Assembly (NCBI GenBank): GCA_043800255.1
Contig: JAZDNF010000008.1
Location: forward strand, 92,622-156,621
Source: Candidatus Altiarchaeota archaeon
Lineage (GTDB): Archaea; Altiarchaeota; Altiarchaeia; IMC4; SCGC-AAA252-I15
Direction: 5' to 3'
Length of the DNA: 64,000 bases
Shown here: positions 1-64,000 of the stretch, in pieces
Position numbering within the stretch: position 1 is the first letter of the stretch
How the letters are laid out: each line of letters starts with the position of its first letter
Translations under genes and position numbers: made by a program
Notes under the pieces: model-generated
What the model was told of the DNA's origin: nothing
The model's database searches: none
What the model saw: the letters and a program-made list of their open reading frames with translations, nothing else

Positions 1-1512
1 CTTTTTGGCTGCCGTGAATTTTATCGCATTATTGACCATGTTATCAACAGCCTGCATTAGCTTGGACCTGTCTGCGGGAACGTCTATCCTGCTTTTTTCG
101 AGTTGCTGGTCAAATTCCAACTGCACACCCCTAACGGCTGCAAGTTGTCTGTGGCCGGAGACGCTGATGCCTACCACCTCACCCACGTTCACCGACTTTT
201 TTAGGATATCAATCCTCCCCTTTTCTCTAAACCAAGCGTTCAGCTTATAGGCTTCAACTGCATCTTTCATAGTAGTTGCCCGCGCTAGGATGTCAGTTAT
301 CACGTCAATAGCCTCATCGTTGCCAGCAAACATTTCTGCAAGATCCTCTGCGCTTGATATTATTATATTAGTATCGTTTCCAATATTGTGGATTGCCCCG
401 GCTGCCATCTTTTTGACTGTCTCATGCGTGCGGGCGTTTATTATTGCCGATGCTGTCACGTTCGTGAGTGCTCGGAGTCTGTCGATGTTGGCGTGTTTCG
501 CCTTTTCGGGGTCCTTGTAGTAGACTCGCATCGCGACAATGTCCTCGCCCTTCAGTTCTATCGGTATGTTGTAGATTACGCCGTCCTCCATATCAATGTC
601 GCGCATAAGCTCTGGGTCGACTCTGCTTTCCTTCCCTTTTGCAACCTCATCCTTGACGTTTATCACCTCAACGTCCTTTTTTTCCAGCAATTCGCGGATT
701 AGAGGCCTGGTTTCGCCTTTTTTTCTCACCTCTGCGATGTAACGGTCCAGACTCTCCTGTTCTTTCCCGCTGAAGCCTTTCATGTAGATGTCAATATCGT
801 GCAGGGTGTGTACGTTCCTCAATCTTATGTCAACCTTGTCCGCTCCGGATACTTTCAGTGCGGCTTCCATGATGTCCTCTATCGTATCGTCCAGTTTTAA
901 TCTGTTGGCGTGCGCTGTTACCGCGTACAGTAGGTTATCATGGTAGTCTTTGACTTGGGCGCCCCTTATCATGGCACCCCCAAGCTTGCTTAGGAGGTTC
1001 AGCCCGAACAGCTGCTCTCCGGTTATCTCCTTCTTGTCCTCATTGTCCGCCCATATGACTCCGACCAGTTTTTGTTTGTCATCGAATAGTGGAACGGTGG
1101 CGAACTCCTGGAATTCTATGTAACCCCTGGATAATCTTGGATCGCGTCTAGCGTCCTTAAAGTGGTGGGCTTCTGTGTTCCCCGCCAGCGCCTCGCGGGC
1201 CGTATGCGCCATCGCATCACCCTCAGCGTCCAATGGCATGGTGGCTTTCCCAGGGGGAGAGGACAGTCTCTTACCCTTCAGTTCGAATCTGCTTTCCAGG
1301 GTTTTCTCCTCCGGATTGAAAAAGTACAGTCCTGCGCGTTTCAAACCTAAGTCATCCACCACATGTTTCAGGATATCCTTTGATGCCGTGCTTAACGCAG
1401 ATGCGCTTGTATACTCTTTGAACGCGTTTTCAACATCCCACACGCCTGGAAGCCCCTTCTGCTGCGTTGGGGATGTATTATCCTGAGGAGTTTTGAAAGC
1501 CTCATGCACCAT
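1..1512 (-). CDS. Soluble sensor histidine kinase (GAF, GAF-like, HisKA, HATPase_c), 3'-truncated by the window edge
   Basis: Manually translated open frame from ATG at 1512 (MVHEAFKTPQ...) to position 1, absent from the ORF track; GAF-like FATVPLFDDKQKLVGVIWADN, H-box AGAIHNIGNDTNII, N-box DRSKLMQAVDNMVNNAIKFT. Confidence 0.85.
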   Translation of the reverse strand, partial: MVHEAFKTPQDNTSPTQQKGLPGVWDVENAFKEYTSASALSTASKDILKHVVDDLGLKRAGLYFFNPEEKTLESRFELKGKRLSSPPGKATMPLDAEGDAMAHTAREALAGNTEAHHFKDARRDPRLSRGYIEFQEFATVPLFDDKQKLVGVIWADNEDKKEITGEQLFGLNLLSKLGGAMIRGAQVKDYHDNLLYAVTAHANRLKLDDTIEDIMEAALKVSGADKVDIRLRNVHTLHDIDIYMKGFSGKEQESLDRYIAEVRKKGETRPLIRELLEKKDVEVINVKDEVAKGKESRVDPELMRDIDMEDGVIYNIPIELKGEDIVAMRVYYKDPEKAKHANIDRLRALTNVTASAIINARTHETVKKMAAGAIHNIGNDTNIIISSAEDLAEMFAGNDEAIDVITDILARATTMKDAVEAYKLNAWFREKGRIDILKKSVNVGEVVGISVSGHRQLAAVRGVQLEFDQQLEKSRIDVPADRSKLMQAVDNMVNNAIKFTAAKK

Positions 1513-1594
1513 GAGTTACTATAGGACGGCGGAAACTAAAAGGTGTTCAGATGCCAACAGACGGGTTTTATTGTCCAAATCCCCAAGGTAATAC

Positions 1595-2425
1595 ATGAGC
1601 ACTCCGATAAGGTTAAATAGCAATCGTGCCTTCATTGTCGGAGGGTACAGCCACGTTAATCCCGCTGAATTCTCAGACCATATAAACTTTTTCGATTCTG
1701 TGTCGATGCTCTTGCAGTACCGTTACAGGATGAACCCATCCTACGCCCTCAGGGATAATGAGGCTAACCTTCTTAATCTTCCAACGTGGGATGAGCAGCG
1801 CCGGGCAACCTACCAGGGAGACATCAGTTACGTAACACACTCCGGGCTGATAGTGGCCGAGCTGACGCACCCTTCAACAGGGACCGGGCAGGAGCTGCAG
1901 TCTGCGGCAGACAACGGCATCCCAGTAATCGCCCTGATGAGAGGCGAAGAGGGCAAGCGCGTTGACATAACGTATGCCGTGCGAAACAACGACCATGGAG
2001 CTGAAGAAGGCTTCAAGCTTACGCGCGGCGTCGGCGGGATATCGAAGATGGCGGATGGCAATCCTGCAATAATTGCCAGACTACCTTATGGGACCTACTC
2101 TGAGGCGCTGAGGAAACTGGACAAGGTGCTGCAGGAGAAGTTCGGCCTCGTGCCAGAATCTAAGAAATACCTTGAAGCCGCGAGCATCGAAGAAAAGTCT
2201 GGGAACGTTGAAAAGGCTTCGGAACTCAAGAGGAAGGCGCGATTGATAGACAATCTTCTGGAGTTCAAGCCAGAGGAGAACAGACCTAAGAAATACGAAA
2301 AAGAGTTCCCGCACAATGAGCGGCTTCCGTTGGAAGACGTCGAGTGGGAGCTTAAGAAGAATCCATCTCACAAGAGGGAGCCACAGTCCGGGGAAGTGAC
2401 AAAGCACGTTAGAAAGACGACATAA
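1595..2425 (+). CDS. Nucleoside 2-deoxyribosyltransferase / DNPH1(Rcl)-like N-glycosidase domain protein with C-terminal extension
   Basis: Motif GDISYVTHSGLIVAELTHPSTGTGQELQSAADNGIPVIAL resembles the Rcl/NDT core (D..VAE...PS.G.G.E...A....PV). Confidence 0.65.
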   Translation: MSTPIRLNSNRAFIVGGYSHVNPAEFSDHINFFDSVSMLLQYRYRMNPSYALRDNEANLLNLPTWDEQRRATYQGDISYVTHSGLIVAELTHPSTGTGQELQSAADNGIPVIALMRGEEGKRVDITYAVRNNDHGAEEGFKLTRGVGGISKMADGNPAIIARLPYGTYSEALRKLDKVLQEKFGLVPESKKYLEAASIEEKSGNVEKASELKRKARLIDNLLEFKPEENRPKKYEKEFPHNERLPLEDVEWELKKNPSHKREPQSGEVTKHVRKTT

Positions 2426-2430
2426 GCATA

Positions 2431-3024
2431 ATGTTAGATTATAGCACCATCGTCAAGGGCATTGTGCTGTTATCTTGGGGTATTGTCATTCTTGTCTCAG
2501 TCGCCAACCCCCTGACGTTGATGTTCAGGAGATTCTTGCGCAGGATATTCTCAAAGTTGGGCGAAATCCCGTACCTTATCCTGTTAGCTCTGATGTTACT
2601 GTCAACACTGCTGCTTGCCTATTCGCTGAGGGAGAGAATCCTCTCCCATCGCCTGAGTCTGCCGCCTGCAGCAGACTATGCCGGCGTTCTCATCCTGCTG
2701 TCCGGATTTTTCCTGGATTTCTGGGCCACCTCGAGTTTAGGGTGGAAGGCAGTGCTGAATATTCCAACAGCGGTAGGCTCTGAGGGCATGAGGAGACTGA
2801 CAAGAGAAGGCGCCTACGCGTTCTCGAGGAACCCCCTCTACGTCGGAGACGCCCTAATCGTGGCAGGCCTTCTGCTGCTGACAGGTTATGCGAGCCTCAT
2901 TCTCCTGTTAGTAATCTACTTGGCTCATGTGCTCGTCCAAGTCAGGCTTGAGGAGCATGAGCTGACAGAGACTTTCGGAAAAGAATATTATGGGTATATG
3001 AGGACAGTGCCCAGATTCTTGTGA
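2431..3024 (+). CDS. Isoprenylcysteine carboxyl methyltransferase (ICMT/PEMT) family membrane protein
   Basis: Several TM segments; L.REGAYAFSRNPLYVG and EEHELTETFGKEYYGYMRTVPRF motifs. Confidence 0.85.
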   Translation: MLDYSTIVKGIVLLSWGIVILVSVANPLTLMFRRFLRRIFSKLGEIPYLILLALMLLSTLLLAYSLRERILSHRLSLPPAADYAGVLILLSGFFLDFWATSSLGWKAVLNIPTAVGSEGMRRLTREGAYAFSRNPLYVGDALIVAGLLLLTGYASLILLLVIYLAHVLVQVRLEEHELTETFGKEYYGYMRTVPRFL

Positions 3025-3035
3025 AAACAGCTAAA

Positions 3036-3491
3036 CTATTTTCTGCGGGGGACATAGAGCGTCTCAGCCGAGTACATGTCGACTGTGAGGAACCTGTTCA
3101 GGCGCTCCAGCGCGTCGTTGTGTCTTCTTCTCTCCTCAGACGACTTCCACATGTCGTTGGACACTTTCATCATGTGCGAGTAGAGCGTTTTTATGCTGTC
3201 CTTGATCTTTTGGGCGTTGATGCCTGAGAGGCCCGCCCCCCTGCTGCATGAGTAGGCGAATGACTCCCACTCGTCATAGGAGAATGAGGATTTCGGCTCT
3301 AGCGTGTCCTTTATCACCATGTTAGCAACACGCCAATCGTAGCATGCGTTTATTTCGGCTTTGCTCAGGTTGCGTGACCCTCCGAGTGAAACGCACTCGA
3401 ATGAGTCTTGCATGAGATTGTAGTAATTCCTTAGATTGACTGGGTTGATGCCTTTAGAACTTTGGAACTGTTTCATTAAGCTGCCCCGCAT
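3036..3491 (-). CDS. Hypothetical protein
   Basis: 151-aa ORF filling the gap between genes with normal codon usage; no motif recognised (alternative start 3476). Confidence 0.6.
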   Translation of the reverse strand: MRGSLMKQFQSSKGINPVNLRNYYNLMQDSFECVSLGGSRNLSKAEINACYDWRVANMVIKDTLEPKSSFSYDEWESFAYSCSRGAGLSGINAQKIKDSIKTLYSHMMKVSNDMWKSSEERRRHNDALERLNRFLTVDMYSAETLYVPRRK

Positions 3492-3661
3492 ATTATAAGG
3501 GATTGGAAGGTAATAAACGCGTTATATTTGCATTTATTAACCCATCCTGCGTATACTACTCCTCAGTAGATAAAAGAGTATAATTGATTTCGATAGTATT
3601 CGGCTGAAAATTGTCTTTTTTTCTACGTTATTAGCTTAAACAGCAAGAGGTGATATTTGAG

Positions 3662-3802
3662 ATGGCACAAGACCAGTTTGGCAGGGATCTGCACACTACC
3701 GTATGCTCTAAGTGCGGGAATGAAGCTCAGGTTCCATTCAAGCCCACAGAAGGCAAACCAGTTTACTGTCGCGACTGCTTCAGATCGAACAGGCGATTCT
3801 AG
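3662..3802 (+). CDS. CxxC-x17-CxxC zinc-ribbon small protein (46 aa)
   Basis: MAQDQFGRDLHTTVCSKCGNEAQVPFKPTEGKPVYCRDCFRSNRRF; RBS GAGGTGA at ~3647-3653; below the ORF-track length cutoff. Confidence 0.9.
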   Translation: MAQDQFGRDLHTTVCSKCGNEAQVPFKPTEGKPVYCRDCFRSNRRF

Positions 3803-3832
3803 ACTAGGAAATCCCCGAAAAGGATTCCAGAC

Positions 3833-3870
3833 TTCGAGGATTTCTATTCCTCGAACACTATTTTTTTATT
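3833..3870 (+). terminator. Hairpin plus T-tract after the CxxC gene
   Basis: TTCGAGGA-7nt-TCCTCGAA followed by TATTTTTTTATT. Confidence 0.45.
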
Positions 3871-3900
3871 CTATTATGTCTAACATTACTTTCAGATACT

Positions 3901-3996
3901 GTTCTTTCTTGGGGGATGCGGCCGACCTTTGGTCGGGCGCGTGTCGAACCTTTAGGTCGCCACATAGAACAACTTTCTTTCTTACAAGAAAGAAAG
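3901..3996. repeat. Cluster of short palindromes in the tRNA 3' trailer
   Basis: CCGACC-TTT-GGTCGG, CGAACCTTTAGGTCG and CTTTCTTTCTT-AC-AAGAAAGAAAG (3973-3996); the last is the same hairpin found inside the adjacent tRNA intron. Confidence 0.7.
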
Positions 3997-4002
3997 GGGT
4001 CT

Positions 4003-4136
4003 TGGGCCTGCGGCGATTCGAACGCCGGACCACTCGATCTCTCCAACCTTCTTTCTTTTCGCGAACGTTTTCTTTCTTCCTAAGAAAGAAAAGGTTCTAT
4101 GAGTCGAGCGCTCTGACCAGTCTGAGCTACAGGCCC
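4003..4136 (-). tRNA. tRNA with CAU anticodon, most likely tRNA-Ile2 (agmatidine type; elongator Met not excluded), 59-nt intron at 37/38 (4039-4097)
   Basis: GGGCCTG/CAGGCCC-A acceptor, GCTC/GAGC D-stem, CTCGA/TCGAG anticodon stem, CT-CAT-A loop, CGGCG-TTCGAAT-CGCCG T arm; BHB-like junction (bulges TAG and AGA, outer helix AACCTT/AAGGTT). Confidence 0.9.
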
Positions 4137-4287
4137 GTCTTTATTCTTTTTTTATTATTGGGCCATTAAGCGACCGATTGGGAGCGCATATGGCTCAACC
4201 GAGACATCCGTCTCGGTGAGCACGAAGACGAATGTCTTCGTTGCTCCTTTGGCCAGCCTTTAAAAAGGCTGTGAGCTACAGGCCCGT
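4123..4287 (-). repeat. 16-bp direct repeat of the tRNA 5' end (4123-4138 and 4272-4287) enclosing three hairpins
   Basis: TGAGCTACAGGCCCGT present twice; hairpins ACCGAGAC/GTCTCGGT, CGAAGAC/GTCTTCG and CAGCCTTT/AAAGGCTG in between; TATA-like TTTATTAAA (minus strand, ~4310-4318) upstream of the outer copy. Confidence 0.85.
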
Positions 4288-4326
4288 TTTGTGGATATAG
4301 TATTTGGTGTTTAATAAAAAATACGG

Positions 4327-4539
4327 TCAGCCTTCGATTTTGAGGTTGTCTATCCATTGTCTGACGTCGTCTTCGGTGTCGCCTTTGGTGCGTTTCATCA
4401 CCATCTTGTGGAGGTTTGAGAGGAAGTCGAGGTTGTATTCTTCGGCCAGAGGATGGGGGTCAGCGAGGAGGTACTCTGAGAGTTCTTGGTTTATCCGGTG
4501 GTAGAATCTTCTGATTTCTGTGGGGTGGGTTTTGTCCAT
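4327..4539 (-). CDS. Small hypothetical protein
   Basis: 70-aa ORF with ATG start and AT-rich upstream promoter region; LDFLSNLHKMVM weakly resembles a Fic N-terminal helix. Confidence 0.5.
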   Translation of the reverse strand: MDKTHPTEIRRFYHRINQELSEYLLADPHPLAEEYNLDFLSNLHKMVMKRTKGDTEDDVRQWIDNLKIEG

Positions 4540-4583
4540 CTTATATTCTGTTTATCATTTTCTTTTCATTATAATATAATGTC

Positions 4584-5036
4584 ATGGTTGAGGCTCAGAA
4601 GCCGATTCAGAAGGGGAGTGAGATGCCCAAGCCGAAGGAGCTTGGCAGGGTGGATGATCTCATCAGACGCTTGGGCGGGAGCCATTGGGAGGCTGTTAAG
4701 GCTATGAAATCGCTTGATGCCTTGGGTGATGAGGTTGTGCCGCAGCTTCTGGAGGCGGCATCCTCTGATAAGCCCACTGTTAGGGGCAATGCTATCGCAG
4801 TCTTAGGGTTGAAGAAGGATGGGAAGCATTTGAGTTTGTTTGAGGAGGCTCTTGAGGACGAGGGGGACTATGTTGTAAAGCAGGCCGTAGTCGCCGTGGA
4901 GAGGACGGCCGGCTTGGATGAGGCTGACAGGATTATCAGAAAACACTCTAAAGCTAAGACCATCTCAATGATGGACCGCCCTGAGAACGTCTCAAAAGAC
5001 AACCCAGAATATGTCAGGACATTAGGGTCAAAATGA
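4584..5036 (+). CDS. HEAT-repeat (PBS lyase-like) protein
   Basis: VVPQLLEAASSDKPTVRGNAIAVLG and LFEEALEDEGDYVVKQAVVAV repeats. Confidence 0.8.
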   Translation: MVEAQKPIQKGSEMPKPKELGRVDDLIRRLGGSHWEAVKAMKSLDALGDEVVPQLLEAASSDKPTVRGNAIAVLGLKKDGKHLSLFEEALEDEGDYVVKQAVVAVERTAGLDEADRIIRKHSKAKTISMMDRPENVSKDNPEYVRTLGSK

Positions 5037-5152
5037 ACAAGACTGCCATACTCTCGCTTCTCATAATCTAGGTATATTGGACATACAGTACGAGTTCATA
5101 AAATCCTGCCTTTAGGACCGATTTATCCTCTGACAGCATAATATGTAATACT

Positions 5153-5680
5153 GTGAGAACCAAGGCGAAGGGTTTCTGCAGGGTATACGACCGCAAGCCA
5201 GTCGAATGCGAGGAGGCAGAGTGCCCCATTGCGGCGATAGAGCCTAAAGAGCTGGAAAAACCCGGCAGATGCAGGCTGGGATGCATAGAATGCTGCCTTG
5301 GCGTCAACGTGATCTATGACGAATCATCCAACACTTTTGTGCTAGACTCTGAGGGGAAAGGCCCATGCCAGCAGCTTGAGATAGAGAAGGGGCCAGAATG
5401 GCTGCTGGAAAAAGCAGCGTCCAGAGGAGTCTCTGATGTGGACGCATTCGATGTTGTGCTCTCTCGAGAGGAGAGGGCAGAGAGGGAGGCTAAACTCGGA
5501 AGAGCATTGTCCTCGCTAAACGAGAGTGACCGAGAGTTTATAGTGGACGTGTTCGGCCTTGGCGGGAAGAGAGCCAAAAGCTTGGAGGACATGTCAAAAG
5601 AGTCTGCAATCCCGCTTAAAGACCTGGAAAAGAGAAAAGAGAGTGTAGTAGGCGAGATGAGGAAGTTTTTCCCCAAATAG
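5153..5680 (+). CDS. YkgJ-like Cys-cluster domain fused to sigma-70 region 4-like HTH
   Basis: CRVYDRKPVEC, CRLGCIECC and GPCQQL motifs; C-terminal LSSLNESDREFIVDVFGLGGKRAKSLEDMSKESAIPLKDLEKRKESVVGEMRK resembles RpoD region 4. Confidence 0.6.
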   Translation: MRTKAKGFCRVYDRKPVECEEAECPIAAIEPKELEKPGRCRLGCIECCLGVNVIYDESSNTFVLDSEGKGPCQQLEIEKGPEWLLEKAASRGVSDVDAFDVVLSREERAEREAKLGRALSSLNESDREFIVDVFGLGGKRAKSLEDMSKESAIPLKDLEKRKESVVGEMRKFFPK

Positions 5681-5751
5681 GGAGGATAACAAAACCCTTT
5701 AGCCGCGAATGTCACACTGCTCAAGGATAAATTTATGCCTATGCTAATATT

Positions 5752-6810
5752 GTGGAGATGGACGTTTCCGTTATTGTTCCAACACTGAACGAGGAGGGGT
5801 ATATCAGCGTCTGCCTGAAGTCCATAGCATCGCAGAACACTGACTTAGAATATGAGATCATAGTCTGCGACGGCGGGAGCGAGGACAGGACAACAGAGCT
5901 GGCTGGAGAATATGCCAAAGTTGTCGAATCGGATGCGCGGAGCGTCGGACTACAACGCAACCTCGGTGCTGACAACTCAAAAGGGAAGTACCTGCTCTTC
6001 GTTGACGCTGACACCATACTGCCTCCGGATTACATGGACAATGCTGTGAAGAAATTCGATGAAAACCCGGAACTTGTGGGTCTGAGCTCAAGCTTCAGGT
6101 TTTCTGAGCGAAACAGCAGATACGTATTCACGGAGAAGGCGACAAACGCATACCTCATGTTCAGGGACAGGATAGGCACGCCAACACTGCCAGGCTTCAA
6201 CATCCTCTTAACGAGGGAAGCATTGGATGAGGTCGGCGGCTTCAAGGACGTTCCCCTCGAGGACATCGACATGAGCAGGCGCCTTGCTAGGGTGGGGAAG
6301 ACACGCTATTACACGGACTTCTATGTCATAACCTCAGCAAGAAGGCTTGAGGGTCTGGGACTGCTGGGGACGCTGAAGTACTATCTTGAAATGGACCTGG
6401 CGCGCATGAACCCCGACCTGAAAAGGCTGCTGACGTATGACGAATACGTTTCATGCAGGATTGATTCCACAGCCCTGGTGGACGCCTTCGGAGAAGTCAG
6501 CAACCCCGTGACGCCAGCAGGAAGGCTGAACAAACCACTGAGGAATTACGCACTGGACAGGCTGACCGCATTAACGGATAGCATGAGAGATGAACTAGAT
6601 GAGAGCGAAGAGTGGGCTAAAAAAATGAGAAAACGCCTCATGGAGAAGGTCCTGGTCGTCTCAGATTCGATTGCCTACTTGGAGTCCAAGACCATAGACT
6701 CGGACATAATCGACAGCGCTCTGAAGCAGGTTGAGAAAAAACTCAGACGCAACGGGAATACAATGCGGAAAAGTGAGGGCATCCTAGAGGCTGCCCCCAA
6801 ACAGGTTTAA
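5752..6810 (+). CDS. Glycosyltransferase family 2 with C-terminal helical extension
   Basis: VSVIVPTLNEE, DGGSEDRT, LLFVDAD, GGFKDVPLEDIDMSRRL, TSARR. Confidence 0.9.
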   Translation: MEMDVSVIVPTLNEEGYISVCLKSIASQNTDLEYEIIVCDGGSEDRTTELAGEYAKVVESDARSVGLQRNLGADNSKGKYLLFVDADTILPPDYMDNAVKKFDENPELVGLSSSFRFSERNSRYVFTEKATNAYLMFRDRIGTPTLPGFNILLTREALDEVGGFKDVPLEDIDMSRRLARVGKTRYYTDFYVITSARRLEGLGLLGTLKYYLEMDLARMNPDLKRLLTYDEYVSCRIDSTALVDAFGEVSNPVTPAGRLNKPLRNYALDRLTALTDSMRDELDESEEWAKKMRKRLMEKVLVVSDSIAYLESKTIDSDIIDSALKQVEKKLRRNGNTMRKSEGILEAAPKQV

Positions 6811-8981
6811 CTTTGGGAGAGGGGAATGCTTATAAGATTCCAGCCTGGGAGAAGTTGCATTTGTGCCCTTGCAGGGTGTACTGTTATCGTACCGCTCATG
6901 CTGGGATAGTATTGGCAGTGGTAATTGATTGTTCCGGTGTTGTTGAACTGGAAGCTGAAGGACTCGCCCTGCTCAAGGTCTCCTGAGTCAAAAAGCGAAC
7001 TGCTATCATCTACCAGACGATGTATCGGATACTCCCAGTTAGTCCAGTTTATGATGTCATAAGCCAGTATTATCCTGTCCTGGGGGTCGAACCTGCTGTC
7101 GGTCATATTGACATTCAACGTTTCTATGATAGTAGTCGTCGTTGACGTGGACGACGTGGTGCTGGTCGACGTCGTCGTCGACGAAATCAAAGTCGAAGTC
7201 GAGGTGGTGCTGGTTGAGGTGCTGGTTGAAGTTGAAGATGAAGTGCTGGTTGAAGTTGAAGATGTGGTGCTCGTTGAGGTGCTGGTCGAGCTCGTGGAAC
7301 TGGTTGAACTTGATGAGGTGGTCGTAGTTGTAACCCCTGTGCAGACCGCATCGCCGCTGCATTCTCCGTCATTGCAGTTCAACAGTCCGTCCTGGTCGTT
7401 GTCTGCCGAGTCCGAACAGTAGGTCTCATTGCCACAATCTGCTGAGCATGCTTCCCCCACATCGCAGAAACCATCACCGCAACTGGAACTGACATCAAAA
7501 TTGATATGCACGAAGTCAATATTCTGGTAGGTTATCGTGATGTTGGGGTAGTCAACCCAAGAGTCAGGGCTTGACCAATTCCCGACCTCTGCGAGCCCCA
7601 GACCATTGTCCATAGCCTCCAAGAGATAATTGCGAGTGTGGTCCACATCTTCCCTCTGCGCTTCCCAGTACAGCAAGTCGGCCATGACGGAATCGGCTGA
7701 CACCGCGTCAACTGCGAAAAAGAGCAGTTCAGGTGTTCCCTCTGACCCGAATCTCCTGGTCCACAGGGAGGGGGGATTATAGTTACTACTAACACCGCCG
7801 ATTATAGCATCGCCTAAAACGAGGATAGTCTTGTCCCGGATGTGAGTGTTGTTGTATATGTCGACGAGGCAGTTGTCTGTGCGGTTGAATCTGGCATTAT
7901 GGAATGCTGTGCTGAAGGTAGTCCCCCCGTCGGGTCTTATAGAGCCAAAATGGTTTTTGAAGGCTAGCGTCGCCGACGGATTCGGATAGGTACCATGCCG
8001 CTTTACAATCGGGATGTTTATCAGATAGTCGGCATTGACTAGCGCGTCATTTAAGGCTAATGTCAGGTTTGGATTATACCTGAAGGTTATGTTCGAGTTG
8101 TGTGTGGCTCCGCTGAATGTTGTGAGGTTGACATTCGATGGTTTTCCGCTGGAGATTGCGCTGAAGAAGGTTATGTTATAGGTTGAACGGTTTATGAATT
8201 CGCCAACGTAAAAGGTCTTGTACGACTCGTAGACCCAGACATCTTGGGCTGATATGTCAGAGCCAAAAGCCTCCAGCAGACTTTTTACCAGAGAGTTCAC
8301 AATCTCGATCAGCGCATCGATGTCCGGATCGCTGGCTAATGTCCCAGTCCACGATGCAACATTATTCATGTTCACCTTTACTGCAATCTTCTGGTGGGCG
8401 GTGTAGTTTGGGATTAGGACATGCCATGCGTCTGTGACGTTAGCGGTTCCTGTCAACTCTGTCAGGCCTCTGTAGGTCATCTCATCTATGACGGTCTGGT
8501 TTATCATAGTCCAATAGGGATCGCCTGTGCTGTTCCAGGTGCTCGCATCCCTGTTATGGACCACAACAACCCTGTGAGGTGAGGGGAGTGAAGACTGCGC
8601 TGGACTGAAGAGAGAGGAGCGGAGTACAGGCCTGGCCGCCAACTCAGCCCTCAGCGACTCCAACTCTGCCAACTCCCTCGAAATCAGAACCCTGTCATAG
8701 GCCTGGAAGACAGAGAACGCGAGCAATCCGACAACGGCGACAAACAGAACCGAACCGCATAGTCTGGTCCAGTTTAACTTTTCCCTGAAAAAGACGACAG
8801 CCTCCCGGAAGTAGAAGGACGGCACGGCAATGAAAAAGAGGTAGGAGTTGTACGCAGCAGCTTTCTGGCAGGGGTAGTTTATCCTCGAAGGCCTCCTCCC
8901 AGTTCTAAGCAGGAGCCAGAATAGGGAGAAGATACTGAAAAACAGGTAATTTTGTTTGAAACGCCGCCACAATCTTATCAT
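6807..8981 (-). CDS. Membrane-anchored DUF362-domain surface protein with Cys/Ca-binding motif, Ser/Thr linker and cupredoxin-like C-terminal domain
   Basis: PSRINYPCQKAA, KIAVKVN, ADYLINIPIVKRH, LAFKNHFG (DUF362); DNDQDGLLNC; long S/T tract; FDPQ...INWTN...H...YHCQYYPSMSGTITV; terminal LLPGWNLISIP. Confidence 0.8.
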   Translation of the reverse strand: MIRLWRRFKQNYLFFSIFSLFWLLLRTGRRPSRINYPCQKAAAYNSYLFFIAVPSFYFREAVVFFREKLNWTRLCGSVLFVAVVGLLAFSVFQAYDRVLISRELAELESLRAELAARPVLRSSLFSPAQSSLPSPHRVVVVHNRDASTWNSTGDPYWTMINQTVIDEMTYRGLTELTGTANVTDAWHVLIPNYTAHQKIAVKVNMNNVASWTGTLASDPDIDALIEIVNSLVKSLLEAFGSDISAQDVWVYESYKTFYVGEFINRSTYNITFFSAISSGKPSNVNLTTFSGATHNSNITFRYNPNLTLALNDALVNADYLINIPIVKRHGTYPNPSATLAFKNHFGSIRPDGGTTFSTAFHNARFNRTDNCLVDIYNNTHIRDKTILVLGDAIIGGVSSNYNPPSLWTRRFGSEGTPELLFFAVDAVSADSVMADLLYWEAQREDVDHTRNYLLEAMDNGLGLAEVGNWSSPDSWVDYPNITITYQNIDFVHINFDVSSSCGDGFCDVGEACSADCGNETYCSDSADNDQDGLLNCNDGECSGDAVCTGVTTTTTSSSSTSSTSSTSTSTSTTSSTSTSTSSSTSTSTSTSTTSTSTLISSTTTSTSTTSSTSTTTTIIETLNVNMTDSRFDPQDRIILAYDIINWTNWEYPIHRLVDDSSSLFDSGDLEQGESFSFQFNNTGTINYHCQYYPSMSGTITVHPARAQMQLLPGWNLISIPLSQS
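7128..7335 (-). repeat. Low-complexity Ser/Thr linker coding repeats
   Basis: Iterated GAAGTTGAAGATG / GTGCTGGTTGA units encoding TSTSTSSS tracts. Confidence 0.8.
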
Positions 8982-9013
8982 GATTAATAAATTATAAAAC
9001 AGAATAAAGTATC

Positions 9014-9781
9014 ATGAGATATGGCAGGGCATATTCTGTTTGCATGGCTTTTGTTTTCGCATTCGTTATTCTTTCGGCTTTTTCCGCAGGACAGGCTAAC
9101 AAGACGTCGGACGATAGGATAGAAAAGGCGGTCAATTATGCCATATCCGAGCTGACAAAAGGCGTTGAGCCGAAAGAGATTGCTGACGCTCTGATAGACA
9201 GAGGTTACAGCAACCAGGAGATCAGACAGGTGCAGGAGAAAGCGAACGCGAAAATTCTGGAGATTAGAGCAGACCTCGGGCAGATAAACAAGGATGGAGT
9301 AGATATCGCATCAACCAGGGATTACCTGAGAGAACAGGGATTCACCGACGAGCAGATAGATGAGAGTATGAGATTCCTGAAGGAGAGGATGATGGCAGCC
9401 GAGGAGACGGTCAGCGCAGGCAAGACTGATGAGAGAACATCCGACAGCCTTCTCTCATGGGATTTGATACTGAATCTTATCATAATACTGCTGCTGTTTT
9501 TCATAATCGTGCTCATCTTCTACGTCTACTGGAAGAGCAGGAGAGACTCCAGAAGAGAAGGGTCAGACGAGGACATGGAATCTGAGCTGAAAAAGCTGAC
9601 GGACGAGAAAAAAGAGCTTGAGGAGCTGATAAGCCTCGCCCAGAAAAAATACCACAAGAGGAAGATAGACGAGGAAAGCTTCAGGGAAATAGTAAGAGAC
9701 CACCAGAAGAAGCTCATAGAAGTAGAATCAAAGATAAGCAAAATCGAGAAGAGGGTTAAAAAGCTCGAAGACAAGAGTTAA
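9014..9781 (+). CDS. Membrane protein with signal peptide, internal TM and C-terminal coiled coil
   Basis: Hydrophobic N-terminus, TM LILNLIIILLLFFIIVLIFYVYW, then K/E-rich heptads (KYHKRKIDEESFREI). Confidence 0.75.
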   Translation: MRYGRAYSVCMAFVFAFVILSAFSAGQANKTSDDRIEKAVNYAISELTKGVEPKEIADALIDRGYSNQEIRQVQEKANAKILEIRADLGQINKDGVDIASTRDYLREQGFTDEQIDESMRFLKERMMAAEETVSAGKTDERTSDSLLSWDLILNLIIILLLFFIIVLIFYVYWKSRRDSRREGSDEDMESELKKLTDEKKELEELISLAQKKYHKRKIDEESFREIVRDHQKKLIEVESKISKIEKRVKKLEDKS

Positions 9782-9786
9782 TGCCC

Positions 9787-10236
9787 TCAGCCGAGCACCA
9801 ACAGCTTCGAAACCCTTGAATTCTGCTTAAGCTTCAAGCCGGTGCCGCCAACATCCAATGGGAGGACATAATCGCCCTTCCATTCATGGACTACCAGCGT
9901 CGTGTGAGTGCTGCCTGACTTCAGAAGCCGCGGATGAGGCGACAGCAGGCCCAGACCGTCTATGGGCGCCACAGACTCATTTAAAGTTATCAGATAGCGT
10001 CCCCCACCAAGATCCCACCAGCCGTGCTCTTCGCCCTTTTTCTTTGAAGGCGCGAGCTTCTCCCTTTTAGGTTCAATATGCTCGCTTCCCCCGAAATCAA
10101 GCTGACCCCCGCCCGTAAGCCGGTACACTTCCTTCACGGTCAGGTCCACACTGTACCTGTGAACCTGCTTTTCCGAGGAGAGTATATTCTTCACGGAATC
10201 AGCCAAATCCTCGCCGGATATAAGTTCCATCAGCAA
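9787..10236 (-). CDS. dCTP deaminase/dUTPase-fold protein (short archaeal type)
   Basis: SVDLTVKEVY, GQLDFGGSE, WWDLGGGRYLITLNE, LKQNSRVSKL. Confidence 0.75.
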   Translation of the reverse strand: MLMELISGEDLADSVKNILSSEKQVHRYSVDLTVKEVYRLTGGGQLDFGGSEHIEPKREKLAPSKKKGEEHGWWDLGGGRYLITLNESVAPIDGLGLLSPHPRLLKSGSTHTTLVVHEWKGDYVLPLDVGGTGLKLKQNSRVSKLLVLG

Positions 10237-10244
10237 CCACCTCC

Positions 10245-10880
10245 TTATTTATGATGTTCTGCTATAGCCTCATAAAGTTTATCGAAATTCCTATCCTGCA
10301 GCGCGGAAAGCTCGACCACAGGATACTCAGAGTAGACTTCCCTGATCGTCCTAGCATCGGCGTCGGGGAGGTCTGCCTTGTTCGCCACCAGTATGGCTGG
10401 GATGCTCTTAGACTCAAGAGCCCCGAGGATGAGAGAGTTCACAGGGTCCAGGGGATCCTCAGTGGAATCGAACACCAGGAGGGCGACGTCAATGTGGTCT
10501 AAAAGCTTCACGGCCATCTTCACGCCGTCTATGGCCTCCCTAACCCTAAGATTAGCCTCCTCATTGCTCATGTGCTTAAGAAAGGACTGGAAGTGCTTGC
10601 CCATCAGATCCCGCTTGTGCGATATGCCTGGAACGTCTATCAGGTCTATAGTAATCTCCTTGCCCTTGACCTTGATCTTGACTTCCTTGATCTGTTTGAT
10701 CCTCCGCGTCTCATGCGGGAGGTCGGATACCTTTCCCAATTCTTTGCCAGTCCACTCCAGGCTTATCCTGTTCGCTAGACTGGTTTTGCCTGCGTTGGGA
10801 ATCCCGTAGATTGCCAGCCTGAAGCTTTTTTTGCGGCCGAATATCCGGTTAACCCACCTGAGAAAACGCCTCAAAGGCAT
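10245..10880 (-). CDS. Archaeal Era-like small GTPase
   Basis: G1 GIPNAGKTS, PHETR, G3 DVPG, G4 NKAD, G5 SAL. Confidence 0.9.
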   Translation of the reverse strand: MPLRRFLRWVNRIFGRKKSFRLAIYGIPNAGKTSLANRISLEWTGKELGKVSDLPHETRRIKQIKEVKIKVKGKEITIDLIDVPGISHKRDLMGKHFQSFLKHMSNEEANLRVREAIDGVKMAVKLLDHIDVALLVFDSTEDPLDPVNSLILGALESKSIPAILVANKADLPDADARTIREVYSEYPVVELSALQDRNFDKLYEAIAEHHK

Positions 10881-10933
10881 GTTATTGATTGTGACTAGGA
10901 TATAATAAACCTGCCCGCCCCTAATTTAAACTG

Positions 10934-11626
10934 ATGGCTGTGAATGAGAAAAGGGGAGTGTCTGCAAAATCTTTCAGGGTTCTCACCGAGAAAGAGGTCG
11001 AAGCCAGACGGAAGGCTCTGACGAAAAACCTTCCATCACAGACTCTTATAGGGACTGGCGGCAGCCAGCTGAGTGAGATAAAAACCATGCGAACAGGGGA
11101 GAGACTCTTCATGCAATATGAGAGCCTGCCGCCTGAGGAGCAGAGAACCCATGAGAAGTGCATGAGAGACGCCATCAAGGTGACTCTGGAGGGCATCGAA
11201 GAAGGGAACACGCCGTTCGGCGCCGTAATAATCAGCCCAGAGGGGAAGACAGTCAGCAGAAGCCATAATACCGTCTGGCAGCCGCCTGTGGACCCGACAA
11301 GGCACGCCGAGAATAATGCCATAAACGAGGCCTTCAAAACCCTTAACCTGAAGAACCCAAAACTCGAAGGACACACGCTGTACACCACCTGCGAGCCCTG
11401 CCCGATGTGCCTGTCGGCAGCCCACTGGGCTGGCATAGGAACAGTAGTCTTCGGCGCAAGGATAGGTGACGCGCAGAAGGCCGGCTTCACCGAACTAACA
11501 ATATCGGCGGAGGATATGATAAGACTGGGCGGCAGCCAGATGAAGGTGGTTGAAGGCGTCCTCGAAGGCGAATGCAGACAACTCTTCGACATCTGGAAGA
11601 GGAAGGGAAAAAGCGGAGTCTACTGA
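10934..11626 (+). CDS. Zn-dependent nucleoside/guanine deaminase (CDA fold) with ~70-aa N-terminal extension
   Basis: PFGAVI, DPTRHAE, TCEPCPMCLSA motifs. Confidence 0.85.
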   Translation: MAVNEKRGVSAKSFRVLTEKEVEARRKALTKNLPSQTLIGTGGSQLSEIKTMRTGERLFMQYESLPPEEQRTHEKCMRDAIKVTLEGIEEGNTPFGAVIISPEGKTVSRSHNTVWQPPVDPTRHAENNAINEAFKTLNLKNPKLEGHTLYTTCEPCPMCLSAAHWAGIGTVVFGARIGDAQKAGFTELTISAEDMIRLGGSQMKVVEGVLEGECRQLFDIWKRKGKSGVY

Positions 11627-12162
11627 ACGAACTCTTCTATCGCATAAACTATGCCGTTTATTATCAGGCTGCTGCTCTCCGACTTTACGCTGATATTCTT
11701 CAGTTTTTTCCCGTCTGAGAAGTAATCCGAGCTGAAAGCATGCCTGAGAAAGTGAACTGCGGATGAAGGGACCGGACCGAGTTCGACAGAGTGTGAGCCT
11801 GACTCAACGCCGACGGAATCGGGAAAGCTCCCGCAGTAGAACAATAGTGTCGCAGGCTTTCCCTCCAGCTTCCTGAAGTCGCTTTCAGGGATGCCGAGTA
11901 CCGGGTCGAACTCGTATTTGACTCCTTCAACGATGTCAAGCAACTGTATGATAACATCCGGCATGTTCTCAGACGTCAGGTCCGACTTCAGCAGGTCAAC
12001 ATGAGACTTGGCCTCCGCCACCGTACTAACTTCGACACCGGAGAATAGGCGAACGACTGGGAGAGGTTTCGGCAGGGTGTCAACGGTGCCAGCCTCCCCG
12101 GCGAGGCGGATTTTGATCCTCGTCAGACTGAACAGCTTCTTCACGTTCTTCGAGTGCCGCAT
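11620..12162 (-). CDS. Hypothetical protein
   Basis: ORF with typical codon usage; ATG at 12162 preferred over the TTG at 12195, which collides with the divergent gene. Confidence 0.6.
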   Translation of the reverse strand: MRHSKNVKKLFSLTRIKIRLAGEAGTVDTLPKPLPVVRLFSGVEVSTVAEAKSHVDLLKSDLTSENMPDVIIQLLDIVEGVKYEFDPVLGIPESDFRKLEGKPATLLFYCGSFPDSVGVESGSHSVELGPVPSSAVHFLRHAFSSDYFSDGKKLKNISVKSESSSLIINGIVYAIEEFVQ

Positions 12163-12194
12163 ATTATTAGAATAGCGCTTCAAAGTATTATCCA

Positions 12195-12827
12195 ATGGCT
12201 GAGGGCAGGATCGGGACGGACGAAGCCGGCAAGGGAGACTACTTCGGATACCTTGTTGTCGCAGGAGTGTATGCTGACGCTGAGATCGAGAAGACCCTCA
12301 AGCATTATGGCGTGAAAGACTCGAAGATGCTGTCGGATAGGAGAGTGAATGAGATTGCGAAACTCGTGAGGAGAACCTGCCAGCATGATATCGTCAGGAT
12401 AAGCCCGAAAAAGTACAACCAACTCTATGATAAGCTCGGGAACATGAACCTGATACTGGCGTGGGCCCATGCTAGGGCGATAGAGAACCTGCTGCCGAAG
12501 GTGAAATGCGACACCGTGATATCAGACCAGTTCGGGGACAGGAAGTTCCTGGAGGAGAAGCTGATGGAGGAGGGCAGAAAAGTCAGGCTGATCCAGAAGT
12601 TCAGGGCCGAATCGGACACAGCAGTCGCGGCAGCGTCGATACTCGCAAGAGACTACTATTTGAGCAGCCTGAAAAGGCTGTCCCAAAGATACGGAATAGA
12701 ACTGCCGAAAGGCTCAACCCATGTTATGGAAGCCGGCAGGGAGCTGGTGAAAAAACACGGCCAAGAGGTGCTGGATGAGATTGCGAAAAAGCATTTTAAG
12801 ACGACCTCGACAATATTAAGGAGCTAG
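12195..12827 (+). CDS. rnhC: Ribonuclease HIII-type (type 2 RNase H), catalytic domain only
   Basis: IGTDEAGKGDYFGYLVVA, VKDSK, LAWAHARAIENLL, ISDQFG, AVAAASILAR, KKHFKT. Confidence 0.8.
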   Translation: MAEGRIGTDEAGKGDYFGYLVVAGVYADAEIEKTLKHYGVKDSKMLSDRRVNEIAKLVRRTCQHDIVRISPKKYNQLYDKLGNMNLILAWAHARAIENLLPKVKCDTVISDQFGDRKFLEEKLMEEGRKVRLIQKFRAESDTAVAAASILARDYYLSSLKRLSQRYGIELPKGSTHVMEAGRELVKKHGQEVLDEIAKKHFKTTSTILRS

Positions 12828-12828
12828 G

Positions 12829-13449
12829 ATGTACCCAGTATACTATTACGAGCCGAAGCCGCCAGTGAGGATAGGACCGTTCACATTCTCGAGGAGGGAG
12901 CTGCACGACATATTCTGGTCGTGGCTTGTCATCTCCCTCGCATTCACGATAGTGATGTCACCCTCAGGGCTGACGCCCGCACTGTTCGGCGTATTCATAT
13001 TCTCCGCCCTCACAGTTGGAATAGGATTCCTCTCCCACGAGCTCGCCCACAGGACGATGGCAAGGAGATACGGATGCCACGCCGAATTCGTCGGATTCCC
13101 GAACATGTGGTGGATTGCGCTGCTGAGCTCGCTCATCGGATTCATCTTCGCAGCCCCGGGAGCCGTCATGATATCAGGATACGTCGACAGGAGGAGGAAC
13201 GGCATCATCAGCCTCGCAGGGCCGGTGACGAACCTGCTGATAGCGATCATATTCCTGGCGCTCGCCCCCCATCTGGGAGACACTATCCTGAGAGACTTCG
13301 CCCTCTTCGGCTACAGGATAAACGGCTGGCTGGCGCTTTTCAACCTCATACCCTTCGGAGGCCTTGACGGCTCGAAAGTTTTAGCCTGGAACAAGGGCGT
13401 CTACGCTGCCGCATTCATGGCAGCCTTCGTCTTCGCCTTCATCCTGTAA
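12829..13449 (+). CDS. Site-2 protease (peptidase M50)
   Basis: HELAH, SLAGPVTN, FNLIPFGGLDG; multiple TMs. Confidence 0.9.
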   Translation: MYPVYYYEPKPPVRIGPFTFSRRELHDIFWSWLVISLAFTIVMSPSGLTPALFGVFIFSALTVGIGFLSHELAHRTMARRYGCHAEFVGFPNMWWIALLSSLIGFIFAAPGAVMISGYVDRRRNGIISLAGPVTNLLIAIIFLALAPHLGDTILRDFALFGYRINGWLALFNLIPFGGLDGSKVLAWNKGVYAAAFMAAFVFAFIL

Positions 13450-13514
13450 ACAACCGCCGATCAGAGACTGGTGGAATATCGCGTTTAAAAAGCGGCTGAC
13501 AATAGTATTATTCT

Positions 13515-14813
13515 ATGGAAAAACCGAGGGTAGAAGCCAGCCTGAAGAGGGAGCTCGGCCTGTTCGAGACAACAGCGTACGGCATAGGGATAATACTGGG
13601 CGCGGGGATATACGTTCTGATAGGGAAGGCTGCGGGAGTCGCCGGAAACTCCGTCTGGCTTTCCTTCATGATAGCGGCCGTCCTAGCGTCGTTCACGGGA
13701 TTAAGCTACGCTGAACTGTCATCATTGTTCCAGAAGGATTCCGCAGAATACACCTACACGAAGAAGGCCTTCAGGAACCCGCTGCTGTCTTTCATGATAG
13801 GCTATCTGATAGTCGTGACAGGAGTCGTTGGAACCGCAACCGTCGCGTTAGGGTTCAGCGGATACTTCTCAGCCCTCTTCCACACGCCCATAATCATGAT
13901 AGCTATCCTGGCGATAATCCTCTTCTCCATCCTGAACTTTTACGGCATAAAGCAGTCGGCAGAGATTAACGTGATATTCACCTTCATAGAGGCCGGCGGC
14001 CTCGTGCTCATAATCCTGCTGGGCTTGAACCACATAGGAGAGGTAGACTACTTCGAGATGCCTGCAGGATTCTCCGGCGTGCTGACAGCATCCGCGCTCA
14101 TATTCTTCGCCTACATCGGGTTTGAGGACATCGTGAAACTGGGCGAGGAGGTTAAGGACCCGCAGAAGACGCTGCCGAAGGCCCTCATACTATCGATAAT
14201 AATAACCACTGTAATCTACATCCTGCTGTCGGTGTCTGTCATCAGCATCATGCCTGCCGATGAGCTGGGGAAATCCGACGCGCCGCTTGCCGACGTCGCT
14301 GCAAAGGCGATGGGCTCCAAGGCGTTCCTAATCCTTTCGGTGGTGGCATTGTTCTCCACCTCAAACACTGTGCTCATACTGCTCATCTCGACCTCGAGGA
14401 TGCTGTACGGCCTAAGCTGCGAGAGGTGCCTTCCAAAGTACCTGATGAAAGTGCATCCGAAGACGGCGACGCCGTGGCTTTCAATCATCACCGTGATGGC
14501 AGCTGCAGTCGCATTCTCGATGGCAGGCAGCATAGAGTACGTCGCCAATGTGACGAACCTCGGGACTTTTCTAGTCTTCACGCTCGTGAACCTGTCGCTG
14601 ATAAAGCTGAGATACAGCATGCCCGATGCCGAGCGGGGCTTCAAGGTGCCTTTCAACATAGGAAGATTCCCGCTGACGGCCGGAGTCGGCATCGTTTTCA
14701 CATTGTTCATGGTAGGACAGTTCACGGCTGACATACTCATTTCTGGAGCAGGTATAATAGGGTTCGGGCTGCTGCTCTACGGCGTACTGGGGCAGGTAAG
14801 AAAATCAGGATGA
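13515..14813 (+). CDS. APC-family amino acid permease
   Basis: GIILGAGIYVL, SYAELSS, FFAYIGFE, ~12 TMs. Confidence 0.9.
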   Translation: MEKPRVEASLKRELGLFETTAYGIGIILGAGIYVLIGKAAGVAGNSVWLSFMIAAVLASFTGLSYAELSSLFQKDSAEYTYTKKAFRNPLLSFMIGYLIVVTGVVGTATVALGFSGYFSALFHTPIIMIAILAIILFSILNFYGIKQSAEINVIFTFIEAGGLVLIILLGLNHIGEVDYFEMPAGFSGVLTASALIFFAYIGFEDIVKLGEEVKDPQKTLPKALILSIIITTVIYILLSVSVISIMPADELGKSDAPLADVAAKAMGSKAFLILSVVALFSTSNTVLILLISTSRMLYGLSCERCLPKYLMKVHPKTATPWLSIITVMAAAVAFSMAGSIEYVANVTNLGTFLVFTLVNLSLIKLRYSMPDAERGFKVPFNIGRFPLTAGVGIVFTLFMVGQFTADILISGAGIIGFGLLLYGVLGQVRKSG

Positions 14814-15466
14814 GATTCGAACTGCATTCTCACACCAACGTCATCGACGGCCGAAGCACACCAGAGGAAATCGTAAGAGCCGCCGTCGGCAGGGGATTGG
14901 ACGGCATAGCCATAACAGACCACGATCAGGTGAGAGGCAACCTGGAGGCGAGAAGATTCGCGCCTGAGGGTTTCACCGTAATCCCAGGAATCGAACTCTC
15001 TGCTAGGGAGGGCCACATAATCTGCCTCGGCAGCATCGACATACCTGAAGACTTTCTGGGGGTGATGAAGAATCCTGAAAAGCAGAAGCCTGCCTCAGAG
15101 ATCATTAACCTGATACACGACATCGGAGGGCTGGCGATAGCAGCCCACCCCTATGACCTGATAAGGAACGGCGTCGGAGACCTTGTCTACGAGCTGGAGT
15201 TCGACGCCATAGAGGTTTTGAACGGCCACACGCTATTGAACAGGAAAAGCCCTGTCAAGGCCGCGAAGAAACTGGGAATTCCGATGGTCGGCGGGACGGA
15301 CGCCCACAACGCATACGAGGTGGGAAACGTGACAGTAGAATGCGGAGCAGACATCCTAGACGAGATAAGGAATGACAAGGTTAGGATAATATCTGCCAGC
15401 AGAGCAAAGCTGGCTGCAGACTTCATGAGATCAGGGATACTGAAGTCGTATTTCAGGTTGGCGTGA
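14810..15466 (+). CDS. PHP-domain metal-dependent phosphoesterase
   Basis: LHSHT, AITDHD, PGIE, AHPY, GGTDAH. Confidence 0.9.
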   Translation: MRFELHSHTNVIDGRSTPEEIVRAAVGRGLDGIAITDHDQVRGNLEARRFAPEGFTVIPGIELSAREGHIICLGSIDIPEDFLGVMKNPEKQKPASEIINLIHDIGGLAIAAHPYDLIRNGVGDLVYELEFDAIEVLNGHTLLNRKSPVKAAKKLGIPMVGGTDAHNAYEVGNVTVECGADILDEIRNDKVRIISASRAKLAADFMRSGILKSYFRLA

Positions 15467-15650
15467 ACTCCTCTCTAGAGTAGCCGTCTTCTTCCGTCTC
15501 CTGGTGCACGTCCCCGTACATGTCCCTGTAGTATCCTGCATCCTCTGACACTGCAGGAGACGTGTCCTCTGACGCCGCAGGAGACGTGTCCTCGATGATC
15601 TTTTTCGTCGTCTTCTTCTTCCTGACTGTTGCCTTCTTTTTTCCGGCCAT
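15453..15650 (-). CDS. Small basic-N-terminal / acidic-C-terminal protein with 24-bp tandem repeat
   Basis: MAGKKKATVRKKKTTKK...EDTSPAAS-EDTSPAVS; repeat units 15541-15564 and 15565-15588; divergent from trpE with shared AT-rich promoter region. Confidence 0.6.
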   Translation of the reverse strand: MAGKKKATVRKKKTTKKIIEDTSPAASEDTSPAVSEDAGYYRDMYGDVHQETEEDGYSREEFTPT

Positions 15651-15688
15651 CTTCTAATATTTATCCATTAGGCTTTATATCTGATAGT

Positions 15689-17077
15689 ATGCAAGTGAGT
15701 ATAAAAAGCAGGAGGATAAGGTCTGCTGAACTCGACCCGCTGTACGTTTACAGCCAGTTCAAGGGAAAGAACACTTACATCCTGGAGTCTGTCGAAGGCG
15801 GCGAGAAGGTCGCAAGATACTCCATCATAGGCTTGAACCCGAAGCTGCGGCTCAGGATAAAGGAGGGGAAGGCAGACTGCAAGACAGACCTGAAACTGAA
15901 GTTAGGAAGAGAGAAAAATCCTCTGAACACGCTTCGGAAGGTGTCCCACAGCTTCTCCCTCAAGGAGGGCACGAAGACCAGGTTCACCGGCGGCCTGGTA
16001 GGGTACTTCTCGTATGACATGGTAAGGTACGCCTACGACATCGGAGACTCTGCGGAGGATGACCTACACCACCCGGACTGCGAGTACGTCATGGCAGGGA
16101 ACAACATCATCTTCGACCACGTGAAGAAGGAAATCCATGTGACAGCCAACGTCATAGGAGACGACGACTCCACGCTCGGGAAGATGGACGACGCATATGA
16201 GACAATCCTGAACCTCCCGCTGGGGAAGAAGGTCTACGAGAGGCCAAGCAGCAGGAAAATCGACTTCCAATCGAATATGACGGAACACGAGTACAAGGAG
16301 TCTGTGAAATCAGCCAAAGAGTACATAAAGGCTGGTGATATATTCCAGGTAGTGCTCTCACAGAGGCTGAGCGCGGAATACGACGAGGATCCATTAAGGG
16401 CTTACAGCTTTCTGAAGAGGATAAACCCGAGCCCCTACATGTACTTCCTCGACTTCGGGGACAGGAAGGTCGCAGGCTCGAGCCCGGAGATGCTTGCGAG
16501 GGTGGAAGACGGCAGAGTGTGGACTCACCCGATAGCAGGCACGAGGCCTAGAGGCAAGACCATAAGGGAGGACCAGAAGCTTGAGAGGGAGATGCTCAAG
16601 GACAGGAAGGAGAGAGCCGAGCATCTGATGCTGGTAGACTTGGGCAGGAACGACGTCGGCAGAGTGGCTGACTTCGGCACCGTCAACGTGAAACGGTTCA
16701 TGAAAGTTGAAAAATACTCCCACGTCCAGCACATAGTCTCTGAGGTAATGGGAGAGATGAGAGACGACAGGGACGAGTTCGACGCCCTCATATCGATATT
16801 CCCGGCTGGAACCGTCTCCGGAGCTCCTAAGGTGAGGGCTATGGAGATCATAGAGGAGCTGGAGCCGACCAGGAGGGGAATCTACGCAGGCAGCGTCGGC
16901 TACTTCTCCTACAACAGGAACATGGACACCGCGATAGCGATACGGACGATAGTGTTCGACAAAAAGAGGGCCTACGCCCAGTCCGGCGGAGGGATAGTGG
17001 CAGACTCGAAACCTCAGAAGGAGTACATGGAGGCCAGAAACAAGGCCAAGGCGCTGCTCAAGGCCATCCGCTATTAG
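15689..17077 (+). CDS. trpE: Anthranilate synthase component I
   Basis: LESVEGGEKVARYS, GDIFQVVLSQR, NPSPYMYF, PIAGTRPRG, EHLMLVDLGRND, AGTVSGAPKVRAM; ATG at 15689 after TTTATAT. Confidence 0.92.
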   Translation: MQVSIKSRRIRSAELDPLYVYSQFKGKNTYILESVEGGEKVARYSIIGLNPKLRLRIKEGKADCKTDLKLKLGREKNPLNTLRKVSHSFSLKEGTKTRFTGGLVGYFSYDMVRYAYDIGDSAEDDLHHPDCEYVMAGNNIIFDHVKKEIHVTANVIGDDDSTLGKMDDAYETILNLPLGKKVYERPSSRKIDFQSNMTEHEYKESVKSAKEYIKAGDIFQVVLSQRLSAEYDEDPLRAYSFLKRINPSPYMYFLDFGDRKVAGSSPEMLARVEDGRVWTHPIAGTRPRGKTIREDQKLEREMLKDRKERAEHLMLVDLGRNDVGRVADFGTVNVKRFMKVEKYSHVQHIVSEVMGEMRDDRDEFDALISIFPAGTVSGAPKVRAMEIIEELEPTRRGIYAGSVGYFSYNRNMDTAIAIRTIVFDKKRAYAQSGGGIVADSKPQKEYMEARNKAKALLKAIRY

Positions 17078-17141
17078 GAAGGTTTTGTTTTACAACCAAT
17101 TGCACACTATTTTTATACGAAATGTAATAACTTTAGACAAA

Positions 17142-18197
17142 ATGGACAAGCTGAACGTCGGCATACTCGGAGCCACAGGAATGGTAGGCCAGAGGTTTAT
17201 CGAAGGACTGGTAGACCACCCGTACTTTGAGATAAAGGCGCTCGCAGCCTCTGAGAGGAGCGAGGGAAAAAGGTACAAGGATGCCGCGAAATGGTACCTC
17301 AGCGGCGAGATACCTGCGGACATAGCGTCAGCAGAGGTCGTTGACATGAGCGAGTCCATCGTCGAGAAGTACGACCTTGACATAATATTCTCAGCAATAC
17401 CGGCGGAAATAGCCGAAAAGGTTGAGGGAAGCTTTGCCAAGAAGATTCCATTGTTTTCGAACACGAAAACATACAGGATGGAGGATGACGTCCCCCTCAT
17501 CATCCCGGAAGTGAACCCGGAGCACCTGAGCCTCCTCGAAGTCCAGAAGAAGAGGAGGAAGTGGGAGGGCTTCATAATAACGAACCCGAACTGCTCGACC
17601 GTGGGGCTTGTCGTGCCGCTGAAGCCGATAATGGACAAGTACGGGCTGAAGTGGGTCAACGTGGCGACCATGCAGGCGCTCTCAGGCGCAGGCTACAACG
17701 GCGTGCCGTCTATGGCCATACTTGACAACATGATACCGTTCATCGGGGGCGAAGAGCCTAAGGTAGAGACAGAGACCCTTAAGATACTCGGGAAGTTCGG
17801 GAACTCGAAGGTAGATTATGCCAAATTCGCCGTGTTCGCGTCCTGCAACAGGATAGCGACCTTGAACGGCCACATGGAAGCGGCCTTCATCGGAACCGAA
17901 AAGGACTGCAGCGAAGACGACATAAAGAAGGCGCTCTCAGGATTCAAGGGCGAACCTCAGAAGCTGAAGCTGCCGTCAGCTCCGAACCCGGTGATAATAG
18001 TCCGGGAGGAGGATGACAGGCCTCAGCCACGGTTGGACAGGGATGCGGGGAAGGGCATGGCAGTCACCTGCGGCAGAATCAGGAAGAAGATGGAGAATGT
18101 GTTCAAGTTCACCTGCCTGTCCCACAACACCATCAGAGGGGCTGCGGGAGCGAGCATACTGAACGCTGAACTGGTGTACAAGAAAGGATTAATCTGA
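17142..18197 (+). CDS. asd: Aspartate-semialdehyde dehydrogenase (archaeal type)
   Basis: [32 protein letters not shown]. Confidence 0.95.
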
Positions 18198-18199
18198 GC

Positions 18200-18403
18200 T
18201 TATCCTGTAGTAACTTTGCCGCGCCTGCGCTCGCCGATGCTGAACGGCTCCATTCCAGCGACCTTGTCTATGGGGGATTCTATCATAATCTTCGGCAGGC
18301 TTGCCTTTACAGCGTCAGGCCTCAGAGGCTGGCCGGTTTCGACCCTCTCATTAATCTCCCTCAGGCCAGGAGGCTTCTTCCTCTCGGACTCGACTTCCCT
18401 CAT
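18200..18403 (-). CDS. Small hypothetical protein
   Basis: 67-aa ORF ending 2 nt from the asd stop (convergent). Confidence 0.45.
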   Translation of the reverse strand: MREVESERKKPPGLREINERVETGQPLRPDAVKASLPKIMIESPIDKVAGMEPFSIGERRRGKVTTG

Positions 18404-18582
18404 GATAGGATATACACAATACTACGATAAAAATCATATGACCTGGCATGTCAAGAACCATCAGCCTCTGAGAGGAGGCAGGTAATGTGGTTCTTGGCAG
18501 AAGATTTCCACGCCAGTCTATAGATTGGTGGAAATCTTGGATTTATATTGTGTGGTCGTATCTTTAATACACGGTGCATGAG

Positions 18583-19068
18583 ATGGCTGACGATTTGCGC
18601 ATTCTGGAGCTGCTTGAGGAGAACGCTGGCCTGACGGAGGATGAGATAGCGAAGATGCTGGACGAGAATCCTGCTAAAGTGAGGAAAAGCATCACAGACC
18701 TCAAAAAGAGGAAGATCATCCTGAAGTCCAAGGCGATAGTAGACTGGAAGAAGGCAGGCAGGCCTTACGCGACGGCTGCGATACAGATCAAGGTGGTGCC
18801 GCAGGAGAGGGCAGGGTTCGCGAGGATATGCGAGACGCTGGCTAAGGACAATAGGGTTACTGACGTGTTCGTGGTCACAGGAGAGTACGACCTCCTCATC
18901 ATGATAAGAGCCGAGAGCCTGGAGGAGGTAAGCGACTTCGTCACCGAAAAGCTGGCCCCGAAGAGGGAGGTTGTCGGAACCTACACTCACATCATAATGA
19001 GCGAGTACAAGAGGGACGGCGCAGCAATATCGAACGACAAGGCCAAGAGGCTTGCCGTCTCCATCTAA
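18583..19068 (+). CDS. Lrp/AsnC-family transcriptional regulator
   Basis: N-terminal HTH (ILELLEENAGLTEDEIAKML), RAM domain VTGEYDL. Confidence 0.9.
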   Translation: MADDLRILELLEENAGLTEDEIAKMLDENPAKVRKSITDLKKRKIILKSKAIVDWKKAGRPYATAAIQIKVVPQERAGFARICETLAKDNRVTDVFVVTGEYDLLIMIRAESLEEVSDFVTEKLAPKREVVGTYTHIIMSEYKRDGAAISNDKAKRLAVSI

Positions 19069-19076
19069 CGGAGAAA

Positions 19077-20228
19077 ATGATTTCTAAACGGGTTAAAAGC
19101 ATACCCTACTCAGGTATCAGGAGGTTCTTCGAACTGGTTGAGCAGAGCGAGGACGTCGTAAGCCTGGGAGTGGGAGAGCCTGACTTCCCCACGCCTGACC
19201 CTATGAAGGAGGCGGGCATCATGGCGATAGAGAGGGATTACACGTCGTACACCTCGAATTACGGGATACTGGAGCTGAGGGAGAGGATAGCAGACAAACT
19301 TAGGAGGGAGAACGGCATCAGAGTCGATCCGAAGAATCAGGTGCTCATAACGACCGGGACCAGTGAAGCATTAGACCTGGTGTTCAGGGCGGTATTGGAG
19401 CCTGGAGACGAGGTCATAGTCCCGGAGCCGTCTTACGTGTCATATAAGCCGTGCGTGTGGTTCACCCACGCGAATCCAGTGCCAGTTCCGACATCGGAGG
19501 AGAATGAGTTCAGGGTGAGGGCAGAGGACATCGAAAAGAGGATAACGAAGAAGACGAAGGCAGTAATAGTTGCGTCACCTAACAATCCCACCGGGAGCGT
19601 CCTGGGCAAAAAGGACCTGAAGCAGATAGCAGACGTCGCATTGGAGCATGACCTCCTCGTAGTGTCAGACGAACTTTACGAGTACCTCATATACGACAAG
19701 ACTAAACACTACAGCATCGCATCCTTCAAGGGGATGGAAGACAACGTCGTGACCATAAACGGCTTTTCAAAGGGATGCGCGTTCACAGGCTGGAGGCTAG
19801 GCTACGCATGCGGCCCTTCCGAGATCATAGAAGCGATGATGAAGATACACCAGTACAGCATGCTCTCAGCGCCGTCCATCTCGCAGTATGCTGCATTGAA
19901 GGCGTTCGATTGCAAGAAGCATGTCAGGAGCATGGTCGCAGAATACGACAGGAGGAGGAAGCTGCTCGTGAAGGGTTTGAATGAGCTAAAGGGCATAAGC
20001 TGCATCATGCCGAAGGGCGCCTTCTACGCGTTCCCCAACATCAGGGAAACACGTATGTCGTCTGAGGATTTCGCGCAGAGGCTCCTGAAGGAGGCCGGTG
20101 TTGCAGTAGTCCCAGGCTCAACCTTCGGGGACTCGGGCGAAGGATACGTCAGATGCTCATACTCTGTTTCCAAGGAGAACATAATAGAGGCCCTGGTGAG
20201 GATGGAAAGGTTCGCCTCAAAGCTCTGA
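19077..20228 (+). CDS. PLP-dependent aminotransferase class I/II (AlaT/AspC-like)
   Basis: LGVGEPDF, SPNNPTG, SDELY, NGFSKGCAFTGWRLG; co-transcribed with Lrp. Confidence 0.92.
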   Translation: MISKRVKSIPYSGIRRFFELVEQSEDVVSLGVGEPDFPTPDPMKEAGIMAIERDYTSYTSNYGILELRERIADKLRRENGIRVDPKNQVLITTGTSEALDLVFRAVLEPGDEVIVPEPSYVSYKPCVWFTHANPVPVPTSEENEFRVRAEDIEKRITKKTKAVIVASPNNPTGSVLGKKDLKQIADVALEHDLLVVSDELYEYLIYDKTKHYSIASFKGMEDNVVTINGFSKGCAFTGWRLGYACGPSEIIEAMMKIHQYSMLSAPSISQYAALKAFDCKKHVRSMVAEYDRRRKLLVKGLNELKGISCIMPKGAFYAFPNIRETRMSSEDFAQRLLKEAGVAVVPGSTFGDSGEGYVRCSYSVSKENIIEALVRMERFASKL

Positions 20229-20275
20229 AGTTGAACAATATCTGATTTTTAGTTCTCGGATGGCCTATATCATAC

Positions 20276-21928
20276 ATGCCAGACGCTAAGCCGAAACAAC
20301 GTATAAGAGACGGTAAAGCATGGCAGACTGTAGAAGGACTCCCTGAGATTCTAAGCGTTAAGGAGGAGAGGAGGAGCACCATAAGAAAGCGTGAAGGCGA
20401 ATGGTATAAGCAAGAGAGGGGCAAATACGGGGTATACGACGATAACGTAAGGGCTTGGACGCACGCAACGCACGTTTCCCACGCCAAAGAGGAATTTCTG
20501 GTCTACCCTACGCAGATAAGGGAGAAGGACAGAACCTCCGAGGAAAGGGTTTATTCTAATGCTATCGCGGTAGACAGCATAACCACAGGCGAGAGGTATA
20601 CTTTATATGAGACTTGGTTTGACAGGACAGGCCGCGGAGAAGTCAGCGAAAAAGACGCTAACCCCGACAAGCACATCAGAAAATGGACTCTCAGGGGCGG
20701 GCCGAAGGACATGTACGCAGGCGCAAGGAAGAGGACGAACTTCCTGCTTAACCCTGATGACGGCATAATAGAGGCCAGGTCCAGGACATCGGGCGAGACC
20801 AGAACCGACTTCGTGCTTGGCGGCAACCTGACGAGCGACGAGAGAAGATTCTTCATAGGCGGCTTCACGACGACGATAGGATACTGGGAGAAACAGTATC
20901 AGATGCTGAAGGACAGCGTACAGCTCTTAACCTATAGGATTAGAGGGCATGACGTCACAAGAGCCGGGAGGCAGATGGAAGACCCGACAGAGTATCTGGG
21001 AAACATCACCAAGAAGCCGGAAGCCTATCTGAAACACTGCGCAAATGACATTGGAGTAGCAATAGACGAGAGCAATAGGATTCTGAGGATACTGCCGGTA
21101 CTTTCAAAAGCGTCTCAGGAGAGCGATGACATACCAGGCGAGTTCAAATTCGCTGACACTAGGAGAACGAACAAGGCTAAAACAGTAGAGCAGGTTGACC
21201 TGATAGGCCACAGCATGGGAGGCATGATCGCAAGGAAATCCATAGTAGACAACCCAGATCACGTCAAGAGCCTGACGCTCGTCTGCTCGCCGCCGGACAG
21301 AGTACTGCTGAGGGACGTTAAAGCCCTGAGCATAGTCTCCGGGCTGCCTGCGAGCGTGCCGATACCGACAGGCGTGAAAGTGGGGGCGTATGTCGGAGCC
21401 AGAATCGTCTGGGACATGCTACCCAAGAGTGTCGGCAGGTCGATAGGAACCAGTCTCGCCACGGCAGGACTGTGGACGCTGAAAAAGCTGGCAACTTCGG
21501 CTGCGATAAGGAACAGTTTGAACGTAGGCTACAGGGCTCAGGCGGCGATCAGGGGGACTAAGGCCATGGACTGGGAGCAGTTCGACACGTACATAGGAAA
21601 ATTCCGGCAGACTCCAGCGTATACACTCCAGCACGCCCTCAAGGCCATGGCATCCTTCAACCCTAAAAGCTTCCGCGAATTCGCAAAATCGCTGGAATGC
21701 ACCACCCCGATAATGATAGTCGCTGGGGGCAGGGACTCGATAGTGGACCCAGCGGACTGCGAGAATGAAGCGAAGGACATAGGAGCGCTTTTCGTGAGCT
21801 TCACGAACTGCGATCATGGCCTCCCCATGGAGGAGCCGGAGCTGTTCCATGATGTGACCGAAGAGTTCATAAGGACCGGCAACGTCACTCCACAGGATGG
21901 GATAGAAGTCAGAGACTACAGGAAGTAG
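20276..21928 (+). CDS. Alpha/beta-hydrolase with long unrecognised N-terminal region
   Basis: Nucleophile elbow LIGHSMGG, acid GGRDSIV, His CDHGLPME. Confidence 0.8.
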   Translation: MPDAKPKQRIRDGKAWQTVEGLPEILSVKEERRSTIRKREGEWYKQERGKYGVYDDNVRAWTHATHVSHAKEEFLVYPTQIREKDRTSEERVYSNAIAVDSITTGERYTLYETWFDRTGRGEVSEKDANPDKHIRKWTLRGGPKDMYAGARKRTNFLLNPDDGIIEARSRTSGETRTDFVLGGNLTSDERRFFIGGFTTTIGYWEKQYQMLKDSVQLLTYRIRGHDVTRAGRQMEDPTEYLGNITKKPEAYLKHCANDIGVAIDESNRILRILPVLSKASQESDDIPGEFKFADTRRTNKAKTVEQVDLIGHSMGGMIARKSIVDNPDHVKSLTLVCSPPDRVLLRDVKALSIVSGLPASVPIPTGVKVGAYVGARIVWDMLPKSVGRSIGTSLATAGLWTLKKLATSAAIRNSLNVGYRAQAAIRGTKAMDWEQFDTYIGKFRQTPAYTLQHALKAMASFNPKSFREFAKSLECTTPIMIVAGGRDSIVDPADCENEAKDIGALFVSFTNCDHGLPMEEPELFHDVTEEFIRTGNVTPQDGIEVRDYRK

Positions 21929-21973
21929 AAAGAGCAGGTATTTTAATCCTATTCCCATTTTTTATTCCAGATC

Positions 21974-24787
21974 ATGGCTGAAGAGGTTGATTTCAAAAAT
22001 GTCGAGGAGAAGTGGCTGAAAAATTGGGAGGACTCTAAAGCCTTCCAGTCGAACCCAGACGGCAGGGAAAGATTCTATATCACCGTAGCCTACCCCTACC
22101 CTTCTGGTAGCATGCACGTCGGCCACGCGCGCACTTACACTGTGCCTGATGTCATAGCCCGCTTCAAGCGCATGCAAGGCTATAACGTCCTGTTCCCCAT
22201 GGCCTGGCATGTGACTGGCACTCCCATAATAGGCGCAGTCAACAGGCTGAAAAACAGGGAGGAAAAGCAGCTCAGGATCCTGAAGGAAGTGTGCGGCGTC
22301 TCGGAATCTGACTTGAAGCAGATGGAGACACCCATGGGCTACGCCCGCTATTTCATAGAGAACCACTACTACGCGTCAATGAGACGGCTCGGGTATACCA
22401 TAGACTGGAGGCGGCAGTTCACCACAAACGACAAGCACTATAACATGTTCGTCACCTGGCAGTACCTGAGCCTGCACAAGAGGGGGCTCCTGAAGGAGGG
22501 ACTGCATCCCGTGAAATACTGCCTCCATGACAGGAACCCGGTGACAACCCACGACCTCCTTGAGGGGGAGGATGCTGACATCCAGGAGTTCACGCTCCTG
22601 AAGTTCAAATTCGACAAGGAGTATCTGATTGCCGCGACACTGAGGCCTGAGACGGTGTTCGGGCAGACTAACATGTGGGTCGGCCCGGACATAGAGTATG
22701 TAAAGGCTAAAGTCGGGAGCGAGAGTTGGATAATAAGCGAACAGTGCGCGAAGAAGCTAGAACTCCAGGGCAAGAAAGTCGAAGTTACGGGGAAGGTTAA
22801 AGGCTCCAGCTTGATAGGAGAGTACTGCACCGCTCCCGGAATAAAAAGGGACATAATAATCCTGCCATCAGGGTTCTGCGACCCTGCGATCGGCTCAGGC
22901 CTCGTGACATCGGTGCCGAGCGACGCGCCCTACGACTGGATGGGCTTGAAGGATTTACAGGAGAACAATGAGCTATGTGAGAAGTACGGCCTCGACTGGA
23001 ACAAGGTAAAGAGCATAGAGGTCATACCAATAATAAGGACAGAGGAGTTTGGCGACAGGGCAGCCTTGAAAGTCTGCGAGGATATGGGAATAACAAGCCA
23101 GAAGGACACTAAAAAGCTCGAAGAGGCGACGAGCATAGTCTACAAGACCGGCTTCCATTCCGGCGTCATGAACGAGAACTGCGGCAGATACAAGGGCATG
23201 GCAGTCGTCAGGGCGAAGGAGAAGGTAAAAGAAGAGCTCCTCGAGAACGGCGAAGCAGACAAGATGCTCGAATTCTCCGAAAAAGTCAGGTGCAGGTGCG
23301 GCGGAGATGTGGTGGTCGCGAACGCGGAATCATGGTTCGTCGACTACAGCAACGAAGACTGGAAAGAGGTTACAAGAGCGGCCATAGGGCAGCTTAACAC
23401 GATACCTGAGAAGACCAAGCAGGAGTACCTTAACACGGTCGACCGGATGCACCCTTGGCCGTGCATCAGGAACTTCGGTCTCGGAACCAGACTGCCGATC
23501 GACGACAGGTTCATGATAGAGCCGCTCTCCGATTCCACGATATACATGGCCTACTATACGATATCCCACATCCTGAAGGAATTGAAGCCGGAGCAGCTGT
23601 CTGAGGAGTTCTTCAGCTATGTCTTCAGGAACGAGGGGAAACCTGATGAAGTCAGCAAGAGAACAGGCATCAAGCTTGAGACGCTAAAAAAGATAAAGGA
23701 AAGCTTCGACTACTGGTACCCGCAGAACTGGAGGTGCTCGGCCTTGGAGCTGATACAGAACCACCTCACGTTCATGATGTACCACCACACAGCCCTCTTC
23801 AACGCGGACAAATGGCCTCGGGGGATAGCAACCTTCGGGATGGGCCTGCTGGAGGGGCAGAAGATGTCCTCTTCGAAGGGGAATGTCGTCCTCCTAAAGG
23901 ACGCGATCGTAAAACACGGCGCAGACGTCATTAGACTGTTCCTCATGGGCAACGCCGAGCCTTGGCAGGATTTTGACTGGAGGGAGAGTTTCGTCCAGAG
24001 CACCTCCAAAAAGATGAGGAACTTCTATGAGATGGTATCGGAGCCAAAGGGCAGCGACCTGGAAGTGAGGGACATCGACAGGTGGCTTCTCTCAAGGCTT
24101 AACAGGACAATCAAGGGAACGACAGAGTCTCTGGAGATATTCCAGACGCGGAAGGCATTGCAGCAGGCGTTCTATGAGATGTTCGGGGACATCAACTGGT
24201 ACATGAGGAGAGCTGAACCTAACCGGAAGGCCCTCTCCAGAGTCTACCACGCCTGGGTCAGGCTGATGGCACCGTTCACCCCCTTCATCTGCGAGGAGCT
24301 GTGGAGTAGGATGGGAGAGAAAGGCTTCATCTCCAACGCAGAGTACCCGAAACCCGATGAGAGCCTGATAAACCCAGAAATAGAGGCCATCGAGAGCATG
24401 ATACAGGCAGTGATGGATGACGTGCAGAACATACTTGACGTCACCAAGGTGACGCCGAAGACAATCCACCTTTACGTCGCTCCGGAATGGAAGCGGAAAG
24501 TCTATAATGCGATAGCAGACAACAGGGGGATGAAGGAGCTGATGGCCGACCCTGAGCTGAAAAAATACGGCAAAGAGATTGCCAACATCATGAAGAAGAG
24601 GAGGGATGAGCTTCCCAGGACGATTGCCACATCATCAAGGGAAAAGCAGGCCCTGGATGATGCTGTTGGATTCTTGGAAGAGGAGTTCAGCTGCCAGTTC
24701 AAAGTCCACGAGAAAGCTGACTTCGACCCTGAGGGCAAGGCTAGATACGCTCTGCCTGCGAAGCCAGGCATCTACATAGAATCCTAG
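21974..24787 (+). CDS. leuS: Leucyl-tRNA synthetase (archaeal type)
   Basis: [43 protein letters not shown]. Confidence 0.97.
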
Positions 24788-25542
24788 GATGCCGACGCGT
24801 CAATGCAGTCTTCCGCGAAATCGCGTATGACACCCAGATCAAGTTTGCCCTTCTTTGACTGAAGGTTGCTGGGGCAGAACAGCTGCGGGACGGTGCCGAT
24901 GTCATAGTAGCCTGCAGCGCACTCTGGAAGCCGGTCAGATGAGTCTCCCATCAGTATCCTCCTGACAGTGTAAGGTTTCCCCTCATAGTCCAACTCCGCC
25001 AGCTCACCCAAGTACTCATCCACCTCATCGCATCCGGGGCAGTTCATGGAATAGTAGTAGATTATAGTATCAGCCCCTATCCCATATTTTGAGAAGCACT
25101 CACCAGCATTCCCAATGTTAGCCCTCAGGACTTCACATGCCTTTTCATTGAATGTGAGAGTGCACAGCGCCTCCGCAATATTATGCTTGCTCCTCGCTAT
25201 CGTAAGATACGCCCTCCCCTTGTAGACAACATACAGTGAAGGATTATAGACCGTGTCCGAGATGACGGGATTGATGGGAACATCGAACTCAGAGCCTATG
25301 GAATCCAAAACCTGAGCATCACCGTAAAACGTGTCACAATCCTCGCAGGTCGGCGGAACCCTCTTCGAACAGTCAACGCACCTGCCAGGATACATGTAGA
25401 ACACCCCCACATCATCAGAATAATTATAGGAGAACGGAAGCCCCCCATCCGGATTCAAGAAAAAAGCCTGATAAATCCTAAAACCCAAGACGAAACCGAC
25501 CAAAGTCAACAACACAATCATCAACGCAGTCTTAGTCTTCAT
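24784..25542 (-). CDS. Membrane-anchored Cys-rich thioredoxin/glutaredoxin-like protein
   Basis: N-terminal TM; [17 protein letters not shown], cis-Pro-like TVPQLFC. Confidence 0.6.
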
Positions 25543-25629
25543 CTTTTTTTACCATAATACCACTATAGGTATACCAATTTGTAACCACACTATAAAAAGT
25601 TACAAAACCAGATAATACAAAGATAACAC

Positions 25630-25710
25630 AATGCCAGGGTGGCAGTCAAACCTCGCCTCAAAAAAGGCTCAGACCCGCCACCCCAGAAGAATAAAATGCC
25701 GGGGTGGCGG
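25630..25710 (+). repeat. Duplicated tRNA-Ser 5' end plus antisense segment in the tRNA leader
   Basis: AATGCCAGGGTGGCAG (25630-25645) vs AATGCCGGGGTGGCGG (25695-25710), 14/16 identical; CCGCCACCCC (25675-25684) is the exact complement of 25701-25710. Confidence 0.75.
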
Positions 25711-25839
25711 AGCACGGTTCATCGCGCAAGCCTGGAACAACCTTTTCCCGCCCCTCACGGGGCGGCAAAACGTTAACGAAAAGAATACAGCCAGCTTGTC
25801 GTCCATGCGGCGGCTTGGGTTCAAATCCCAACCCCGGCG
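25698..25839 (+). tRNA. tRNA-Ser(GGA) with 55-nt intron at 37/38 (25738-25792)
   Basis: GCCGGGG/CCCCGGC-G acceptor (G73), CAAGC/GCTTG anticodon stem, CT-GGA-A loop, long variable arm, TTGGG-TTCAAAT-CCCAA T arm. Confidence 0.9.
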
Positions 25840-25984
25840 ATCTACTCAAAGTACAAATCCCCTCCTCATTTTCAGATATTTGGTAGGTATCCCCGATTCT
25901 GCACGTTTCATAAGACCAACATAGGGGCCGGAGAAAAAGAAAATAGCACGAGAGCAAGGGAAAAATAAGGGTGTATAATTAAAG

Positions 25985-26629
25985 TTAGGAGCTTGAATTT
26001 TGTTGAATATCTTGTTGAGACCGGATTACTTCGATTGTTCCAGTGTCTTTTAGAATAACAGTATCATCAGATAGAATTTCAATAAAAAGAGGTACATCTT
26101 GGTTCAATGTAATAATACTGTCTGCAGTTTTCCCAATAAATAATATCTTTCTTTCTGAACCTTCTGCTAATTTGCCATAGGCATATTTGTCAACATTTAT
26201 CGTCCCACCAAAATTACCAGGCTCAGATGACGATCCCAAGAGAGGGTACAATTCAGAGTTAACTGGTCGAATATTTTCAATATGTTCAGGATAATACTTA
26301 ATCACAAGAGTAGTTTCTTCATATATCCTATTACCGAGTGGGTACTCAAGATCCATGCGAGTTATGAATGTAGAATTTTCAGATATTTTTTTAATGCCGG
26401 TTCTATCATTTGCCCACGAGTAGTTGGTATTAATAATATCTCGCAATTCTATGTCAGAAGTTTCAAGAATAGCAATACCTGGCCCTATTGGGTAGATAAG
26501 TTTAATTCTGAAAGATGGTGGATCTGCATTAGTTTGATATGGAACACTCCCTAAACCACCGTTATCCATGCACCCAGATACCATAACTAAGGTGAGAATA
26601 ACTGTACTAATCTCCTTTTTCATCCTCAT
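25985..26629 (-). CDS. Putative lipoprotein
   Basis: MRMKKEISTVILTLVMVSGC lipobox-like N-terminus; AT-rich. Confidence 0.65.
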   Translation of the reverse strand: MRMKKEISTVILTLVMVSGCMDNGGLGSVPYQTNADPPSFRIKLIYPIGPGIAILETSDIELRDIINTNYSWANDRTGIKKISENSTFITRMDLEYPLGNRIYEETTLVIKYYPEHIENIRPVNSELYPLLGSSSEPGNFGGTINVDKYAYGKLAEGSERKILFIGKTADSIITLNQDVPLFIEILSDDTVILKDTGTIEVIRSQQDIQQNSSS

Positions 26630-26671
26630 TATGTTTACATATTTAATATACAGAGGGTATAAAAAGATTAC

Positions 26672-28150
26672 ATGCCAACATTCTTTGTAGATTCTAATCT
26701 TTTTTTACAGTGTAAAAAAATTCAAGAAATCCCATGGGGGGACGTATCAGATGAGGATAGTACCCTTGTCTTGATACCACGGCCAGTTCAAATTGAGATA
26801 GATAGATTAAAACAATCTGGGAATACACGCCTAGCAAAAAGAGCAAGAGAGGCCAACTCCTTTTTCAGGGATATGATTGACAATAACGACACATTTCAGT
26901 TCAATCAAAATTCAAAGGCTATATGCTTTAAGTTTGCTCCAAACTATAAAACTTCGGAATTGGAAAAACAAGACGATCGATTAGATATTAGCAAAACGGA
27001 TGACGAGATAATTGCAAATGCAATAATTTATAGAAAAGAAACCAGTGACCTAGATGTCTTCCTATTAACTCATGACACAAATCCAATTTTAACTGCCAAA
27101 CAATGTGGATTACCGTATAAAAGAATTCCGGATTCTTGGCTACTAGCCCCCGAACTGGATAGTAGGGATAAACGGATTGCTAAACTTGAGGAAGAGATCA
27201 AGACAATTAAAAAATCTTCCCCTAATGTAAAAATCGAACACTCTATAGATAGCGAGAATAGTACTGATGGGTATATAGAAGTTAAAACTTTTAATGATCT
27301 TTCAGAAGATGAAAAATCAACTATCATTGATCAGTTAAAATCAAAATTCCCACTCAAAGATGATTTTTCATTTGAACACATACGAAAAGATAGAACTAGG
27401 GATTATGGGGTTATGTCATTACTATTTGGTGAAAAACAATTCGTACCTCCAGATAAAGAAGATATTGAGGATTATAAAAATAACAGATATCCAGATTGGA
27501 TTAATAAAGTAAGGTCTTGGTTAAATGAAATACCACAGTATCTTCAATATCCTTTTCACAGGCTCAGATTACGATTAAACGTATCAAATGATGGTAATAC
27601 CCCTATTGAACATTTTTTATTAGCATTCAAGAGCCATGGAGGTATTCTAATAAAACCAGGAGATAATGATTTAGAGTCTGATGAACAGCTTAAAATATCA
27701 CCAATTCCGCCACCCCCTCGGCTTCCAGAGGGAAAATGGATAAGAGTAAATACATCCTTCTTATCACAGATGAAGGGTATATCCGATCTTTCTGGAACTC
27801 TTAGAGATCAATATCTTGGTTTAATTCCTGAAAATATTGTGCCATATACAAACTCTTCATCAAGGAGAGATCGTCATGGGATATATTATAAAGGATCCAG
27901 ACCAACAGATTTTGTAGATTCATTTGAATGTGAATGTGATGAATTTAGACATAAAATTGATCCAGAAACTTTTGATTTGATTGTATCTATCCCAACTGAT
28001 GAGAAAATAGTAGAGGGAGTTATATCTTGCATAATAACAGGAACTAATCTACCAGAACCAAAGAGAGAACATATCAAGTTAAATTTTAAACATGCTACAG
28101 GAGATAGTTATACCGAAGTTCAAAGATTGATAAGTGAATTAAATCCATAA
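26672..28150 (+). CDS. PIN-domain protein with coiled coil and large C-terminal domain
   Basis: FFVDSNLFL, EIDRLK, DDEII, LLTHD acidic PIN tetrad. Confidence 0.8.
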   Translation: MPTFFVDSNLFLQCKKIQEIPWGDVSDEDSTLVLIPRPVQIEIDRLKQSGNTRLAKRAREANSFFRDMIDNNDTFQFNQNSKAICFKFAPNYKTSELEKQDDRLDISKTDDEIIANAIIYRKETSDLDVFLLTHDTNPILTAKQCGLPYKRIPDSWLLAPELDSRDKRIAKLEEEIKTIKKSSPNVKIEHSIDSENSTDGYIEVKTFNDLSEDEKSTIIDQLKSKFPLKDDFSFEHIRKDRTRDYGVMSLLFGEKQFVPPDKEDIEDYKNNRYPDWINKVRSWLNEIPQYLQYPFHRLRLRLNVSNDGNTPIEHFLLAFKSHGGILIKPGDNDLESDEQLKISPIPPPPRLPEGKWIRVNTSFLSQMKGISDLSGTLRDQYLGLIPENIVPYTNSSSRRDRHGIYYKGSRPTDFVDSFECECDEFRHKIDPETFDLIVSIPTDEKIVEGVISCIITGTNLPEPKREHIKLNFKHATGDSYTEVQRLISELNP

Positions 28151-28231
28151 AAATCGCAGTCCTCTGGTTTTGGGCCGGGCTTTGAAGACTGAAGCCACCT
28201 CTCAACCTCGGCGTAGCGTTTTTTATGCGCG

Positions 28232-28453
28232 TTAGGATAGGGATTGTCTGTTGATTTTTTTGTCGAGTAGGGAGCTCATGGAGATTCCTTCTTTCTCAGC
28301 CTCTTCTTTCAATTTCCAGTATGTTCTGTATTGTATTGTAAAACTTCTGGTGACTTTGTCTAAAGCGAACTCTCTGTTTTTATCATATTCCTCGAACATT
28401 TTCGTGTACTTTTTGTTATCATCCAAGATCAACAAGGTTTCCTTATCCAACAT
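28232..28453 (-). CDS. Putative antitoxin with C-terminal ribbon-helix-helix
   Basis: KVTRSFTIQYRTYWKLKEEAEKEGISMSSLLDKKI; overlaps the Doc-like gene. Confidence 0.65.
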   Translation of the reverse strand: MLDKETLLILDDNKKYTKMFEEYDKNREFALDKVTRSFTIQYRTYWKLKEEAEKEGISMSSLLDKKINRQSLS

Positions 28454-28814
28454 TGTTTTTTCCTCCGCTTATCGCGTATCTCAACCTGTATTCGATTCTT
28501 TTAGCATCGTCTAACACAGTCTTTGTTACTTTCAAGAGTTGTTTCGCAAGACGTTCCTTTCTATCATCCGTAAGTTGATAACCATGCCTAAAAAACAACA
28601 CAGCCGCTATGTCAAAGGCCGTTCTCTTATCAGCGTCTGAAAAACTGCGGTCTACTAATATAGCACGCCACAACAATGCGATTTTTCTGAACACGTTTTT
28701 GTTTTTTCCCGCATCTAAAGCAAAACTTAAACTTCCCATATTCAATTGTCCCCCGCCCCCTCCTTTTTTGTTAATTTCTATGATATCCTCTAAAGTGAGG
28801 TCTTTCTCATCCAT
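28443..28814 (-). CDS. Fic/Doc-family (death-on-curing) protein with degenerate active-site motif
   Basis: LTLEDIIEINK, KIALLWRAILVD-RSFSDADKRTA vs canonical HPFxDGNKRTA. Confidence 0.75.
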   Translation of the reverse strand: MDEKDLTLEDIIEINKKGGGGGQLNMGSLSFALDAGKNKNVFRKIALLWRAILVDRSFSDADKRTAFDIAAVLFFRHGYQLTDDRKERLAKQLLKVTKTVLDDAKRIEYRLRYAISGGKNNVG

Positions 28815-29047
28815 TTTAGGACAGTTATCAACATTTTGGTAAATTTTAGTTTACTATATATAATATTATATAACTTGATATAAATACTATTAGAAATCGA
28901 TAAATTGCAACATATTCATATAGTTGATTAAATAATCAAGTATTAAAATCATATATATAAATTTATACATTGAATCTTGCAAATAGATTCATTCCCGATG
29001 ATTTTTTCTTAATAATCGCGTAGAACGGTATTGTTAACCTGGACACC

Positions 29048-29572
29048 TTGAAAGCGTCTGGGAGTTCTAAGGCGGGGAAACTGGCGAAGAAGAATCTCAG
29101 GAGGGAAGACCATGAGGCGTTGGCGGTTTGGGCTGCTGACTGCGCCGAGCATGTGCTCCCCTACTTTGAGAAAGAATACCCAGAAGATGATCGCCCTCGG
29201 AAAGCCATCAAAGCATGCCGAAGGTGGGCGCGTACCGGCGTGTTCAGGATGGCAGACGTGCGAAGAGACTCGCTCGCAGCCCACGCTGCCGCACGCGAAG
29301 CGAAAGAGGACAGCGCAGCCCGCTATGCAGCCCGCGCCGCAGGCCAAGCAGTAGCGACTGCACACGCGCCCAGGCATGCGATCGGCCCCGCATGGTATGG
29401 TATCAAAGCCGCCGAAGCTGCAGGCGTTGCAGATGAGCGTGAGTGGCAGCACTCGCACCTCCCGAAACGTCTTCATCCAATGGTGTCCGCTGAAGCAACA
29501 CGACACGGCAGAAAAAACCCGGGACGAAAAAGATACCGACATTTAAGTATTGCATCAAAGGACATGCAGTAA
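29048..29572 (+). CDS. Imm-5-like putative immunity protein
   Basis: LAVWAADCAEHVLPYFE...DDRPRKAI...AARAAGQAVATAH..HA. Confidence 0.8.
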   Translation: MKASGSSKAGKLAKKNLRREDHEALAVWAADCAEHVLPYFEKEYPEDDRPRKAIKACRRWARTGVFRMADVRRDSLAAHAAAREAKEDSAARYAARAAGQAVATAHAPRHAIGPAWYGIKAAEAAGVADEREWQHSHLPKRLHPMVSAEATRHGRKNPGRKRYRHLSIASKDMQ

Positions 29573-29917
29573 ATCCGTTATCATTGAGAGGGGATTCGAA
29601 CTCCCAGCACCGCTCTGAACTCTGGCGATTAATTTGCTCTTCTCAGAAAAAAAGAAATCTGGGAGTTAGGGTTCCCGATTGCAATAGACATTGGTTCACG
29701 GCAAAAAGTGCGCGAAAGGGCGAGAATATGGCTTAAAACGCTATATAGCGGGGCTGGAGAACGATGGCTGCGGCTCCGGTATATTTTTATATTTTTGTTT
29801 GAAATAATCATATGGAGTATCTTGTCTACCGGTCTTCGATCCTGGGGTTGGGAGGATGGCGCATATCCTGATTTTGGATAGGGGATGTTGAAGGGAAATC
29901 GCAAAGACTTCTGAAAA

Positions 29918-30745
29918 ATGAATGAAACGCAACTAATTGAGAATTTGGACATCATCTTTAAGAGAGAGTATTTCTATCGAGTGCAGCATGACGGCATTGA
30001 CAGAAAGTATGAGAAAAGACAGTGGGGAGGAAAAATCAGAAGAGTCATATCATTGGATGATAATGTGACGTCTGACTCATCCAGTTCCTCTACAACAGAC
30101 TACATAGAGAAGAATCCCAAGAAGGTAACATTAAAGTTTCCAGCATTAGAATATCTGGAGAAACTTCATGAACAGGTTAAATGTGACAATAACCTGAATT
30201 CAAAATTCATGGAATACTTGGATAAGACTCTGGCCAACACACCAGACTGGAGGACTGTAGTCTCATACCTGTCATTTGAATTCCTGCTGAAGAACGGATT
30301 TCTGAATGAAGCCTTAGAGGGATTCAAAGAGATGGCCAAATCGAAAATCCCGTCCAGAAATCTCGTGAACATACTGAATGGCATACTGAGTTATGAGCAC
30401 TACAGATTCAACAGGAATGACTTCGATAAAATCGAGGATACGTTAGACTCCATATTGGACAAATACCCCGGCTTCTATCTACTATACAACCCTCTGTTGA
30501 CGATAATAAATACCCTGAAATTCGAAAGACTGAAGTCGGAATTGGACTCCATAACAGACGCCAGGATAAGGAGGGACATCCTGATATCCCTCCAAAAGCT
30601 GACGGAGGAGGAGAAACTATCGCTTGAAAAACACAAGGTCATTATCATCGACAAACTGTCTGACTTGCCTCAAGCGATCTTCGAGAAATATTGCCAATAC
30701 AACGCATACGAACCAGCGGACATACAATTTACAGATGTAAGCTGA
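29918..30745 (+). CDS. Hypothetical protein
   Basis: 275-aa helical-looking ORF; no motif recognised. Confidence 0.65.
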   Translation: MNETQLIENLDIIFKREYFYRVQHDGIDRKYEKRQWGGKIRRVISLDDNVTSDSSSSSTTDYIEKNPKKVTLKFPALEYLEKLHEQVKCDNNLNSKFMEYLDKTLANTPDWRTVVSYLSFEFLLKNGFLNEALEGFKEMAKSKIPSRNLVNILNGILSYEHYRFNRNDFDKIEDTLDSILDKYPGFYLLYNPLLTIINTLKFERLKSELDSITDARIRRDILISLQKLTEEEKLSLEKHKVIIIDKLSDLPQAIFEKYCQYNAYEPADIQFTDVS

Positions 30746-30813
30746 TACTCCACGGGAATTCTGTTTCTGTCCTGTGGGGGCAAATTTTTTTAAGCCTAAA
30801 TCCTGGTGCTTTT

Positions 30814-31752
30814 TTATTCTAATTTCACGTATCCGATGATTCTGGGGTTTTTGCGATTGGGATCCAGTAGGAGGATGCGGTCCGATATCAGGGGTATCTG
30901 TTTTTCCAGCTTGATTTTCAACACTCCGGTTCCGCCAGGCTTCAGTGAGCCTGAGACCAGGCTTGCGGGAGTGTAATTCATGCTTGAGTTTACCATGATC
31001 TGGTCGCCTTCCTCCAGGCCGGGGCGGGCGTACTTCGATAAAGCAGCCTCCGATTCAATAATGTCGGCGACAGGAATGTCGCTTCGCGTTGAAAGGATGC
31101 TCCCCCGCTCAACCTGATCAGGTTTCACGTCCTTGAGGGCGACTCCAACGCAGACCCCACAGCCGGCCTCGGCAACGTCAGTATCGTGAACCTGGATGGA
31201 CTTGACAAGAGTCTCAATCTTTTTGGGGTAAATCAGGACGCTATCGTGCTTGCGCAACACCCCTTCCTTTACGACGCCCAACGCGACCGTGCCGACGCCT
31301 TTCACCGGAAAACAATGATCCACCTGCACTACAGGCTCGCCCTCAGAATGCAACGACAATTTTGAAAGAGCATCCCTGATGGAGACTACCTGATTCTCCA
31401 CCTTAGGATAGGAGGAGAGTACGGTGCCGCCGAAAAGAGGCTCCACAGCCTCAGCAGGTATGCCGCCCAGGATTACGTAGCCGGTCTCCAGCCCGTAAGC
31501 GTCAATGGCGACAATCATCTCCCCCAGTAGGCTGTCAACCGCGTCAACCTTCAGGAGAACCTGGTCCGCGATGTTAAGAGCTGACGCGAGAGACTGGATT
31601 TTCTCAGGGTATGATGTAGGCGCCACAAAAGACAACAACACATCATTATGCCTGTGATTGAACAATGTCACATCGCTTTCAGTCCCCTTCCTCCCCAACG
31701 AAGGCCCCAGACCAGCCCCCAAGACGACGGTAACATTCCCCTTCGAAGACAT
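30814..31752 (-). CDS. Archaeal SelB-like / EF-Tu domain II protein with degenerate G domain (aSelBL-like)
   Basis: LGRKGTESDVTLFN, YPEKIQSL, VDHCFPVKGVGTVALG, KSIQVHD; start MSSKG at 31752. Confidence 0.8.
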   Translation of the reverse strand: MSSKGNVTVVLGAGLGPSLGRKGTESDVTLFNHRHNDVLLSFVAPTSYPEKIQSLASALNIADQVLLKVDAVDSLLGEMIVAIDAYGLETGYVILGGIPAEAVEPLFGGTVLSSYPKVENQVVSIRDALSKLSLHSEGEPVVQVDHCFPVKGVGTVALGVVKEGVLRKHDSVLIYPKKIETLVKSIQVHDTDVAEAGCGVCVGVALKDVKPDQVERGSILSTRSDIPVADIIESEAALSKYARPGLEEGDQIMVNSSMNYTPASLVSGSLKPGGTGVLKIKLEKQIPLISDRILLLDPNRKNPRIIGYVKLE

Positions 31753-31839
31753 GTAAAAAGAATAAAACGGCCGAGAATAATAATCACAGGAAAACCCCAG
31801 CAACTGGTCTTTTATTCCCTGCCTGCCCTTTATTTTACT

Positions 31840-32724
31840 ATGGAGGTTATAGACGCCCACTGCCACGCTGACAGCAGAAGCCTCACCGACTTCAGAAGGC
31901 TCGCCGAAGCAGGCTATAAGGGGATTATAACCCTGGCGATGCACAAAACAGAGCCCAGGAGGGCTGAGACGCTGCTCGACTACTGGGACGTGCTGCTCAA
32001 AAACTATTCCGGAGAGTTGAAGGACACCGGCCTCACATCATATCTGGGACTGGGGATACACCCAAGGAATGCCCACTTCACGGGAGAGAAGAACTATGAA
32101 GTAGCATATGATGCGCTTGGAGGTTATCTGCAGAAGGAGAACGTCACCGCCCTCGGAGAGGTCGGGTTGGATAGGATAGACAAAACAGAGAAGGAAGTCC
32201 TGAGAAGACAACTGCAAATCGCAAAAGAGATCCGAAAGCCGGCGGTGATACACACCCCCGGAAAGAGAAAAAGCGAGGCACTGGATGAGACGCTCAAGAT
32301 ACTGAAGGAGGTTGGATTCCCCCCGAAGCTCACAGTATTGGACCACACAGACCTGACGACGCTCGACAGGGTGCTGGCACACGGGAGCATGATAGGCTTG
32401 AGCATAAAGTCTGACAAACTTGACATACCAACTGTTATCAGAATACTGAAAGAACACCCAGAAGCCGTCGACAGGTTCATGCTCAACACGGACTTCGGAT
32501 ACAGCGCCTCGCATTTCGAAGAGCTTAACGGAGTAAGAAGAGCTGCTGAGGAGATTGCCGCAGAGCTTGGGAGGAGCACAGCAGCAAAAGCTGCCTCAGA
32601 CAATGCGATACGGTTCTTCAAGCTCGGCCTGCCGCTCGAACTCTCAGACGACATAAGGAAGAAAGGCATAGGAGACATCGAAAGAGGCCTCAGAGGAGGG
32701 CATAAACCTAGGAACAGGGTGTAG
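31840..32724 (+). CDS. TatD-family metal-dependent hydrolase
   Basis: IDAHCH, LGIHP, LGEVGLD, VIHTP, LDH, LNTD. Confidence 0.88.
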   Translation: MEVIDAHCHADSRSLTDFRRLAEAGYKGIITLAMHKTEPRRAETLLDYWDVLLKNYSGELKDTGLTSYLGLGIHPRNAHFTGEKNYEVAYDALGGYLQKENVTALGEVGLDRIDKTEKEVLRRQLQIAKEIRKPAVIHTPGKRKSEALDETLKILKEVGFPPKLTVLDHTDLTTLDRVLAHGSMIGLSIKSDKLDIPTVIRILKEHPEAVDRFMLNTDFGYSASHFEELNGVRRAAEEIAAELGRSTAAKAASDNAIRFFKLGLPLELSDDIRKKGIGDIERGLRGGHKPRNRV

Positions 32725-32730
32725 ACTACC

Positions 32731-33633
32731 ATGGGCGAGAAGATTACGGCAGTCGTTCCAGCATACAACGAGGAAAACTGGATCAAAAATGTCCTGACGA
32801 CGCTGAAGGAGGCGAAAGAGGCCGGCATAATTGACGACATTATCGTAGTAGACGACGGCAGCACCGACAGGACGGGAGAGATTGCCAAAGAACTTGGAAT
32901 CAGAGTCATAAGACACGACACAAACAAGGGAAAAAGCGAAGGATTCATGACAGCAGCCAGAGACGCCAGAGAATCTGACATAATATTCATGACAGACGCT
33001 GACATGACAAACCTCACGCCCGAGAAGATAGAAAAGTTCCTGAACGGGATAAAAGGCAGGGACGACGTCTGGATGATACGATCAGGGTACAAGCAGAATG
33101 AGATTTCCCCTAAAGGGAAACTCGAGGCAGAGTGCCTCCCACAGCATTCAGGATTCAGGGCAATCAGGACCTCAGCACTGCAGCCGCTATACAACGGCTG
33201 GGATGCCCTGGAAAAAGGGGAGACGCCGTCCAATGCATACAGGAAATGGATGAGATACTTGAGCGCCGGAGGATTCGGCCTGGAGAAGGCGCTCGAAGAG
33301 CTGATACCAGAGAACCGGAAAGCAGAGGCAGAAGGCTTAAATCTAAGTTCCAGAGAGCGGGGCAGGGGAGGCCATCCCCTCTCAACCATAAAGTATGATT
33401 TCGAAAAGGTCGATAGGGCGGCGGAGCAGAGGTCACGGACTGCCGAGAGCCTCAACATCCTGAGAAAGCTGCGCTCATCAAGGCCTGACGACCAGCTGGT
33501 CACAGGCAGAGGGAGAGAAGAGCTCGTCAGGGTTGCGGAGATGCTGCCGAGAGCTGAGATAGAGAAGATAAGACAGGAACTGGAAGCAGCCGACAGGGAA
33601 GGCACTAAGGGTAAATTTAGGGAAAAGCACTAG
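32731..33633 (+). CDS. Glycosyltransferase family 2, divergent C-terminus
   Basis: VVPAYNEE, VVDDGSTD, NKGK, FMTDAD, SGFRAI. Confidence 0.85.
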   Translation: MGEKITAVVPAYNEENWIKNVLTTLKEAKEAGIIDDIIVVDDGSTDRTGEIAKELGIRVIRHDTNKGKSEGFMTAARDARESDIIFMTDADMTNLTPEKIEKFLNGIKGRDDVWMIRSGYKQNEISPKGKLEAECLPQHSGFRAIRTSALQPLYNGWDALEKGETPSNAYRKWMRYLSAGGFGLEKALEELIPENRKAEAEGLNLSSRERGRGGHPLSTIKYDFEKVDRAAEQRSRTAESLNILRKLRSSRPDDQLVTGRGREELVRVAEMLPRAEIEKIRQELEAADREGTKGKFREKH

Positions 33634-33720
33634 AAAGGTATTTTTATACTCGTCTGACAAATAAAATATTCTTAGATTTTTCTATAGGTTTGGATGTTAC
33701 ATTAATGAGGTGATGAGGAT

Positions 33721-35355
33721 ATGACAAACGGAACACCGATAATCATACTACCGGAAGGAGCGTTTAGAACGCAAGGAAGAGATGCCCAGAGGGGCAACAT
33801 AATGGCCGCGAAAGCGGTCGGCGAGATAGTGAAGACAACACTGGGCCCGATGGGAATGGACAAGATGGTCGTCGACGACATGGGAGACGTCATCATAACA
33901 AACGACGGCGCAACCATCGTGAACGAGCTGAACGTCGAGCACCCGGCGGCGAAGATGATAATCGAAGTCGCCAAAACACAGGACGAAGAGGTCGGCGACG
34001 GCACAACGACAGCGGTCGTACTGGCAGGAGAGCTCCTAGCACAGGCTGAAAAGCTCCTGGACATGGGAATACACCCGACAGTAATCACTGCAGGATACAG
34101 GATGGCGGCCAAAGAATCGTTCAAGATACTCGACAACATATCGGAGAAGATAACGCTGGAAGACGAACAGCTCCTGCGAAAGATAGCATCGACAGCCATG
34201 ACGGGCAAGGGAGCAGATTCAGCGAAAGAAGCCCTCAACACTCTCACAGTCAGGGCGGTGAAACTGGTCGCTGAAGAGGAGAACGGGAAGACAGTAGTGG
34301 ACCAGGACAACATCACGCTTGAGAAAAAACAGGGAGGCAGCATAACAGACTCGGAAATCATCGAGGGAGTGATGCTTGACAAGGAGAGGGCAAGCAATAG
34401 CATGCCATCCAGGATAGAGTCCGCCAAAATCGCCGTACTGGACATTGGGATTGAGATAAAGAAGACAGAGACTGACGCGAAAATCAAGATAACGTCACCA
34501 GACCAGCTGTCGGCGTTTGCCATGCAGGAGGAGAAAATCCTCAAAGATAAGGTGGACCAGGTAGCGAAGTCCGGCGCGAACGTCCTCTTCTGCCAGAAGA
34601 GCATCGACGACATGGCACTGCACTACCTGTCAAAGGCAGGCATACTGACGGTGAAAAGCGTCAGCGAATCAGACATCAAAAAGCTGTCGAAGGCCACCGG
34701 AGCGAGGATACTGACAAACATGAAAGACATCTCCAAAGCGGACCTAGGCTACGCCAAGGTCGTGGAAGAGATCAAGGTTTCAGGCGACGAGATGATATTC
34801 GTAAGAGGGTGCAAGAACCCGAAAGCGGTGACGGTCTTCATAAGAGGCGGCACAGAGCACGTAGTCGACGAAGCCGAGAGAGCTGTCGAGGACGCGATAA
34901 AGGGCGTCGCAGCCTCTGTCGAAGTCGGCAGATTCGTCACAGGCGGCGGAGCCCTCGAAATCGAGCTCTCGATGAGACTCAGAGAATACGCCGAGACCAT
35001 CGGAGGCAGAGAGCAGCTTGCGATAGCAGCATTCGCCAACGCCCTAGAGACGATACCAAGAACGCTCGCCAAGAGCGCTGGCATGGACGTCATAGACACG
35101 ATGGTGAAGCTCATATCAGAACATGAGAAGAAAGCGAAGAACGCCGGCGTCGACGTGCTCGAAAACAAAGTCTCCGACATGAGGAAGAAAGGAATCATCG
35201 AGCCGCTGAAAATCAAGACGCAGGCCATAAAATCCGCAAGCGAGGCAGCCGAGCTGATACTCAGGATAGACGACATAATCTCAGCCTCGAAGAAGGAGAT
35301 GCCCTCCATGCCTCCAGGAGGAGGCGGCTGCGGCATGGGCGGGATGGGAATGTGA
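33721..35355 (+). CDS. thsA: Thermosome (group II chaperonin) subunit
   Basis: TLGPMGMDKM, TNDGATI, GDGTTT, GGM-rich tail; RBS GAGGTGA. Confidence 0.97.
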   Translation: MTNGTPIIILPEGAFRTQGRDAQRGNIMAAKAVGEIVKTTLGPMGMDKMVVDDMGDVIITNDGATIVNELNVEHPAAKMIIEVAKTQDEEVGDGTTTAVVLAGELLAQAEKLLDMGIHPTVITAGYRMAAKESFKILDNISEKITLEDEQLLRKIASTAMTGKGADSAKEALNTLTVRAVKLVAEEENGKTVVDQDNITLEKKQGGSITDSEIIEGVMLDKERASNSMPSRIESAKIAVLDIGIEIKKTETDAKIKITSPDQLSAFAMQEEKILKDKVDQVAKSGANVLFCQKSIDDMALHYLSKAGILTVKSVSESDIKKLSKATGARILTNMKDISKADLGYAKVVEEIKVSGDEMIFVRGCKNPKAVTVFIRGGTEHVVDEAERAVEDAIKGVAASVEVGRFVTGGGALEIELSMRLREYAETIGGREQLAIAAFANALETIPRTLAKSAGMDVIDTMVKLISEHEKKAKNAGVDVLENKVSDMRKKGIIEPLKIKTQAIKSASEAAELILRIDDIISASKKEMPSMPPGGGGCGMGGMGM

Positions 35356-35381
35356 GGAAACCAACCTCACATCTTTTCTTT

Positions 35382-38300
35382 TTACATGTAGTCTGCGAGG
35401 CTTACCTGCTTTGACAGGTCGTTCGTGAACAGTGAGTCGACGTCCATGCCCAGCAGCTTCAGCCTCTGCTTCAGATAGTCTGAGAGCTCGTACTTTTCGG
35501 CGATCTCCATCGAAGTCCCCAAGTATTTTCGCACGTTGCCCTCCGACACTGTGAGAAGTATCTTGCCCCCGCATGCTGTGCACTTCCCGGACAAAGGCAC
35601 ACGCCGGTAGTTTGCGTTGCACTTCACGCACCTGAACCTCTGCCTCGAGAAAGCCCGCAGGTTGCCGTAGGTGTCCCTCAGGAAATGGGAATTGATTACC
35701 AACTCGGCCACATCCTTAGCCTCAATCGCCCTTATCTTCGATGCGACGTTAAGCTGAGCTTCAACCTTCTCCACCATGGTCTCCAGTTTAACGTATTCGG
35801 AGACGTGCACGTGGCCGTTGATGTCCGATGTATCGTGGGTGAACTTCAGACCGGAATAGGGGTTAGAGCGCAGGATAGAGGAGACAGTTGGAATGCCCGC
35901 CTCCGACGGATTCAGGTTCTGCCACGTCTTCTCATAGAAGTCGACAGGATAATGGTCGACGATCTCCATCTTATGGGCCTCATCATCGATCTCGGACGGG
36001 TTCATTATCGTCGTGACGACGAGTGGGGCGTCCATGTGGCCGCCTCTCTTCTCAGGCAGATACTTCCTGGAAAAGTTCAGCAAGACGTCCATGAGAAGCA
36101 TGAAAGAGTCCTCATCGCCGTCGCAGTTCCTCCTCTTGGCAGCATGCCAGTAGGGGTGGGCGAAGCAGACGTTGGCTTCTGTGAAACCAACAATCCTGCC
36201 GATGATGCCTGCCGAAGTGTGAGGAGCCAGGCCGACGACCAGATGGCCCAGGAGAGCGGAACTGTCCTCAAGACCGTAGAACGCGTCAAGGTTATAGACT
36301 TTCATGAGAAGCTGGTCAACAAACCTGCCAACCTTCAGCAGATAATCTGCCCCAGACTTCGGGATGACGACATCCTGCACCTTAAGCTCTAGAATCTGGT
36401 CTCTGGAAGTCAGAGGATCGCCCTTGAAATCGCGGTCATAGCCCAGCGAGACCAGCTGTTCGACGCTCGCCCCCACCTCCCTAGGCCTGAAGTGGGTGAG
36501 AGGCGCGTCGGTGGCGTCAAACCGTATTGTGCCGTCCTTGAAAACGTAGACGTCGTTGGCAGCCCTCAGTATGCCCTTCTCAAGGGGTTCAGGTATCTTG
36601 AACTCTGATATCATGCCCCGCACACCCTTGACGTTGACTGCCTTTCCGACCCTCTCGACAGCCGCCTTCCAAAGCCTCCTCAAGGGTATGTCCTGCTTCC
36701 CGAAATACTGTGTTGGGCTGCCGCATCTGGGACACTTGCCGCCGTCAGAGACAAACCCGCACTTGCGGCAGGTCCTGACAAGCCTCGTGGAAGAGCCGCA
36801 TTCGACGCAGACGTGGGAGACTCCGACAGTGCCGCACTTCGAGCACCTGTAGCGCGCGACGTCAATCGAGATTATATCATTGTCTGATGCCGCGTTTATG
36901 CTCCTGTCCCTGCCGCCGTATTCTCCGACTGGGAAGAGACCGTGGACTGCGGGTTGCATCCTGCGCTCCTTGGCCTTCTCAGGCCGGCCCATCCTGCAGC
37001 CTATGTAGGTTCCGACCCTGGCCTTGACCTTGACAGGAGACAGGTCCTGGATGAGAGGAAGCGCCGGCTCCTCAGGAGAGTACTTGCTCAGGACTATTTT
37101 CACCTTAGAATCTGACAACCCGCCCTCGGACATTAGGTTCAGACAGGTTAGGAGAGGCGCGTACTCGTCCAAGACTATGTCACCCTCCTCGACCCTGTGC
37201 ACCACCCCAAGCTCCTCCAGTATCCTCTTGCCCTGCTCAGAGTAGCCCATCCTAAGCTTGCCGTCAAGCCTCCCGGAGAGAAGCCATGCGACGAGAGTCC
37301 TAACGTCCTTAACCTTTATGTCAGACCAGCAGTAGGAGTACCTTGGGTGGAGGGGTATGTCATATTTTTTCGAAAGCTCCAGAGCCTCATCAGCAGTGGG
37401 TATCCTATCCAGCGTCTTCCCCGAAGCCTTGTGCAGGAGCTGAGTCCACCACTCCTCGCAGAAGCCTGCGGGCAGCAGACTCGTGTTCGTCTGCAAGAAG
37501 TCGCCGTAGGAGACCAGCAGGTCGCCTAAGAACAGGATCTGGTCAAGGTTGTGCTTGACGTCGTAGGCCTCCTCAACGCTTCCGACCCGGACTACCGAGC
37601 CGTCCTTAAGCCTGACGATAGGCCCCTCAATGGTATCACAGTCTGTGATTATGCAGCCCTTGCCAGGCTTCTCTACCTTGACCTGGGTCCCGGTTGCGAT
37701 GAAGCCGTCAACCAATACTGAAGTCGCAGGGTGTATGCATTTGGCGGCGATGCCGGAGCAGCGGCCCCTCCCGTATCTGAGCCTGAAAGCGCCCTTCGCA
37801 GAGGGTGCGGCGAATATGGGCCTGCCGCCGACGATTTCATCCATGAACTTCGCTATCGGAGCCTCGACTGATGAATTATCCTCAACCTTTTTCTTCCCGA
37901 TTTCGGAGAGCCACTCCCAGTCCAGGCCGAGCTTCGGCGAGTAGTTCCTGACCTTCCTGGACTTCTGGGCGATGCCCTCCGCCAGCACCAGGCACATCCC
38001 GCCCCTGATCCTGTTCGACTCTATCCTCGGGAGGTTCCTGTGTATCGGAACCTCGAAAGTCTCAGTAGGCTCGCCGGTTATGCAAACTGGGATGTTCTTC
38101 ACCATCATCCTTATGTCATCCTCAGATGGCATGTACTGCAGCCTGCTCGCCCTGTCGTTGTAAAGCTTTATCTCCTCGACGTACCGCTCAACTTCGTCGT
38201 TCGTAGGCCTGTACTCCCTGAGACCGAGCTTCTTCCGTATGAAATCGCCTATCAGAACCGATAGGCCCTGCGCCGTGCCGCCCGCGCTCCTGATCGGGCC

Positions 38301-38687
38301 TGCATAGTATATGGAAAGGTACTTGCTGCCATCAGGATTAGTCTCTGTTTTCACGTCTGATATTCCCTCGATGGGGGCTGCGACGACGCCCTCCGTGAGG
38401 ATGTCCAAAGACGTGCGGACCGCCTGTACCACACGCTCGCTCTCCGTCATACCGAACTCGCCCAACAGTATGGACTCTATGATCTCGGGAATCTTATCCC
38501 TCCCCAGTTCGCGTATCTTTTTTGCGATGCCTGGAGGCCCGACCCTGCCTTCAACCCTCGCCGCCAGGTCGCCTGCGGGTATAGCCTCGACATCATCAAC
38601 CGGGTCAATGTTCATGCTCCTCGCCCTTCTCGCGACAACGTAGGCCGCGTCTATCTTAGACCTTAAAGTGCTGAAGTAATCATCCAT
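35382..38687 (-). CDS. polC: DNA polymerase D large subunit DP2
   Basis: AGPIRSAGGT, RMGRPEKAKER, DGTIRFD, HAAKRRNCDGDED, C-terminal Zn fingers; start MDDYF at 38687; no intein. Confidence 0.97.
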   Translation of the reverse strand: MDDYFSTLRSKIDAAYVVARRARSMNIDPVDDVEAIPAGDLAARVEGRVGPPGIAKKIRELGRDKIPEIIESILLGEFGMTESERVVQAVRTSLDILTEGVVAAPIEGISDVKTETNPDGSKYLSIYYAGPIRSAGGTAQGLSVLIGDFIRKKLGLREYRPTNDEVERYVEEIKLYNDRASRLQYMPSEDDIRMMVKNIPVCITGEPTETFEVPIHRNLPRIESNRIRGGMCLVLAEGIAQKSRKVRNYSPKLGLDWEWLSEIGKKKVEDNSSVEAPIAKFMDEIVGGRPIFAAPSAKGAFRLRYGRGRCSGIAAKCIHPATSVLVDGFIATGTQVKVEKPGKGCIITDCDTIEGPIVRLKDGSVVRVGSVEEAYDVKHNLDQILFLGDLLVSYGDFLQTNTSLLPAGFCEEWWTQLLHKASGKTLDRIPTADEALELSKKYDIPLHPRYSYCWSDIKVKDVRTLVAWLLSGRLDGKLRMGYSEQGKRILEELGVVHRVEEGDIVLDEYAPLLTCLNLMSEGGLSDSKVKIVLSKYSPEEPALPLIQDLSPVKVKARVGTYIGCRMGRPEKAKERRMQPAVHGLFPVGEYGGRDRSINAASDNDIISIDVARYRCSKCGTVGVSHVCVECGSSTRLVRTCRKCGFVSDGGKCPRCGSPTQYFGKQDIPLRRLWKAAVERVGKAVNVKGVRGMISEFKIPEPLEKGILRAANDVYVFKDGTIRFDATDAPLTHFRPREVGASVEQLVSLGYDRDFKGDPLTSRDQILELKVQDVVIPKSGADYLLKVGRFVDQLLMKVYNLDAFYGLEDSSALLGHLVVGLAPHTSAGIIGRIVGFTEANVCFAHPYWHAAKRRNCDGDEDSFMLLMDVLLNFSRKYLPEKRGGHMDAPLVVTTIMNPSEIDDEAHKMEIVDHYPVDFYEKTWQNLNPSEAGIPTVSSILRSNPYSGLKFTHDTSDINGHVHVSEYVKLETMVEKVEAQLNVASKIRAIEAKDVAELVINSHFLRDTYGNLRAFSRQRFRCVKCNANYRRVPLSGKCTACGGKILLTVSEGNVRKYLGTSMEIAEKYELSDYLKQRLKLLGMDVDSLFTNDLSKQVSLADYM

Positions 38688-38689
38688 CT

Positions 38690-40219
38690 TCAATCCCCAA
38701 AGTGCAAAACCTTGACCTCCTGGTTGCTCAAGTTCATGACAGGCAGCCTGGCAGGCGTTGGAACGTGGCCAAGCTGCTCCTGGTATTTCGTCTTCCCCTG
38801 CCATGTGCCGGAATTTATGACCTTAACCCCCCGGTAGACTGCGTACCCGTTGGTGTGAACGTGGCCGCAGTGCAGTATGTCAGGAACCTCCAGAATAGAC
38901 ATGTAATCAACGGACTCGGGAGATATCACATCGTTACCGTACATCGGAACGAGGTGCCTCCTCTTGAGGTACTCTATCATGGCATTCTCAGGCGACCGGT
39001 AGCTGCAGTTGGCCAGATTCCCGATGAGGGTGTCCAGCGAGGTCCCGTGGTAGATGAGCGTCTGGACTCCGTGAGTCTCTACCCGGACGGGGTTGCCGAC
39101 GACGTGGACGTTCGGCATGTCATACAATCTGGCAGCGATATCCTTCGAGACGGAAGGCTGGGGTTCCGCATTCCGGGTGGCATCGTGGTTGCCCATCGAC
39201 ATGACTATCTCAATGTAGTCTGGAATCTGCTCTATGAGGGCGGCGAGAAAATCATACTGCTTGTATATGTCAGGTATGACCAGCTCCCTCTCCTGCGTAG
39301 GATAGATTCCGATGCCGTCAACCAGGTCGCCTGCCACGAAGAGATACTTGACCTTCTCTGCGATATCCTGGTTGTCTGCTTTCAGGTTAATCCACCGTAT
39401 GAAACGGTCGAACTCCCGCTCCAGGAAAAGGTAGCTCCCGATGTGGATGTCTGACATGAAGGCGGCGTAGACCTCCTCCTCGGACAGCTTGATCTCCTTC
39501 GTCAACGGCAGGTCTGGGTTGGTTATCTCGGTCGCGATAAGCATATCATTGTGGAGGATGCCCTCTATGCCGACAACAGAGTCCAGGAGAACGTTGTCGT
39601 ACTCTTGGAGGAGGTGAGGCTTGTCCTTGGGCAGCATGACCGTCACCTGCCCGGTTGGGTCCTCGACCTCGAGGAACCTGTTGCCGCTCTTCGAATCCCT
39701 CTTCTCAGACACCATGCAGATTATCCTAATGGCGGAGCGGTCCAGACCGCCGGCCTTCTTCAGGGAGCTTATGGGGATGGCGCTCCTGAAGTTGACCCTC
39801 TCCCTGAGGATGCTAGCAAGGTTGCTGTATTTGACGTTGAAGTATTCGACGAAGCTCTCAAGCGTGGCCTGTGATGTTGATTTGTTGGTGACGTCCGAGC
39901 TCTCGATTATTTTCAGTTGTGGTTCGATGTCCTTTGCGTAGACGTTCCTGGAACGCTCGACGCGGACTCCAGAAGCCTCAGGCTCTGCGATATCCTCGGC
40001 AGCCTCGGCTATCTCCTCCTCCTTGATCAGGAACCTGCTCAGAAAGTCGTCGGCCACGAACCAGACGCCCTCTGCCTTCGCGGCCTCGATGATGTCGTCA
40101 ACGTCGGCATTCGCATCAACTATCTTCTGCAGCGAGTTGGCTGCCAGCAGGATGTTCTCCTTCAGAAATCTTGCGACGATCGTTTCCTTCACACCATCCA
40201 ACACCATCACCCGTGTCAT
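38690..40219 (-). CDS. polB: DNA polymerase D small subunit DP1 (proofreading exonuclease)
   Basis: OB fold, SDIHIGS, GDLVDGIGIYP, GNHD, YHG, GHVH, NSGTWQ. Confidence 0.95.
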   Translation of the reverse strand: MTRVMVLDGVKETIVARFLKENILLAANSLQKIVDANADVDDIIEAAKAEGVWFVADDFLSRFLIKEEEIAEAAEDIAEPEASGVRVERSRNVYAKDIEPQLKIIESSDVTNKSTSQATLESFVEYFNVKYSNLASILRERVNFRSAIPISSLKKAGGLDRSAIRIICMVSEKRDSKSGNRFLEVEDPTGQVTVMLPKDKPHLLQEYDNVLLDSVVGIEGILHNDMLIATEITNPDLPLTKEIKLSEEEVYAAFMSDIHIGSYLFLEREFDRFIRWINLKADNQDIAEKVKYLFVAGDLVDGIGIYPTQERELVIPDIYKQYDFLAALIEQIPDYIEIVMSMGNHDATRNAEPQPSVSKDIAARLYDMPNVHVVGNPVRVETHGVQTLIYHGTSLDTLIGNLANCSYRSPENAMIEYLKRRHLVPMYGNDVISPESVDYMSILEVPDILHCGHVHTNGYAVYRGVKVINSGTWQGKTKYQEQLGHVPTPARLPVMNLSNQEVKVLHFGD

Positions 40220-40241
40220 ATATTACAAGAGGAGAATAAAA

Positions 40242-40715
40242 TCAGGACCTCATCCGCCTGCGGGCGGCGAGCAGGCCGGCAAGCACGAGAACGGCGAAAC
40301 CCTGCGGGGATATTATGTTCCCGACCTTCTGCCTGACGGCGTCAGACGTCATGATGGAGAAATGGACGGCAGGTATGAAATTTTCCATCTCAAGTGTCAG
40401 GCTGACAGAGTAGAATGTGCTCTTGAAGGGGTAAAAGTAGGATACGAAGTTGCCGGTGTCGAGCAGCAGATGAGACAGTAGGAAATAGAGGCTGAAGACC
40501 GCAAGCCGCCTGTCCCCCCACAGAACGTAAACCAGCGCAGCCACCACAAAAGGGAAGAAAAGGTTATGGAAGAGCGAATGCCTCTGCATCAGGAACCTGT
40601 CAAGGTCAGGCAGAAGCGACAGCAGGATGAAATAAGGCGTAAGGCGCCTGGCGAAGCGTATGCCCATTATGAGCAAAAGCGCGAACGGTATCAGAATGTG
40701 GAATACGACGTCCAT
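40242..40715 (-). CDS. Membrane metal-dependent hydrolase (YdjM-like)
   Basis: H...LLPDLD...HSLFHN...SHLLLD motifs. Confidence 0.8.
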   Translation of the reverse strand: MDVVFHILIPFALLLIMGIRFARRLTPYFILLSLLPDLDRFLMQRHSLFHNLFFPFVVAALVYVLWGDRRLAVFSLYFLLSHLLLDTGNFVSYFYPFKSTFYSVSLTLEMENFIPAVHFSIMTSDAVRQKVGNIISPQGFAVLVLAGLLAARRRMRS

Positions 40716-40766
40716 CTTAAAGTGGGCTTAAATATTTTCCTAGATAACTATAATATAAGGATTCGG

Positions 40767-41681
40767 ATGGCAGACCTAAAAACTGAGATAGCGGGGGTAA
40801 AGCTGAAAAATCCAACAGTGCTCGCCTCAGGCATTCTGGGAGTGACGAGGGACTCGATAAGAATCGCGGCAGACAACGGCGCGGGAGCTGCAACAATAAA
40901 GTCGATAACAAAGGAGCCCAGGAAAGGACATGACGGCCCCATAATAGTCGAGGTCGAAGGCGGGCTCCTGAACGCGGTAGGCTACTCCAACATGGGAGTG
41001 GAGAACGCGAAGGAGGAGTTCAAGAATCTGAAGGAGCTGGGCATCCCAGTCTTCGCGAGCATCGTCGCAGAGGATGCCAGAGGATTCGGGTTCCTGGCGA
41101 AGGAGCTCTCCGGCCTAGAGTTCTCGGCGATAGAGCTGGCACTGTCATGCCCTCACACGCCAGGATACGGGATACTCGCTGGACACAATACGCCAGAGAA
41201 CGCCTATGAGATAACGAAAACTGTCAAGGGAAGCACGAAGCTGCCTGTCATCGTGAAACTCTCGCCCAATACGACAAACCTGGGGGAGATAGCGAAGTCG
41301 GCTGAGATGGCTGGGGCGGCTGCGATAAACATGGGCAACACTTTAGGCCCTGGGATGGTGATAGACCCCCGCGCGAAAAAGCCGGTCCTGGGGTTCAAGG
41401 TCGGGGGGATGAGCGGACCCGCAATAAAGCCGATAATAGTGAGAAGCGTCTACGACATATACGAGACGGTTAGGATTCCGATAATAGCGACAGGCGGCAT
41501 AACAACAGGACTCGATGCTGTTGAGATGATGATGGCGGGAGCAGCCGCTGTCGGCATCGGCACAGGCATAATGTACAAGGGACCAGGCATTTTCAAGAGA
41601 GTCTGCGATGAGATTTCAGAGTTCATGCACGCTGAAGGCTACTCCAACCTGAAGCAGATGATGGGGGCGGCGCACAAATGA
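40767..41681 (+). CDS. pyrD: Dihydroorotate dehydrogenase class 1B catalytic subunit
   Basis: KNPTVLASG, LSCPH, VKLSPN, GGMSGPAIKP. Confidence 0.93.
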   Translation: MADLKTEIAGVKLKNPTVLASGILGVTRDSIRIAADNGAGAATIKSITKEPRKGHDGPIIVEVEGGLLNAVGYSNMGVENAKEEFKNLKELGIPVFASIVAEDARGFGFLAKELSGLEFSAIELALSCPHTPGYGILAGHNTPENAYEITKTVKGSTKLPVIVKLSPNTTNLGEIAKSAEMAGAAAINMGNTLGPGMVIDPRAKKPVLGFKVGGMSGPAIKPIIVRSVYDIYETVRIPIIATGGITTGLDAVEMMMAGAAAVGIGTGIMYKGPGIFKRVCDEISEFMHAEGYSNLKQMMGAAHK

Positions 41682-42457
41682 CGGGTATGAAGCACAGGCC
41701 GGAGATGGTCAGGATAAAGGAGGTTATAGGAGAGACGAATACTGTGAAGACCTTCATCGTTGACAAGAAGCTGATGGCAGAGCCTGGGCAGTTCTGCATG
41801 CTGTGGATTCCGGGGGTTGGCGAGAAGCCGTTCAGCTTCAGTTACATCGAGAAGTTCGCGGGCGTGACTGTCAGGAGAGCGGGCAGGTTCACGGAGAGCA
41901 TGCACAAGCTGGATGCACACGACACCATAGGCCTGCGAGGGCCCTACGGGAACGGCTTCAGGCTGGCTGGGAAGGACGTCATAGTGGTTGCAGGCGGCTG
42001 CGGCGCCGCGCCCCTCCTGCCTCTGGTAAAAAGGCTGGGAAAGAGGGATATCACGATAATAGTCGGAGCCAGCACGGAATCTGAACTCCTGTTCGTCAAA
42101 GAGTATGAGGAACATGGGGAAGTTCTGACTGTGACCGACGACGGCAGCTCAGGAACCAAGGGGACGACAGTGGACATATTGGGAAATGTTCTCGTCCTGA
42201 AAAAGCCTGACCAGATTTACGCCTGCGGGCCTGAGAGGATGCTGAGCAGCATAATGGAAATTGCATTGAAGAACAGGATACCCTGCCAGCTCAGCCTCGA
42301 AAGGTACATGAAATGCGGGATGGGACTGTGCGGCTCATGCCTGCTGGACGGGATGAGAGTATGCGAGGACGGTCCGATATTCGAGGCCATCGCATTGAAG
42401 GACACTGAATTTGGCAAGAGCACCAGAGACGCCTCAGGCTCCAGGATGAGAGTGTAA
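41678..42457 (+). CDS. pyrK: Dihydroorotate dehydrogenase electron transfer subunit
   Basis: PGQF, RGPYG, GGCGAAP, CGP, MKCGMGLCGSC...VCEDGP. Confidence 0.93.
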   Translation: MTGMKHRPEMVRIKEVIGETNTVKTFIVDKKLMAEPGQFCMLWIPGVGEKPFSFSYIEKFAGVTVRRAGRFTESMHKLDAHDTIGLRGPYGNGFRLAGKDVIVVAGGCGAAPLLPLVKRLGKRDITIIVGASTESELLFVKEYEEHGEVLTVTDDGSSGTKGTTVDILGNVLVLKKPDQIYACGPERMLSSIMEIALKNRIPCQLSLERYMKCGMGLCGSCLLDGMRVCEDGPIFEAIALKDTEFGKSTRDASGSRMRV

Positions 42458-42458
42458 G

Positions 42459-43670
42459 ATGGCTGACCTTCTGATAAACGGCGGCAGAATCGTGAGACCG
42501 GACGGCATAGCTGACGCCTCCATAGCGATTGAATCCGGGAAGATTGTAAGGATTTCGAAAAAGGCCTCAGCGCCGAAGGCAGACAACGTCTTGGACGTTA
42601 AAGGCTGCTATATACTCCCGGGGATAATAGACCCGCACGTCCACTTCAGGGAGCCGGGCAACATCAGGAAGGAAGGCTGGCGTACCGGGTCAATGGCTGC
42701 AGCAGCGGGCGGAGTCACTACCGTCTTGGACATGCCGAACAACAAGCCGCCGACAACGACTGTGAGAAGGCTTAACGATAAGAGAGGCCTTGCAGAGGAG
42801 AAGTCGACCGTCGACTTCGGATTCCACTTCGGCTCTGTAGGAGATAACATCAGCGAAATCATTAAAGCCGACAGAGTGGCATCGACCAAAGTTTACATGG
42901 GGGACACCACAGGAGGGCTGACTGTCAGGGATGACACCATACTGGGCCAGATATTCGAGAGCTCTAGGCTCATATCAGTCCACGCTGAGGGCAGGATGAT
43001 AAGGAAGGCTGCTGAGATTGCGAAATCGAAGGGTAAGAGACTGTATATATGCCACGTGTCCTCCAAGGACGAGGCAGACACCCTAAAAGAGCTCAAGAAA
43101 GATAACGTCTACGCTGAGGTGACGCCTCACCACCTGTTCCTGGACTCGTCTGACCTCAAGAGGCTGGGCAGCCTCGGCCTAATGAAACCCGAACTCAAGA
43201 CGAAAACGGACAGAATCGCACTGTGGGAGTGCCTCAGACAGGGACTTATAGGAACAGTCGGCTCAGACCACGCTCCGCATCTATTGGAGGAGAAGGACGG
43301 TGACAGGCCGCCCTACGGCGTCCCAGGCGTTGAAACATCCCTCCCATTGATGCTGAATGCTGTCAACAGGAGGATGATAACGCTCGAACTTCTCGCAAGG
43401 ATAATGTCAGAGAACCCTGCCGGGATATTCAACATAGCAGGCAAGGGCAGAATCGCGGAAGGCTTCGACGCAGACCTTGCGATAGTAGACCTCAGTGTGG
43501 AGAAGACTATAAAAGACGACAGCCTCTTCACAAGATGCGGCTGGTCACCGTACTCGGGGATGAAGGTGAAAGGCTGGCCTGTCAAGACTTATCTGAGGGG
43601 CAAACTGATTTTTGACGATGGAATACCAATTAAAGTAAAAGGCGAGGGGATAAACTATGGGAGCGTGTAG
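42459..43670 (+). CDS. pyrC: Dihydroorotase
   Basis: DPHVHFREPG, DMPN, EVTPHHL, SDHAPH. Confidence 0.93.
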   Translation: MADLLINGGRIVRPDGIADASIAIESGKIVRISKKASAPKADNVLDVKGCYILPGIIDPHVHFREPGNIRKEGWRTGSMAAAAGGVTTVLDMPNNKPPTTTVRRLNDKRGLAEEKSTVDFGFHFGSVGDNISEIIKADRVASTKVYMGDTTGGLTVRDDTILGQIFESSRLISVHAEGRMIRKAAEIAKSKGKRLYICHVSSKDEADTLKELKKDNVYAEVTPHHLFLDSSDLKRLGSLGLMKPELKTKTDRIALWECLRQGLIGTVGSDHAPHLLEEKDGDRPPYGVPGVETSLPLMLNAVNRRMITLELLARIMSENPAGIFNIAGKGRIAEGFDADLAIVDLSVEKTIKDDSLFTRCGWSPYSGMKVKGWPVKTYLRGKLIFDDGIPIKVKGEGINYGSV

Positions 43671-43673
43671 AAG

Positions 43674-44264
43674 ATGAACGAGTCTGTTGCGAAGGCCATG
43701 TGCGATGCGAAGGTCGTCAAATTCGGCGACTTCACTTACGTATCAGGGAAGAGAGGCCCAGTCTACGTTGACGTCAGGGTGCTGCCATCAAACCCTGCCT
43801 CTATGGACACAGTGACATCGGAGATGGCGGATGTTGCAAAAAAGATTGACTTCGACGTCGTATGCGGCGCTGAGACGGCAGGCATATCGCTTGCTGCCGT
43901 AGTTGCCATAAAGCTGAAAAAGCCGATGGTGTACGTCAGAAAGAAGCCTAAACAGCACGGCACCAAGACGATGATAGAGGGCAGCTTCAGAGAAGGCGAC
44001 AGGATGCTCCTCGTCGATGACATGATAACAGACGGCGGCTCCAAACGGGTTTTCATAGACGGCATCAGAGCATCCGGGGCGATTGTCGAGGACGCTCTCA
44101 TCGTCCTGGACCGGGAGCAGGGCGGCTCTGAGACGCTCTCAAAGTCGGACGTGAGACTGCACTCGCTGATAACGCTAAAAGAGCTCCTGGACTATATGAA
44201 GGATAAGAAACTCGTCAAGGAGGAAAAATACAAGGAAGTTGTCAGCTACCTGGAGGGCCAATGA
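43674..44264 (+). CDS. pyrE: Orotate phosphoribosyltransferase
   Basis: FGDFTYVSGK, YVRKKPKQHGT, LVDDMITDGGS. Confidence 0.93.
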   Translation: MNESVAKAMCDAKVVKFGDFTYVSGKRGPVYVDVRVLPSNPASMDTVTSEMADVAKKIDFDVVCGAETAGISLAAVVAIKLKKPMVYVRKKPKQHGTKTMIEGSFREGDRMLLVDDMITDGGSKRVFIDGIRASGAIVEDALIVLDREQGGSETLSKSDVRLHSLITLKELLDYMKDKKLVKEEKYKEVVSYLEGQ

Positions 44265-45061
44265 TGGCTTCGACAGTTTTCGTTGAAAAGTATGAGAATG
44301 CCAGGGACAGGAAGAGGAGCATACTATGCGTCGGATTGGACCCGGCCGTCAGGGGGATGAGAACCGATAACATCGTACCAGACGACTACTTCAAGGGCAG
44401 GGACGTTGGAGAAGGCCTGCTGGACTTCTGCCTCGACACGATAGACAACGTCGCAGACCACTGCTGCGCGGTCAAGGCCAACGCCCAGTACCTGCTCTTC
44501 CACATGAACCTCGGCCAGCTTAAGATACTCAACAAGACAGCCCACAAGGAGGGGCTGGTAACGATACTGGACAACAAGCTGGGGGACATAGGCTCAACCA
44601 ATAGTGCCTCACTCCACTGGACTGGGGAGGCAGGCTTCGACGCCTTCACCTTCTCGCCGTATGCAGGCAACATCAGGGAGTGCGTCTCAGAAGCCCACCA
44701 GAAGAATCTAGGAGTCTTCGTCCTGACGCTGATGAGCAACCCCCAAGCCGTTTGGATACAGAAGGAGACAGGATTGTACAAGAGGGTTGCCAGAGAATCT
44801 GCAGAAGCCCTCGCAGACGGACTTGTCGTGGGCGCGACAGGACATGTCACATCAGAGGACATCATAGGCCTGAGGGACATCGCAGGCTCCAGCACAGTCT
44901 TCCTGTTCCCAGGCGTCGGAGCACAGGGAGGCGACGCCCAGAAGACGGTCAAAGAGAGCGGCAACAACATCCTCGTCAATGTCGGCAGGTCCATAATATT
45001 CTCAGACAATCCCAAAGAGAAAGCCGAAGAATACAACAAACTGCTGAACAGCTTCAGATGA
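44261..45061 (+). CDS. pyrF: Orotidine-5'-phosphate decarboxylase
   Basis: LCVGLDP, DNKLGDIGST, VVGAT, PGVGAQGG. Confidence 0.93.
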   Translation: MMASTVFVEKYENARDRKRSILCVGLDPAVRGMRTDNIVPDDYFKGRDVGEGLLDFCLDTIDNVADHCCAVKANAQYLLFHMNLGQLKILNKTAHKEGLVTILDNKLGDIGSTNSASLHWTGEAGFDAFTFSPYAGNIRECVSEAHQKNLGVFVLTLMSNPQAVWIQKETGLYKRVARESAEALADGLVVGATGHVTSEDIIGLRDIAGSSTVFLFPGVGAQGGDAQKTVKESGNNILVNVGRSIIFSDNPKEKAEEYNKLLNSFR

Positions 45062-45098
45062 GTATCTGCTTTTATATTTTAACGCACATTATTAGTTG

Positions 45099-45206
45099 AT
45101 GGCAGACGTTGAGGATTCGGCAGAAGCGAAGAAGAAGGAGACGCTGACTGTTGTCGTGCTCTGGATTCTGTTTTTCGTGCTGGTTTACTGGATTTTCTTC
45201 GTGTGA
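45099..45206 (+). CDS. 35-aa tail-anchored small membrane protein
   Basis: MADVEDSAEAKKKETLTVVVLWILFFVLVYWIFFV; TATA-like TTTTATAT at ~45070-45077; stop abuts the pyrI stop. Confidence 0.6.
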   Translation: MADVEDSAEAKKKETLTVVVLWILFFVLVYWIFFV

Positions 45207-45662
45207 TTACTGAAGAGTCCGCTCGCAGTACTTGCACGTTAGAACCAGCGGGTCAGCTTGCCTTACTATGAAGATTGACGCCACAGGCTCGCGCTCCATG
45301 TTGGTTATGCAGTTCGGGTTGGAGCATTTTATGGTGCCGATGATCTCCTTCGGCAGCTTGACAGTCTCCTTGTGTATAACCTTGTAGTCTTTGATCTTGT
45401 TTATGGTCGCATTCGGCGCTATTATGGCAATCTGGTTGATTTCATTGGGCTTCAGGTCCCTGTTCTCGACTTTGACGATGTCCTTCTTGCCGTAGACGCT
45501 GCTGGGCACGTTCATTGCAATCGTTACGGTGTCTTGGAAGTTCGCGTCTATTCCGAGGATCTTCAGGACTTCAGGCGACTTTCCCTGTTTTATGTGGTCT
45601 ATTACGATGCCGTTCTTTATCCTCTTCACCCTCAGCGTTTCCTCGCCCTTTGCCTTGCTCAT
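45207..45662 (-). CDS. pyrI: Aspartate carbamoyltransferase regulatory subunit
   Basis: IKNGIVIDHI, KKDIVKVE, CSNPNCIT, CKYCE. Confidence 0.95.
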   Translation of the reverse strand: MSKAKGEETLRVKRIKNGIVIDHIKQGKSPEVLKILGIDANFQDTVTIAMNVPSSVYGKKDIVKVENRDLKPNEINQIAIIAPNATINKIKDYKVIHKETVKLPKEIIGTIKCSNPNCITNMEREPVASIFIVRQADPLVLTCKYCERTLQ

Positions 45663-45663
45663 C

Positions 45664-46587
45664 TTAGAATTTCACCCCGCATACCATGCAGAGCAGTGCC
45701 ATCCTGACAGGTATGCCGTTTCTAGCCTGCTCGAAGTAGCGGGCATGTTTTGTGCCGTCAACCGACGTGTGGATTTCGTTAACCCTCGGCAGGGGGTGGA
45801 GGATGACGGCGTTCTTCTTAAGGTCTTTGATGTTTTCAGCATCCAGTATGAACGCGTCCTTCACCTTTTCGAATTCGATGGGGTCCGGGAACCGCTCCTT
45901 CTGTATTCTTGTGACATACAATACGTCAGAGTCCTTGACATCCAGCTGGCTCGCCTCCTTCACGTCTATCCCAATTTCTATGAGGTCCTTTGTGATCCTG
46001 CGGGGCATGCGCAGCTCCTTGGGGGATATGAACTTCAGGCTCACCTTGTATTGTTTGAGGGCTTCAGCCAGCGAGTGCACTGTTCTGCCGTATTTGAGGT
46101 CGCCGATCAGGGTAATGTTCAGGCCGTCTATGCCGCCGAACTCCTTCTTCAACGTGTACAAGTCCAACAGTGTCTGAGTCGGGTGCTGGTTGGCTCCGTC
46201 GCCGCCGTTGATCACGGGAACGTCAACATGCTCTGACACGAGACGTGCTGAGCCCTCCAGCTGGTTTCTCATCACGATAATGTCCGCGTATGCCGCGGCC
46301 ATCTTCGCAGTGTCAACGACGCTTTCGCCCTTCCCAACCGACGTCCCGGCGATCTCGTCAAAGCCTATCACAGACCCGCCGAGCCTCTCCATGGCGGCAC
46401 TGAATGACAGCCTGGTCCTGGTCGAAGGCTCGAAGAACAAGGTTGCGAGGATTCTGCCGTTCATCAGCCCATAAGCTTTGCCTGAAGCGAACAGCTTCTC
46501 CATCACGGCAGACCGCTCAAGAACATAGTCTATCTCAGCCCGGGAGAACTCCTTAATAGAGATGATATTCCGCTTAACCCACTTCAT
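45664..46587 (-). CDS. pyrB: Aspartate carbamoyltransferase catalytic subunit
   Basis: FFEPSTRT, HPTQTLLD, GDLKYGRTVHSL, HPLPR. Confidence 0.96.
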   Translation of the reverse strand: MKWVKRNIISIKEFSRAEIDYVLERSAVMEKLFASGKAYGLMNGRILATLFFEPSTRTRLSFSAAMERLGGSVIGFDEIAGTSVGKGESVVDTAKMAAAYADIIVMRNQLEGSARLVSEHVDVPVINGGDGANQHPTQTLLDLYTLKKEFGGIDGLNITLIGDLKYGRTVHSLAEALKQYKVSLKFISPKELRMPRRITKDLIEIGIDVKEASQLDVKDSDVLYVTRIQKERFPDPIEFEKVKDAFILDAENIKDLKKNAVILHPLPRVNEIHTSVDGTKHARYFEQARNGIPVRMALLCMVCGVKF

Positions 46588-46687
46588 CGGTATAGTAATG
46601 GTATTGAGGCATATAATAATCTCTCCGCTTACGGTTCGGTTAACCTATTGCAGGTAATTATAGAATCTCGCTTTTTACACCAAATAT

Positions 46688-46729
46688 CACTATTAGACGA
46701 ACATTTATCTCGCTTAATAGTTGTTAAGT
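46688..46729 (+). repeat. Degenerate attC-like hairpin ending in GTTRRRY core
   Basis: CTATTA...TAATAG stem followed by GTTAAGT (46723-46729), 88 nt before the GmrSD start. Confidence 0.4.
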
Positions 46730-46817
46730 GAAATAATTTCAGGGGCTAATGAAGGGGGGACATTTCTAAAAATATATTCAAAAGCTTTATAAAACTCATT
46801 TCAATATACCTATATTA

Positions 46818-48503
46818 ATGGACATTAAAGATAGAATAAAACCTAATCATTGGAAAATAGGCACATTTATTGATTTAGTTCGTAAACAAAAATACCAAAT
46901 ACCTACTTTTCAAAGAGAGTTTGAATGGAACCCTCCATCTATAAAAAAATTATGGGATAGTATAATAAGATATTATCCCGTTGGAACATTATTAATTTGG
47001 AAAACGGATATTAAACTTCACAAACATAGGAAGATAGGTGGATTTGCATTCTCAAAAGGAGAGGAACCAGATAAAGACTTTCAATATATATTAGATGGAC
47101 AACAAAGAACCACTTCTTTATTCGCATCATATGAAGGTTTAACCATAAATGATTTTAATTATACACTCTATTTTGACTTAACTCTCGAAGAAGATAATTT
47201 TTGTTTTCAGTCTGATGCAGAGAGACGTGTTGCTTTTAAAGACGGATTGATTGTGAAAGTTAAGGATATTGATGAAAATGAAGGAAAAATATCAGAATTG
47301 CTTGAAAAGAAATTTAATTATGATTCTATTGAACGAAACAATTTTAGAAAAATAAAAGAATGTCTTAGTAATTACCCAATCCTATTTACAGAAGTTCAGG
47401 GCATCCAAGTTAAAGAAGTATGTGAAATATTCCAAAGAATTAATCAAGAAGGAAAGAGATTGGATATTGTAGATATATTAGTAGCCAAAACTTATAGAGC
47501 TAAAGATGAAGATCCTAAAAAACCAAATGAGTTTTATTTACGAGAACTATTGAAACAATTAAAAAGTGAATTATACTTAGAATATCAAGATATTGATGAG
47601 TTATTGTTAATGCAGATTATTGCTTTACATATAAATAAAACCTTTCCAGATGCAGGGGTATCAAATATAACAGAGAGATATCTAGAAAAAATATCCGCCG
47701 AACAAATTGAAACTGTCTGGAACGATTCTGTAAAAGCAATAAAAGAAACAATAAGATTGTTTTCTGATAGATTAAACCTAAGAGGTTCAAAAATAATTCC
47801 TTATAACTACTTATATATCCCTATCGGGTATTATTTTTATCAAAATAATAATCCTGATTATGAGTTTGTAAAGCAGTGGTTTTGGAGAACTTGTTTTGAT
47901 ACTGAAAGGTATAGTAGAACTAATCAGGTTTTGGAATATTGTAACCTGTTTGAACAGTTAAAAAATGGTATTTCCATCAATATTAAACCGCTAACATTAA
48001 ACAAGCAGAAATTTAAAACATTATCTTATAACTTCAGAAATGCTTATGCTAATGCAGTAATCTCTTTTTACGCTTATCTAGGACCTTTGGATTTCGAAGA
48101 TTCAGATTTAGAAGTTTTAAAAACAGTATATTTGACGTTAGGAGATAAACCAAATTTGCATCATATTTTTCCTAGAAAATTCCTAGAACCCTTAGAAGAA
48201 AAAAATGAAATAAAATATAGCAGAGACTGTCTTATGAACATATGTTATTTAACACAAAAGACTAACCTAACAATAAGTGATGATTCTCCTGAGAATTATT
48301 TTAAATTATTTGCTCAAAAAAATCCGAAAATCAAGGATGCTCTTTTAAGCCATTTAATCCCTGAAAGTTTATTAGATTTGAATAATTTTTCTGGCAAGGA
48401 TTATGAGAGTTTTATTGATAATAGGACAGATGAACTTATTGAAAAAATTAAAGAGAAATTAGATAAAGTTAAAGTAACTATAATAGATGAACCAGAACAA
48501 TAA
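46818..48503 (+). CDS. GmrSD-family (DUF262 + HNH-like) modification-dependent restriction protein
   Basis: IPTFQREFEW, YPVGTLLIW, LDGQQRTTS, FQRINQEG, C-terminal HHIFP...NICYL...N; very AT-rich. Confidence 0.88.
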   Translation: MDIKDRIKPNHWKIGTFIDLVRKQKYQIPTFQREFEWNPPSIKKLWDSIIRYYPVGTLLIWKTDIKLHKHRKIGGFAFSKGEEPDKDFQYILDGQQRTTSLFASYEGLTINDFNYTLYFDLTLEEDNFCFQSDAERRVAFKDGLIVKVKDIDENEGKISELLEKKFNYDSIERNNFRKIKECLSNYPILFTEVQGIQVKEVCEIFQRINQEGKRLDIVDILVAKTYRAKDEDPKKPNEFYLRELLKQLKSELYLEYQDIDELLLMQIIALHINKTFPDAGVSNITERYLEKISAEQIETVWNDSVKAIKETIRLFSDRLNLRGSKIIPYNYLYIPIGYYFYQNNNPDYEFVKQWFWRTCFDTERYSRTNQVLEYCNLFEQLKNGISINIKPLTLNKQKFKTLSYNFRNAYANAVISFYAYLGPLDFEDSDLEVLKTVYLTLGDKPNLHHIFPRKFLEPLEEKNEIKYSRDCLMNICYLTQKTNLTISDDSPENYFKLFAQKNPKIKDALLSHLIPESLLDLNNFSGKDYESFIDNRTDELIEKIKEKLDKVKVTIIDEPEQ

Positions 48504-48770
48504 TAAAGAAATGTCCCCTTTAATATTTATTCTTGATTTACGCTTCGCTCATTTGATGGAACGCTCTCTTTCTCGACTTTGAATTTTTACTCCGCTTCGC
48601 TCCGACCCCGCTGCGCTCTCGCTTCACTTCGTTACGCTCGGGACACATAACAAGGGATATACGGTTCGGGGCTCGGCTCACCCCCCACACAAATTTTGCC
48701 CCATAACTCTGAGTTATTCTACCGCTACGATCACCCAATCATTGTCTTCTTTTACAAAGCCCCAGAAAAC

Positions 48771-49109
48771 CTAGTAATTAAACCTTCTTTCATACTCTTT
48801 GTGAGTCATCCATTCAAGAATGATGCTTAAAATCATCACCTCATCTGTTTTGATTGTATAAATCAATCTCCAACCGCTTGGCAAATCATATTTCCATAAA
48901 TTTGTAATTCCATAAGTCTTAATGTAAAGTTTAGGCCATAATCTTTTAGGTACTTTAATAGCGCAACTGGGATCATCTTTTATCTTTTTTCTTGCCTCAT
49001 TTATCTGTTCATATAATTTTTTATCTTGGAATTTCCCTTCTTTTAACTTTTCAAAAGCATCTTCTAATCTTTTATCTCTAAACGCAACAAATTTAGGCTT
49101 GTCATTCAT
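48771..49109 (-). CDS. RelE/ParE-like toxin
   Basis: ITNLWKYDLPSGWRLIYTI...ILEWMTHKEYERRF; basic 112 aa, translationally coupled to the upstream gene. Confidence 0.7.
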   Translation of the reverse strand: MNDKPKFVAFRDKRLEDAFEKLKEGKFQDKKLYEQINEARKKIKDDPSCAIKVPKRLWPKLYIKTYGITNLWKYDLPSGWRLIYTIKTDEVMILSIILEWMTHKEYERRFNY

Positions 49110-49372
49110 ATTAATTTAACTCCTTTTGAGATCAATTTTTTTATCCCTTCAGGATCATAGGTCCAGATTATACGGCCGTCTTTGTCTATTAAAATCTTAC
49201 CAGAATTCTCTAAATAATCCAAAATTACATGAAAAGTTTGATACATCATTTTCTTTGGCAATTTTTTCCATAACTGATACCTTCCACATTCTTGGCTGTA
49301 TTTTTGTATAGTTTTCTCTACCATTATCACAGATTCTAATGTTGGACTATGTAGAACAGTTGTTTGTCGCAT
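49106..49372 (-). CDS. Putative antitoxin / winged-helix protein
   Basis: SPTLESVIMVEKTI...LWKKLPKKMMYQTFHVILDYLENSGKI; ATGA overlap with toxin; palindromic AT-rich promoter 49373-49410. Confidence 0.65.
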   Translation of the reverse strand: MRQTTVLHSPTLESVIMVEKTIQKYSQECGRYQLWKKLPKKMMYQTFHVILDYLENSGKILIDKDGRIIWTYDPEGIKKLISKGVKLI

Positions 49373-49630
49373 CTTATATAACTATATATAATAACTTATA
49401 TATAAACTTAACGGTTTTCTGGGGCTAAAATTTATCTTTTTTAGGTGGTCTTCGCTTATCAAGTCAGAATTAATAAGGGGCAAAACTTCGTTGAATGCCG
49501 ATGTTAAAATCAATTTTCCAGTATCTGTGGTTGGAAGAGTTGCTCAAACAGGATACTGTGGACTTGCATCCCTATTGGGGGAGTATAACACTAAATTCGA
49601 CATTAAGCTAGCAGAGCCTTGCTCAGACCG

Positions 49631-51328
49631 TTAGAGCAGCAGGAATCGCATTATTCCGCCGACTGTGAAGGTTACTAGTATCATCAGCATCACCGCTTTT
49701 GCCATGTCTTTTATTCCCAGTTCCTTGGTGAGGACTGTGAACGTCGCCACGCATGGGAAATAGATTGAGAGTATCGTGCACGCTACCACAAGCTGCATCG
49801 CGCTCAAGCCCAGGGGTGCGAGCATGCCGATTGCAACATCCTTCCTGAGGAAGCCTACTATCAGGGCGATTACCGCCTCATTCGGCAGGCCGAACCACGT
49901 GGAGAGGAACGGCCCGAATGCTCTTGCGAAGAGGTCGACTATGCCCAGAACATACAGAATGTTAACCGCCAGCACTCCCAGGAGCACATACGGGATGGCA
50001 TCTTTGATGAAATATTCCACCCTAACCCATGTCTTCCTCACCAGCGTCTGCAGTTTAGGCCTCCTGTAGGGGGGAATCTCCAGCAGCAGCTCAGGGCTCT
50101 CGCCCGGTATGAGCCTGTTCAATATCAAGCCTAATGTGACGTATAGTATCGCCAGCGTTGCGTAGACGATTGCAACATATTTGATTCCGAATCTCATGAG
50201 AAGCCCCAGGATTACGGCATTCTTTGCTATGCAGGGGATGCAGATGGCCATCAGCGTCGCGGCGATGAACCGCTGTTTTCTGGTCTCCATTATGCGGGTT
50301 GCAAGCGCCCCAGGCACGTTGCAGCCGAGGCCGAGCATCGCAGGCACTATCGCGGAGCCGTGCAACCCTATCCTGTGCATCATGCTGTCTGCCAGCGTCG
50401 CAAGCCTGGGCAGATAGCCTATGTCCTCCAGCAGGCTGAGCACAAAATAGAAGAGGATGACGAATGGTAGCGTCATATCCAGCGAAACATAGACTGCTGT
50501 CGTGAGAACGCCCAACGATTCTGTGAATTTGCCTCCTGAGCCTATCAGGATCTCGCGAACGATGCCGGACGGGAAAAAGCTCTCCACGGTTCCTGTTATG
50601 AACGGCCCATAAATGTTGTAGAAGAATGGATCTAGTATGTGTCCTATGACCCAGTTCCCAACGGAGACGATTGTGCTGAATACCAAAAACATTACGATAA
50701 ATGCGATTGGAATCCCTGGGATAGGTTTTATCGTCGCGTCCTCCAGAGACTCCCACAGAGTGTGATGCCTGTGCTCCACGGTCTGAACCTCCTTGGTTAT
50801 CAAGCCTATATCGCTCCACCGCTCATCCTCAGAGTGCTTCTTTATTTTTGGGCCTCTGGCCTCCGAAAGCCTTTCGGACAGCTCCTTCATGCCTTCTCCG
50901 GTAATCGCGACGGTCGGCACAACCGGGACGCCGAGCATCTCCTCCAGCTTCTTAACGTCCACTGTTATGCCAAGATGCCTTGTGTCGTCCCACATGTTCA
51001 GTGCAACAATCATGGGTTTCCCGGTCTCCAGCAGCTCCAGTGTGAGATAGAGGTTGCGCTCCAAGTTTGTCGCATCAACGACGTTTATGATTACGTCACC
51101 CTCTTTTAGCATCTCAGATGCTATCTCCTCAGCCCTGTTCCTGGCGTCCAGCGAATAGGTTCCTGGGACGTCTATCAATTCCACCTTCCTGCTCCCATAG
51201 ATCATATGGCCCGTGCAGTAGGAGACGGTCGTCCCAGGATAGTTGGAGCACATAACCTGCACTCCAGTAAGCCTTGAGAAGAGAACGCTCTTCCCGACGT
51301 TGGGATTCCCCATAAGCAGTATTTTCAT
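49631..51328 (-). CDS. feoB: Ferrous iron transporter B
   Basis: GNPNVGKS, NYPGTTV, DVPGTYS, NMWD, LEDIGYLPR, GLGCNVP, YFPCVAT. Confidence 0.95.
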   Translation of the reverse strand: MKILLMGNPNVGKSVLFSRLTGVQVMCSNYPGTTVSYCTGHMIYGSRKVELIDVPGTYSLDARNRAEEIASEMLKEGDVIINVVDATNLERNLYLTLELLETGKPMIVALNMWDDTRHLGITVDVKKLEEMLGVPVVPTVAITGEGMKELSERLSEARGPKIKKHSEDERWSDIGLITKEVQTVEHRHHTLWESLEDATIKPIPGIPIAFIVMFLVFSTIVSVGNWVIGHILDPFFYNIYGPFITGTVESFFPSGIVREILIGSGGKFTESLGVLTTAVYVSLDMTLPFVILFYFVLSLLEDIGYLPRLATLADSMMHRIGLHGSAIVPAMLGLGCNVPGALATRIMETRKQRFIAATLMAICIPCIAKNAVILGLLMRFGIKYVAIVYATLAILYVTLGLILNRLIPGESPELLLEIPPYRRPKLQTLVRKTWVRVEYFIKDAIPYVLLGVLAVNILYVLGIVDLFARAFGPFLSTWFGLPNEAVIALIVGFLRKDVAIGMLAPLGLSAMQLVVACTILSIYFPCVATFTVLTKELGIKDMAKAVMLMILVTFTVGGIMRFLLL

Positions 51329-52209
51329 ATCGCGTATATCACCACATAGCCTCCCTTGTCGTAGGCGTGCAGCAGGCCAACCCTTAGTTTCTCAACGTGA
51401 GTCATGTTTTCGGTGTTGACTTCTATGTCTTCGACGATTTTTCCGTTAGGCAGGATGACGTCAATCTTCGCCCTGTCGCTTCCTCGCTCAGTGAGCTTGA
51501 ACTCGTAGTTGTTCCACCACCGCCTGCAGAAGCCTGTCAGGTTCGTGTTGCAGCGCGGGCCTCCAAGGGAGAGGACTGCAGAGCCTTTTAGTATCTCCCT
51601 GGCTGCTGGGTCCTCTTTCACGTATATCGTGAGGTTGCCGGACTTGTTATCATAGGATAGTATCTTGAACATGAGCTCATCCGCATACCCTGTGTCGTTT
51701 ATGTCAAGGAGCCGGTAGTCGAGCCTGCCTGCAGTCCCTCTCAACGCCAGCATGTAGGATTCGCCGGGACACAGGTAGTGGAAGTAGCTCGCAGTCCTCG
51801 GCCAACCCTTAGCGCCGGGACACGTCACGTTAGTCGCCCTGGGACCGTCGAACTTGAACCAGAAGTTGCTTTCCCTGTAACGGATGTATTCCCCAGACAG
51901 GTTCATGATCTCACAGTTGCCGCAGAGCCTGCTGCAGTCAACCTCCGCCTCGCCATAGTTTTTTACGCCGTCAGAGCAGGGATGGATCGTAGTGGTTGTC
52001 AGTATCGTAGTGGTATACTCCGGTATCATTATGCTGCTTACGGTGATAGGCGGAGGTATCACAGTCGTCAGTTCAACGTATGTCGGCCCCTCAAGCGTTG
52101 TCGTGGTGGTTTGCGGCTTCAAAGATGTCGTAGTCTCATCCTCTCCAAGGATTCCTGTGCAACCTGAAAGGGAGATCATCGCAACCATCAGCAGGAGAGC
52201 GTATTTCAT
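51325..52209 (-). CDS. Putative surface lipoprotein with Thr-rich linker and Cys motifs, within the feo operon
   Basis: MKYALLLMVAMISLSGC lipobox, TTTTT tracts, CSDGVKNYGEAEVDC; 4-nt overlaps with both neighbours. Confidence 0.7.
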   Translation of the reverse strand: MKYALLLMVAMISLSGCTGILGEDETTTSLKPQTTTTTLEGPTYVELTTVIPPPITVSSIMIPEYTTTILTTTTIHPCSDGVKNYGEAEVDCSRLCGNCEIMNLSGEYIRYRESNFWFKFDGPRATNVTCPGAKGWPRTASYFHYLCPGESYMLALRGTAGRLDYRLLDINDTGYADELMFKILSYDNKSGNLTIYVKEDPAAREILKGSAVLSLGGPRCNTNLTGFCRRWWNNYEFKLTERGSDRAKIDVILPNGKIVEDIEVNTENMTHVEKLRVGLLHAYDKGGYVVIYAI

Positions 52210-52847
52210 GTTCCCACCAGGATCTTAGAGGCCATCCCACGGCCTAATGTTATTTTCATGTTGTCGATTTTGATCACAAGAGGCCCCCCGGCAGGCTCGC
52301 GGGCAATCACCTTGACCATCTTGCCCTCCCTTATGCCCATATTCTTAAGGTTGGACTGCAGCCCGATTCCCCCGCCTATTTTCAGCACCTTCACGGAATT
52401 TCCGGGTTTAACGTTCAGGAGGTGCAGTTCACTAACATTGCTGGCGACTCCGGGTATCGGCTTCCTGTCGTCCGGGCATTCAACAGGATGGTCCATCAGT
52501 CTATCCAACGCATCTGCAGACTCGTCGGAGAGGCCGTGCTCCAGCCTGCAGGCTTCAGGGTGAACTTTAGCCTTCCCTATGCCGAGGACGTCATGGAGGA
52601 ACCTTTCGAGAAGCCTGTGCTTCCTCTTGATTTTTCTGGCGTGCCTTTCCCCTTTTCTGGTAAGCTCAGCGCCCTTATAGGGCGAATACTTCAGGAAACC
52701 ATCTCCGTCCAGCTTCTTGAGCATCTCCGTGACGCTGGCAGGGCTGACATTCAGCTTACTGGCTATCTCAGAAGTCGTTGCAGGCTTACCCTGCTCCTCA
52801 AGGGAGTATATGGCCTCCAGGTACTCCTCCTTGTTCTCTTCGAGCAT
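52206..52847 (-). CDS. DtxR/MntR-family metal-dependent repressor with C-terminal FeoA domain
   Basis: EEYLEAIY, VSPASVTEMLKKL, RKHRLLERFL, EACRLEH; FeoA-like NMGIREGK...GPLVIKI...LGRGMASKI. Confidence 0.92.
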   Translation of the reverse strand: MLEENKEEYLEAIYSLEEQGKPATTSEIASKLNVSPASVTEMLKKLDGDGFLKYSPYKGAELTRKGERHARKIKRKHRLLERFLHDVLGIGKAKVHPEACRLEHGLSDESADALDRLMDHPVECPDDRKPIPGVASNVSELHLLNVKPGNSVKVLKIGGGIGLQSNLKNMGIREGKMVKVIAREPAGGPLVIKIDNMKITLGRGMASKILVGT

Positions 52848-52878
52848 GGATATACTATCTGAACCTGGGTTTAAAAAT

Positions 52879-52896
52879 ATTTAGGCACGCCTAAAT
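52879..52896. promoter_or_regulatory. Putative DtxR/MntR-type operator
   Basis: Palindrome ATTTAGGC-AC-GCCTAAAT next to TATA-like TTTAAA (~52870-52875) upstream of the repressor gene. Confidence 0.75.
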
Positions 52897-53669
52897 TTGC
52901 GCTCTTTTCTGTAATGGACAGCAAGGATGAGAAGTCCGGCCAGAACCCCGAAAACAACAATAAACTTAGAGGCACGCTCAACATAATACCACGCCCATCT
53001 GCCGCCAACCCGCTCAGAAGGCTCCCTGGCTGGCTGATTCCACTGGAAAACCCAACCACCAATTTCCACAGCATCTGAAAAGCTTATGCTACTGCCTGAC
53101 AGCTCAACATCATAGGGAGAAACCCTCTCACCGGCATCTGAAGGGGAATATGCTCCTGAGAGCAGCCCCTTCAGGACATCATCAGACGCGTTCTCGTCAG
53201 ACTGCCGTATGAGAACAGCATCCCCACGCCATATTTTAGGCCTGCCAGGCAGTGCATTCAAATCTAAACCCCCAAAGGGGAAGACGCCATCGGTTAAAGT
53301 GCATGGAGAGCCAGATGCAAGTCTCTCTGCTATGCCCTCTTCCAAAGTGGAGAGGATAGGACCATCACCTGAAACAGAATAACCATTTTCCCACAGCAGT
53401 TGGGGGATGCCAGCGCCAGCCAATCCAGCCTGATTGTAACCTCTGATAACCTCAACATTCTCCTTAGCCTTGTAAACCTCATACTCGACTACGACAACCT
53501 GGCTGTATTTTAGCGGAATCTCACCCAAAAGTGTGGGGTCAACCTCCGCACAGTGCGGACACCCTACCCCGGAAAAATAGATAACACAGATTACGTCAGA
53601 CCCTTCCGCAAAAACCGGCTGAAGGCTGAACAGCAACACTAGTAACAAATAATATCCAACTTTCTTCAT
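52881..53669 (-). CDS. Exported thioredoxin-like (CPHC) protein with C-terminal TM anchor
   Basis: Signal peptide MKKVGYYLLLVLL, YFSGVGCPHC, GIPQ, C-terminal TM. Confidence 0.7.
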   Translation of the reverse strand: MKKVGYYLLLVLLFSLQPVFAEGSDVICVIYFSGVGCPHCAEVDPTLLGEIPLKYSQVVVVEYEVYKAKENVEVIRGYNQAGLAGAGIPQLLWENGYSVSGDGPILSTLEEGIAERLASGSPCTLTDGVFPFGGLDLNALPGRPKIWRGDAVLIRQSDENASDDVLKGLLSGAYSPSDAGERVSPYDVELSGSSISFSDAVEIGGWVFQWNQPAREPSERVGGRWAWYYVERASKFIVVFGVLAGLLILAVHYRKERKFRRA

Positions 53670-53713
53670 AATCCGCTTAAGTTTTACGTTTACTAGAGAA
53701 TATATTCTAGAGA

Positions 53714-55099
53714 ATGGAGAAAAAGCGCTACTATGCGATGGCAATCGTGGTACTTTACCTGCTTCCCGCATTCGTCACCATAATACCCCCTGGATCACAG
53801 TACAATCCCACCAGCAAAATTGCAATAGACGTTCACCGGCCGTACATTTTCTCCGGCGACGAGCCCCACTACCTCGTCATGGTAGACAGCATCATAAGAG
53901 ACAGAGACCTCAGGGTTAGGAATAACTACCAGATTGCAGCAGAAAGCCATGTAAAAACAAAATACCATCCCTTCTTTATAACACTTGAGGACTATCACAC
54001 ATCAGAAGAAAATCTGGACTACTCTTTCCACCCGTATATAATACCCTTTCTAGCATCATTGGTACTCTGGCCGTTTTACTTGGTACATCAACTGGAAGCA
54101 GGAGCAGTATTATTATCAATAGCAGTCTCCATTATGGGAGTCTATTATACGTACAAACTGCTTAACCATTTTGATAAACATAATGCAATGCTGATAACGG
54201 TAGCCATCGCGCTGGGAACGCCTATTTTAAACTACTCAAAAACCTTCTTCAAAGAGCCATATTTGCTGGCATTCTTATCCTTATCTTACTATGTCTTCTT
54301 CGCCAAAAAAAGGAATCTTATCGCTGGAATCCTTATAGGAATTTGCTTCCTAACCAGACCAGTTTACCTGGTCTTTTCTCTCCTGATTTTTGAAAGGATT
54401 GCGAGAAAAGATTATAACGGAGGGTTAAATTTCATCTTGCCGATTGCGGCGAGTGTTCTTATCTTACTGCTCTCCAACTATGTTACCTACGGCAACGTCT
54501 ACGCAAGATATGGCGTATTCTTCAAAACTTCGTTCCTTAGGGGGATACCATTTTTTCTGATACTTGTCGGAGCAATTTTTTATATTCCAACATTATTCAG
54601 GAACAGGCTAAAAGATTTTACTGAGTTCTATAGCAGAAATCACCTATACGTACATATCCTTCTATTCATCTTCACAGTGATATGGATAGTAAACGTTGAG
54701 GGCCTGAGAACCATGTTATTATCCGCTAGAAAAGGCTTACTGGTCTACTCTCCTTTCGCAGTATTCTCCCTGTTTGGATTAGTTGACCTACAGTACACTG
54801 ATAGACAAATTTCAAAGTACATAGCAGTACCGACAATATTGTATGTTATACTGCTTTCATATGTACACTTCGATACAGGATACTCGTTTTCGTCCAGATT
54901 CATGGTGCCAATTCTGCCACTCCTGTCGATTAACTTGCTGTACTGGTATAGGGATAGGGGAACCTACATGAAAGCGATGTTCATCATGTTAGTAGCAGCC
55001 TCAATTACAATAAACATTTTAGCAGCATTCACGTACCAGGCTGCAGTATGGGATAGGACACCAATCGAGGTGATATTTAGCTTTATTGAGAATAAGTAG
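53714..55099 (+). CDS. Polytopic GT-C-type glycosyltransferase-like membrane protein
   Basis: GDEPHY motif after first TM, ~11 TMs, GLLVYSP and SRFMVPILP motifs. Confidence 0.65.
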   Translation: MEKKRYYAMAIVVLYLLPAFVTIIPPGSQYNPTSKIAIDVHRPYIFSGDEPHYLVMVDSIIRDRDLRVRNNYQIAAESHVKTKYHPFFITLEDYHTSEENLDYSFHPYIIPFLASLVLWPFYLVHQLEAGAVLLSIAVSIMGVYYTYKLLNHFDKHNAMLITVAIALGTPILNYSKTFFKEPYLLAFLSLSYYVFFAKKRNLIAGILIGICFLTRPVYLVFSLLIFERIARKDYNGGLNFILPIAASVLILLLSNYVTYGNVYARYGVFFKTSFLRGIPFFLILVGAIFYIPTLFRNRLKDFTEFYSRNHLYVHILLFIFTVIWIVNVEGLRTMLLSARKGLLVYSPFAVFSLFGLVDLQYTDRQISKYIAVPTILYVILLSYVHFDTGYSFSSRFMVPILPLLSINLLYWYRDRGTYMKAMFIMLVAASITINILAAFTYQAAVWDRTPIEVIFSFIENK

Positions 55100-55138
55100 C
55101 CCCAGATATATAGTCGCACCTAAACAATTATAACGGAC

Positions 55139-56965
55139 ATGGTGAGGAGTGGGGAAATTCTAAAAAAGAAGGGTGGAGTGGTGTTGAACGGCAACGAGGC
55201 CGTTGCCCGCGGCGCGCTTGAAGCAGGGGTCAACGTTGCCACATCCTATCCTGGAACGCCGGCAACGGAGATACTGGCAGCGCTCGCCGAAGTCTCGGAT
55301 AGAACGGGAGTCTACACCGAGTGGTCTGTGAACGAGGCTGTCGCCTTTGAGCTGGCCATGGGAGCATCATATGCCAACTTGAGGGCGATGTGCAGCATGA
55401 AGCACCTCGGTGAGAATACGATAATAGACGCCTTGAATGTGGTCAACTACACAGGAGTCAACGGCGGCCTCGTTCTTGTAGTTGCTGACGATCCCAAACC
55501 CATCGCCTCCCAGAATGCATTAGACTCAAGGTATCATGCGATAACTGCAAAGATTCCCTGCCTGGAGCCAGCCAACGGCCAGGAGGCTAAGGAGATGGTA
55601 AAGTACGCTTTCAAGCTCTCTGAGGATATAAGTCTGCCAGTCCAAATCAGGCTGACGTCGAAGATTTCACACACCAACTATGTCATAGAACTCGGCAGAC
55701 TGAGAGCAAAAAAGAAGACGCCCTCTTTCAAAAGGCAGCCTCACAGATTCGTGTGCATACCATCGCACTCGAGGGAGCTGCACCGCGAACTGAACAGGAA
55801 GAATGAAATTCTGAGAAGAATCTTTGAGAAGAGCGGAAATAACAGACTTGAGAAGTCTAAAAGCGATTTTGGAATCATCGCCTCCGGATTCGCGTACAAT
55901 TACGTGAAAGAGGCAATAGTAAGGACGAAAACCAAGGCTTCAATCCTCAAGCTGAGCACAGTAAACCCCATACCCCCTGAACTAATCAAGAGACTGCTTA
56001 AGAGAACGTCAAAAGTCTTGGTCGCTGAGGAGGTTGAGCCGATAGTCGAAGCAAAAGTCAGGGAGCTCGCGTTTGAGATAGGTTATAAAGGTGAAATTTT
56101 CGGGAAAAAAACAGGCCACATTCCACTGGAGTCGGAGCTTAGCGTGGAATCCATTGAAGATGCTGTTCTCGCCATCCTGAACAAGAAAAAATCAGCCAGG
56201 GAAAAAATCGAAGTCAAAAGGAGGATACCCTCGCTTTGCATCGGCTGCACCCACCGGGCATTCTATTATTCGCTGAGGAAGGCGCTTGAATTTTTTGGAG
56301 ACGACTACGTCGTGCTCGGAGACAGGGGCTGCTATAACGTGGGAGCTCATCCTCCACTGAATGCCATCGACACCTGCTTGTGTATGGGAGCCTCCATACC
56401 AGTCGCCTCAGGCCTGAGTAAGGCAGGATATAAGGGCAACGTTGTCGCAGTGATAGGAGACTCGACATTCCTCCACTCCGGACTTACCGGCCTCATAAAC
56501 TCCGTCCACAACCAGTCAAACCTAACAGTACTCATACTTGACAACAACTGGACTGCTATGACAGGCCACCAGCCTAACCCAAGCACAAGAGTTGACGCCG
56601 CCACGAACCATAAACCCCGCATTGACATCATAAAACTCGTGAAGGCTTGCGATGTCGGATTCTGCGAGAAAGCTGACCCGTATGACATTAAAGGGAGCAT
56701 TGATGTCCTGAAGAAGGCCGTTAAATTTGATGGAGTGTCAGTTGTCGTCTTCGAGAGGCCGTGCACCCTGAAGAGTAGATACCATGGAACTGCAGTATAT
56801 AACGTAAACCCTGACCGGTGCACTGGATGCCTGATATGCGTTGAAACATTCGGCTGCCCTGCGATAGTAAGGGGGGATATCACACCAAGGATAGATGACA
56901 ACTTATGCGTGAAATGCGGAGTATGCGTGCACGTATGCCCTGTCGGAGCGATAGAATCAAAATGA
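55139..56965 (+). CDS. iorA: Indolepyruvate:ferredoxin oxidoreductase alpha subunit
   Basis: GNEAVARGA, SYPGTP, MKHLG, LCIGCTHR, GDRGCY, IGDSTFLHSG, LDN..TAMTGHQP, two C-terminal ferredoxin motifs. Confidence 0.92.
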   Translation: MVRSGEILKKKGGVVLNGNEAVARGALEAGVNVATSYPGTPATEILAALAEVSDRTGVYTEWSVNEAVAFELAMGASYANLRAMCSMKHLGENTIIDALNVVNYTGVNGGLVLVVADDPKPIASQNALDSRYHAITAKIPCLEPANGQEAKEMVKYAFKLSEDISLPVQIRLTSKISHTNYVIELGRLRAKKKTPSFKRQPHRFVCIPSHSRELHRELNRKNEILRRIFEKSGNNRLEKSKSDFGIIASGFAYNYVKEAIVRTKTKASILKLSTVNPIPPELIKRLLKRTSKVLVAEEVEPIVEAKVRELAFEIGYKGEIFGKKTGHIPLESELSVESIEDAVLAILNKKKSAREKIEVKRRIPSLCIGCTHRAFYYSLRKALEFFGDDYVVLGDRGCYNVGAHPPLNAIDTCLCMGASIPVASGLSKAGYKGNVVAVIGDSTFLHSGLTGLINSVHNQSNLTVLILDNNWTAMTGHQPNPSTRVDAATNHKPRIDIIKLVKACDVGFCEKADPYDIKGSIDVLKKAVKFDGVSVVVFERPCTLKSRYHGTAVYNVNPDRCTGCLICVETFGCPAIVRGDITPRIDDNLCVKCGVCVHVCPVGAIESK

Positions 56966-57537
56966 ATTATGACATTGTCATCTGTGGGATAGGAGGACAG
57001 GGCGTTATGCTGATATCGAGGGTAATCGCAGAAGCAGCTCTGAAAGAGGGGGAAAAAGTCATGGTTATGGAAGACAGGGGGCACGCGAAGAGATTCGGCT
57101 CCATCTCATGCCATATCCGCCTCGGCGACGCATACTCTCCCACAATACCTGAAGGCTCGGCAGACCTGTTGGTAGGATTAGACCCGACAGAAGCGGTTAG
57201 GAACCTCCACTACCTTAAAAAAGGGAGTACCGCAATAATAGATTCTACTTCAGCTTCGATTGACGGAATAGCCGAATTCACGATTTATCAAGCAGCCCCG
57301 CTGGTGAATGACAAGAACGTCAGATTTTACACTGTAGACACAACAGGAATCTCAAACACGATAGGGAGCCAACTCGTCAGGAATATGGCGATGCTAGGAG
57401 CGATAACTGCGGTCGAATGTTTTCCGCTGGGCAAAAACATAGTTAAGAGATCAATGAAGACACTCGTTCCGAAAAAAATCAAAGAGAACGAAAAAGCATT
57501 TGAACTCAGCCACAAGCAGATAAAGAATGCACGCTAG
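56962..57537 (+). CDS. iorB: Indolepyruvate:ferredoxin oxidoreductase beta subunit
   Basis: ICGIGGQG, HAKRFGSISCHIR, NMAMLGA, NEKAF; ATGA overlap with iorA. Confidence 0.9.
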   Translation: MNYDIVICGIGGQGVMLISRVIAEAALKEGEKVMVMEDRGHAKRFGSISCHIRLGDAYSPTIPEGSADLLVGLDPTEAVRNLHYLKKGSTAIIDSTSASIDGIAEFTIYQAAPLVNDKNVRFYTVDTTGISNTIGSQLVRNMAMLGAITAVECFPLGKNIVKRSMKTLVPKKIKENEKAFELSHKQIKNAR

Positions 57538-58850
57538 ACCAGGAGGTCATCATACTCGACGCTGAAGTCCTTCCTGTACCAGTCAATCTCTGCCCAGCCT
57601 TTAAGACTGTCAGGGAGAACGAAACCGCCCCTGACTGCGAGTTCGAAAAGCTCGGTTCCGGGGTAGGGCGTGTACATGCTCATCTTCCAGACTATCGCAT
57701 CAGGGTTGTCAGTCTTTAACTCTCTTATCAAATCCAGAGTGTTATTGAACTCTTCCTCGATTTCTGTCGGAAAACCAGCCATAAAGGTGAATTCTGGAAC
57801 GATTCCAACCTCTTTGAGCCGGAGGTTAGCCTGCCGTATCATGTCAACAGTGATTCCTTTCCGGATAAGCTTCAATATTCTGTCAGACCCTGATTCCGCG
57901 CCGATATAGACTCTACACATTCCAGATTTCTTCAACTTTTCCAGAAATCCACTGCTCATTTTTAGAAGATCGTCCGCCCTGCACTCGCCCCACCAATTAA
58001 ACGATAGTCTCTCCTTGATTATCAAATCAAGTATCCGCTCAACCCGTCCCATATCTGCAAAAAGGTTATCATCAAGAAAATAGAGGGGACCAGCACCGAT
58101 AGCCAACAGCTGCTTAATCTGATAGATAGCTAACTCAGGTTTCAAGGTACGATATTTTTTGTTTAACATAGGGATGGAACAGTAGGCGCAATTTCTAGGA
58201 CATCCCCGACTCGTGAAAATAGTCCAAATGTAGCTAGCCTTATACCTCCCTATCAGAGAATAAGGCAGTGGATAGTAGTCATTCAGGTCTATAAGCTCAC
58301 GCTCAGGAGTTTGAATAATTTTCCCGTTCTCCTTGTAGAGTATTCCCTTCACACTCTTCAGATTCCCGTTACGTTCGAGTACCTTAACGAGTTCGAGTAA
58401 TGTCTCCTCACCCTCACCGACAACAACCACGTCAATATTCTTGTAGTCGATTGTCTGACTGGAAAGCATTGTTGCATGATGGCCTCCGACGACAACAGGC
58501 GTTTTAGGATAGTTTTCTTTTACATAATCGATCAACTCGCAGGCGTATTTTATCTGATTGCCAGGCATAAAGGTCAAACCAACACAGATAACCCCTTCAG
58601 CCAGCATACGATCCAGATCACCAAAACAATCACGCTCTATCCGCTGATCAAGGATTTTAACAGAATAGCCTTCTCTTACCAGAGAACCTGCCACAGCCAA
58701 CAGAGAGGAGGGGATTTGGATGTTATAGTCCCTATCGGATTTAGGGTGAATCATCAGGACATCATATTTATTACAGTCGTGGTAGGGATCGACCCTGCGG
58801 CCCAAAAGCCGATGTAAATGCTTTTCGACATACTTACGAGAGGAACCCAT
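57534..58850 (-). CDS. B12-binding radical SAM enzyme
   Basis: B12 domain (VVVGGHHAT, VVGEGE), SRGCPRNCAYC, DDNLF, GAESGS, MAGFPTE, PYPGTEL. Confidence 0.9.
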   Translation of the reverse strand: MGSSRKYVEKHLHRLLGRRVDPYHDCNKYDVLMIHPKSDRDYNIQIPSSLLAVAGSLVREGYSVKILDQRIERDCFGDLDRMLAEGVICVGLTFMPGNQIKYACELIDYVKENYPKTPVVVGGHHATMLSSQTIDYKNIDVVVVGEGEETLLELVKVLERNGNLKSVKGILYKENGKIIQTPERELIDLNDYYPLPYSLIGRYKASYIWTIFTSRGCPRNCAYCSIPMLNKKYRTLKPELAIYQIKQLLAIGAGPLYFLDDNLFADMGRVERILDLIIKERLSFNWWGECRADDLLKMSSGFLEKLKKSGMCRVYIGAESGSDRILKLIRKGITVDMIRQANLRLKEVGIVPEFTFMAGFPTEIEEEFNNTLDLIRELKTDNPDAIVWKMSMYTPYPGTELFELAVRGGFVLPDSLKGWAEIDWYRKDFSVEYDDLLV

Positions 58851-58882
58851 ATTAAGAATTAATCGGTAGTATATATGATAAC

Positions 58883-59626
58883 ATGCTGCTTGAAGAGAAA
58901 GTTATGCTCGTGACTGGCGCATCTAGGGGTATAGGAGCTGCCATCGCTAGAAGGTCTGCAGCAGAAGGTGCTAATGTTGTAGTGAACTATTTTAGAAGCG
59001 CGAATGATGCCAAACGCGTTGTAAAGGAGATAGCAAACTCGGGAGGCAACGCCATTTCAGTGAAAGCCGACGTATCAGATTTGGCGCAAGTCAGGAGGAT
59101 GGTGGCGAAGACCTTGAAAGAGTTGGGTGGTGTTGACGTCTTAGTGAACAATGCCGGCATAGTGAAGGACAGGACTTTGAAGAATATGACACTAGATAAA
59201 TGGAACGCCGTTTTGAATGTGAACTTGAAAGGAGCCTACAACTGCTGCAAATGCGTTATACCGCACATGATAGAAAAACGCTCTGGCAGGATAATCAATA
59301 TCGCATCAATCGTCGGACAGGCAGGCAACGTCGGCCAAGTAAACTATGCAGCATCTAAGGCAGGCATGATAGGATTGACGAAGGCGCTGGCAAGGGAGCT
59401 GGCGCCCAAGGGGATAAACGTGAACGCCGTCTCACCAGGCCACATAAAAACGGACATGATAGCCTCGATACCAGACAACATCCGAAAAGAGATACTGAGG
59501 AACATACCATTGGGGAGGGCGGGAACCGCAGACGAGGTCGCAGATGCTGTAGTGTTCCTGGCATCCGACATGTCTGAGTATATTACCGGCCAGGTCATAA
59601 ACGTGAACGGCGGACTCTATATGTAA
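58883..59626 (+). CDS. fabG: 3-oxoacyl reductase (FabG/PhaB-like SDR)
   Basis: TGASRGIG, NNAGI, GQVNYAASKAG, VNAVSPG, ITGQVINVNGG. Confidence 0.9.
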   Translation: MLLEEKVMLVTGASRGIGAAIARRSAAEGANVVVNYFRSANDAKRVVKEIANSGGNAISVKADVSDLAQVRRMVAKTLKELGGVDVLVNNAGIVKDRTLKNMTLDKWNAVLNVNLKGAYNCCKCVIPHMIEKRSGRIINIASIVGQAGNVGQVNYAASKAGMIGLTKALARELAPKGINVNAVSPGHIKTDMIASIPDNIRKEILRNIPLGRAGTADEVADAVVFLASDMSEYITGQVINVNGGLYM

Positions 59627-59628
59627 TA

Positions 59629-60051
59629 TTAGAGTATTGCCTTTCCAGTGGCCTCGCCTTGAACGACAATCTTCCCGTCCTGATTCCTGCAGATGGTCTT
59701 GAACCGCAATTTTTTCTCGTCCTCGATTTTTTCCAGAAGTTCAACTTCAACGGTAACAGTATCGCCTATCCTGACAGGTCTCAGGAATTCCAATGTCTGG
59801 GAGAGATACGCGTATCCCGTGCCGGGCAATTTCTGAGCGAGAACTGAGGAAATCAGACCACCGAGGTACATCCCATGGGCGATCCGGCCGCCGAAGACGG
59901 TTTTCCTGGCATAGTCGTCATCCAAGTGCATGGGATTCATGTCACCAGTAACCTCCGCATAAGCTCTGACATCTTCTGCAGTAACCTTCCGTTTTATTGA
60001 CGCCGTAACTCCAACACTAAGCTCTTCAAAGGATTTGTACTTGGCAACCAT
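59629..60051 (-). CDS. MaoC/PhaJ-type (R)-specific enoyl-CoA hydratase/dehydratase
   Basis: TGDMNPMHLDDDYA..FGGRIAHG, LPG, FLRPVRIGD. Confidence 0.9.
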   Translation of the reverse strand: MVAKYKSFEELSVGVTASIKRKVTAEDVRAYAEVTGDMNPMHLDDDYARKTVFGGRIAHGMYLGGLISSVLAQKLPGTGYAYLSQTLEFLRPVRIGDTVTVEVELLEKIEDEKKLRFKTICRNQDGKIVVQGEATGKAIL

Positions 60052-60099
60052 AGAATCACTAGGATATTATTATAATGCCAAAACCAATAATAATGCGCC

Positions 60100-61530
60100 A
60101 TGGGATTGAAGAGTAGTGGGGGTTACCGAGAAAGCCTTAAAAAGCTGAAACCCAATGTGTATATCAACGGAAAACGGATAAAGAACATCGTAGACAACCC
60201 CTTTTTGAAGCCTGGGATAAACACTATTTCTGTCACATACGACCTGGCAGTCGATGATAGGTACAAAGAGCTTATGACAGTCCAATCTGCGGAGATCGGT
60301 GAGACCATCAACAGGTTCAATCACATACATCAAACATCAGAGGATCTAATATCAAAGCTGAAGATGATAAGAGAATGCTGCCACAGAACCCTGTGCGCCC
60401 AACGGTGCATGGGCATGGACTGCATCAACTCCTTAACAATAGTAACCCAGCAGATCGACAAAAAACACAAGACACCATATTCGGAGAGATTTCAGAAATT
60501 CTTAAAGTACTTTCAAGAAAATGACCTAGTTGCGGCAGTTGCCATGACAGACGTGAAGGGAAACAGGTCCCTCAGGCCATCAGAGCAACCCGACCCAGAC
60601 ATGTACCTTCATGTCGTTGAAAAGGACGATGAGGGGATAATAGTCAAGGGCGCGAAAGTCCACACGACTGTCGCACCCCATGCGCATGAGATAATGGCAA
60701 TACCGACAAGGGCTATGAACGAGACGGAGGGAGAGTATAGCATCGCATTCTCCATCCCAAACGATACTAAAGGCTTGACGATGATATGCAAAGCAGGCAA
60801 ATCGTTCAACGATGAAAAACCGGAATTGAGCTCACGACATAATACAATAGAGTCATTGACAGTCTTTGACAACGTTTTTGTCCCGTGGGAAAGGGTTTTT
60901 CTATGCGGCGAACACGAGTTCTCAGGATCGCTTGCTACAGCCTTCGCAACATATCACAGGCACAGTTACAACGCATGCAAACCAGCATATGGGGATATAG
61001 TAATCGGCGCATCGGCGCTGGTGGCAGAACACAATGGGATACAGGACAAATCACACGTCAAGGAAAAAATAGCGAGATTAGTATATCACAATCAAATCTG
61101 CTGGGCATGTGGGATAGCAGGTTCGGTTAATGGCACGAAAACAGAGTCTGGGGCATATTTCCCGGACATGGGATTAGTCAACATCGGAAAACTGCATTCT
61201 GGTGAATCATTTCACGAAGAATTCCACCTGCTACAGGATATTGCCGGCGGTCTGACAGTAACTTTACCGTCAAAAGAGGACTATGAGAACCCGGAGATTA
61301 GAGGGTACATGGACAAGTACCTTAAAGGAGCAGACAATATCTCAACAAGAGATAGGATAAATCTTTTCAGGTTCATCAAGGACCTTACCGCAAGCGACTT
61401 TGGAGGTTTGTTTTCTGTCGCAGGCATACACGGAGGAGGCTCACCTCAAGCCCAGTGCATTGAGATACTGAGACAATACGACATCGACGAAAAGAAAAAG
61501 ATTGTGAAAGACCTTGCAGACATAAGATAA
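60100..61530 (+). CDS. abfD: 4-hydroxybutyryl-CoA dehydratase / vinylacetyl-CoA isomerase family (AbfD-like)
   Basis: CAQRCMGMD, AMTDVKGNRS.RPS.Q.DPD.Y, GAKVH, FDNVFVPWERVF, YHRHSYNACK (Fe-S Cys/His ligands), HGGGS. Confidence 0.82.
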   Translation: MGLKSSGGYRESLKKLKPNVYINGKRIKNIVDNPFLKPGINTISVTYDLAVDDRYKELMTVQSAEIGETINRFNHIHQTSEDLISKLKMIRECCHRTLCAQRCMGMDCINSLTIVTQQIDKKHKTPYSERFQKFLKYFQENDLVAAVAMTDVKGNRSLRPSEQPDPDMYLHVVEKDDEGIIVKGAKVHTTVAPHAHEIMAIPTRAMNETEGEYSIAFSIPNDTKGLTMICKAGKSFNDEKPELSSRHNTIESLTVFDNVFVPWERVFLCGEHEFSGSLATAFATYHRHSYNACKPAYGDIVIGASALVAEHNGIQDKSHVKEKIARLVYHNQICWACGIAGSVNGTKTESGAYFPDMGLVNIGKLHSGESFHEEFHLLQDIAGGLTVTLPSKEDYENPEIRGYMDKYLKGADNISTRDRINLFRFIKDLTASDFGGLFSVAGIHGGGSPQAQCIEILRQYDIDEKKKIVKDLADIR

Positions 61531-61560
61531 TCAACTGTTGTTCTAAAATCATATAGTAGT

Positions 61561-61989
61561 ATGAACAAGAAAAAAGCAGTAAAAGAATTTGTTACGGAAC
61601 ACAGGGTGAGGTATGCGGACACCGATAAGTCTGGGAGAGGATACTATGCCGCCTATCTCAGATGGTTCGAGATAGGACGGATAGAAGCTATAAGATCACT
61701 AGGAATCATCTACTCTGAACTTGAGAAGCAGGGATTTTTTGCACCAGTAGTTGAGTTAAATGTCAACTACAAACATCCTGTAGAATATGACGAAGAGCTA
61801 CTATTAGAGACTAATATAGAAAAGGTGGGGACGACTAGTATAAAATTAGGCTACCTGCTGTATAGGAAAAAAGATTCGCTCCTTCTCGCCCAAGCTTCGA
61901 CAACTCATGTGATAGTAGGTAGAAGCGGTAGACCCAGAAGGATACCAGAGAGTATTAAAAAATTATTGAAAGAAAAACCCTTAGATTAA
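61561..61989 (+). CDS. Acyl-CoA thioesterase (YbgC/4HBT hot-dog)
   Basis: RVRYADTD.SG..YYA.YLRWFE.GR, YKHPVEYDE. Confidence 0.88.
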   Translation: MNKKKAVKEFVTEHRVRYADTDKSGRGYYAAYLRWFEIGRIEAIRSLGIIYSELEKQGFFAPVVELNVNYKHPVEYDEELLLETNIEKVGTTSIKLGYLLYRKKDSLLLAQASTTHVIVGRSGRPRRIPESIKKLLKEKPLD

Positions 61990-61991
61990 GC

Positions 61992-62960
61992 ATGAAGAAG
62001 GAACTAAGAGCCGCCGGAATAACTGCAACAGGATCTTATGCCCCCGAAAAGATTGTAACAAACTCTGATATTGTCGAAAGAGGCGTTGACACCTCAGATG
62101 AGTGGATATACACGAAATTAGGTATAAAAGAGAGACGATTCGTCACAGACGAGGAAACATCAGACCTCACCGTTAATGCCATAAAGAATCTACTGAAAGA
62201 GACCGAATTAGCCCCTGCTGACTTGGACATGATAATCGTCGCGACTGGAACGCCTGACATGATGTCTCCTTCAACAGCATGTATAGTCCAAGACAAGCTT
62301 AAGGCAAAGAACGCGGCAGCCTTCGACATAAACAACGCATGCACAGGATTCAACTACGCCATAGAAGTTGGTGCAAAATTCGTTGCGGATGGAACCTATG
62401 ATAACGTAGTTGTAGTTGGTGCTGAGGTTAACTCTACGCTTCTGAACTGGGATGACCGGACAACCTGCGTCTACTTTGCAGACGCTGCTGGAGCAGTCCT
62501 CTTGAATCCAGTAGGGAACGGCTACGGTATGCTCGGCTCCTATCTTGGCGCAGACGGCTCAAAGAGGGATGTACTGTATGTGGCAAGAGAGGGGAATGAT
62601 TATTTCAAATATCGCATACATATGGATGGGAAGGCAGTTTGGGACTTTGCGGTGAACATTTTCCCGACTGCTGTCAGAAAAGCCGTAGAACAATGTGATC
62701 TAACAATCGAAGATATTGACTTTCTGATATCCCATCAAGCCAACATCAACATAATAGAGCACTGCATGAAAGAGTTAGGGCTTAGCATGGATCAGACGTA
62801 CACAACTATCAGAGATTATGGTAACACAGTCGCAGCATCAATTCCATTGTCACTAGACTACGCTGTCAGAAAAGGCAAAATAAAAAGGGGCGACATTGTG
62901 GTCTTTGTCGGTTTCGGCGCTGGCCTGACCTGGGGAGCTAACGTTGTGAGATGGGTCTAA
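61992..62960 (+). CDS. fabH: Beta-ketoacyl synthase III (FabH-like), copy 1
   Basis: DTSDEWI..KLGI.ERR, NACTGF, DRTTC, MDGKAV, SHQAN, YGNT, GFGAGLTWG. Confidence 0.9.
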   Translation: MKKELRAAGITATGSYAPEKIVTNSDIVERGVDTSDEWIYTKLGIKERRFVTDEETSDLTVNAIKNLLKETELAPADLDMIIVATGTPDMMSPSTACIVQDKLKAKNAAAFDINNACTGFNYAIEVGAKFVADGTYDNVVVVGAEVNSTLLNWDDRTTCVYFADAAGAVLLNPVGNGYGMLGSYLGADGSKRDVLYVAREGNDYFKYRIHMDGKAVWDFAVNIFPTAVRKAVEQCDLTIEDIDFLISHQANINIIEHCMKELGLSMDQTYTTIRDYGNTVAASIPLSLDYAVRKGKIKRGDIVVFVGFGAGLTWGANVVRWV

Positions 62961-63961
62961 AAACCGATGTCAAATGCAGAAGCGCGGGAATAACAGCCAT
63001 AGGTTCACATCTGCCAGAGGGGATTATAACAAACGACGACCTTGTTGCAACAGGGCTTAACACAACCTCAAAGTGGATAGTCGAGAAGACGGGGATAGCG
63101 AGCAGGCGGAAGGCAGCCCCAGACGAGTGCGCCACAGACCTGGCCGAGAAAGCCGCCAAAAAATGCATGAAGGCTGCGAGGATCAACCCAGACGAGATAG
63201 ACCTGCTGATATCATCAGGCACTGGCGACTATTACATCCCGACGAATTCCAATCTGATTGCCGAAAGATTAGGCACTGAGAACGCCGTGGCAGTTGACAT
63301 TCCGAACTACTGCTCGGCATTCAATTATTCGCTTACAGTTGCGGAAAAGTTCATAGCGGACTGCACATACGATAACGTCCTGATTGTCGGGGCTGAGATC
63401 ACCTCAAGGTTTACAGACTACACCGACAGGACAACCTGCATATTCTTCGGAGACGGCGCGGGAGCGGCGCTAGTCTCACCTGTAGACGAAGGTTATGGAA
63501 TCCTGTCATCGTACCTCAAAACCGCAGCAGGGGACAAGATGGTCCTATCCTTCCCAGGGGGAGGCACAATAAATCCGACATCATATGAGACCATCAAGAA
63601 GAGGATGCACTACATTAGGATGGACGGAAAGGCCATCTGGGATTTCGCGATAAAGGCGTTTCCCGAGGCAGTTCGGGAAGCTGTCAAACAAGCAGGCCTG
63701 ACAGTCAAAGACATAGACCTGGTAATACCCCACCAGGCGAACAGCAACATAATAAAACGGGGTATGGAGGAGCTGGGCCTTCCGATGACCAAAACCTTCA
63801 CAAACCTGCACAAATACGGAAACACAACCAGCGCCTCACAGATAATAGCACTAGACGAGGCAATACAACAGAAAAAAATCAAAAAAGACGACAACATCGT
63901 ACTAGCAGGATTCGGCGCAGCACTAAGCTACGGAGCCAACGTCATAAAATGGGCATACTAA
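62951..63961 (+). CDS. fabH: Beta-ketoacyl synthase III (FabH-like), copy 2
   Basis: WIVEKTGI.SRR, NYCSAF, DRTTCIFFGDGAGA, MDGKAI, PHQAN, YGNT. Confidence 0.9.
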   Translation: MGLKTDVKCRSAGITAIGSHLPEGIITNDDLVATGLNTTSKWIVEKTGIASRRKAAPDECATDLAEKAAKKCMKAARINPDEIDLLISSGTGDYYIPTNSNLIAERLGTENAVAVDIPNYCSAFNYSLTVAEKFIADCTYDNVLIVGAEITSRFTDYTDRTTCIFFGDGAGAALVSPVDEGYGILSSYLKTAAGDKMVLSFPGGGTINPTSYETIKKRMHYIRMDGKAIWDFAIKAFPEAVREAVKQAGLTVKDIDLVIPHQANSNIIKRGMEELGLPMTKTFTNLHKYGNTTSASQIIALDEAIQQKKIKKDDNIVLAGFGAALSYGANVIKWAY

Positions 63962-64000
63962 ACAACCTACTCCTAGAATACAACAAAAAACTCAAACCAA

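What the first reader, a model, noticed from the sequence alone, without database searches (positions are those of the whole stretch)
25630..25710. tRNA-Ser has the same leader architecture, plus an antisense segment that could sequester its 5' end
Seen: a 14/16 copy of the tRNA 5' end (-3 to +13) 65 nt upstream, a GCCT-N6-AGGC mini-hairpin, CCGCCACCCC exactly complementary to tRNA nt 4-13, and AAGAATAAA (25687-25695) just before the tRNA. The same 9-mer precedes the tRNA-CAU (4140-4148, minus). So both intron-bearing tRNAs show 5'-copy / hairpin / AAGAATAAA / tRNA. Inference: a shared insertion mechanism with ~16-nt duplication, or a folding switch in which the decoy copy and the real 5' end compete for the antisense segment and control maturation.
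Basis: partly seen in the sequence, partly recalled or inferred. Interest (0 to 1): 0.7.

Follow-up and report, generated by a model that had tools for sequence, protein, structure and literature searches.

The report
Acceptor-stem-copy hairpins in archaeal tRNA leaders
The copy of the tRNA-Ser 5' end and the antisense segment upstream of the gene are the two arms of one hairpin, a member of a conserved family of leader hairpins that copy the acceptor stem of the tRNA they precede and have not, as far as I could find, been described.

Summary
None of it is chance. The "decoy" (25633-25645) and the "antisense" (25675-25684) are the two arms of one leader hairpin.

Related hairpins sit in one to five tandem units upstream of tRNA-Ser, and of some tRNA-Met, tRNA-Cys and Leu-like genes. 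I found them in two orders of the 61-genome phylum. Their stems covary: 11 of 16 pairs show changes on both sides. The first seven bases of the 5' arm equal the first seven bases of the downstream tRNA in 43 of 48 units, and in 17 of 18 units where that sequence is unusual.

TATA-like boxes lie upstream of the arrays, not next to the tRNA. The hairpins are therefore most likely transcribed as part of the pre-tRNA leader.

The tRNA-CAU leader is built the same way. A copy of the tRNA 5' end pairs with GGCCC and closes a structured RNA of about 125 nt. An A-rich spacer containing AAGAATAAA follows, then the tRNA.

My best reading is that these are acceptor-stem-mimic (minihelix-like) leader modules handled by the tRNA processing enzymes. 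No expression data were available, so function is inferred.

The parts
25592..25599 (+). TATA-like box (TATAAAAA). It is the only A/T-only run of 7 or more within 200 nt upstream of tRNA-Ser(GGA).
   Evidence: Its centre is about 103 nt from the tRNA start and about 38 nt from G1 of the 5' copy. That is the spacing seen at copy-less tRNAs of this genome (about -30 to -39).
25622..25632 (+). Leader motif GATAACACAAT immediately before the 5' copy.
   Evidence: The same 10-mer, GATAACACAA, directly precedes the real tRNA-Ser(GCU) at G000:C11:35309. It occurs 5 times in the genome. It is also seen in relatives' Ser leaders (L020, L066).
25633..25645 (+). 5' arm of the leader hairpin. It copies tRNA nt 1-13 (GCCAGGGTGGCAG), with G-to-A changes at positions 4 and 12.
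25651..25654 (+). Conserved CCTC (C[C/T]TC in all 12 aligned type A hairpins). It is complementary to nt 4-7 of the copy.
   Evidence: Alignment A2. Alternative folds.
25655..25668 (+). Inner mini-hairpin GCCT-N6-AGGC.
   Evidence: An inner hairpin of varying sequence occupies this place in 11 of the 12 type A units; the G019 unit has none.
25669..25674 (+). Conserved TCAGAC motif (TC[A/G]GA[A/C] in most type A units) next to the 3' arm.
25675..25684 (+). 3' arm of the leader hairpin (CCGCCACCCC). It pairs with tRNA nt 4-13 in 10 of 10 positions and with the upstream copy in 8 of 10.
25687..25695 (+). AAGAATAAA in the A-rich spacer before the tRNA.
   Evidence: Orthologous type A leaders end in CCAAGAATAA|G (L029) and CCAAGATAA|G (L056).
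25698..25839 (+). tRNA-Ser(GGA). It carries a 55-nt intron at 25738-25792, after nt 37.
   Evidence: Rfam RF00005, 40.1 bits. ARAGORN. Sequence read.
4310..4323 (-). TATA-like A/T run (TATTTTTTATTAAA), about 32 nt upstream of the tRNA-CAU 5' copy.
4272..4285 (-). 14-nt copy of the tRNA-CAU 5' end (GGGCCTGTAGCTCA). Its first five bases form the closing stem of the leader RNA.
4165..4271 (-). Structured insert, here called 'X': an E-like hairpin followed by a conserved two-hairpin core.
   Evidence: Fold z-score -6.4. An 89% identical second copy lies at G000:C11:42292-42480. There is no Rfam match.
4160..4164 (-). GGCCC. It pairs with GGGCC of the 5' copy, and GGCCCA equals the tRNA's own 3' acceptor end.
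4140..4148 (-). AAGAATAAA in the A-rich spacer before tRNA-CAU.
4003..4136 (-). tRNA with anticodon CAU, with an intron of about 59 nt (about 4039-4097). It may be tRNA-Ile2, judging from its likeness to tRNA-Ile(GAU) at G000:C11:41966-42128. That assignment is an inference.
   Evidence: Rfam RF00005, 53.7 bits. ARAGORN..

Best explanation
The 5' copy and the antisense segment are the two arms of one leader hairpin. This hairpin belongs to a conserved family of acceptor-stem-copy (minihelix-like) modules. Each module starts with the first 7-13 nt of the tRNA it precedes, ends with the complement, and is followed by a short spacer that resembles the tRNA's own leader.

The modules stand singly or in tandem arrays between one upstream promoter and the tRNA, so they are transcribed as part of a long pre-tRNA leader. 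The tRNA-CAU leader follows the same principle on a larger scale: the copy GGGCC pairs with GGCCC and closes a structured RNA of about 125 nt.

The most likely mechanism is inferred, not shown. Each module looks like the top half of its tRNA. RNase P, and possibly the 3' processing enzymes, would therefore treat it as a tRNA-like unit. The leader would be cut at each G1 into hairpin-plus-spacer pieces, and the tRNA would be released. Normally the antisense arm is occupied by the decoy arm and does not hold the tRNA 5' end.

What is shown: the architecture, its conservation, the covariation, the tracking of the cognate tRNA, and the promoter placement.

What is inferred: transcription as one precursor, cleavage by RNase P, and any role of the released hairpins.
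For: 1. The same architecture occurs at all three clear tRNA-Ser genes of the own genome.
2. In the relatives' loci examined, 26 of 50 Ser-type tRNA genes with a confirmed T-arm have at least one upstream unit, often 2-3 units about 52-60 nt apart.
3. The common hairpin type (19 units) forms pairs in 87.5% of cells, against 33-48% when the partner columns are slid. Eleven of 16 pairs change on both sides, and 0 of 500 shuffles reach the covariation score.
4. This window's hairpin type (12 units) forms pairs in 79.2% of cells, against 33-49% slid. Double changes occur at pairs 5-56 and 12-49, which follow the tRNA's own A5/G5 and G12/T12 variants.
5. A covariance model of the hairpin hits 17 of 49 genomes of the order at E<=0.01. 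At E<=0.001 it hits 18 of 61 genomes of the phylum, including a second order.
6. Of 59 hits examined, 51 have a same-strand tRNA within 330 nt downstream.
7. In 43 of 48 unique hairpins the first 7 nt equal nt 1-7 of that tRNA. This holds for 17 of 18 where the tRNA does not start with GCCGAGG, including tRNA-Met and tRNA-Cys. The control, comparison with the other start types, gives 2 of 384.
8. TATA-like runs centred at -48..-26 are found relative to the tRNA in 2 of 26 unit-bearing genes and relative to the first unit in 11 of 26. In unit-less genes they are found relative to the tRNA in 11 of 24. In the window, the only such run for Ser lies 38 nt before the copy, and for CAU 32 nt before the copy.
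9. The tRNA-CAU leader folds with the copy paired to GGCCC (z = -6.4).
10. The genome has an archaeal RNase P RNA (98.4 bits).
11. According to the abstract of PMC3035440, Pyrococcus RNase P RNA cleaves model hairpin-loop substrates.
12. One hairpin of the family has its own TATA-like box and no tRNA downstream on its strand, at G000:C11:35025-35065.
Against: - There are no expression data. No RNA run was listed, so the TSS, the processing sites and the existence of released hairpins are untested.
- The distribution is patchy (17 of 49 genomes of the order). The own genome scores 0 with the model at E<=0.01 in the order-wide search, because it carries the other hairpin type and degenerate units. 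The own-genome search scored only 150 of 513 candidates.
- RNase P needs no sequence identity with the cognate tRNA, so the minihelix reading does not by itself explain why nt 1-7 are copied exactly.
- The 3' arm often carries a conserved A opposite position 3 (unpaired in 14 of 19). The base after the hairpin is not conserved.
- In this window the decoy has two mismatches. Thermodynamic folding prefers antisense:tRNA pairing, which fits the switch rival better.
- Some arrays are exact tandem repeats (L018 3x53 nt, L066 2x77 nt). This shows recent duplication, which can mimic conservation.
- Related genomes are not independent samples.
Confidence: 0.55

Rival explanations
1. Folding switch. 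The antisense arm can pair either with the decoy or with the real tRNA 5' end. The balance, set by temperature, a protein or the order of transcription, decides whether the acceptor and D stems can form and so whether the precursor matures.
For: - The three-segment layout S / S' / S is the classical attenuator topology.
- In the window the antisense matches the tRNA in 10 of 10 positions and the decoy in only 8 of 10.
- The minimum-energy fold of the leader plus the tRNA start, and of the whole precursor, pairs the antisense with the real 5' end.
- Across 10 loci of this hairpin type the two states differ by a few kcal/mol. The minimum-energy fold picks antisense:tRNA in 6 and decoy:antisense in 4.
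- A conserved C[C/T]TC (25651-25654) gives the displaced decoy a partner.
- Decoy, antisense and tRNA change together at positions 5 and 12.
Against: - In the commoner hairpin types the arms diverge from the tRNA after nt 7 and stay complementary to each other. There the antisense could form only 6-7 pairs with the tRNA, against 15-16 in the hairpin.
- Tandem arrays of up to five units are not expected of a switch.
- Energies were computed at 37 C without tertiary structure or modifications, and the growth temperature is unknown.
- No effector is known.
Confidence: 0.2
2. Non-functional relics. The copies are leftovers of duplications, or of integration and excision of mobile DNA at the 5' part of tRNA genes. 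Direct repeats of the tRNA 5' end would then flank what remains of the insert.
For: - Passages of PMC3293823 describe a 5' fragment (nt 1-27, with identical upstream sequence) 1.8 kb upstream of an intact tRNA-Thr gene in Caldiarchaeum. The authors explain it by a mobile element that encodes a recombinase.
- In the own genome several other tRNAs (Arg-GCG, Phe, Glu, Ile-GAU) show [promoter + leader + tRNA nt 1-14..23] + an intron-like element + [promoter] + tRNA, with no antisense arm.
- Some arrays are exact repeats.
Against: - The inserts here are 30-125 nt and encode nothing.
- Stems keep pairing through compensatory changes.
- Hairpin types and their order (one type distal, the other proximal) are shared between families.
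- Exactly nt 1-7 are kept identical to the cognate tRNA while the neighbouring positions drift.
Confidence: 0.12
3. Chance similarity in a G+C-rich tRNA neighbourhood.
For: A loose genome-wide scan for 'tRNA 7-mer ... reverse complement' hairpins gave as many hits with reversed 7-mers (135) as with real ones (136). Short inverted repeats as such are therefore common.
Against: Position, orientation, recurrence at paralogues and orthologues, covariation and tracking of the cognate tRNA all argue against chance.
Confidence: 0.01

Closest known systems
tRNA minihelix / model hairpin substrates of RNase P (acceptor stem stacked on a second helix)
   Same: The hairpin's lower stem copies the acceptor stem of a tRNA and continues into a second helix. 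The total is about 15-16 bp in the common type and about 10-11 bp in this window's type. A single-stranded spacer precedes G1. According to the abstract of PMC3035440, archaeal RNase P RNA cleaves model hairpin-loop substrates.
   Different: These are natural, genomically encoded units in the leader of the cognate tRNA, often in arrays. They have a 2-nt bulge or an internal loop instead of a T-loop, and often a C.A mismatch at position 3. Cleavage has not been tested.
tRNA-like structures used as processing signals (tRNA punctuation of mitochondrial transcripts, mascRNA-type elements). Recalled from general knowledge; no call.
   Same: A tRNA-like fold inside a longer transcript recruits the tRNA end-processing enzymes to cut the transcript.
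   Different: Here the mimic is only the acceptor helix, it copies the neighbouring tRNA exactly, and it lies in that tRNA's own leader. No such case in archaea turned up in my searches.
tRNA 5' fragments created by mobile-element integration (Sugahara et al. 2012, PMC3293823; passages read)
   Same: A direct repeat of the 5' part of a tRNA gene, with its upstream sequence, lies upstream of the intact gene in an intron-rich archaeon.
   Different: There the repeat is 1.8 kb away and flanks an element with a recombinase gene. Here it is 50-150 nt away, is paired with an antisense arm, covaries and is conserved across orders.
Transcription attenuators and riboswitch expression platforms (three mutually exclusive segments). 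Recalled from general knowledge.
   Same: A segment (the antisense) can pair with either of two identical partners. The two states are near-isoenergetic in silico.
   Different: The regulated step would be tRNA maturation rather than transcription or translation. No ligand or effector is known. The layout applies only to this window's hairpin type.
Leader complementarity in split and permuted archaeal tRNA genes (bulge-helix-bulge motif). Reviews were seen only in search listings.
   Same: Sequences outside the mature tRNA pair with each other or with exon sequence in intron-rich archaea.
   Different: The predicted folds show no pair of 3-nt bulges separated by 4 bp. A complete tRNA follows, so no splicing is needed.

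Membership tests
tRNA (Rfam RF00005) | Score above the gathering cut-off of 29 bits over the full model. | tested here: met
   25698-25839 scores 40.1 bits. 4003-4136 minus scores 53.7 bits. The upstream copies themselves give no tRNA match.
Any described RNA family (Rfam 15) for the leader | A match in the leader regions. | tested here: not met
   Permissive cmscan of 25450-25900 and 3900-4400 found only the tRNAs and chance-level hits.
Archaeal bulge-helix-bulge splicing motif in the leader | Two 3-nt bulges on opposite strands separated by a 4-bp helix. | tested here: not met
   I inspected the predicted folds of the window hairpin and of about 45 related units. They show one 2-nt bulge or an internal loop and no such motif. 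No dedicated motif scanner was run.
Integrated mobile element with tRNA att duplication | A direct repeat of part of the tRNA gene flanking the insert. | tested here: met
   14/16 repeat, 65 nt apart. 14-nt repeat, 149 nt apart, at tRNA-CAU.
Integrated mobile element with tRNA att duplication | The insert carries an integrase or recombinase gene, or recognisable element DNA. | tested here: not met
   The inserts are 52 nt (Ser) and about 135 nt (CAU) and are non-coding. The conserved core of the larger inserts has no match in viral contigs.
RNase P minihelix-type substrate | An acceptor-like helix of 7 bp stacked on a further helix, with a single-stranded 5' flank. | tested here: met
   Folds and alignments. 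For the window unit the helix uses nt 4-13, with two mismatches.
RNase P minihelix-type substrate | Cleavage 5' of G1 by RNase P. | not testable with these tools
   RNase P RNA is present in the genome. No RNA data were available.
Attenuator-like three-segment switch | Two mutually exclusive pairings of comparable stability. | tested here: met
   Window: minimum free energy -32.2 kcal/mol with antisense:tRNA pairing, against -19.6 kcal/mol with the tRNA part kept free. Across the 10 loci the preference is 6 versus 4.
Attenuator-like three-segment switch | An effector, or a demonstrated change of outcome. | not testable with these tools
   None is known.

The most novel reading that the evidence does not exclude
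A phylum-wide system of 'programmable' leader hairpins. A conserved hairpin core acquires the exact acceptor-stem sequence of whichever tRNA it precedes (Ser, Met, Cys, Leu-like). It would then act on that tRNA's maturation or use through base-pair competition for the acceptor strands, or as free cognate minihelices that tRNA enzymes recognise. That would be a new layer of tRNA-specific control in archaea.
Probability: 0.2. Interest if true: 0.85.

Novelty: new variant of a known kind. Interest (0 to 1): 0.7.

Why it matters
Pre-tRNA leaders are usually treated as short, unstructured and disposable. Here a whole archaeal lineage keeps structured leader modules that copy the acceptor stem of the cognate tRNA, with compensatory evolution and tandem amplification.

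If they are processed like tRNAs, they are a natural case of minihelix substrates and a source of small hairpin RNAs. If they compete for the acceptor strands, they would be a cis-acting control of tRNA maturation.

Either way they explain why intron-aware tRNA finders and annotators see "partial tRNA" fragments upstream of real genes in these genomes. They also give concrete constructs for RNase P and structure-probing experiments.

Tried and rejected
- ARAGORN as offered by the tool found no tRNA in the window, and cmscan of the whole window at gathering thresholds found nothing. With intron options and on short ranges both tRNAs are found.
- Sequencing runs: no RNA holder was listed for window 21000-30999. 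This is no evidence on expression.
- Bulge-helix-bulge, K-turn and H/ACA readings of the hairpin were considered by eye on the folds and dropped, because the defining bulges or boxes are missing. No dedicated scanner was run.
- An 'upstream exon plus intron' reading, with the copy as the real 5' exon, was dropped. The copy's A4 and A12 would break the acceptor and D stems, while the downstream copy pairs perfectly.
- A reading of AAGAATAAA as the TATA box of the tRNA was dropped. At 3-11 nt from G1 it would place the start inside the tRNA.
- A strict regex for TATA boxes found almost nothing. It was replaced by A/T-run scoring, which is crude.
- A loose genome-wide scan for 7-mer/reverse-complement hairpins gave the same count for reversed control 7-mers (135) as for real ones (136), so it is uninformative.
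- The first attempt to define tRNA starts mis-set the register in many loci. It was redone with the T-loop as anchor. Only one search is used for counts.
- The base before G1 (T 24, C 19, A 8, G 5 of 56) and the base after the hairpin show no clear signal.
- The own-genome search with the model scored only 150 of 513 candidates and missed a hit that cmsearch on the locus finds. Absence calls from the genome-wide searches are therefore weak.
- Literature searches found no description of acceptor-stem-copy hairpins in archaeal tRNA leaders. Most results were seen as listings and abstract starts only, and supplements were closed.
- Lineage: the conserved core of the larger inserts matches two named 'uncultured archaeon' records. 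A table in PMC8561730 lists one of them as Altiarchaeota. I take this only as a hint to the lineage of the window.

Full report
OBSERVATION. The window holds two intron-bearing tRNAs. tRNA-Ser(GGA) lies at 25698-25839 on the plus strand, with a 55-nt intron at 25738-25792. A tRNA with anticodon CAU lies at 4003-4136 on the minus strand.

- A 14/16 copy of positions -3 to +13 lies at 25630-25645. G1 of the copy is 65 nt upstream of the real G1.
- GCCT-N6-AGGC lies at 25655-25668.
- CCGCCACCCC lies at 25675-25684 and is the exact complement of tRNA nt 4-13.
- AAGAATAAA lies at 25687-25695.

The same 9-mer stands at 4148-4140, before tRNA-CAU. That tRNA has a 14-nt copy of its own 5' end at 4285-4272.

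NOT CHANCE, AND NOT ONLY HERE. In the own genome (1.75 Mb, 17 contigs, nearly all tRNAs with introns), 11 of 32 credible ARAGORN tRNAs have a copy of at least 11/14 of their own nt 2-15 within 300 nt upstream. Only 1 of 32 has one downstream. Two kinds of copy can be told apart.

(a) At the three clear tRNA-Ser genes (GGA, GCU, UGA) the copy is followed by a short insert and an antisense arm, so it is the 5' arm of a hairpin.

(b) At Arg-GCG, Phe, Glu, Ile-GAU and others a longer copy (nt 1-14 to 1-23), sometimes with a duplicated promoter, is followed by an intron-like element and has no antisense arm.

The leader motifs are also shared crosswise. GATAACACAAT precedes the Ser(GGA) copy and the real Ser(GCU) gene. 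ATAAAATGC precedes the real Ser(GGA) gene and the Ser(GCU) copy.

RELATIVES. A DNA search of 40 relatives from the same family and order, with further regions fetched around its hits, gave 50 Ser-type tRNA genes with a confirmed T-arm. Of these, 26 have at least one upstream unit, often two or three units spaced about 52-60 nt apart. A unit is a hairpin whose 5' arm begins with the tRNA's own first bases, followed by a spacer of about 12-25 nt that resembles the tRNA's own leader. Three hairpin types recur:
- The common type has a 10-bp lower stem, a 2-nt bulge, a GCGAC/GTCGC-like upper stem and a small loop.
- A second type has an internal loop and a conserved GCTAACC.
- The type seen in this window has nt 1-13, then TCAnC[C/T]TC, an inner hairpin, TC[A/G]GAC and a long antisense. 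It is found in the own genome twice and in eight relatives from two families.

The distal-to-proximal order of types is shared between families.

STRUCTURE IS SELECTED. In 19 units of the common type, 87.5% of cells form pairs, against 33-48% when the partner columns are slid. Eleven of 16 pairs change on both sides, and 0 of 500 shuffles reach the covariation score. Position 3 is unpaired in 14 of 19.

In 12 units of the window's type, the outer stem pairs in 79.2% of cells, against 33-49% slid. The double changes at pairs 5-56 and 12-49 follow the tRNA's own variants, so copy, antisense and tRNA change together. These counts come from related genomes and small samples. They are not tree-corrected.

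TIED TO THE COGNATE tRNA. A covariance model of the common type hits 17 of 49 genomes of the order at E<=0.01. At E<=0.001 it hits 18 of 61 genomes of the phylum, including three genomes of a second order, where arrays reach at least five units.

I examined 59 hits: 28 from the newly fetched loci and 31 from the earlier loci. Of these, 51 have a same-strand tRNA within 330 nt downstream. Most of the other eight sit before tRNA-like sequence that ARAGORN missed or at contig ends, and one is an orphan in the own genome.

New hits precede not only tRNA-Ser but also tRNA-Met (three loci), tRNA-Cys (two ARAGORN-called loci, plus one Cys-like start that ARAGORN missed) and a Leu-like 5' end. In each case the conserved hairpin core carries that tRNA's own first seven bases.

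Among 48 unique hairpins, 43 match nt 1-7 of their tRNA in 7 of 7 positions. This holds for 17 of 18 where the tRNA does not start with GCCGAGG. Comparison with the other start types gives 2 of 384. Position 8 often differs (C in 22, T in 25), so the copied unit is the acceptor-stem strand itself. The last seven bases match the tRNA's 3' acceptor strand in at least 6 of 7 positions in 34 of 48.

TRANSCRIBED AS LEADER (INFERENCE). In the own genome, tRNAs without copies have an A/T run centred about 30-39 nt before G1. For Ser(GGA) the only such run within 200 nt is TATAAAAA at 25592-25599, about 38 nt before the copy. For tRNA-CAU it is 4323-4310, about 32 nt before the copy.

In relatives, a run centred at -48..-26 is found relative to the tRNA in 2 of 26 unit-bearing genes and relative to the first unit in 11 of 26. 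In unit-less genes it is found relative to the tRNA in 11 of 24. The measure is crude, but it places the promoter upstream of the arrays.

THE tRNA-CAU LEADER. The 154 nt upstream of tRNA-CAU fold far better than shuffles (-62.6 kcal/mol, z = -6.4). GGGCC of the copy (4285-4281) pairs with GGCCC (4164-4160), and this stem closes a multi-helix RNA. GGCCCA is also the tRNA's own 3' end.

The layout is therefore the same as at tRNA-Ser: copy, structured insert, antisense, A-rich spacer with AAGAATAAA, tRNA. An 89% identical copy of this leader lies upstream of a tRNA-Ile(GAU) 5' fragment at G000:C11:42292-42480. It also ends in AAGAATAAA.

AAGAATAAA. The 9-mer occurs 23 times in the genome, against a 0-order expectation of 13. 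Three occurrences end 2-3 nt before a tRNA 5' end or fragment. Orthologous Ser leaders of the window's hairpin type end in CCAAGAATAA|G and CCAAGATAA|G. It is thus a real, conserved leader motif of those tRNAs that lack a promoter of their own. It is not a general companion of self-copies. It lies too close to G1 to serve as the tRNA's TATA box.

SWITCH OR NOT. In this window the antisense matches the tRNA better than the decoy. Thermodynamic folds of the leader and of the whole precursor pair it with the real 5' end. In the whole precursor the decoy then pairs with the tRNA's 3' acceptor strand.

Over 10 loci of this hairpin type the two states lie within a few kcal/mol. The antisense goes to the tRNA in 6 and to the decoy in 4. 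The conserved C[C/T]TC pairs with the freed decoy. In the other types the hairpin is much stronger than any pairing with the tRNA, and arrays are hard to reconcile with a switch.

MECHANISM. The best-supported statement is structural: these are conserved leader hairpins that copy the acceptor stem of the tRNA they precede.

I commit to the following working mechanism, which is inferred. One promoter drives a precursor of hairpin-spacer units plus the tRNA. RNase P, whose RNA is present, cuts 5' of each G1, because each unit presents an acceptor-like helix stacked on a second helix. Archaeal RNase P RNA is reported to cleave model hairpin substrates (abstract of PMC3035440). The antisense arm is normally held by the decoy arm.

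Why nt 1-7 must be identical to the tRNA is not explained by RNase P. Three accounts remain open: gene conversion between spacer-flanked repeats, recognition by acceptor-specific factors, or base-pair competition.

A relic model after Sugahara et al. (PMC3293823; passages read) fits the second kind of 5' fragment in this genome. It does not fit the covarying hairpins.

KNOWN OR NEW. Rfam has no family for the leaders. Five literature searches found no description. The closest known things are minihelix substrates of RNase P, tRNA-like processing signals, att-type tRNA fragment repeats and attenuator-like three-segment designs. I rate this a new variant of a known kind.

LIMITS.
- tRNA sets are incomplete: 32 credible genes in a genome that is 93% complete.
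- Genome-wide model searches use filters that lose weak hits.
- Related genomes are not independent.
- Energies are for 37 C.

Noticed in passing
window 25738-25792 (+), 4039-4097 (-), 3967-4002 (-); about 35 copies in G000: A 45-60-nt element fills many tRNA introns and also sits directly after tRNA 3' ends and in leaders. Its form is: a basal 4-bp stem that covaries, a pyrimidine strand, a loop, a purine strand, CGTTNNCG and a purine tail. In 15 of 17 canonical copies the tail is a perfect mirror image (7-14 nt) of the purine strand; in only 1 of 17 is it a perfect direct repeat. This is what a purine-motif intramolecular triple helix would need.
   Followed up: partly
L070 (G000:C8:132700-133300), L071, L072, L069: tRNA-Arg(GCG), Phe, Glu and Ile(GAU) have upstream 5' fragments (nt 1-14 to 1-23), in part with a duplicated promoter and leader. 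Each fragment is followed by the intron-like element or by a longer form with a conserved two-hairpin core (CGAAGAC..GTCTTCG / CGAGAC..GTCTCG), and then by the intact gene. The core matches two named 'uncultured archaeon' records and no viral contig.
   Followed up: partly
L067:26-66 (+) = G000:C11:35025-35065: An orphan hairpin of the family (GCCGAGG...CCTCTGC, 31.8 bits) has its own TATA-like run about 33 nt upstream. It points towards the 3' end of tRNA-Ser(GCU) on the other strand.
   Followed up: partly
L108 (G056:C6:83250-83967), L107 (G053:C69): In a second order of the phylum, at least five tandem hairpin units precede a Ser-type tRNA start (GCCGAGGTGGCGG; ARAGORN labels this gene tRNA-Leu). 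A longer unit, closed by a copy of the tRNA's last 13 bases, follows a tRNA-Ser.
   Followed up: partly
L076 (G000:C4:4300-5000), L073 (G000:C8:212000-212700): The leaders of the initiator tRNA and of tRNA-Ala(GGC) share a further element (GCCATCTTCG...CTCGATGAC.CGTAATAA) with a C-box-like GATGA. The initiator's 5' copy AGCGG can pair with CCGCT near the end of that leader (pairing judged by eye).
   Followed up: no
spacers between hairpin and next G1, e.g. L007:1656-1677 (-): Many spacers are themselves small hairpins with covarying stems (ATTGC/GCAAT, ATTAC/GTAAT, TTTGC/GCAAA, GTTG/CAAC) around a loop such as TCACTCACGTTC. The loop shares ACGTTCGC-like sequence with the CGTTNNCG part of the intron element.
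   Followed up: no
window 1-64000: cmscan of the whole window at gathering thresholds reports no tRNA, and the tool's ARAGORN run finds none, although two are present. Automatic annotation of such genomes will miss intron-bearing tRNAs.
   Followed up: yes
whole genome: The phylum holds only 61 species genomes in the collection. A named record that shares the two-hairpin core is listed as Altiarchaeota in PMC8561730 Table 2. This is a weak hint that the window comes from that phylum.
   Followed up: partly

Follow-up and report, generated by a model that had tools for sequence, protein, structure and literature searches.

An inserted island of an Altiarchaeota chromosome with a putative CoA-based acyl module for a surface glycan

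What is a contiguous set of bacterial-type genes resembling those of fatty acid synthesis doing in an archaeon, and what might these genes make? The first-pass annotation of the window (the whole 64,000-nucleotide stretch analysed here) had read ten genes as a CoA-based, fatty-acid/polyketide-like cluster, fed with starter by an indolepyruvate:ferredoxin oxidoreductase (Ior) and possibly linked to a surface glycan. All ten open reading frames are present where that annotation placed them.

An island between two carbamoyltransferase genes

The genome is a draft (17 contigs, 93% complete), and the window ends where contig C11 ends. The end of C11 and the reverse complement of the end of contig C2 share an exact overlap of 66 bp, which contains a coherent gene junction, and the cluster, which had been suspected to extend past the window, does so on C2. 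The features that delimit the island and precede the acyl genes are as follows.

45664..46587, minus strand: carbamoyltransferase paralogue A (OTCace_N + OTCace), native left flank of the island
46588..64000, no strand: island, left 17.4 kb of the 28,294-bp insertion; the remaining ~10.9 kb lie on C2, read in reverse
46818..48503, plus strand: GmrSD-like (DUF262) restriction protein, low-GC cargo (PF03235, E 2e-28)
49631..51328, minus strand: FeoB ferrous iron transporter (TIGR00437, 375 bits, cut-off 316)
52206..52847, minus strand: MntR/DtxR-type metal regulator (NCBIfam matches under cut-offs, best 2e-34)
53714..55099, plus strand: polytopic membrane protein, GT-C-like, 461 aa, candidate glycan transferase or polymerase

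Carbamoyltransferase paralogues A and B adjoin each other, 36–53 bp apart, in the relatives G015 and G009, and are separated by 28,294 bp here; their divergent orientation is the same in all three genomes, the synteny upstream of the pair is preserved in G009, and orthologues of paralogue A (69–70% identity) occur in G015, G009 and G019. Since the pair is adjacent in two relatives and split here, a 28.3-kb island has entered an Altiarchaeota chromosome between two divergent carbamoyltransferase genes, and its FabH and AbfD cargo, found in 0/60 other genomes of the phylum, is likewise that of a genomic island. No integrase or transposase family was found among the scanned island proteins, and no tRNA gene in the window.

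The archaeal host assumed at the outset is borne out by PolD and an archaeal LeuRS encoded on the same contig as the cluster, the closest named relatives of the latter being Altiarchaeota. FabH1 is also absent from all 40 relatives searched, and the named matches of the FabH proteins come from Clostridia and Halanaerobiales (~50–52% identity); this distribution marks the acyl genes as foreign to the Altiarchaeota lineage. The GC content lies below the backbone, as first noticed (0.456 for the island and 0.466 for its acyl part vs. a genome median of 0.513 in 5-kb windows). A bacterial fragment misjoined to an archaeal contig during assembly or binning would account for the bacterial-type relatives and the somewhat low GC, and a draft of 17 contigs leaves room for it, but each island half is joined to the archaeal backbone on its own contig, the acyl and glycan parts are unremarkable in their tetranucleotide distance (53rd–73rd percentile of the genome), and the 66 identical end bases carry the gene junction described above. 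With the flanking genes also being neighbours in the same divergent orientation in G015 and G009, which speaks against the chimera with a bacterial contig that had been named as one finding that would overturn the first reading, such an artefact is scarcely credible.

The cargo is mixed. The segment 46600–49500 has a GC content of 0.307 and the highest tetranucleotide distance in the genome, and a toxin-like ORF is also found beside the GmrSD-like, FeoB and MntR genes; therefore, adjacency within the island lends little support to a common pathway.

Acyl-CoA enzymes and the partners of FAS II

The genes following the membrane protein are listed below.

55139..56965, plus strand: IorA, indolepyruvate:ferredoxin oxidoreductase alpha subunit (TIGR03336, 706 bits, cut-off 651)
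56905..57537, plus strand: IorB-like subunit, POR gamma-type (PF01558, 5.6e-32)
57534..58850, minus strand: B12-binding radical SAM enzyme (PF02310 + PF04055)
58883..59626, plus strand: FabG1, FabG-type 3-oxoacyl reductase (TIGR01830, 318 bits, cut-off 298)
59629..60051, minus strand: PhaJ/MaoC-type (R)-specific enoyl-CoA hydratase (PF01575, 3.8e-25)
60100..61530, plus strand: AbfD type, 4-hydroxybutyryl-CoA dehydratase / vinylacetyl-CoA isomerase (HpaB-family; PDB 1U8V, 6VJR)
61561..61989, plus strand: YbgC/4HBT-type acyl-CoA thioesterase (TIGR00051, 81 bits, cut-off 69)
61992..62960, plus strand: FabH1, KAS III (NF006829, 381 bits, cut-off 249)
62951..63961, plus strand: FabH2, KAS III (NF006829, 332 bits, cut-off 249), overlapping FabH1 by 10 nt
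63949..64000, continuing into C2, plus strand: radical SAM/SPASM gene, 336 aa (PF04055 + PF13186)

The closest solved relatives of the hydratase are the PhaJ (R)-enoyl-CoA hydratases 5CPG (2.9e-31) and 1IQ6 (5.9e-25), and the thioesterase matches the 4-hydroxybenzoyl-CoA thioesterase 6FDG (9.5e-21). FabG1 shares 60% identity with a second FabG-like SDR on C2, and FabG is the best-scoring model for both. The HpaB-family protein aligns with 1U8V over residues 6–475 (E 1.2e-122) and with 6VJR (E 5.6e-111), HpaB monooxygenases scoring far lower; all four Fe-S ligand positions (CxxxC, HxxxxxxC) are kept, CaqrC aligning with CfqrC and HrhsynaC with HrqsyggC, and these correspond to what we take to be the [4Fe-4S] ligands numbered Cys99/103/299 and His292. 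By these matches, the protein is a real AbfD type, and this C4-specific enzyme type points to C4 substrates.

Both FabH proteins, 46% identical to each other, contain ACP_syn_III and ACP_syn_III_C and exceed the NF006829 and TIGR00747 cut-offs; the Cys aligned to the active-site Cys of solved FabH, the His of HQAN and the Asn of GNT are kept. Arg249 of E. coli FabH reportedly takes part in ACP docking, as Zhang et al. are said to have found in 2001, and both island proteins have Asn at that place (HQANIN in FabH1, HQANSN in FabH2; E. coli KAS III numbering His244/Asn247/Arg249 as given in PMC10054515). Of the 119 other proteins listed, 84 have Arg there and 18 Asn; Val occupies the place in 9 and Lys in 1, the literal string HQAN is missing from 7, and the eight best matches among them all have Asn. 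A KAS III of A. baumannii with Asn at this place is described as nevertheless binding ACP (PMC8036411), so the Asn here is no proof of ACP independence.

As the first-pass annotation had noted, ACP, FabD and FabF are missing from the window, and the island as a whole contains no ACP, FabD or AcpS. The search for ACP, PPTase and acetyl-CoA carboxylase that it had proposed, downstream and genome-wide, yielded one match each to ACP (PF00550) and AcpS (PF01648), both on C14 in another nucleotide-sugar locus, where an AMP-binding ligase and a cytidylyltransferase flank them; there were 0 matches to FabD (PF00698) and 0 to acetyl-CoA carboxylase (PF01039, PF02785) in the 93%-complete genome. PF01039 occurs in 1/60 other genomes of the phylum. 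The single genome-wide match to PF00109 is weak (35 bits) and lies on C16 beside a weak KAS III-C match, a pair which we take to be HMG-CoA synthase/thiolase, and is no true FabF. No enoyl-reductase family appeared among the Pfam and NCBIfam matches of the island, where SDR-type reductases are not separable by profile alone. Hence, neither ACP/AcpS, nor FabD with FabF/B, nor acetyl-CoA carboxylase was found for the island pathway, and since no acetyl-CoA carboxylase was found, a decarboxylating KAS III would be left without an evident extender (malonyl-CoA). With a PhaJ-type hydratase, AbfD, an acyl-CoA thioesterase and an acyltransferase resembling N-myristoyltransferase (NMT; see below), the chemistry looks CoA-based, as had been proposed.

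The Ior genes were central to the initial interpretation. IorA passes its equivalog cut-off, and 12/60 other genomes of the phylum encode it (at most 48% identity over the full length), whereas the IorB-like subunit reaches 148 bits against the TIGR03334 cut-off of 206. The B12-binding radical SAM protein passed no NCBIfam equivalog model; its paralogues occur in 31/60 other genomes of the phylum (best identity 39%). A role of Ior in starter supply is suggested by adjacency alone. In the initial interpretation, Ior would deliver an (aryl)acyl-CoA, one or two rounds of KAS III, ketoreductase and dehydratase would follow, and the thioesterase would release a fatty-acid- or polyketide-like metabolite or lipid. 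IorA is a bona fide family member, and the acyl genes begin ~2 kb downstream of it; the gene complement (two KAS III, two ketoreductases, a single dehydratase, a thioesterase) would fit two non-iterative rounds, and polyketide-type clusters are reported in archaeal MAGs, Altiarchaeota among them (PMC9902471). However, the opposite-strand radical SAM gene separates Ior, which is co-directional with the GT-C-like gene, from the acyl genes; no Ior was found in 80 FabH loci; FabF, FabD, ACP and an enoyl-reductase family were not found in the island, nor acetyl-CoA carboxylase in the genome; AbfD is of a C4-specific type; and the acyl genes lead straight into glycan genes. Synthesis of a fatty-acid- or polyketide-like product is thus decidedly unlikely.

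Continuation into glycan genes and a proposed pathway

The radical SAM/SPASM gene starts with an ATG at window position 63949, which is position 15 of reversed C2, and overlaps the FabH2 stop. It is followed on C2 by the second FabG, a class-III aminotransferase akin to GABA and omega-transaminases, a double-GNAT acyltransferase, Wzx, a PIG-L deacetylase, GT4, GT2s and a Bac_transf primer. The matches (Bac_transf 6e-55, GT4, two GT2, Polysacc_synt (Wzx) 9e-22) are those of a Wzx-dependent glycan locus, and the acyl genes run directly into it across the C11/C2 joint; the suspected link to a surface glycan is therefore upheld. No Wzy family match was found in the glycan locus. The 461-aa membrane protein is its only polymerase or ligase candidate; it matched no Pfam or NCBIfam family, and its ESM Atlas neighbours belong to bacterial PIG-U-like, RgtA-D-like and PMT_2 clusters (feature score 0.98–0.99, TM 0.70–0.74), so the GT-C-like label is a lead and not a family membership.

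The double-GNAT protein (349 aa) is encoded side by side with GT4 and the PIG-L deacetylase. Its predicted structure (pLDDT 87, pTM 0.86) is a tandem GNAT; all 40 PDB matches listed, each ranked within the top 50, are N-myristoyltransferases (TM 0.59–0.66, Foldseek E ~1e-15, sequence identity 11–14%), and no PDB match was found at the sequence level. The family is rare, with 21 homologues at ≤33% identity, and is weakly represented in 3/60 other genomes of the phylum.

Since the acyl-CoA enzymes lie inside a surface-sugar pathway, their probable product is a small acyl decoration of the glycan, and not fatty acids. The explanation that we prefer, with about even confidence, is a Wzx-type surface-glycan pathway with its own carrier-protein-free, CoA-based acyl-building module; the ten genes would then be the left half of an accessory biosynthetic locus within the 28.3-kb island, an assignment held with the same balanced confidence. 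KAS III would give a 3-oxoacyl-CoA, most simply acetoacetyl-CoA, which FabG would reduce to the (R)-3-hydroxyacyl-CoA and the PhaJ-type hydratase would convert to an enoyl-CoA (crotonyl-CoA); AbfD would turn the latter into 4-hydroxybutyryl- or vinylacetyl-CoA, and extension or tailoring of the acyl group may fall to the second pair of KAS III and FabG together with the aminotransferase and radical SAM enzymes. GT4 would add a GlcNAc residue whose amine the PIG-L deacetylase would free, the NMT-like double-GNAT would N-acylate this amine from the acyl-CoA, and Wzx would flip the acylated unit. The best reading of the product is a short acyl group with a hydroxy or amino substituent, N-linked to deacetylated glucosamine in a surface glycan, and not a product of FAS II. 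The analysis itself shows which genes are present, that the island was inserted, that it is foreign to the phylum, that FAS II partners are absent and that a sub-set of the genes recurs; we infer all substrates, the direction of AbfD, the acceptor and any participation of Ior.

Some observations run against acylation of a glycan: malonyl-CoA, as noted above, has no evident source, FabG1 passes the 3-oxoacyl-ACP reductase equivalog, ACP and AcpS are present elsewhere in the genome, and the thioesterase would hydrolyse an acyl-CoA, not transfer its acyl group.

The gene set was followed in other loci, co-conservation having been named as a condition of the first reading. Against the glycan reading, the full set is conserved nowhere among the loci searched: FabH is found in 0/80 nearest AbfD loci, and AbfD, MaoC, thioesterase or Ior in 0/80 FabH loci. 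In its favour, a sub-set recurs once, on the unrelated metagenome contig L150, which encodes FabG, an Asn-type FabH, a double-GNAT of the same family as the island transferase (hhalign 99.7%, E 4e-26), PIG-L, three GT4 and one GT2. Locus L100 points the same way: there FabH is accompanied by a 3-hydroxyacyl-CoA dehydrogenase, a PglD-like N-acyltransferase, PIG-L and a formyltransferase. It counts against the glycan reading that the majority of the remaining Asn-type FabH loci lie outside glycan loci and have aldehyde dehydrogenase, luciferase-like, asparaginase II or giant RCC1 neighbours.

The AbfD loci also bear on whether the CoA genes (AbfD, PhaJ-type hydratase, two FabG-like SDRs, aminotransferase, Ior) might instead form a C4 energy or carbon module lying beside the glycan genes in a mosaic island, leading from 4-aminobutyrate, 4-hydroxybutyrate or a 2-oxoacid through crotonyl-CoA to acetoacetyl-CoA. 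In the 80 bacterial and archaeal loci, AbfD adjoins a FabG-like SDR in 16, MaoC in 3 and an Ior-like subunit in 2, and both the kinship of the aminotransferase and the other, unrelated cargo of the island suit such a module. It has no place, however, for two KAS III genes and a thioesterase; the genes AbfD, thioesterase, FabH1, FabH2, rSAM-SPASM and SDR2 form a tight co-directional run with gaps of 2–30 nt or short overlaps; a Cat2-type CoA transferase (PF13336) was not found in the genome, and the Fe-ADH matches are distant and lie on C3 and C7. Since L150 also combines FabG and FabH with members of the island's GNAT, PIG-L and GT4 families, a separate C4 module appears unlikely. Overall, the first-pass interpretation survives in part: the archaeal host, foreign genes, CoA-based chemistry and glycan link are supported, and the fatty-acid/polyketide pathway is not.

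Comparison with known systems

The proposed glycan-acylation pathway resembles bacterial FAS II in its two KAS III with the Cys/His/Asn motifs and in FabG1, which passes the FabG equivalog; it differs from FAS II in that the island contains no ACP, FabD, FabF/B, FabZ/A or enoyl-reductase family, the genome yielded no acetyl-CoA carboxylase, the dehydratase is of the PhaJ/MaoC acyl-CoA type, and both KAS III have Asn at the Arg249 place. An ACP-independent archaeal fatty acid synthesis that relies on native condensing enzymes of the thiolase family and on an enoyl reductase has reportedly been proposed by Lombard et al. in 2012 and Dibrova et al. in 2014. Acyl-CoA rather than acyl-ACP intermediates, an SDR reductase and a MaoC-type dehydratase are common to that proposal and the island, but the condensing enzymes of the latter are imported bacterial-type KAS III, with FabH in 0/60 other genomes of the phylum, and no enoyl-reductase family was matched in it.

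Mycothiol synthesis follows a logic of GT4, PIG-L deacetylase and double-GNAT (MshA/MshB/MshD), and lipoglycopeptides undergo deacetylate-then-reacylate steps. The island likewise has GT4, a PIG-L family deacetylase and a tandem GNAT side by side, but its genes fall well short of the BshA/BshB cut-offs, the GNAT family is a rare one, and Wzx, the GT2s and the Bac_transf primer indicate a lipid-linked glycan and not a small thiol. NMT is a tandem-GNAT acyl-CoA:amine N-acyltransferase; the eukaryotic enzymes are the best structural matches of the 349-aa model (TM 0.59–0.66), a likeness of fold only, at 11–14% identity and with an acceptor that is presumably a sugar amine in the island. The AbfD enzymes of Clostridium aminobutyricum (1U8V) and Nitrosopumilus (6VJR) match over the full length with the Fe-S ligand positions kept, yet the island context is neither GABA fermentation nor the 4-hydroxybutyrate CO2-fixation cycle: the gene lies among KAS III and glycan genes, and the PF13336 profile picked up no 4-hydroxybutyrate CoA-transferase in the genome.

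A parallel in product class is offered by the N-(3-/4-hydroxybutanoyl)-amino sugars of bacterial O-antigens and capsules. To our knowledge, no genes have been assigned to the making of the 4-hydroxybutanoyl group of such sugars. A 3-N-(4-hydroxybutanoyl) amino sugar reported for an Idiomarina O-antigen, in a structure paper cited by PMC7281560 and PMC8707391, gives a precedent. The island differs from these glycans in being known from its genes alone, with its product class suggested by analogy; the likeness is that its enzyme set fits a route from acetoacetyl-CoA through 3-hydroxybutyryl-CoA, crotonyl-CoA and 4-hydroxybutyryl-CoA to N-acyl transfer, and that in L100, similarly, a PglD-like N-acyltransferase accompanies FabH and a 3-hydroxyacyl-CoA dehydrogenase.

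Insertion between two carbamoyltransferase paralogues

The genome of the host, Candidatus Altiarchaeota archaeon G000 (1.75 Mb, 17 contigs, 93% complete, 1.3% contamination), encodes PolD and an archaeal-type LeuRS on C11, the contig whose final 64 kb form the window. The assembly contains no 16S rRNA, so the host was placed by the relatives of LeuRS, of which the closest named ones (61–67% identity) all carry an Altiarchaeota or Altiarchaeales label. Four backbone proteins are unnamed singletons in the protein-cluster collection, two further sequences are absent from it, and no tRNA or Rfam matches were found within the 64-kb window. The last 66 bases of C11 match exactly, in reverse complement, those at the end of another contig, C2; the overlap holds the stop codon of FabH2 and the ATG of the next gene, 13 nt before the FabH2 end. 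No DNA or RNA sequencing run turned up in a search for window 58001–64000. The suggestion of the first-pass annotation that the cluster may continue past the window was thus borne out, with C2 carrying on from FabH2. The region is flanked by two paralogous genes:

window 45664–46587, carbamoyltransferase A, left flank of the island
C2, right of the glycan genes, carbamoyltransferase B, paralogue of A, followed by carbamoyl-phosphate synthase

The distance from A to B is 28,294 bp in G000; A and B have orthologues (70% and 64–67% identity, respectively) in two relatives, G015 and G009, where these lie as divergent neighbours with 36–53 bp between them, and four genes upstream of this site keep their order in G009. 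The region is an island, not a chimera; an assembly artefact joining a bacterial contig, the alternative named in the first-pass annotation, is excluded, since A and B adjoin in G015 and G009. In a third relative, G019 (C34, locus L181, 9012–12101), the gene after A is not B but an ORF longer than 1000 aa with no Pfam family; the A/B site is therefore variable, apparently a hotspot at which the cargo differs. Other cargo of the island includes a low-GC GmrSD-like gene, a toxin-like ORF, FeoB and MntR. The GC content of the island is 0.456 versus a genome median of 0.513, and within it base composition stands out in the GmrSD part only. This part (GC 0.307) deviates more in tetranucleotide usage than any other stretch of the genome and probably entered the same site separately and more recently. 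GC is also low (0.344) at 26001–28000 of the window. The ORFs of both stretches are as follows:

window 46600–49500, GmrSD-like (DUF262) restriction gene, weak ParE/YoeB-like toxin ORF and an 88-aa ORF upstream of the toxin ORF
window 26672–28150, + strand, 492-aa ORF in the second low-GC stretch
window 25985–26629, − strand, 214-aa ORF at the second low-GC stretch

The phylum sample comprised 61 species genomes, 60 of them besides G000. FabH1 found no counterpart in these 60 (E 1e-30) or in 40 relatives (E 1e-20), and AbfD was likewise found in none of the 60. IorA has matches in 12 of them (at most 48% identity over the full length), Bac_transf in 10, the 349-aa transferase with two GNAT domains encoded on C2 (double-GNAT) in three, weakly, and paralogues of the B12-radical SAM protein in 31 (at most 39% identity). 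The named relatives of FabH1 are FabH proteins of Clostridia and Halanaerobiales (about 50–52% identity), and one further protein, on a 2.9-kb contig, is 69% identical; for FabH2, no relative exceeds 50% in the set searched for donors, and the best AbfD relatives in species-representative genomes reach 51% (Anaerolineales, Planctomycetota). No donor can be named from the relatives of these three proteins. Literature searches revealed no paper on KAS III genes in Altiarchaeota or on AbfD in a glycan locus; the terms 'fatty acid' and 'acyl carrier' each occur zero times in PMC4975002.

Acyl genes and the glycan locus on C2

The ORFs of the first-pass annotation were found in their places and its family assignments hold. 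IorA is above its equivalog cut-off; the IorB-like ORF falls below its own. The B12-binding radical SAM protein exceeds no equivalog cut-off among the NCBIfam profiles, FabG1 is above that of TIGR01830, and FabH1 and FabH2 both exceed the cut-offs of NCBIfam FabH subfamily models, with their catalytic motifs conserved. The nearest solved structures to the 140-aa MaoC protein are PhaJ (R)-specific enoyl-CoA hydratases, and the thioesterase belongs to the YbgC/4HBT acyl-CoA type. The 476-aa AbfD-type protein matches 4-hydroxybutyryl-CoA dehydratase (PDB code 1U8V, E 1e-122), and the alignment indicates that the cluster-ligand positions are kept, namely the cysteine pair of CxxxC and, in HxxxxxxC, His and Cys; its assignment as an HpaB-type monooxygenase was rejected (AbfD 413 bits versus 192 for the best HpaB, Fe-S ligands kept). 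The known substrates of AbfD are C4 compounds. No family was matched by the 461-aa membrane protein, whose closest clusters in the ESM Atlas consist of bacterial GT-C-like proteins. A pathway to flexirubin or dialkylresorcinol was rejected, as the FlxB and DarB models scored below cut-off, and so was a ladderane-type lipid radical SAM enzyme (TIGR04072, 116 bits versus a cut-off of 360). The divergent pairs B12-radical SAM/FabG1 and MaoC/AbfD are separated by only 32 bp (window 58850–58883) and 48 bp (window 60051–60100), respectively, which is very tight for two archaeal promoters.

The genes of C2 follow in this order:

genes 1–3, radical SAM/SPASM; FabG-like SDR2; class-III aminotransferase (opposite strand)
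genes 4–7, 349-aa GNAT; Wzx flippase; PIG-L deacetylase; GT4
genes 8–11, GT2; second radical SAM/SPASM; GT2; Bac_transf priming transferase

SDR2 is 60% identical to FabG1. The order GNAT, Wzx, PIG-L, glycosyltransferases and Bac_transf places the acyl genes inside a glycan locus, and the initial reading of the cluster as bacterial-type, CoA-based and tied to a surface glycan proved right. The find amounts to a glycan locus, in a host where this is unusual, that brings along a putative acyl-donor module.

The double-GNAT has only 21 homologues, all of at most 33% identity, and no sequence-level PDB match. Its predicted structure (pLDDT 87, pTM 0.86) is a tandem GNAT, and all 40 PDB matches listed from the top 50 are N-myristoyltransferases (TM 0.59–0.66); the modelled fold is that of an acyl-CoA:amine N-acyltransferase for which the acyl groups are larger than acetyl.

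Carrier protein, malonyl-CoA and gene neighbourhoods

Archaea are regarded as lacking bacterial fatty acid synthesis, and KAS III genes in an archaeon therefore invite a claim of archaeal fatty acids; the island offers a more sober reading of them. In the 93%-complete genome, there was no match to FabD, to a carboxyltransferase or to a biotin carboxylase and no real match to FabF, and the island contains no recognisable enoyl reductase. Judging by this gene content, the pathway is not FAS II, and the fatty-acid or polyketide part of the first-pass annotation was wrong. The sole ACP and the sole AcpS of the genome lie outside the island, on a further contig, C14, in the following neighbourhood (C14:141000–153500, locus L182):

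DegT aminotransferase; NAD epimerase/dehydratase; CTP_transf_3 cytidylyltransferase; AcpS-type PPTase; 81-aa ACP
AMP-binding ligase; inositol-monophosphatase-family protein; PdxA-like dehydrogenase; radical SAM/SPASM protein

By their neighbours, both genes are assigned to a separate sugar-acylation locus, which looks as if it acylates a nucleotide sugar by way of a carrier protein; the island GNAT has a partial paralogue (31% identity over 155 aa) at C14:141083–141571. Both FabH1 and FabH2 have Asn at the place of E. coli FabH Arg249. Among 119 other proteins listed for FabH1, this place is occupied by Arg in 84 and by Asn in 18, the eight closest all having Asn. As a sign of ACP independence, this residue is only suggestive: the A. 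baumannii KAS III described in PMC8036411 has Asn there, yet binds ACP.

The lack of any malonyl-CoA source found in the genome is a concrete biochemical puzzle. The sole carboxyltransferase (PF01039) match in the 60 other phylum genomes (G025:C189:1–1552, L183) adjoins the best in-phylum homologue of the double-GNAT, which hints that related modules may carry their own malonyl-CoA supply; this genome is 70% complete, and the contig, of 1.5 kb, could be mis-binned.

FabH was absent within 10 kb at every one of the 80 top-ranking AbfD loci taken from species genomes; a FabG-like SDR was found at 16, MaoC at three and an Ior-like subunit at two. Conversely, none of 80 FabH loci from metagenomes contained AbfD, MaoC, the thioesterase or Ior; a FabG-like SDR occurred in 14, a tandem FabH in six, PIG-L in three and a B12-radical SAM protein in one. 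The HQANxN motif was found in only eight of these loci. Four of the eight (L106, L109, L111 and L113) fall within a nine-locus tally of 48 neighbouring ORFs, led by aldehyde dehydrogenase, luciferase-like, asparaginase II and giant RCC1 proteins, none of which belongs to glycan metabolism; these four Asn-type loci share a recurrent non-glycan neighbourhood of aldehyde dehydrogenase, luciferase-like monooxygenase, asparaginase II and RCC1 and Ephrin_rec_like repeat proteins of 1600–1800 aa. Two loci stand out. At the Asn-type locus L150, FabG–FabH is flanked by three GT4, GT2, PIG-L and a 315-aa ORF of the same family as the island GNAT (hhalign 99.7%, E 4e-26), and locus L100 has, one after the other, genes for a formyltransferase, PIG-L, a PglD-like N-acyltransferase, FabH and 3-hydroxyacyl-CoA dehydrogenase.

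Putative route to an acylated surface sugar

The KAS III genes arrived on a single 28-kb island along with a glycan locus of bacterial type, and they most likely serve to decorate a surface sugar. In the proposed route, KAS III would form a 3-oxoacyl-CoA, FabG would reduce it to the (R)-3-hydroxyacyl-CoA, the PhaJ-type hydratase would yield the enoyl-CoA and AbfD would convert this to 4-hydroxybutyryl- or vinylacetyl-CoA. The acyl group might then be extended or tailored by the second KAS III/FabG pair, the aminotransferase and the three radical SAM enzymes; GlcNAc placed by GT4 would be deacetylated by PIG-L and re-acylated by the double-GNAT, and the unit would be flipped by Wzx. A catabolic 4-hydroxybutyrate route is less likely: no Cat2-type CoA transferase was found in the genome, and the KAS III genes form one tight run with AbfD, the thioesterase and the genes after them, in which neighbours either overlap or lie a short distance apart.

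Ior is linked to the acyl module by position only. It is a long shot that the island encodes, in full, an imported bacterial-style pathway for an envelope N-acyl-glucosamine glycoconjugate in which a carrier-protein-free KAS III chain is built without acetyl-CoA carboxylase, its CoA ester is supplied by the co-transferred Ior-type 2-oxoacid:ferredoxin oxidoreductase (e.g., malonyl-CoA from oxaloacetate, or an arylacetyl starter) and AbfD provides a terminal hydroxyl; if true, 4-hydroxybutanoyl-type decorations of sugars would for the first time have a genetic route. A double membrane is reported for the best-known member of this lineage. Should the proposed route itself be true, an uncultured subsurface archaeon would be shown to remodel its surface through gene transfer, and a KAS III sub-family with Asn at the Arg249 place, which may use CoA esters, would be defined. 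According to a title cited in PMC7281560 and PMC8707391, N-(4-hydroxybutanoyl) amino sugars occur in bacterial O-antigens; the proposed route, if true, would connect genes with two N-acyl groups of bacterial glycans, 3-hydroxybutanoyl and 4-hydroxybutanoyl.
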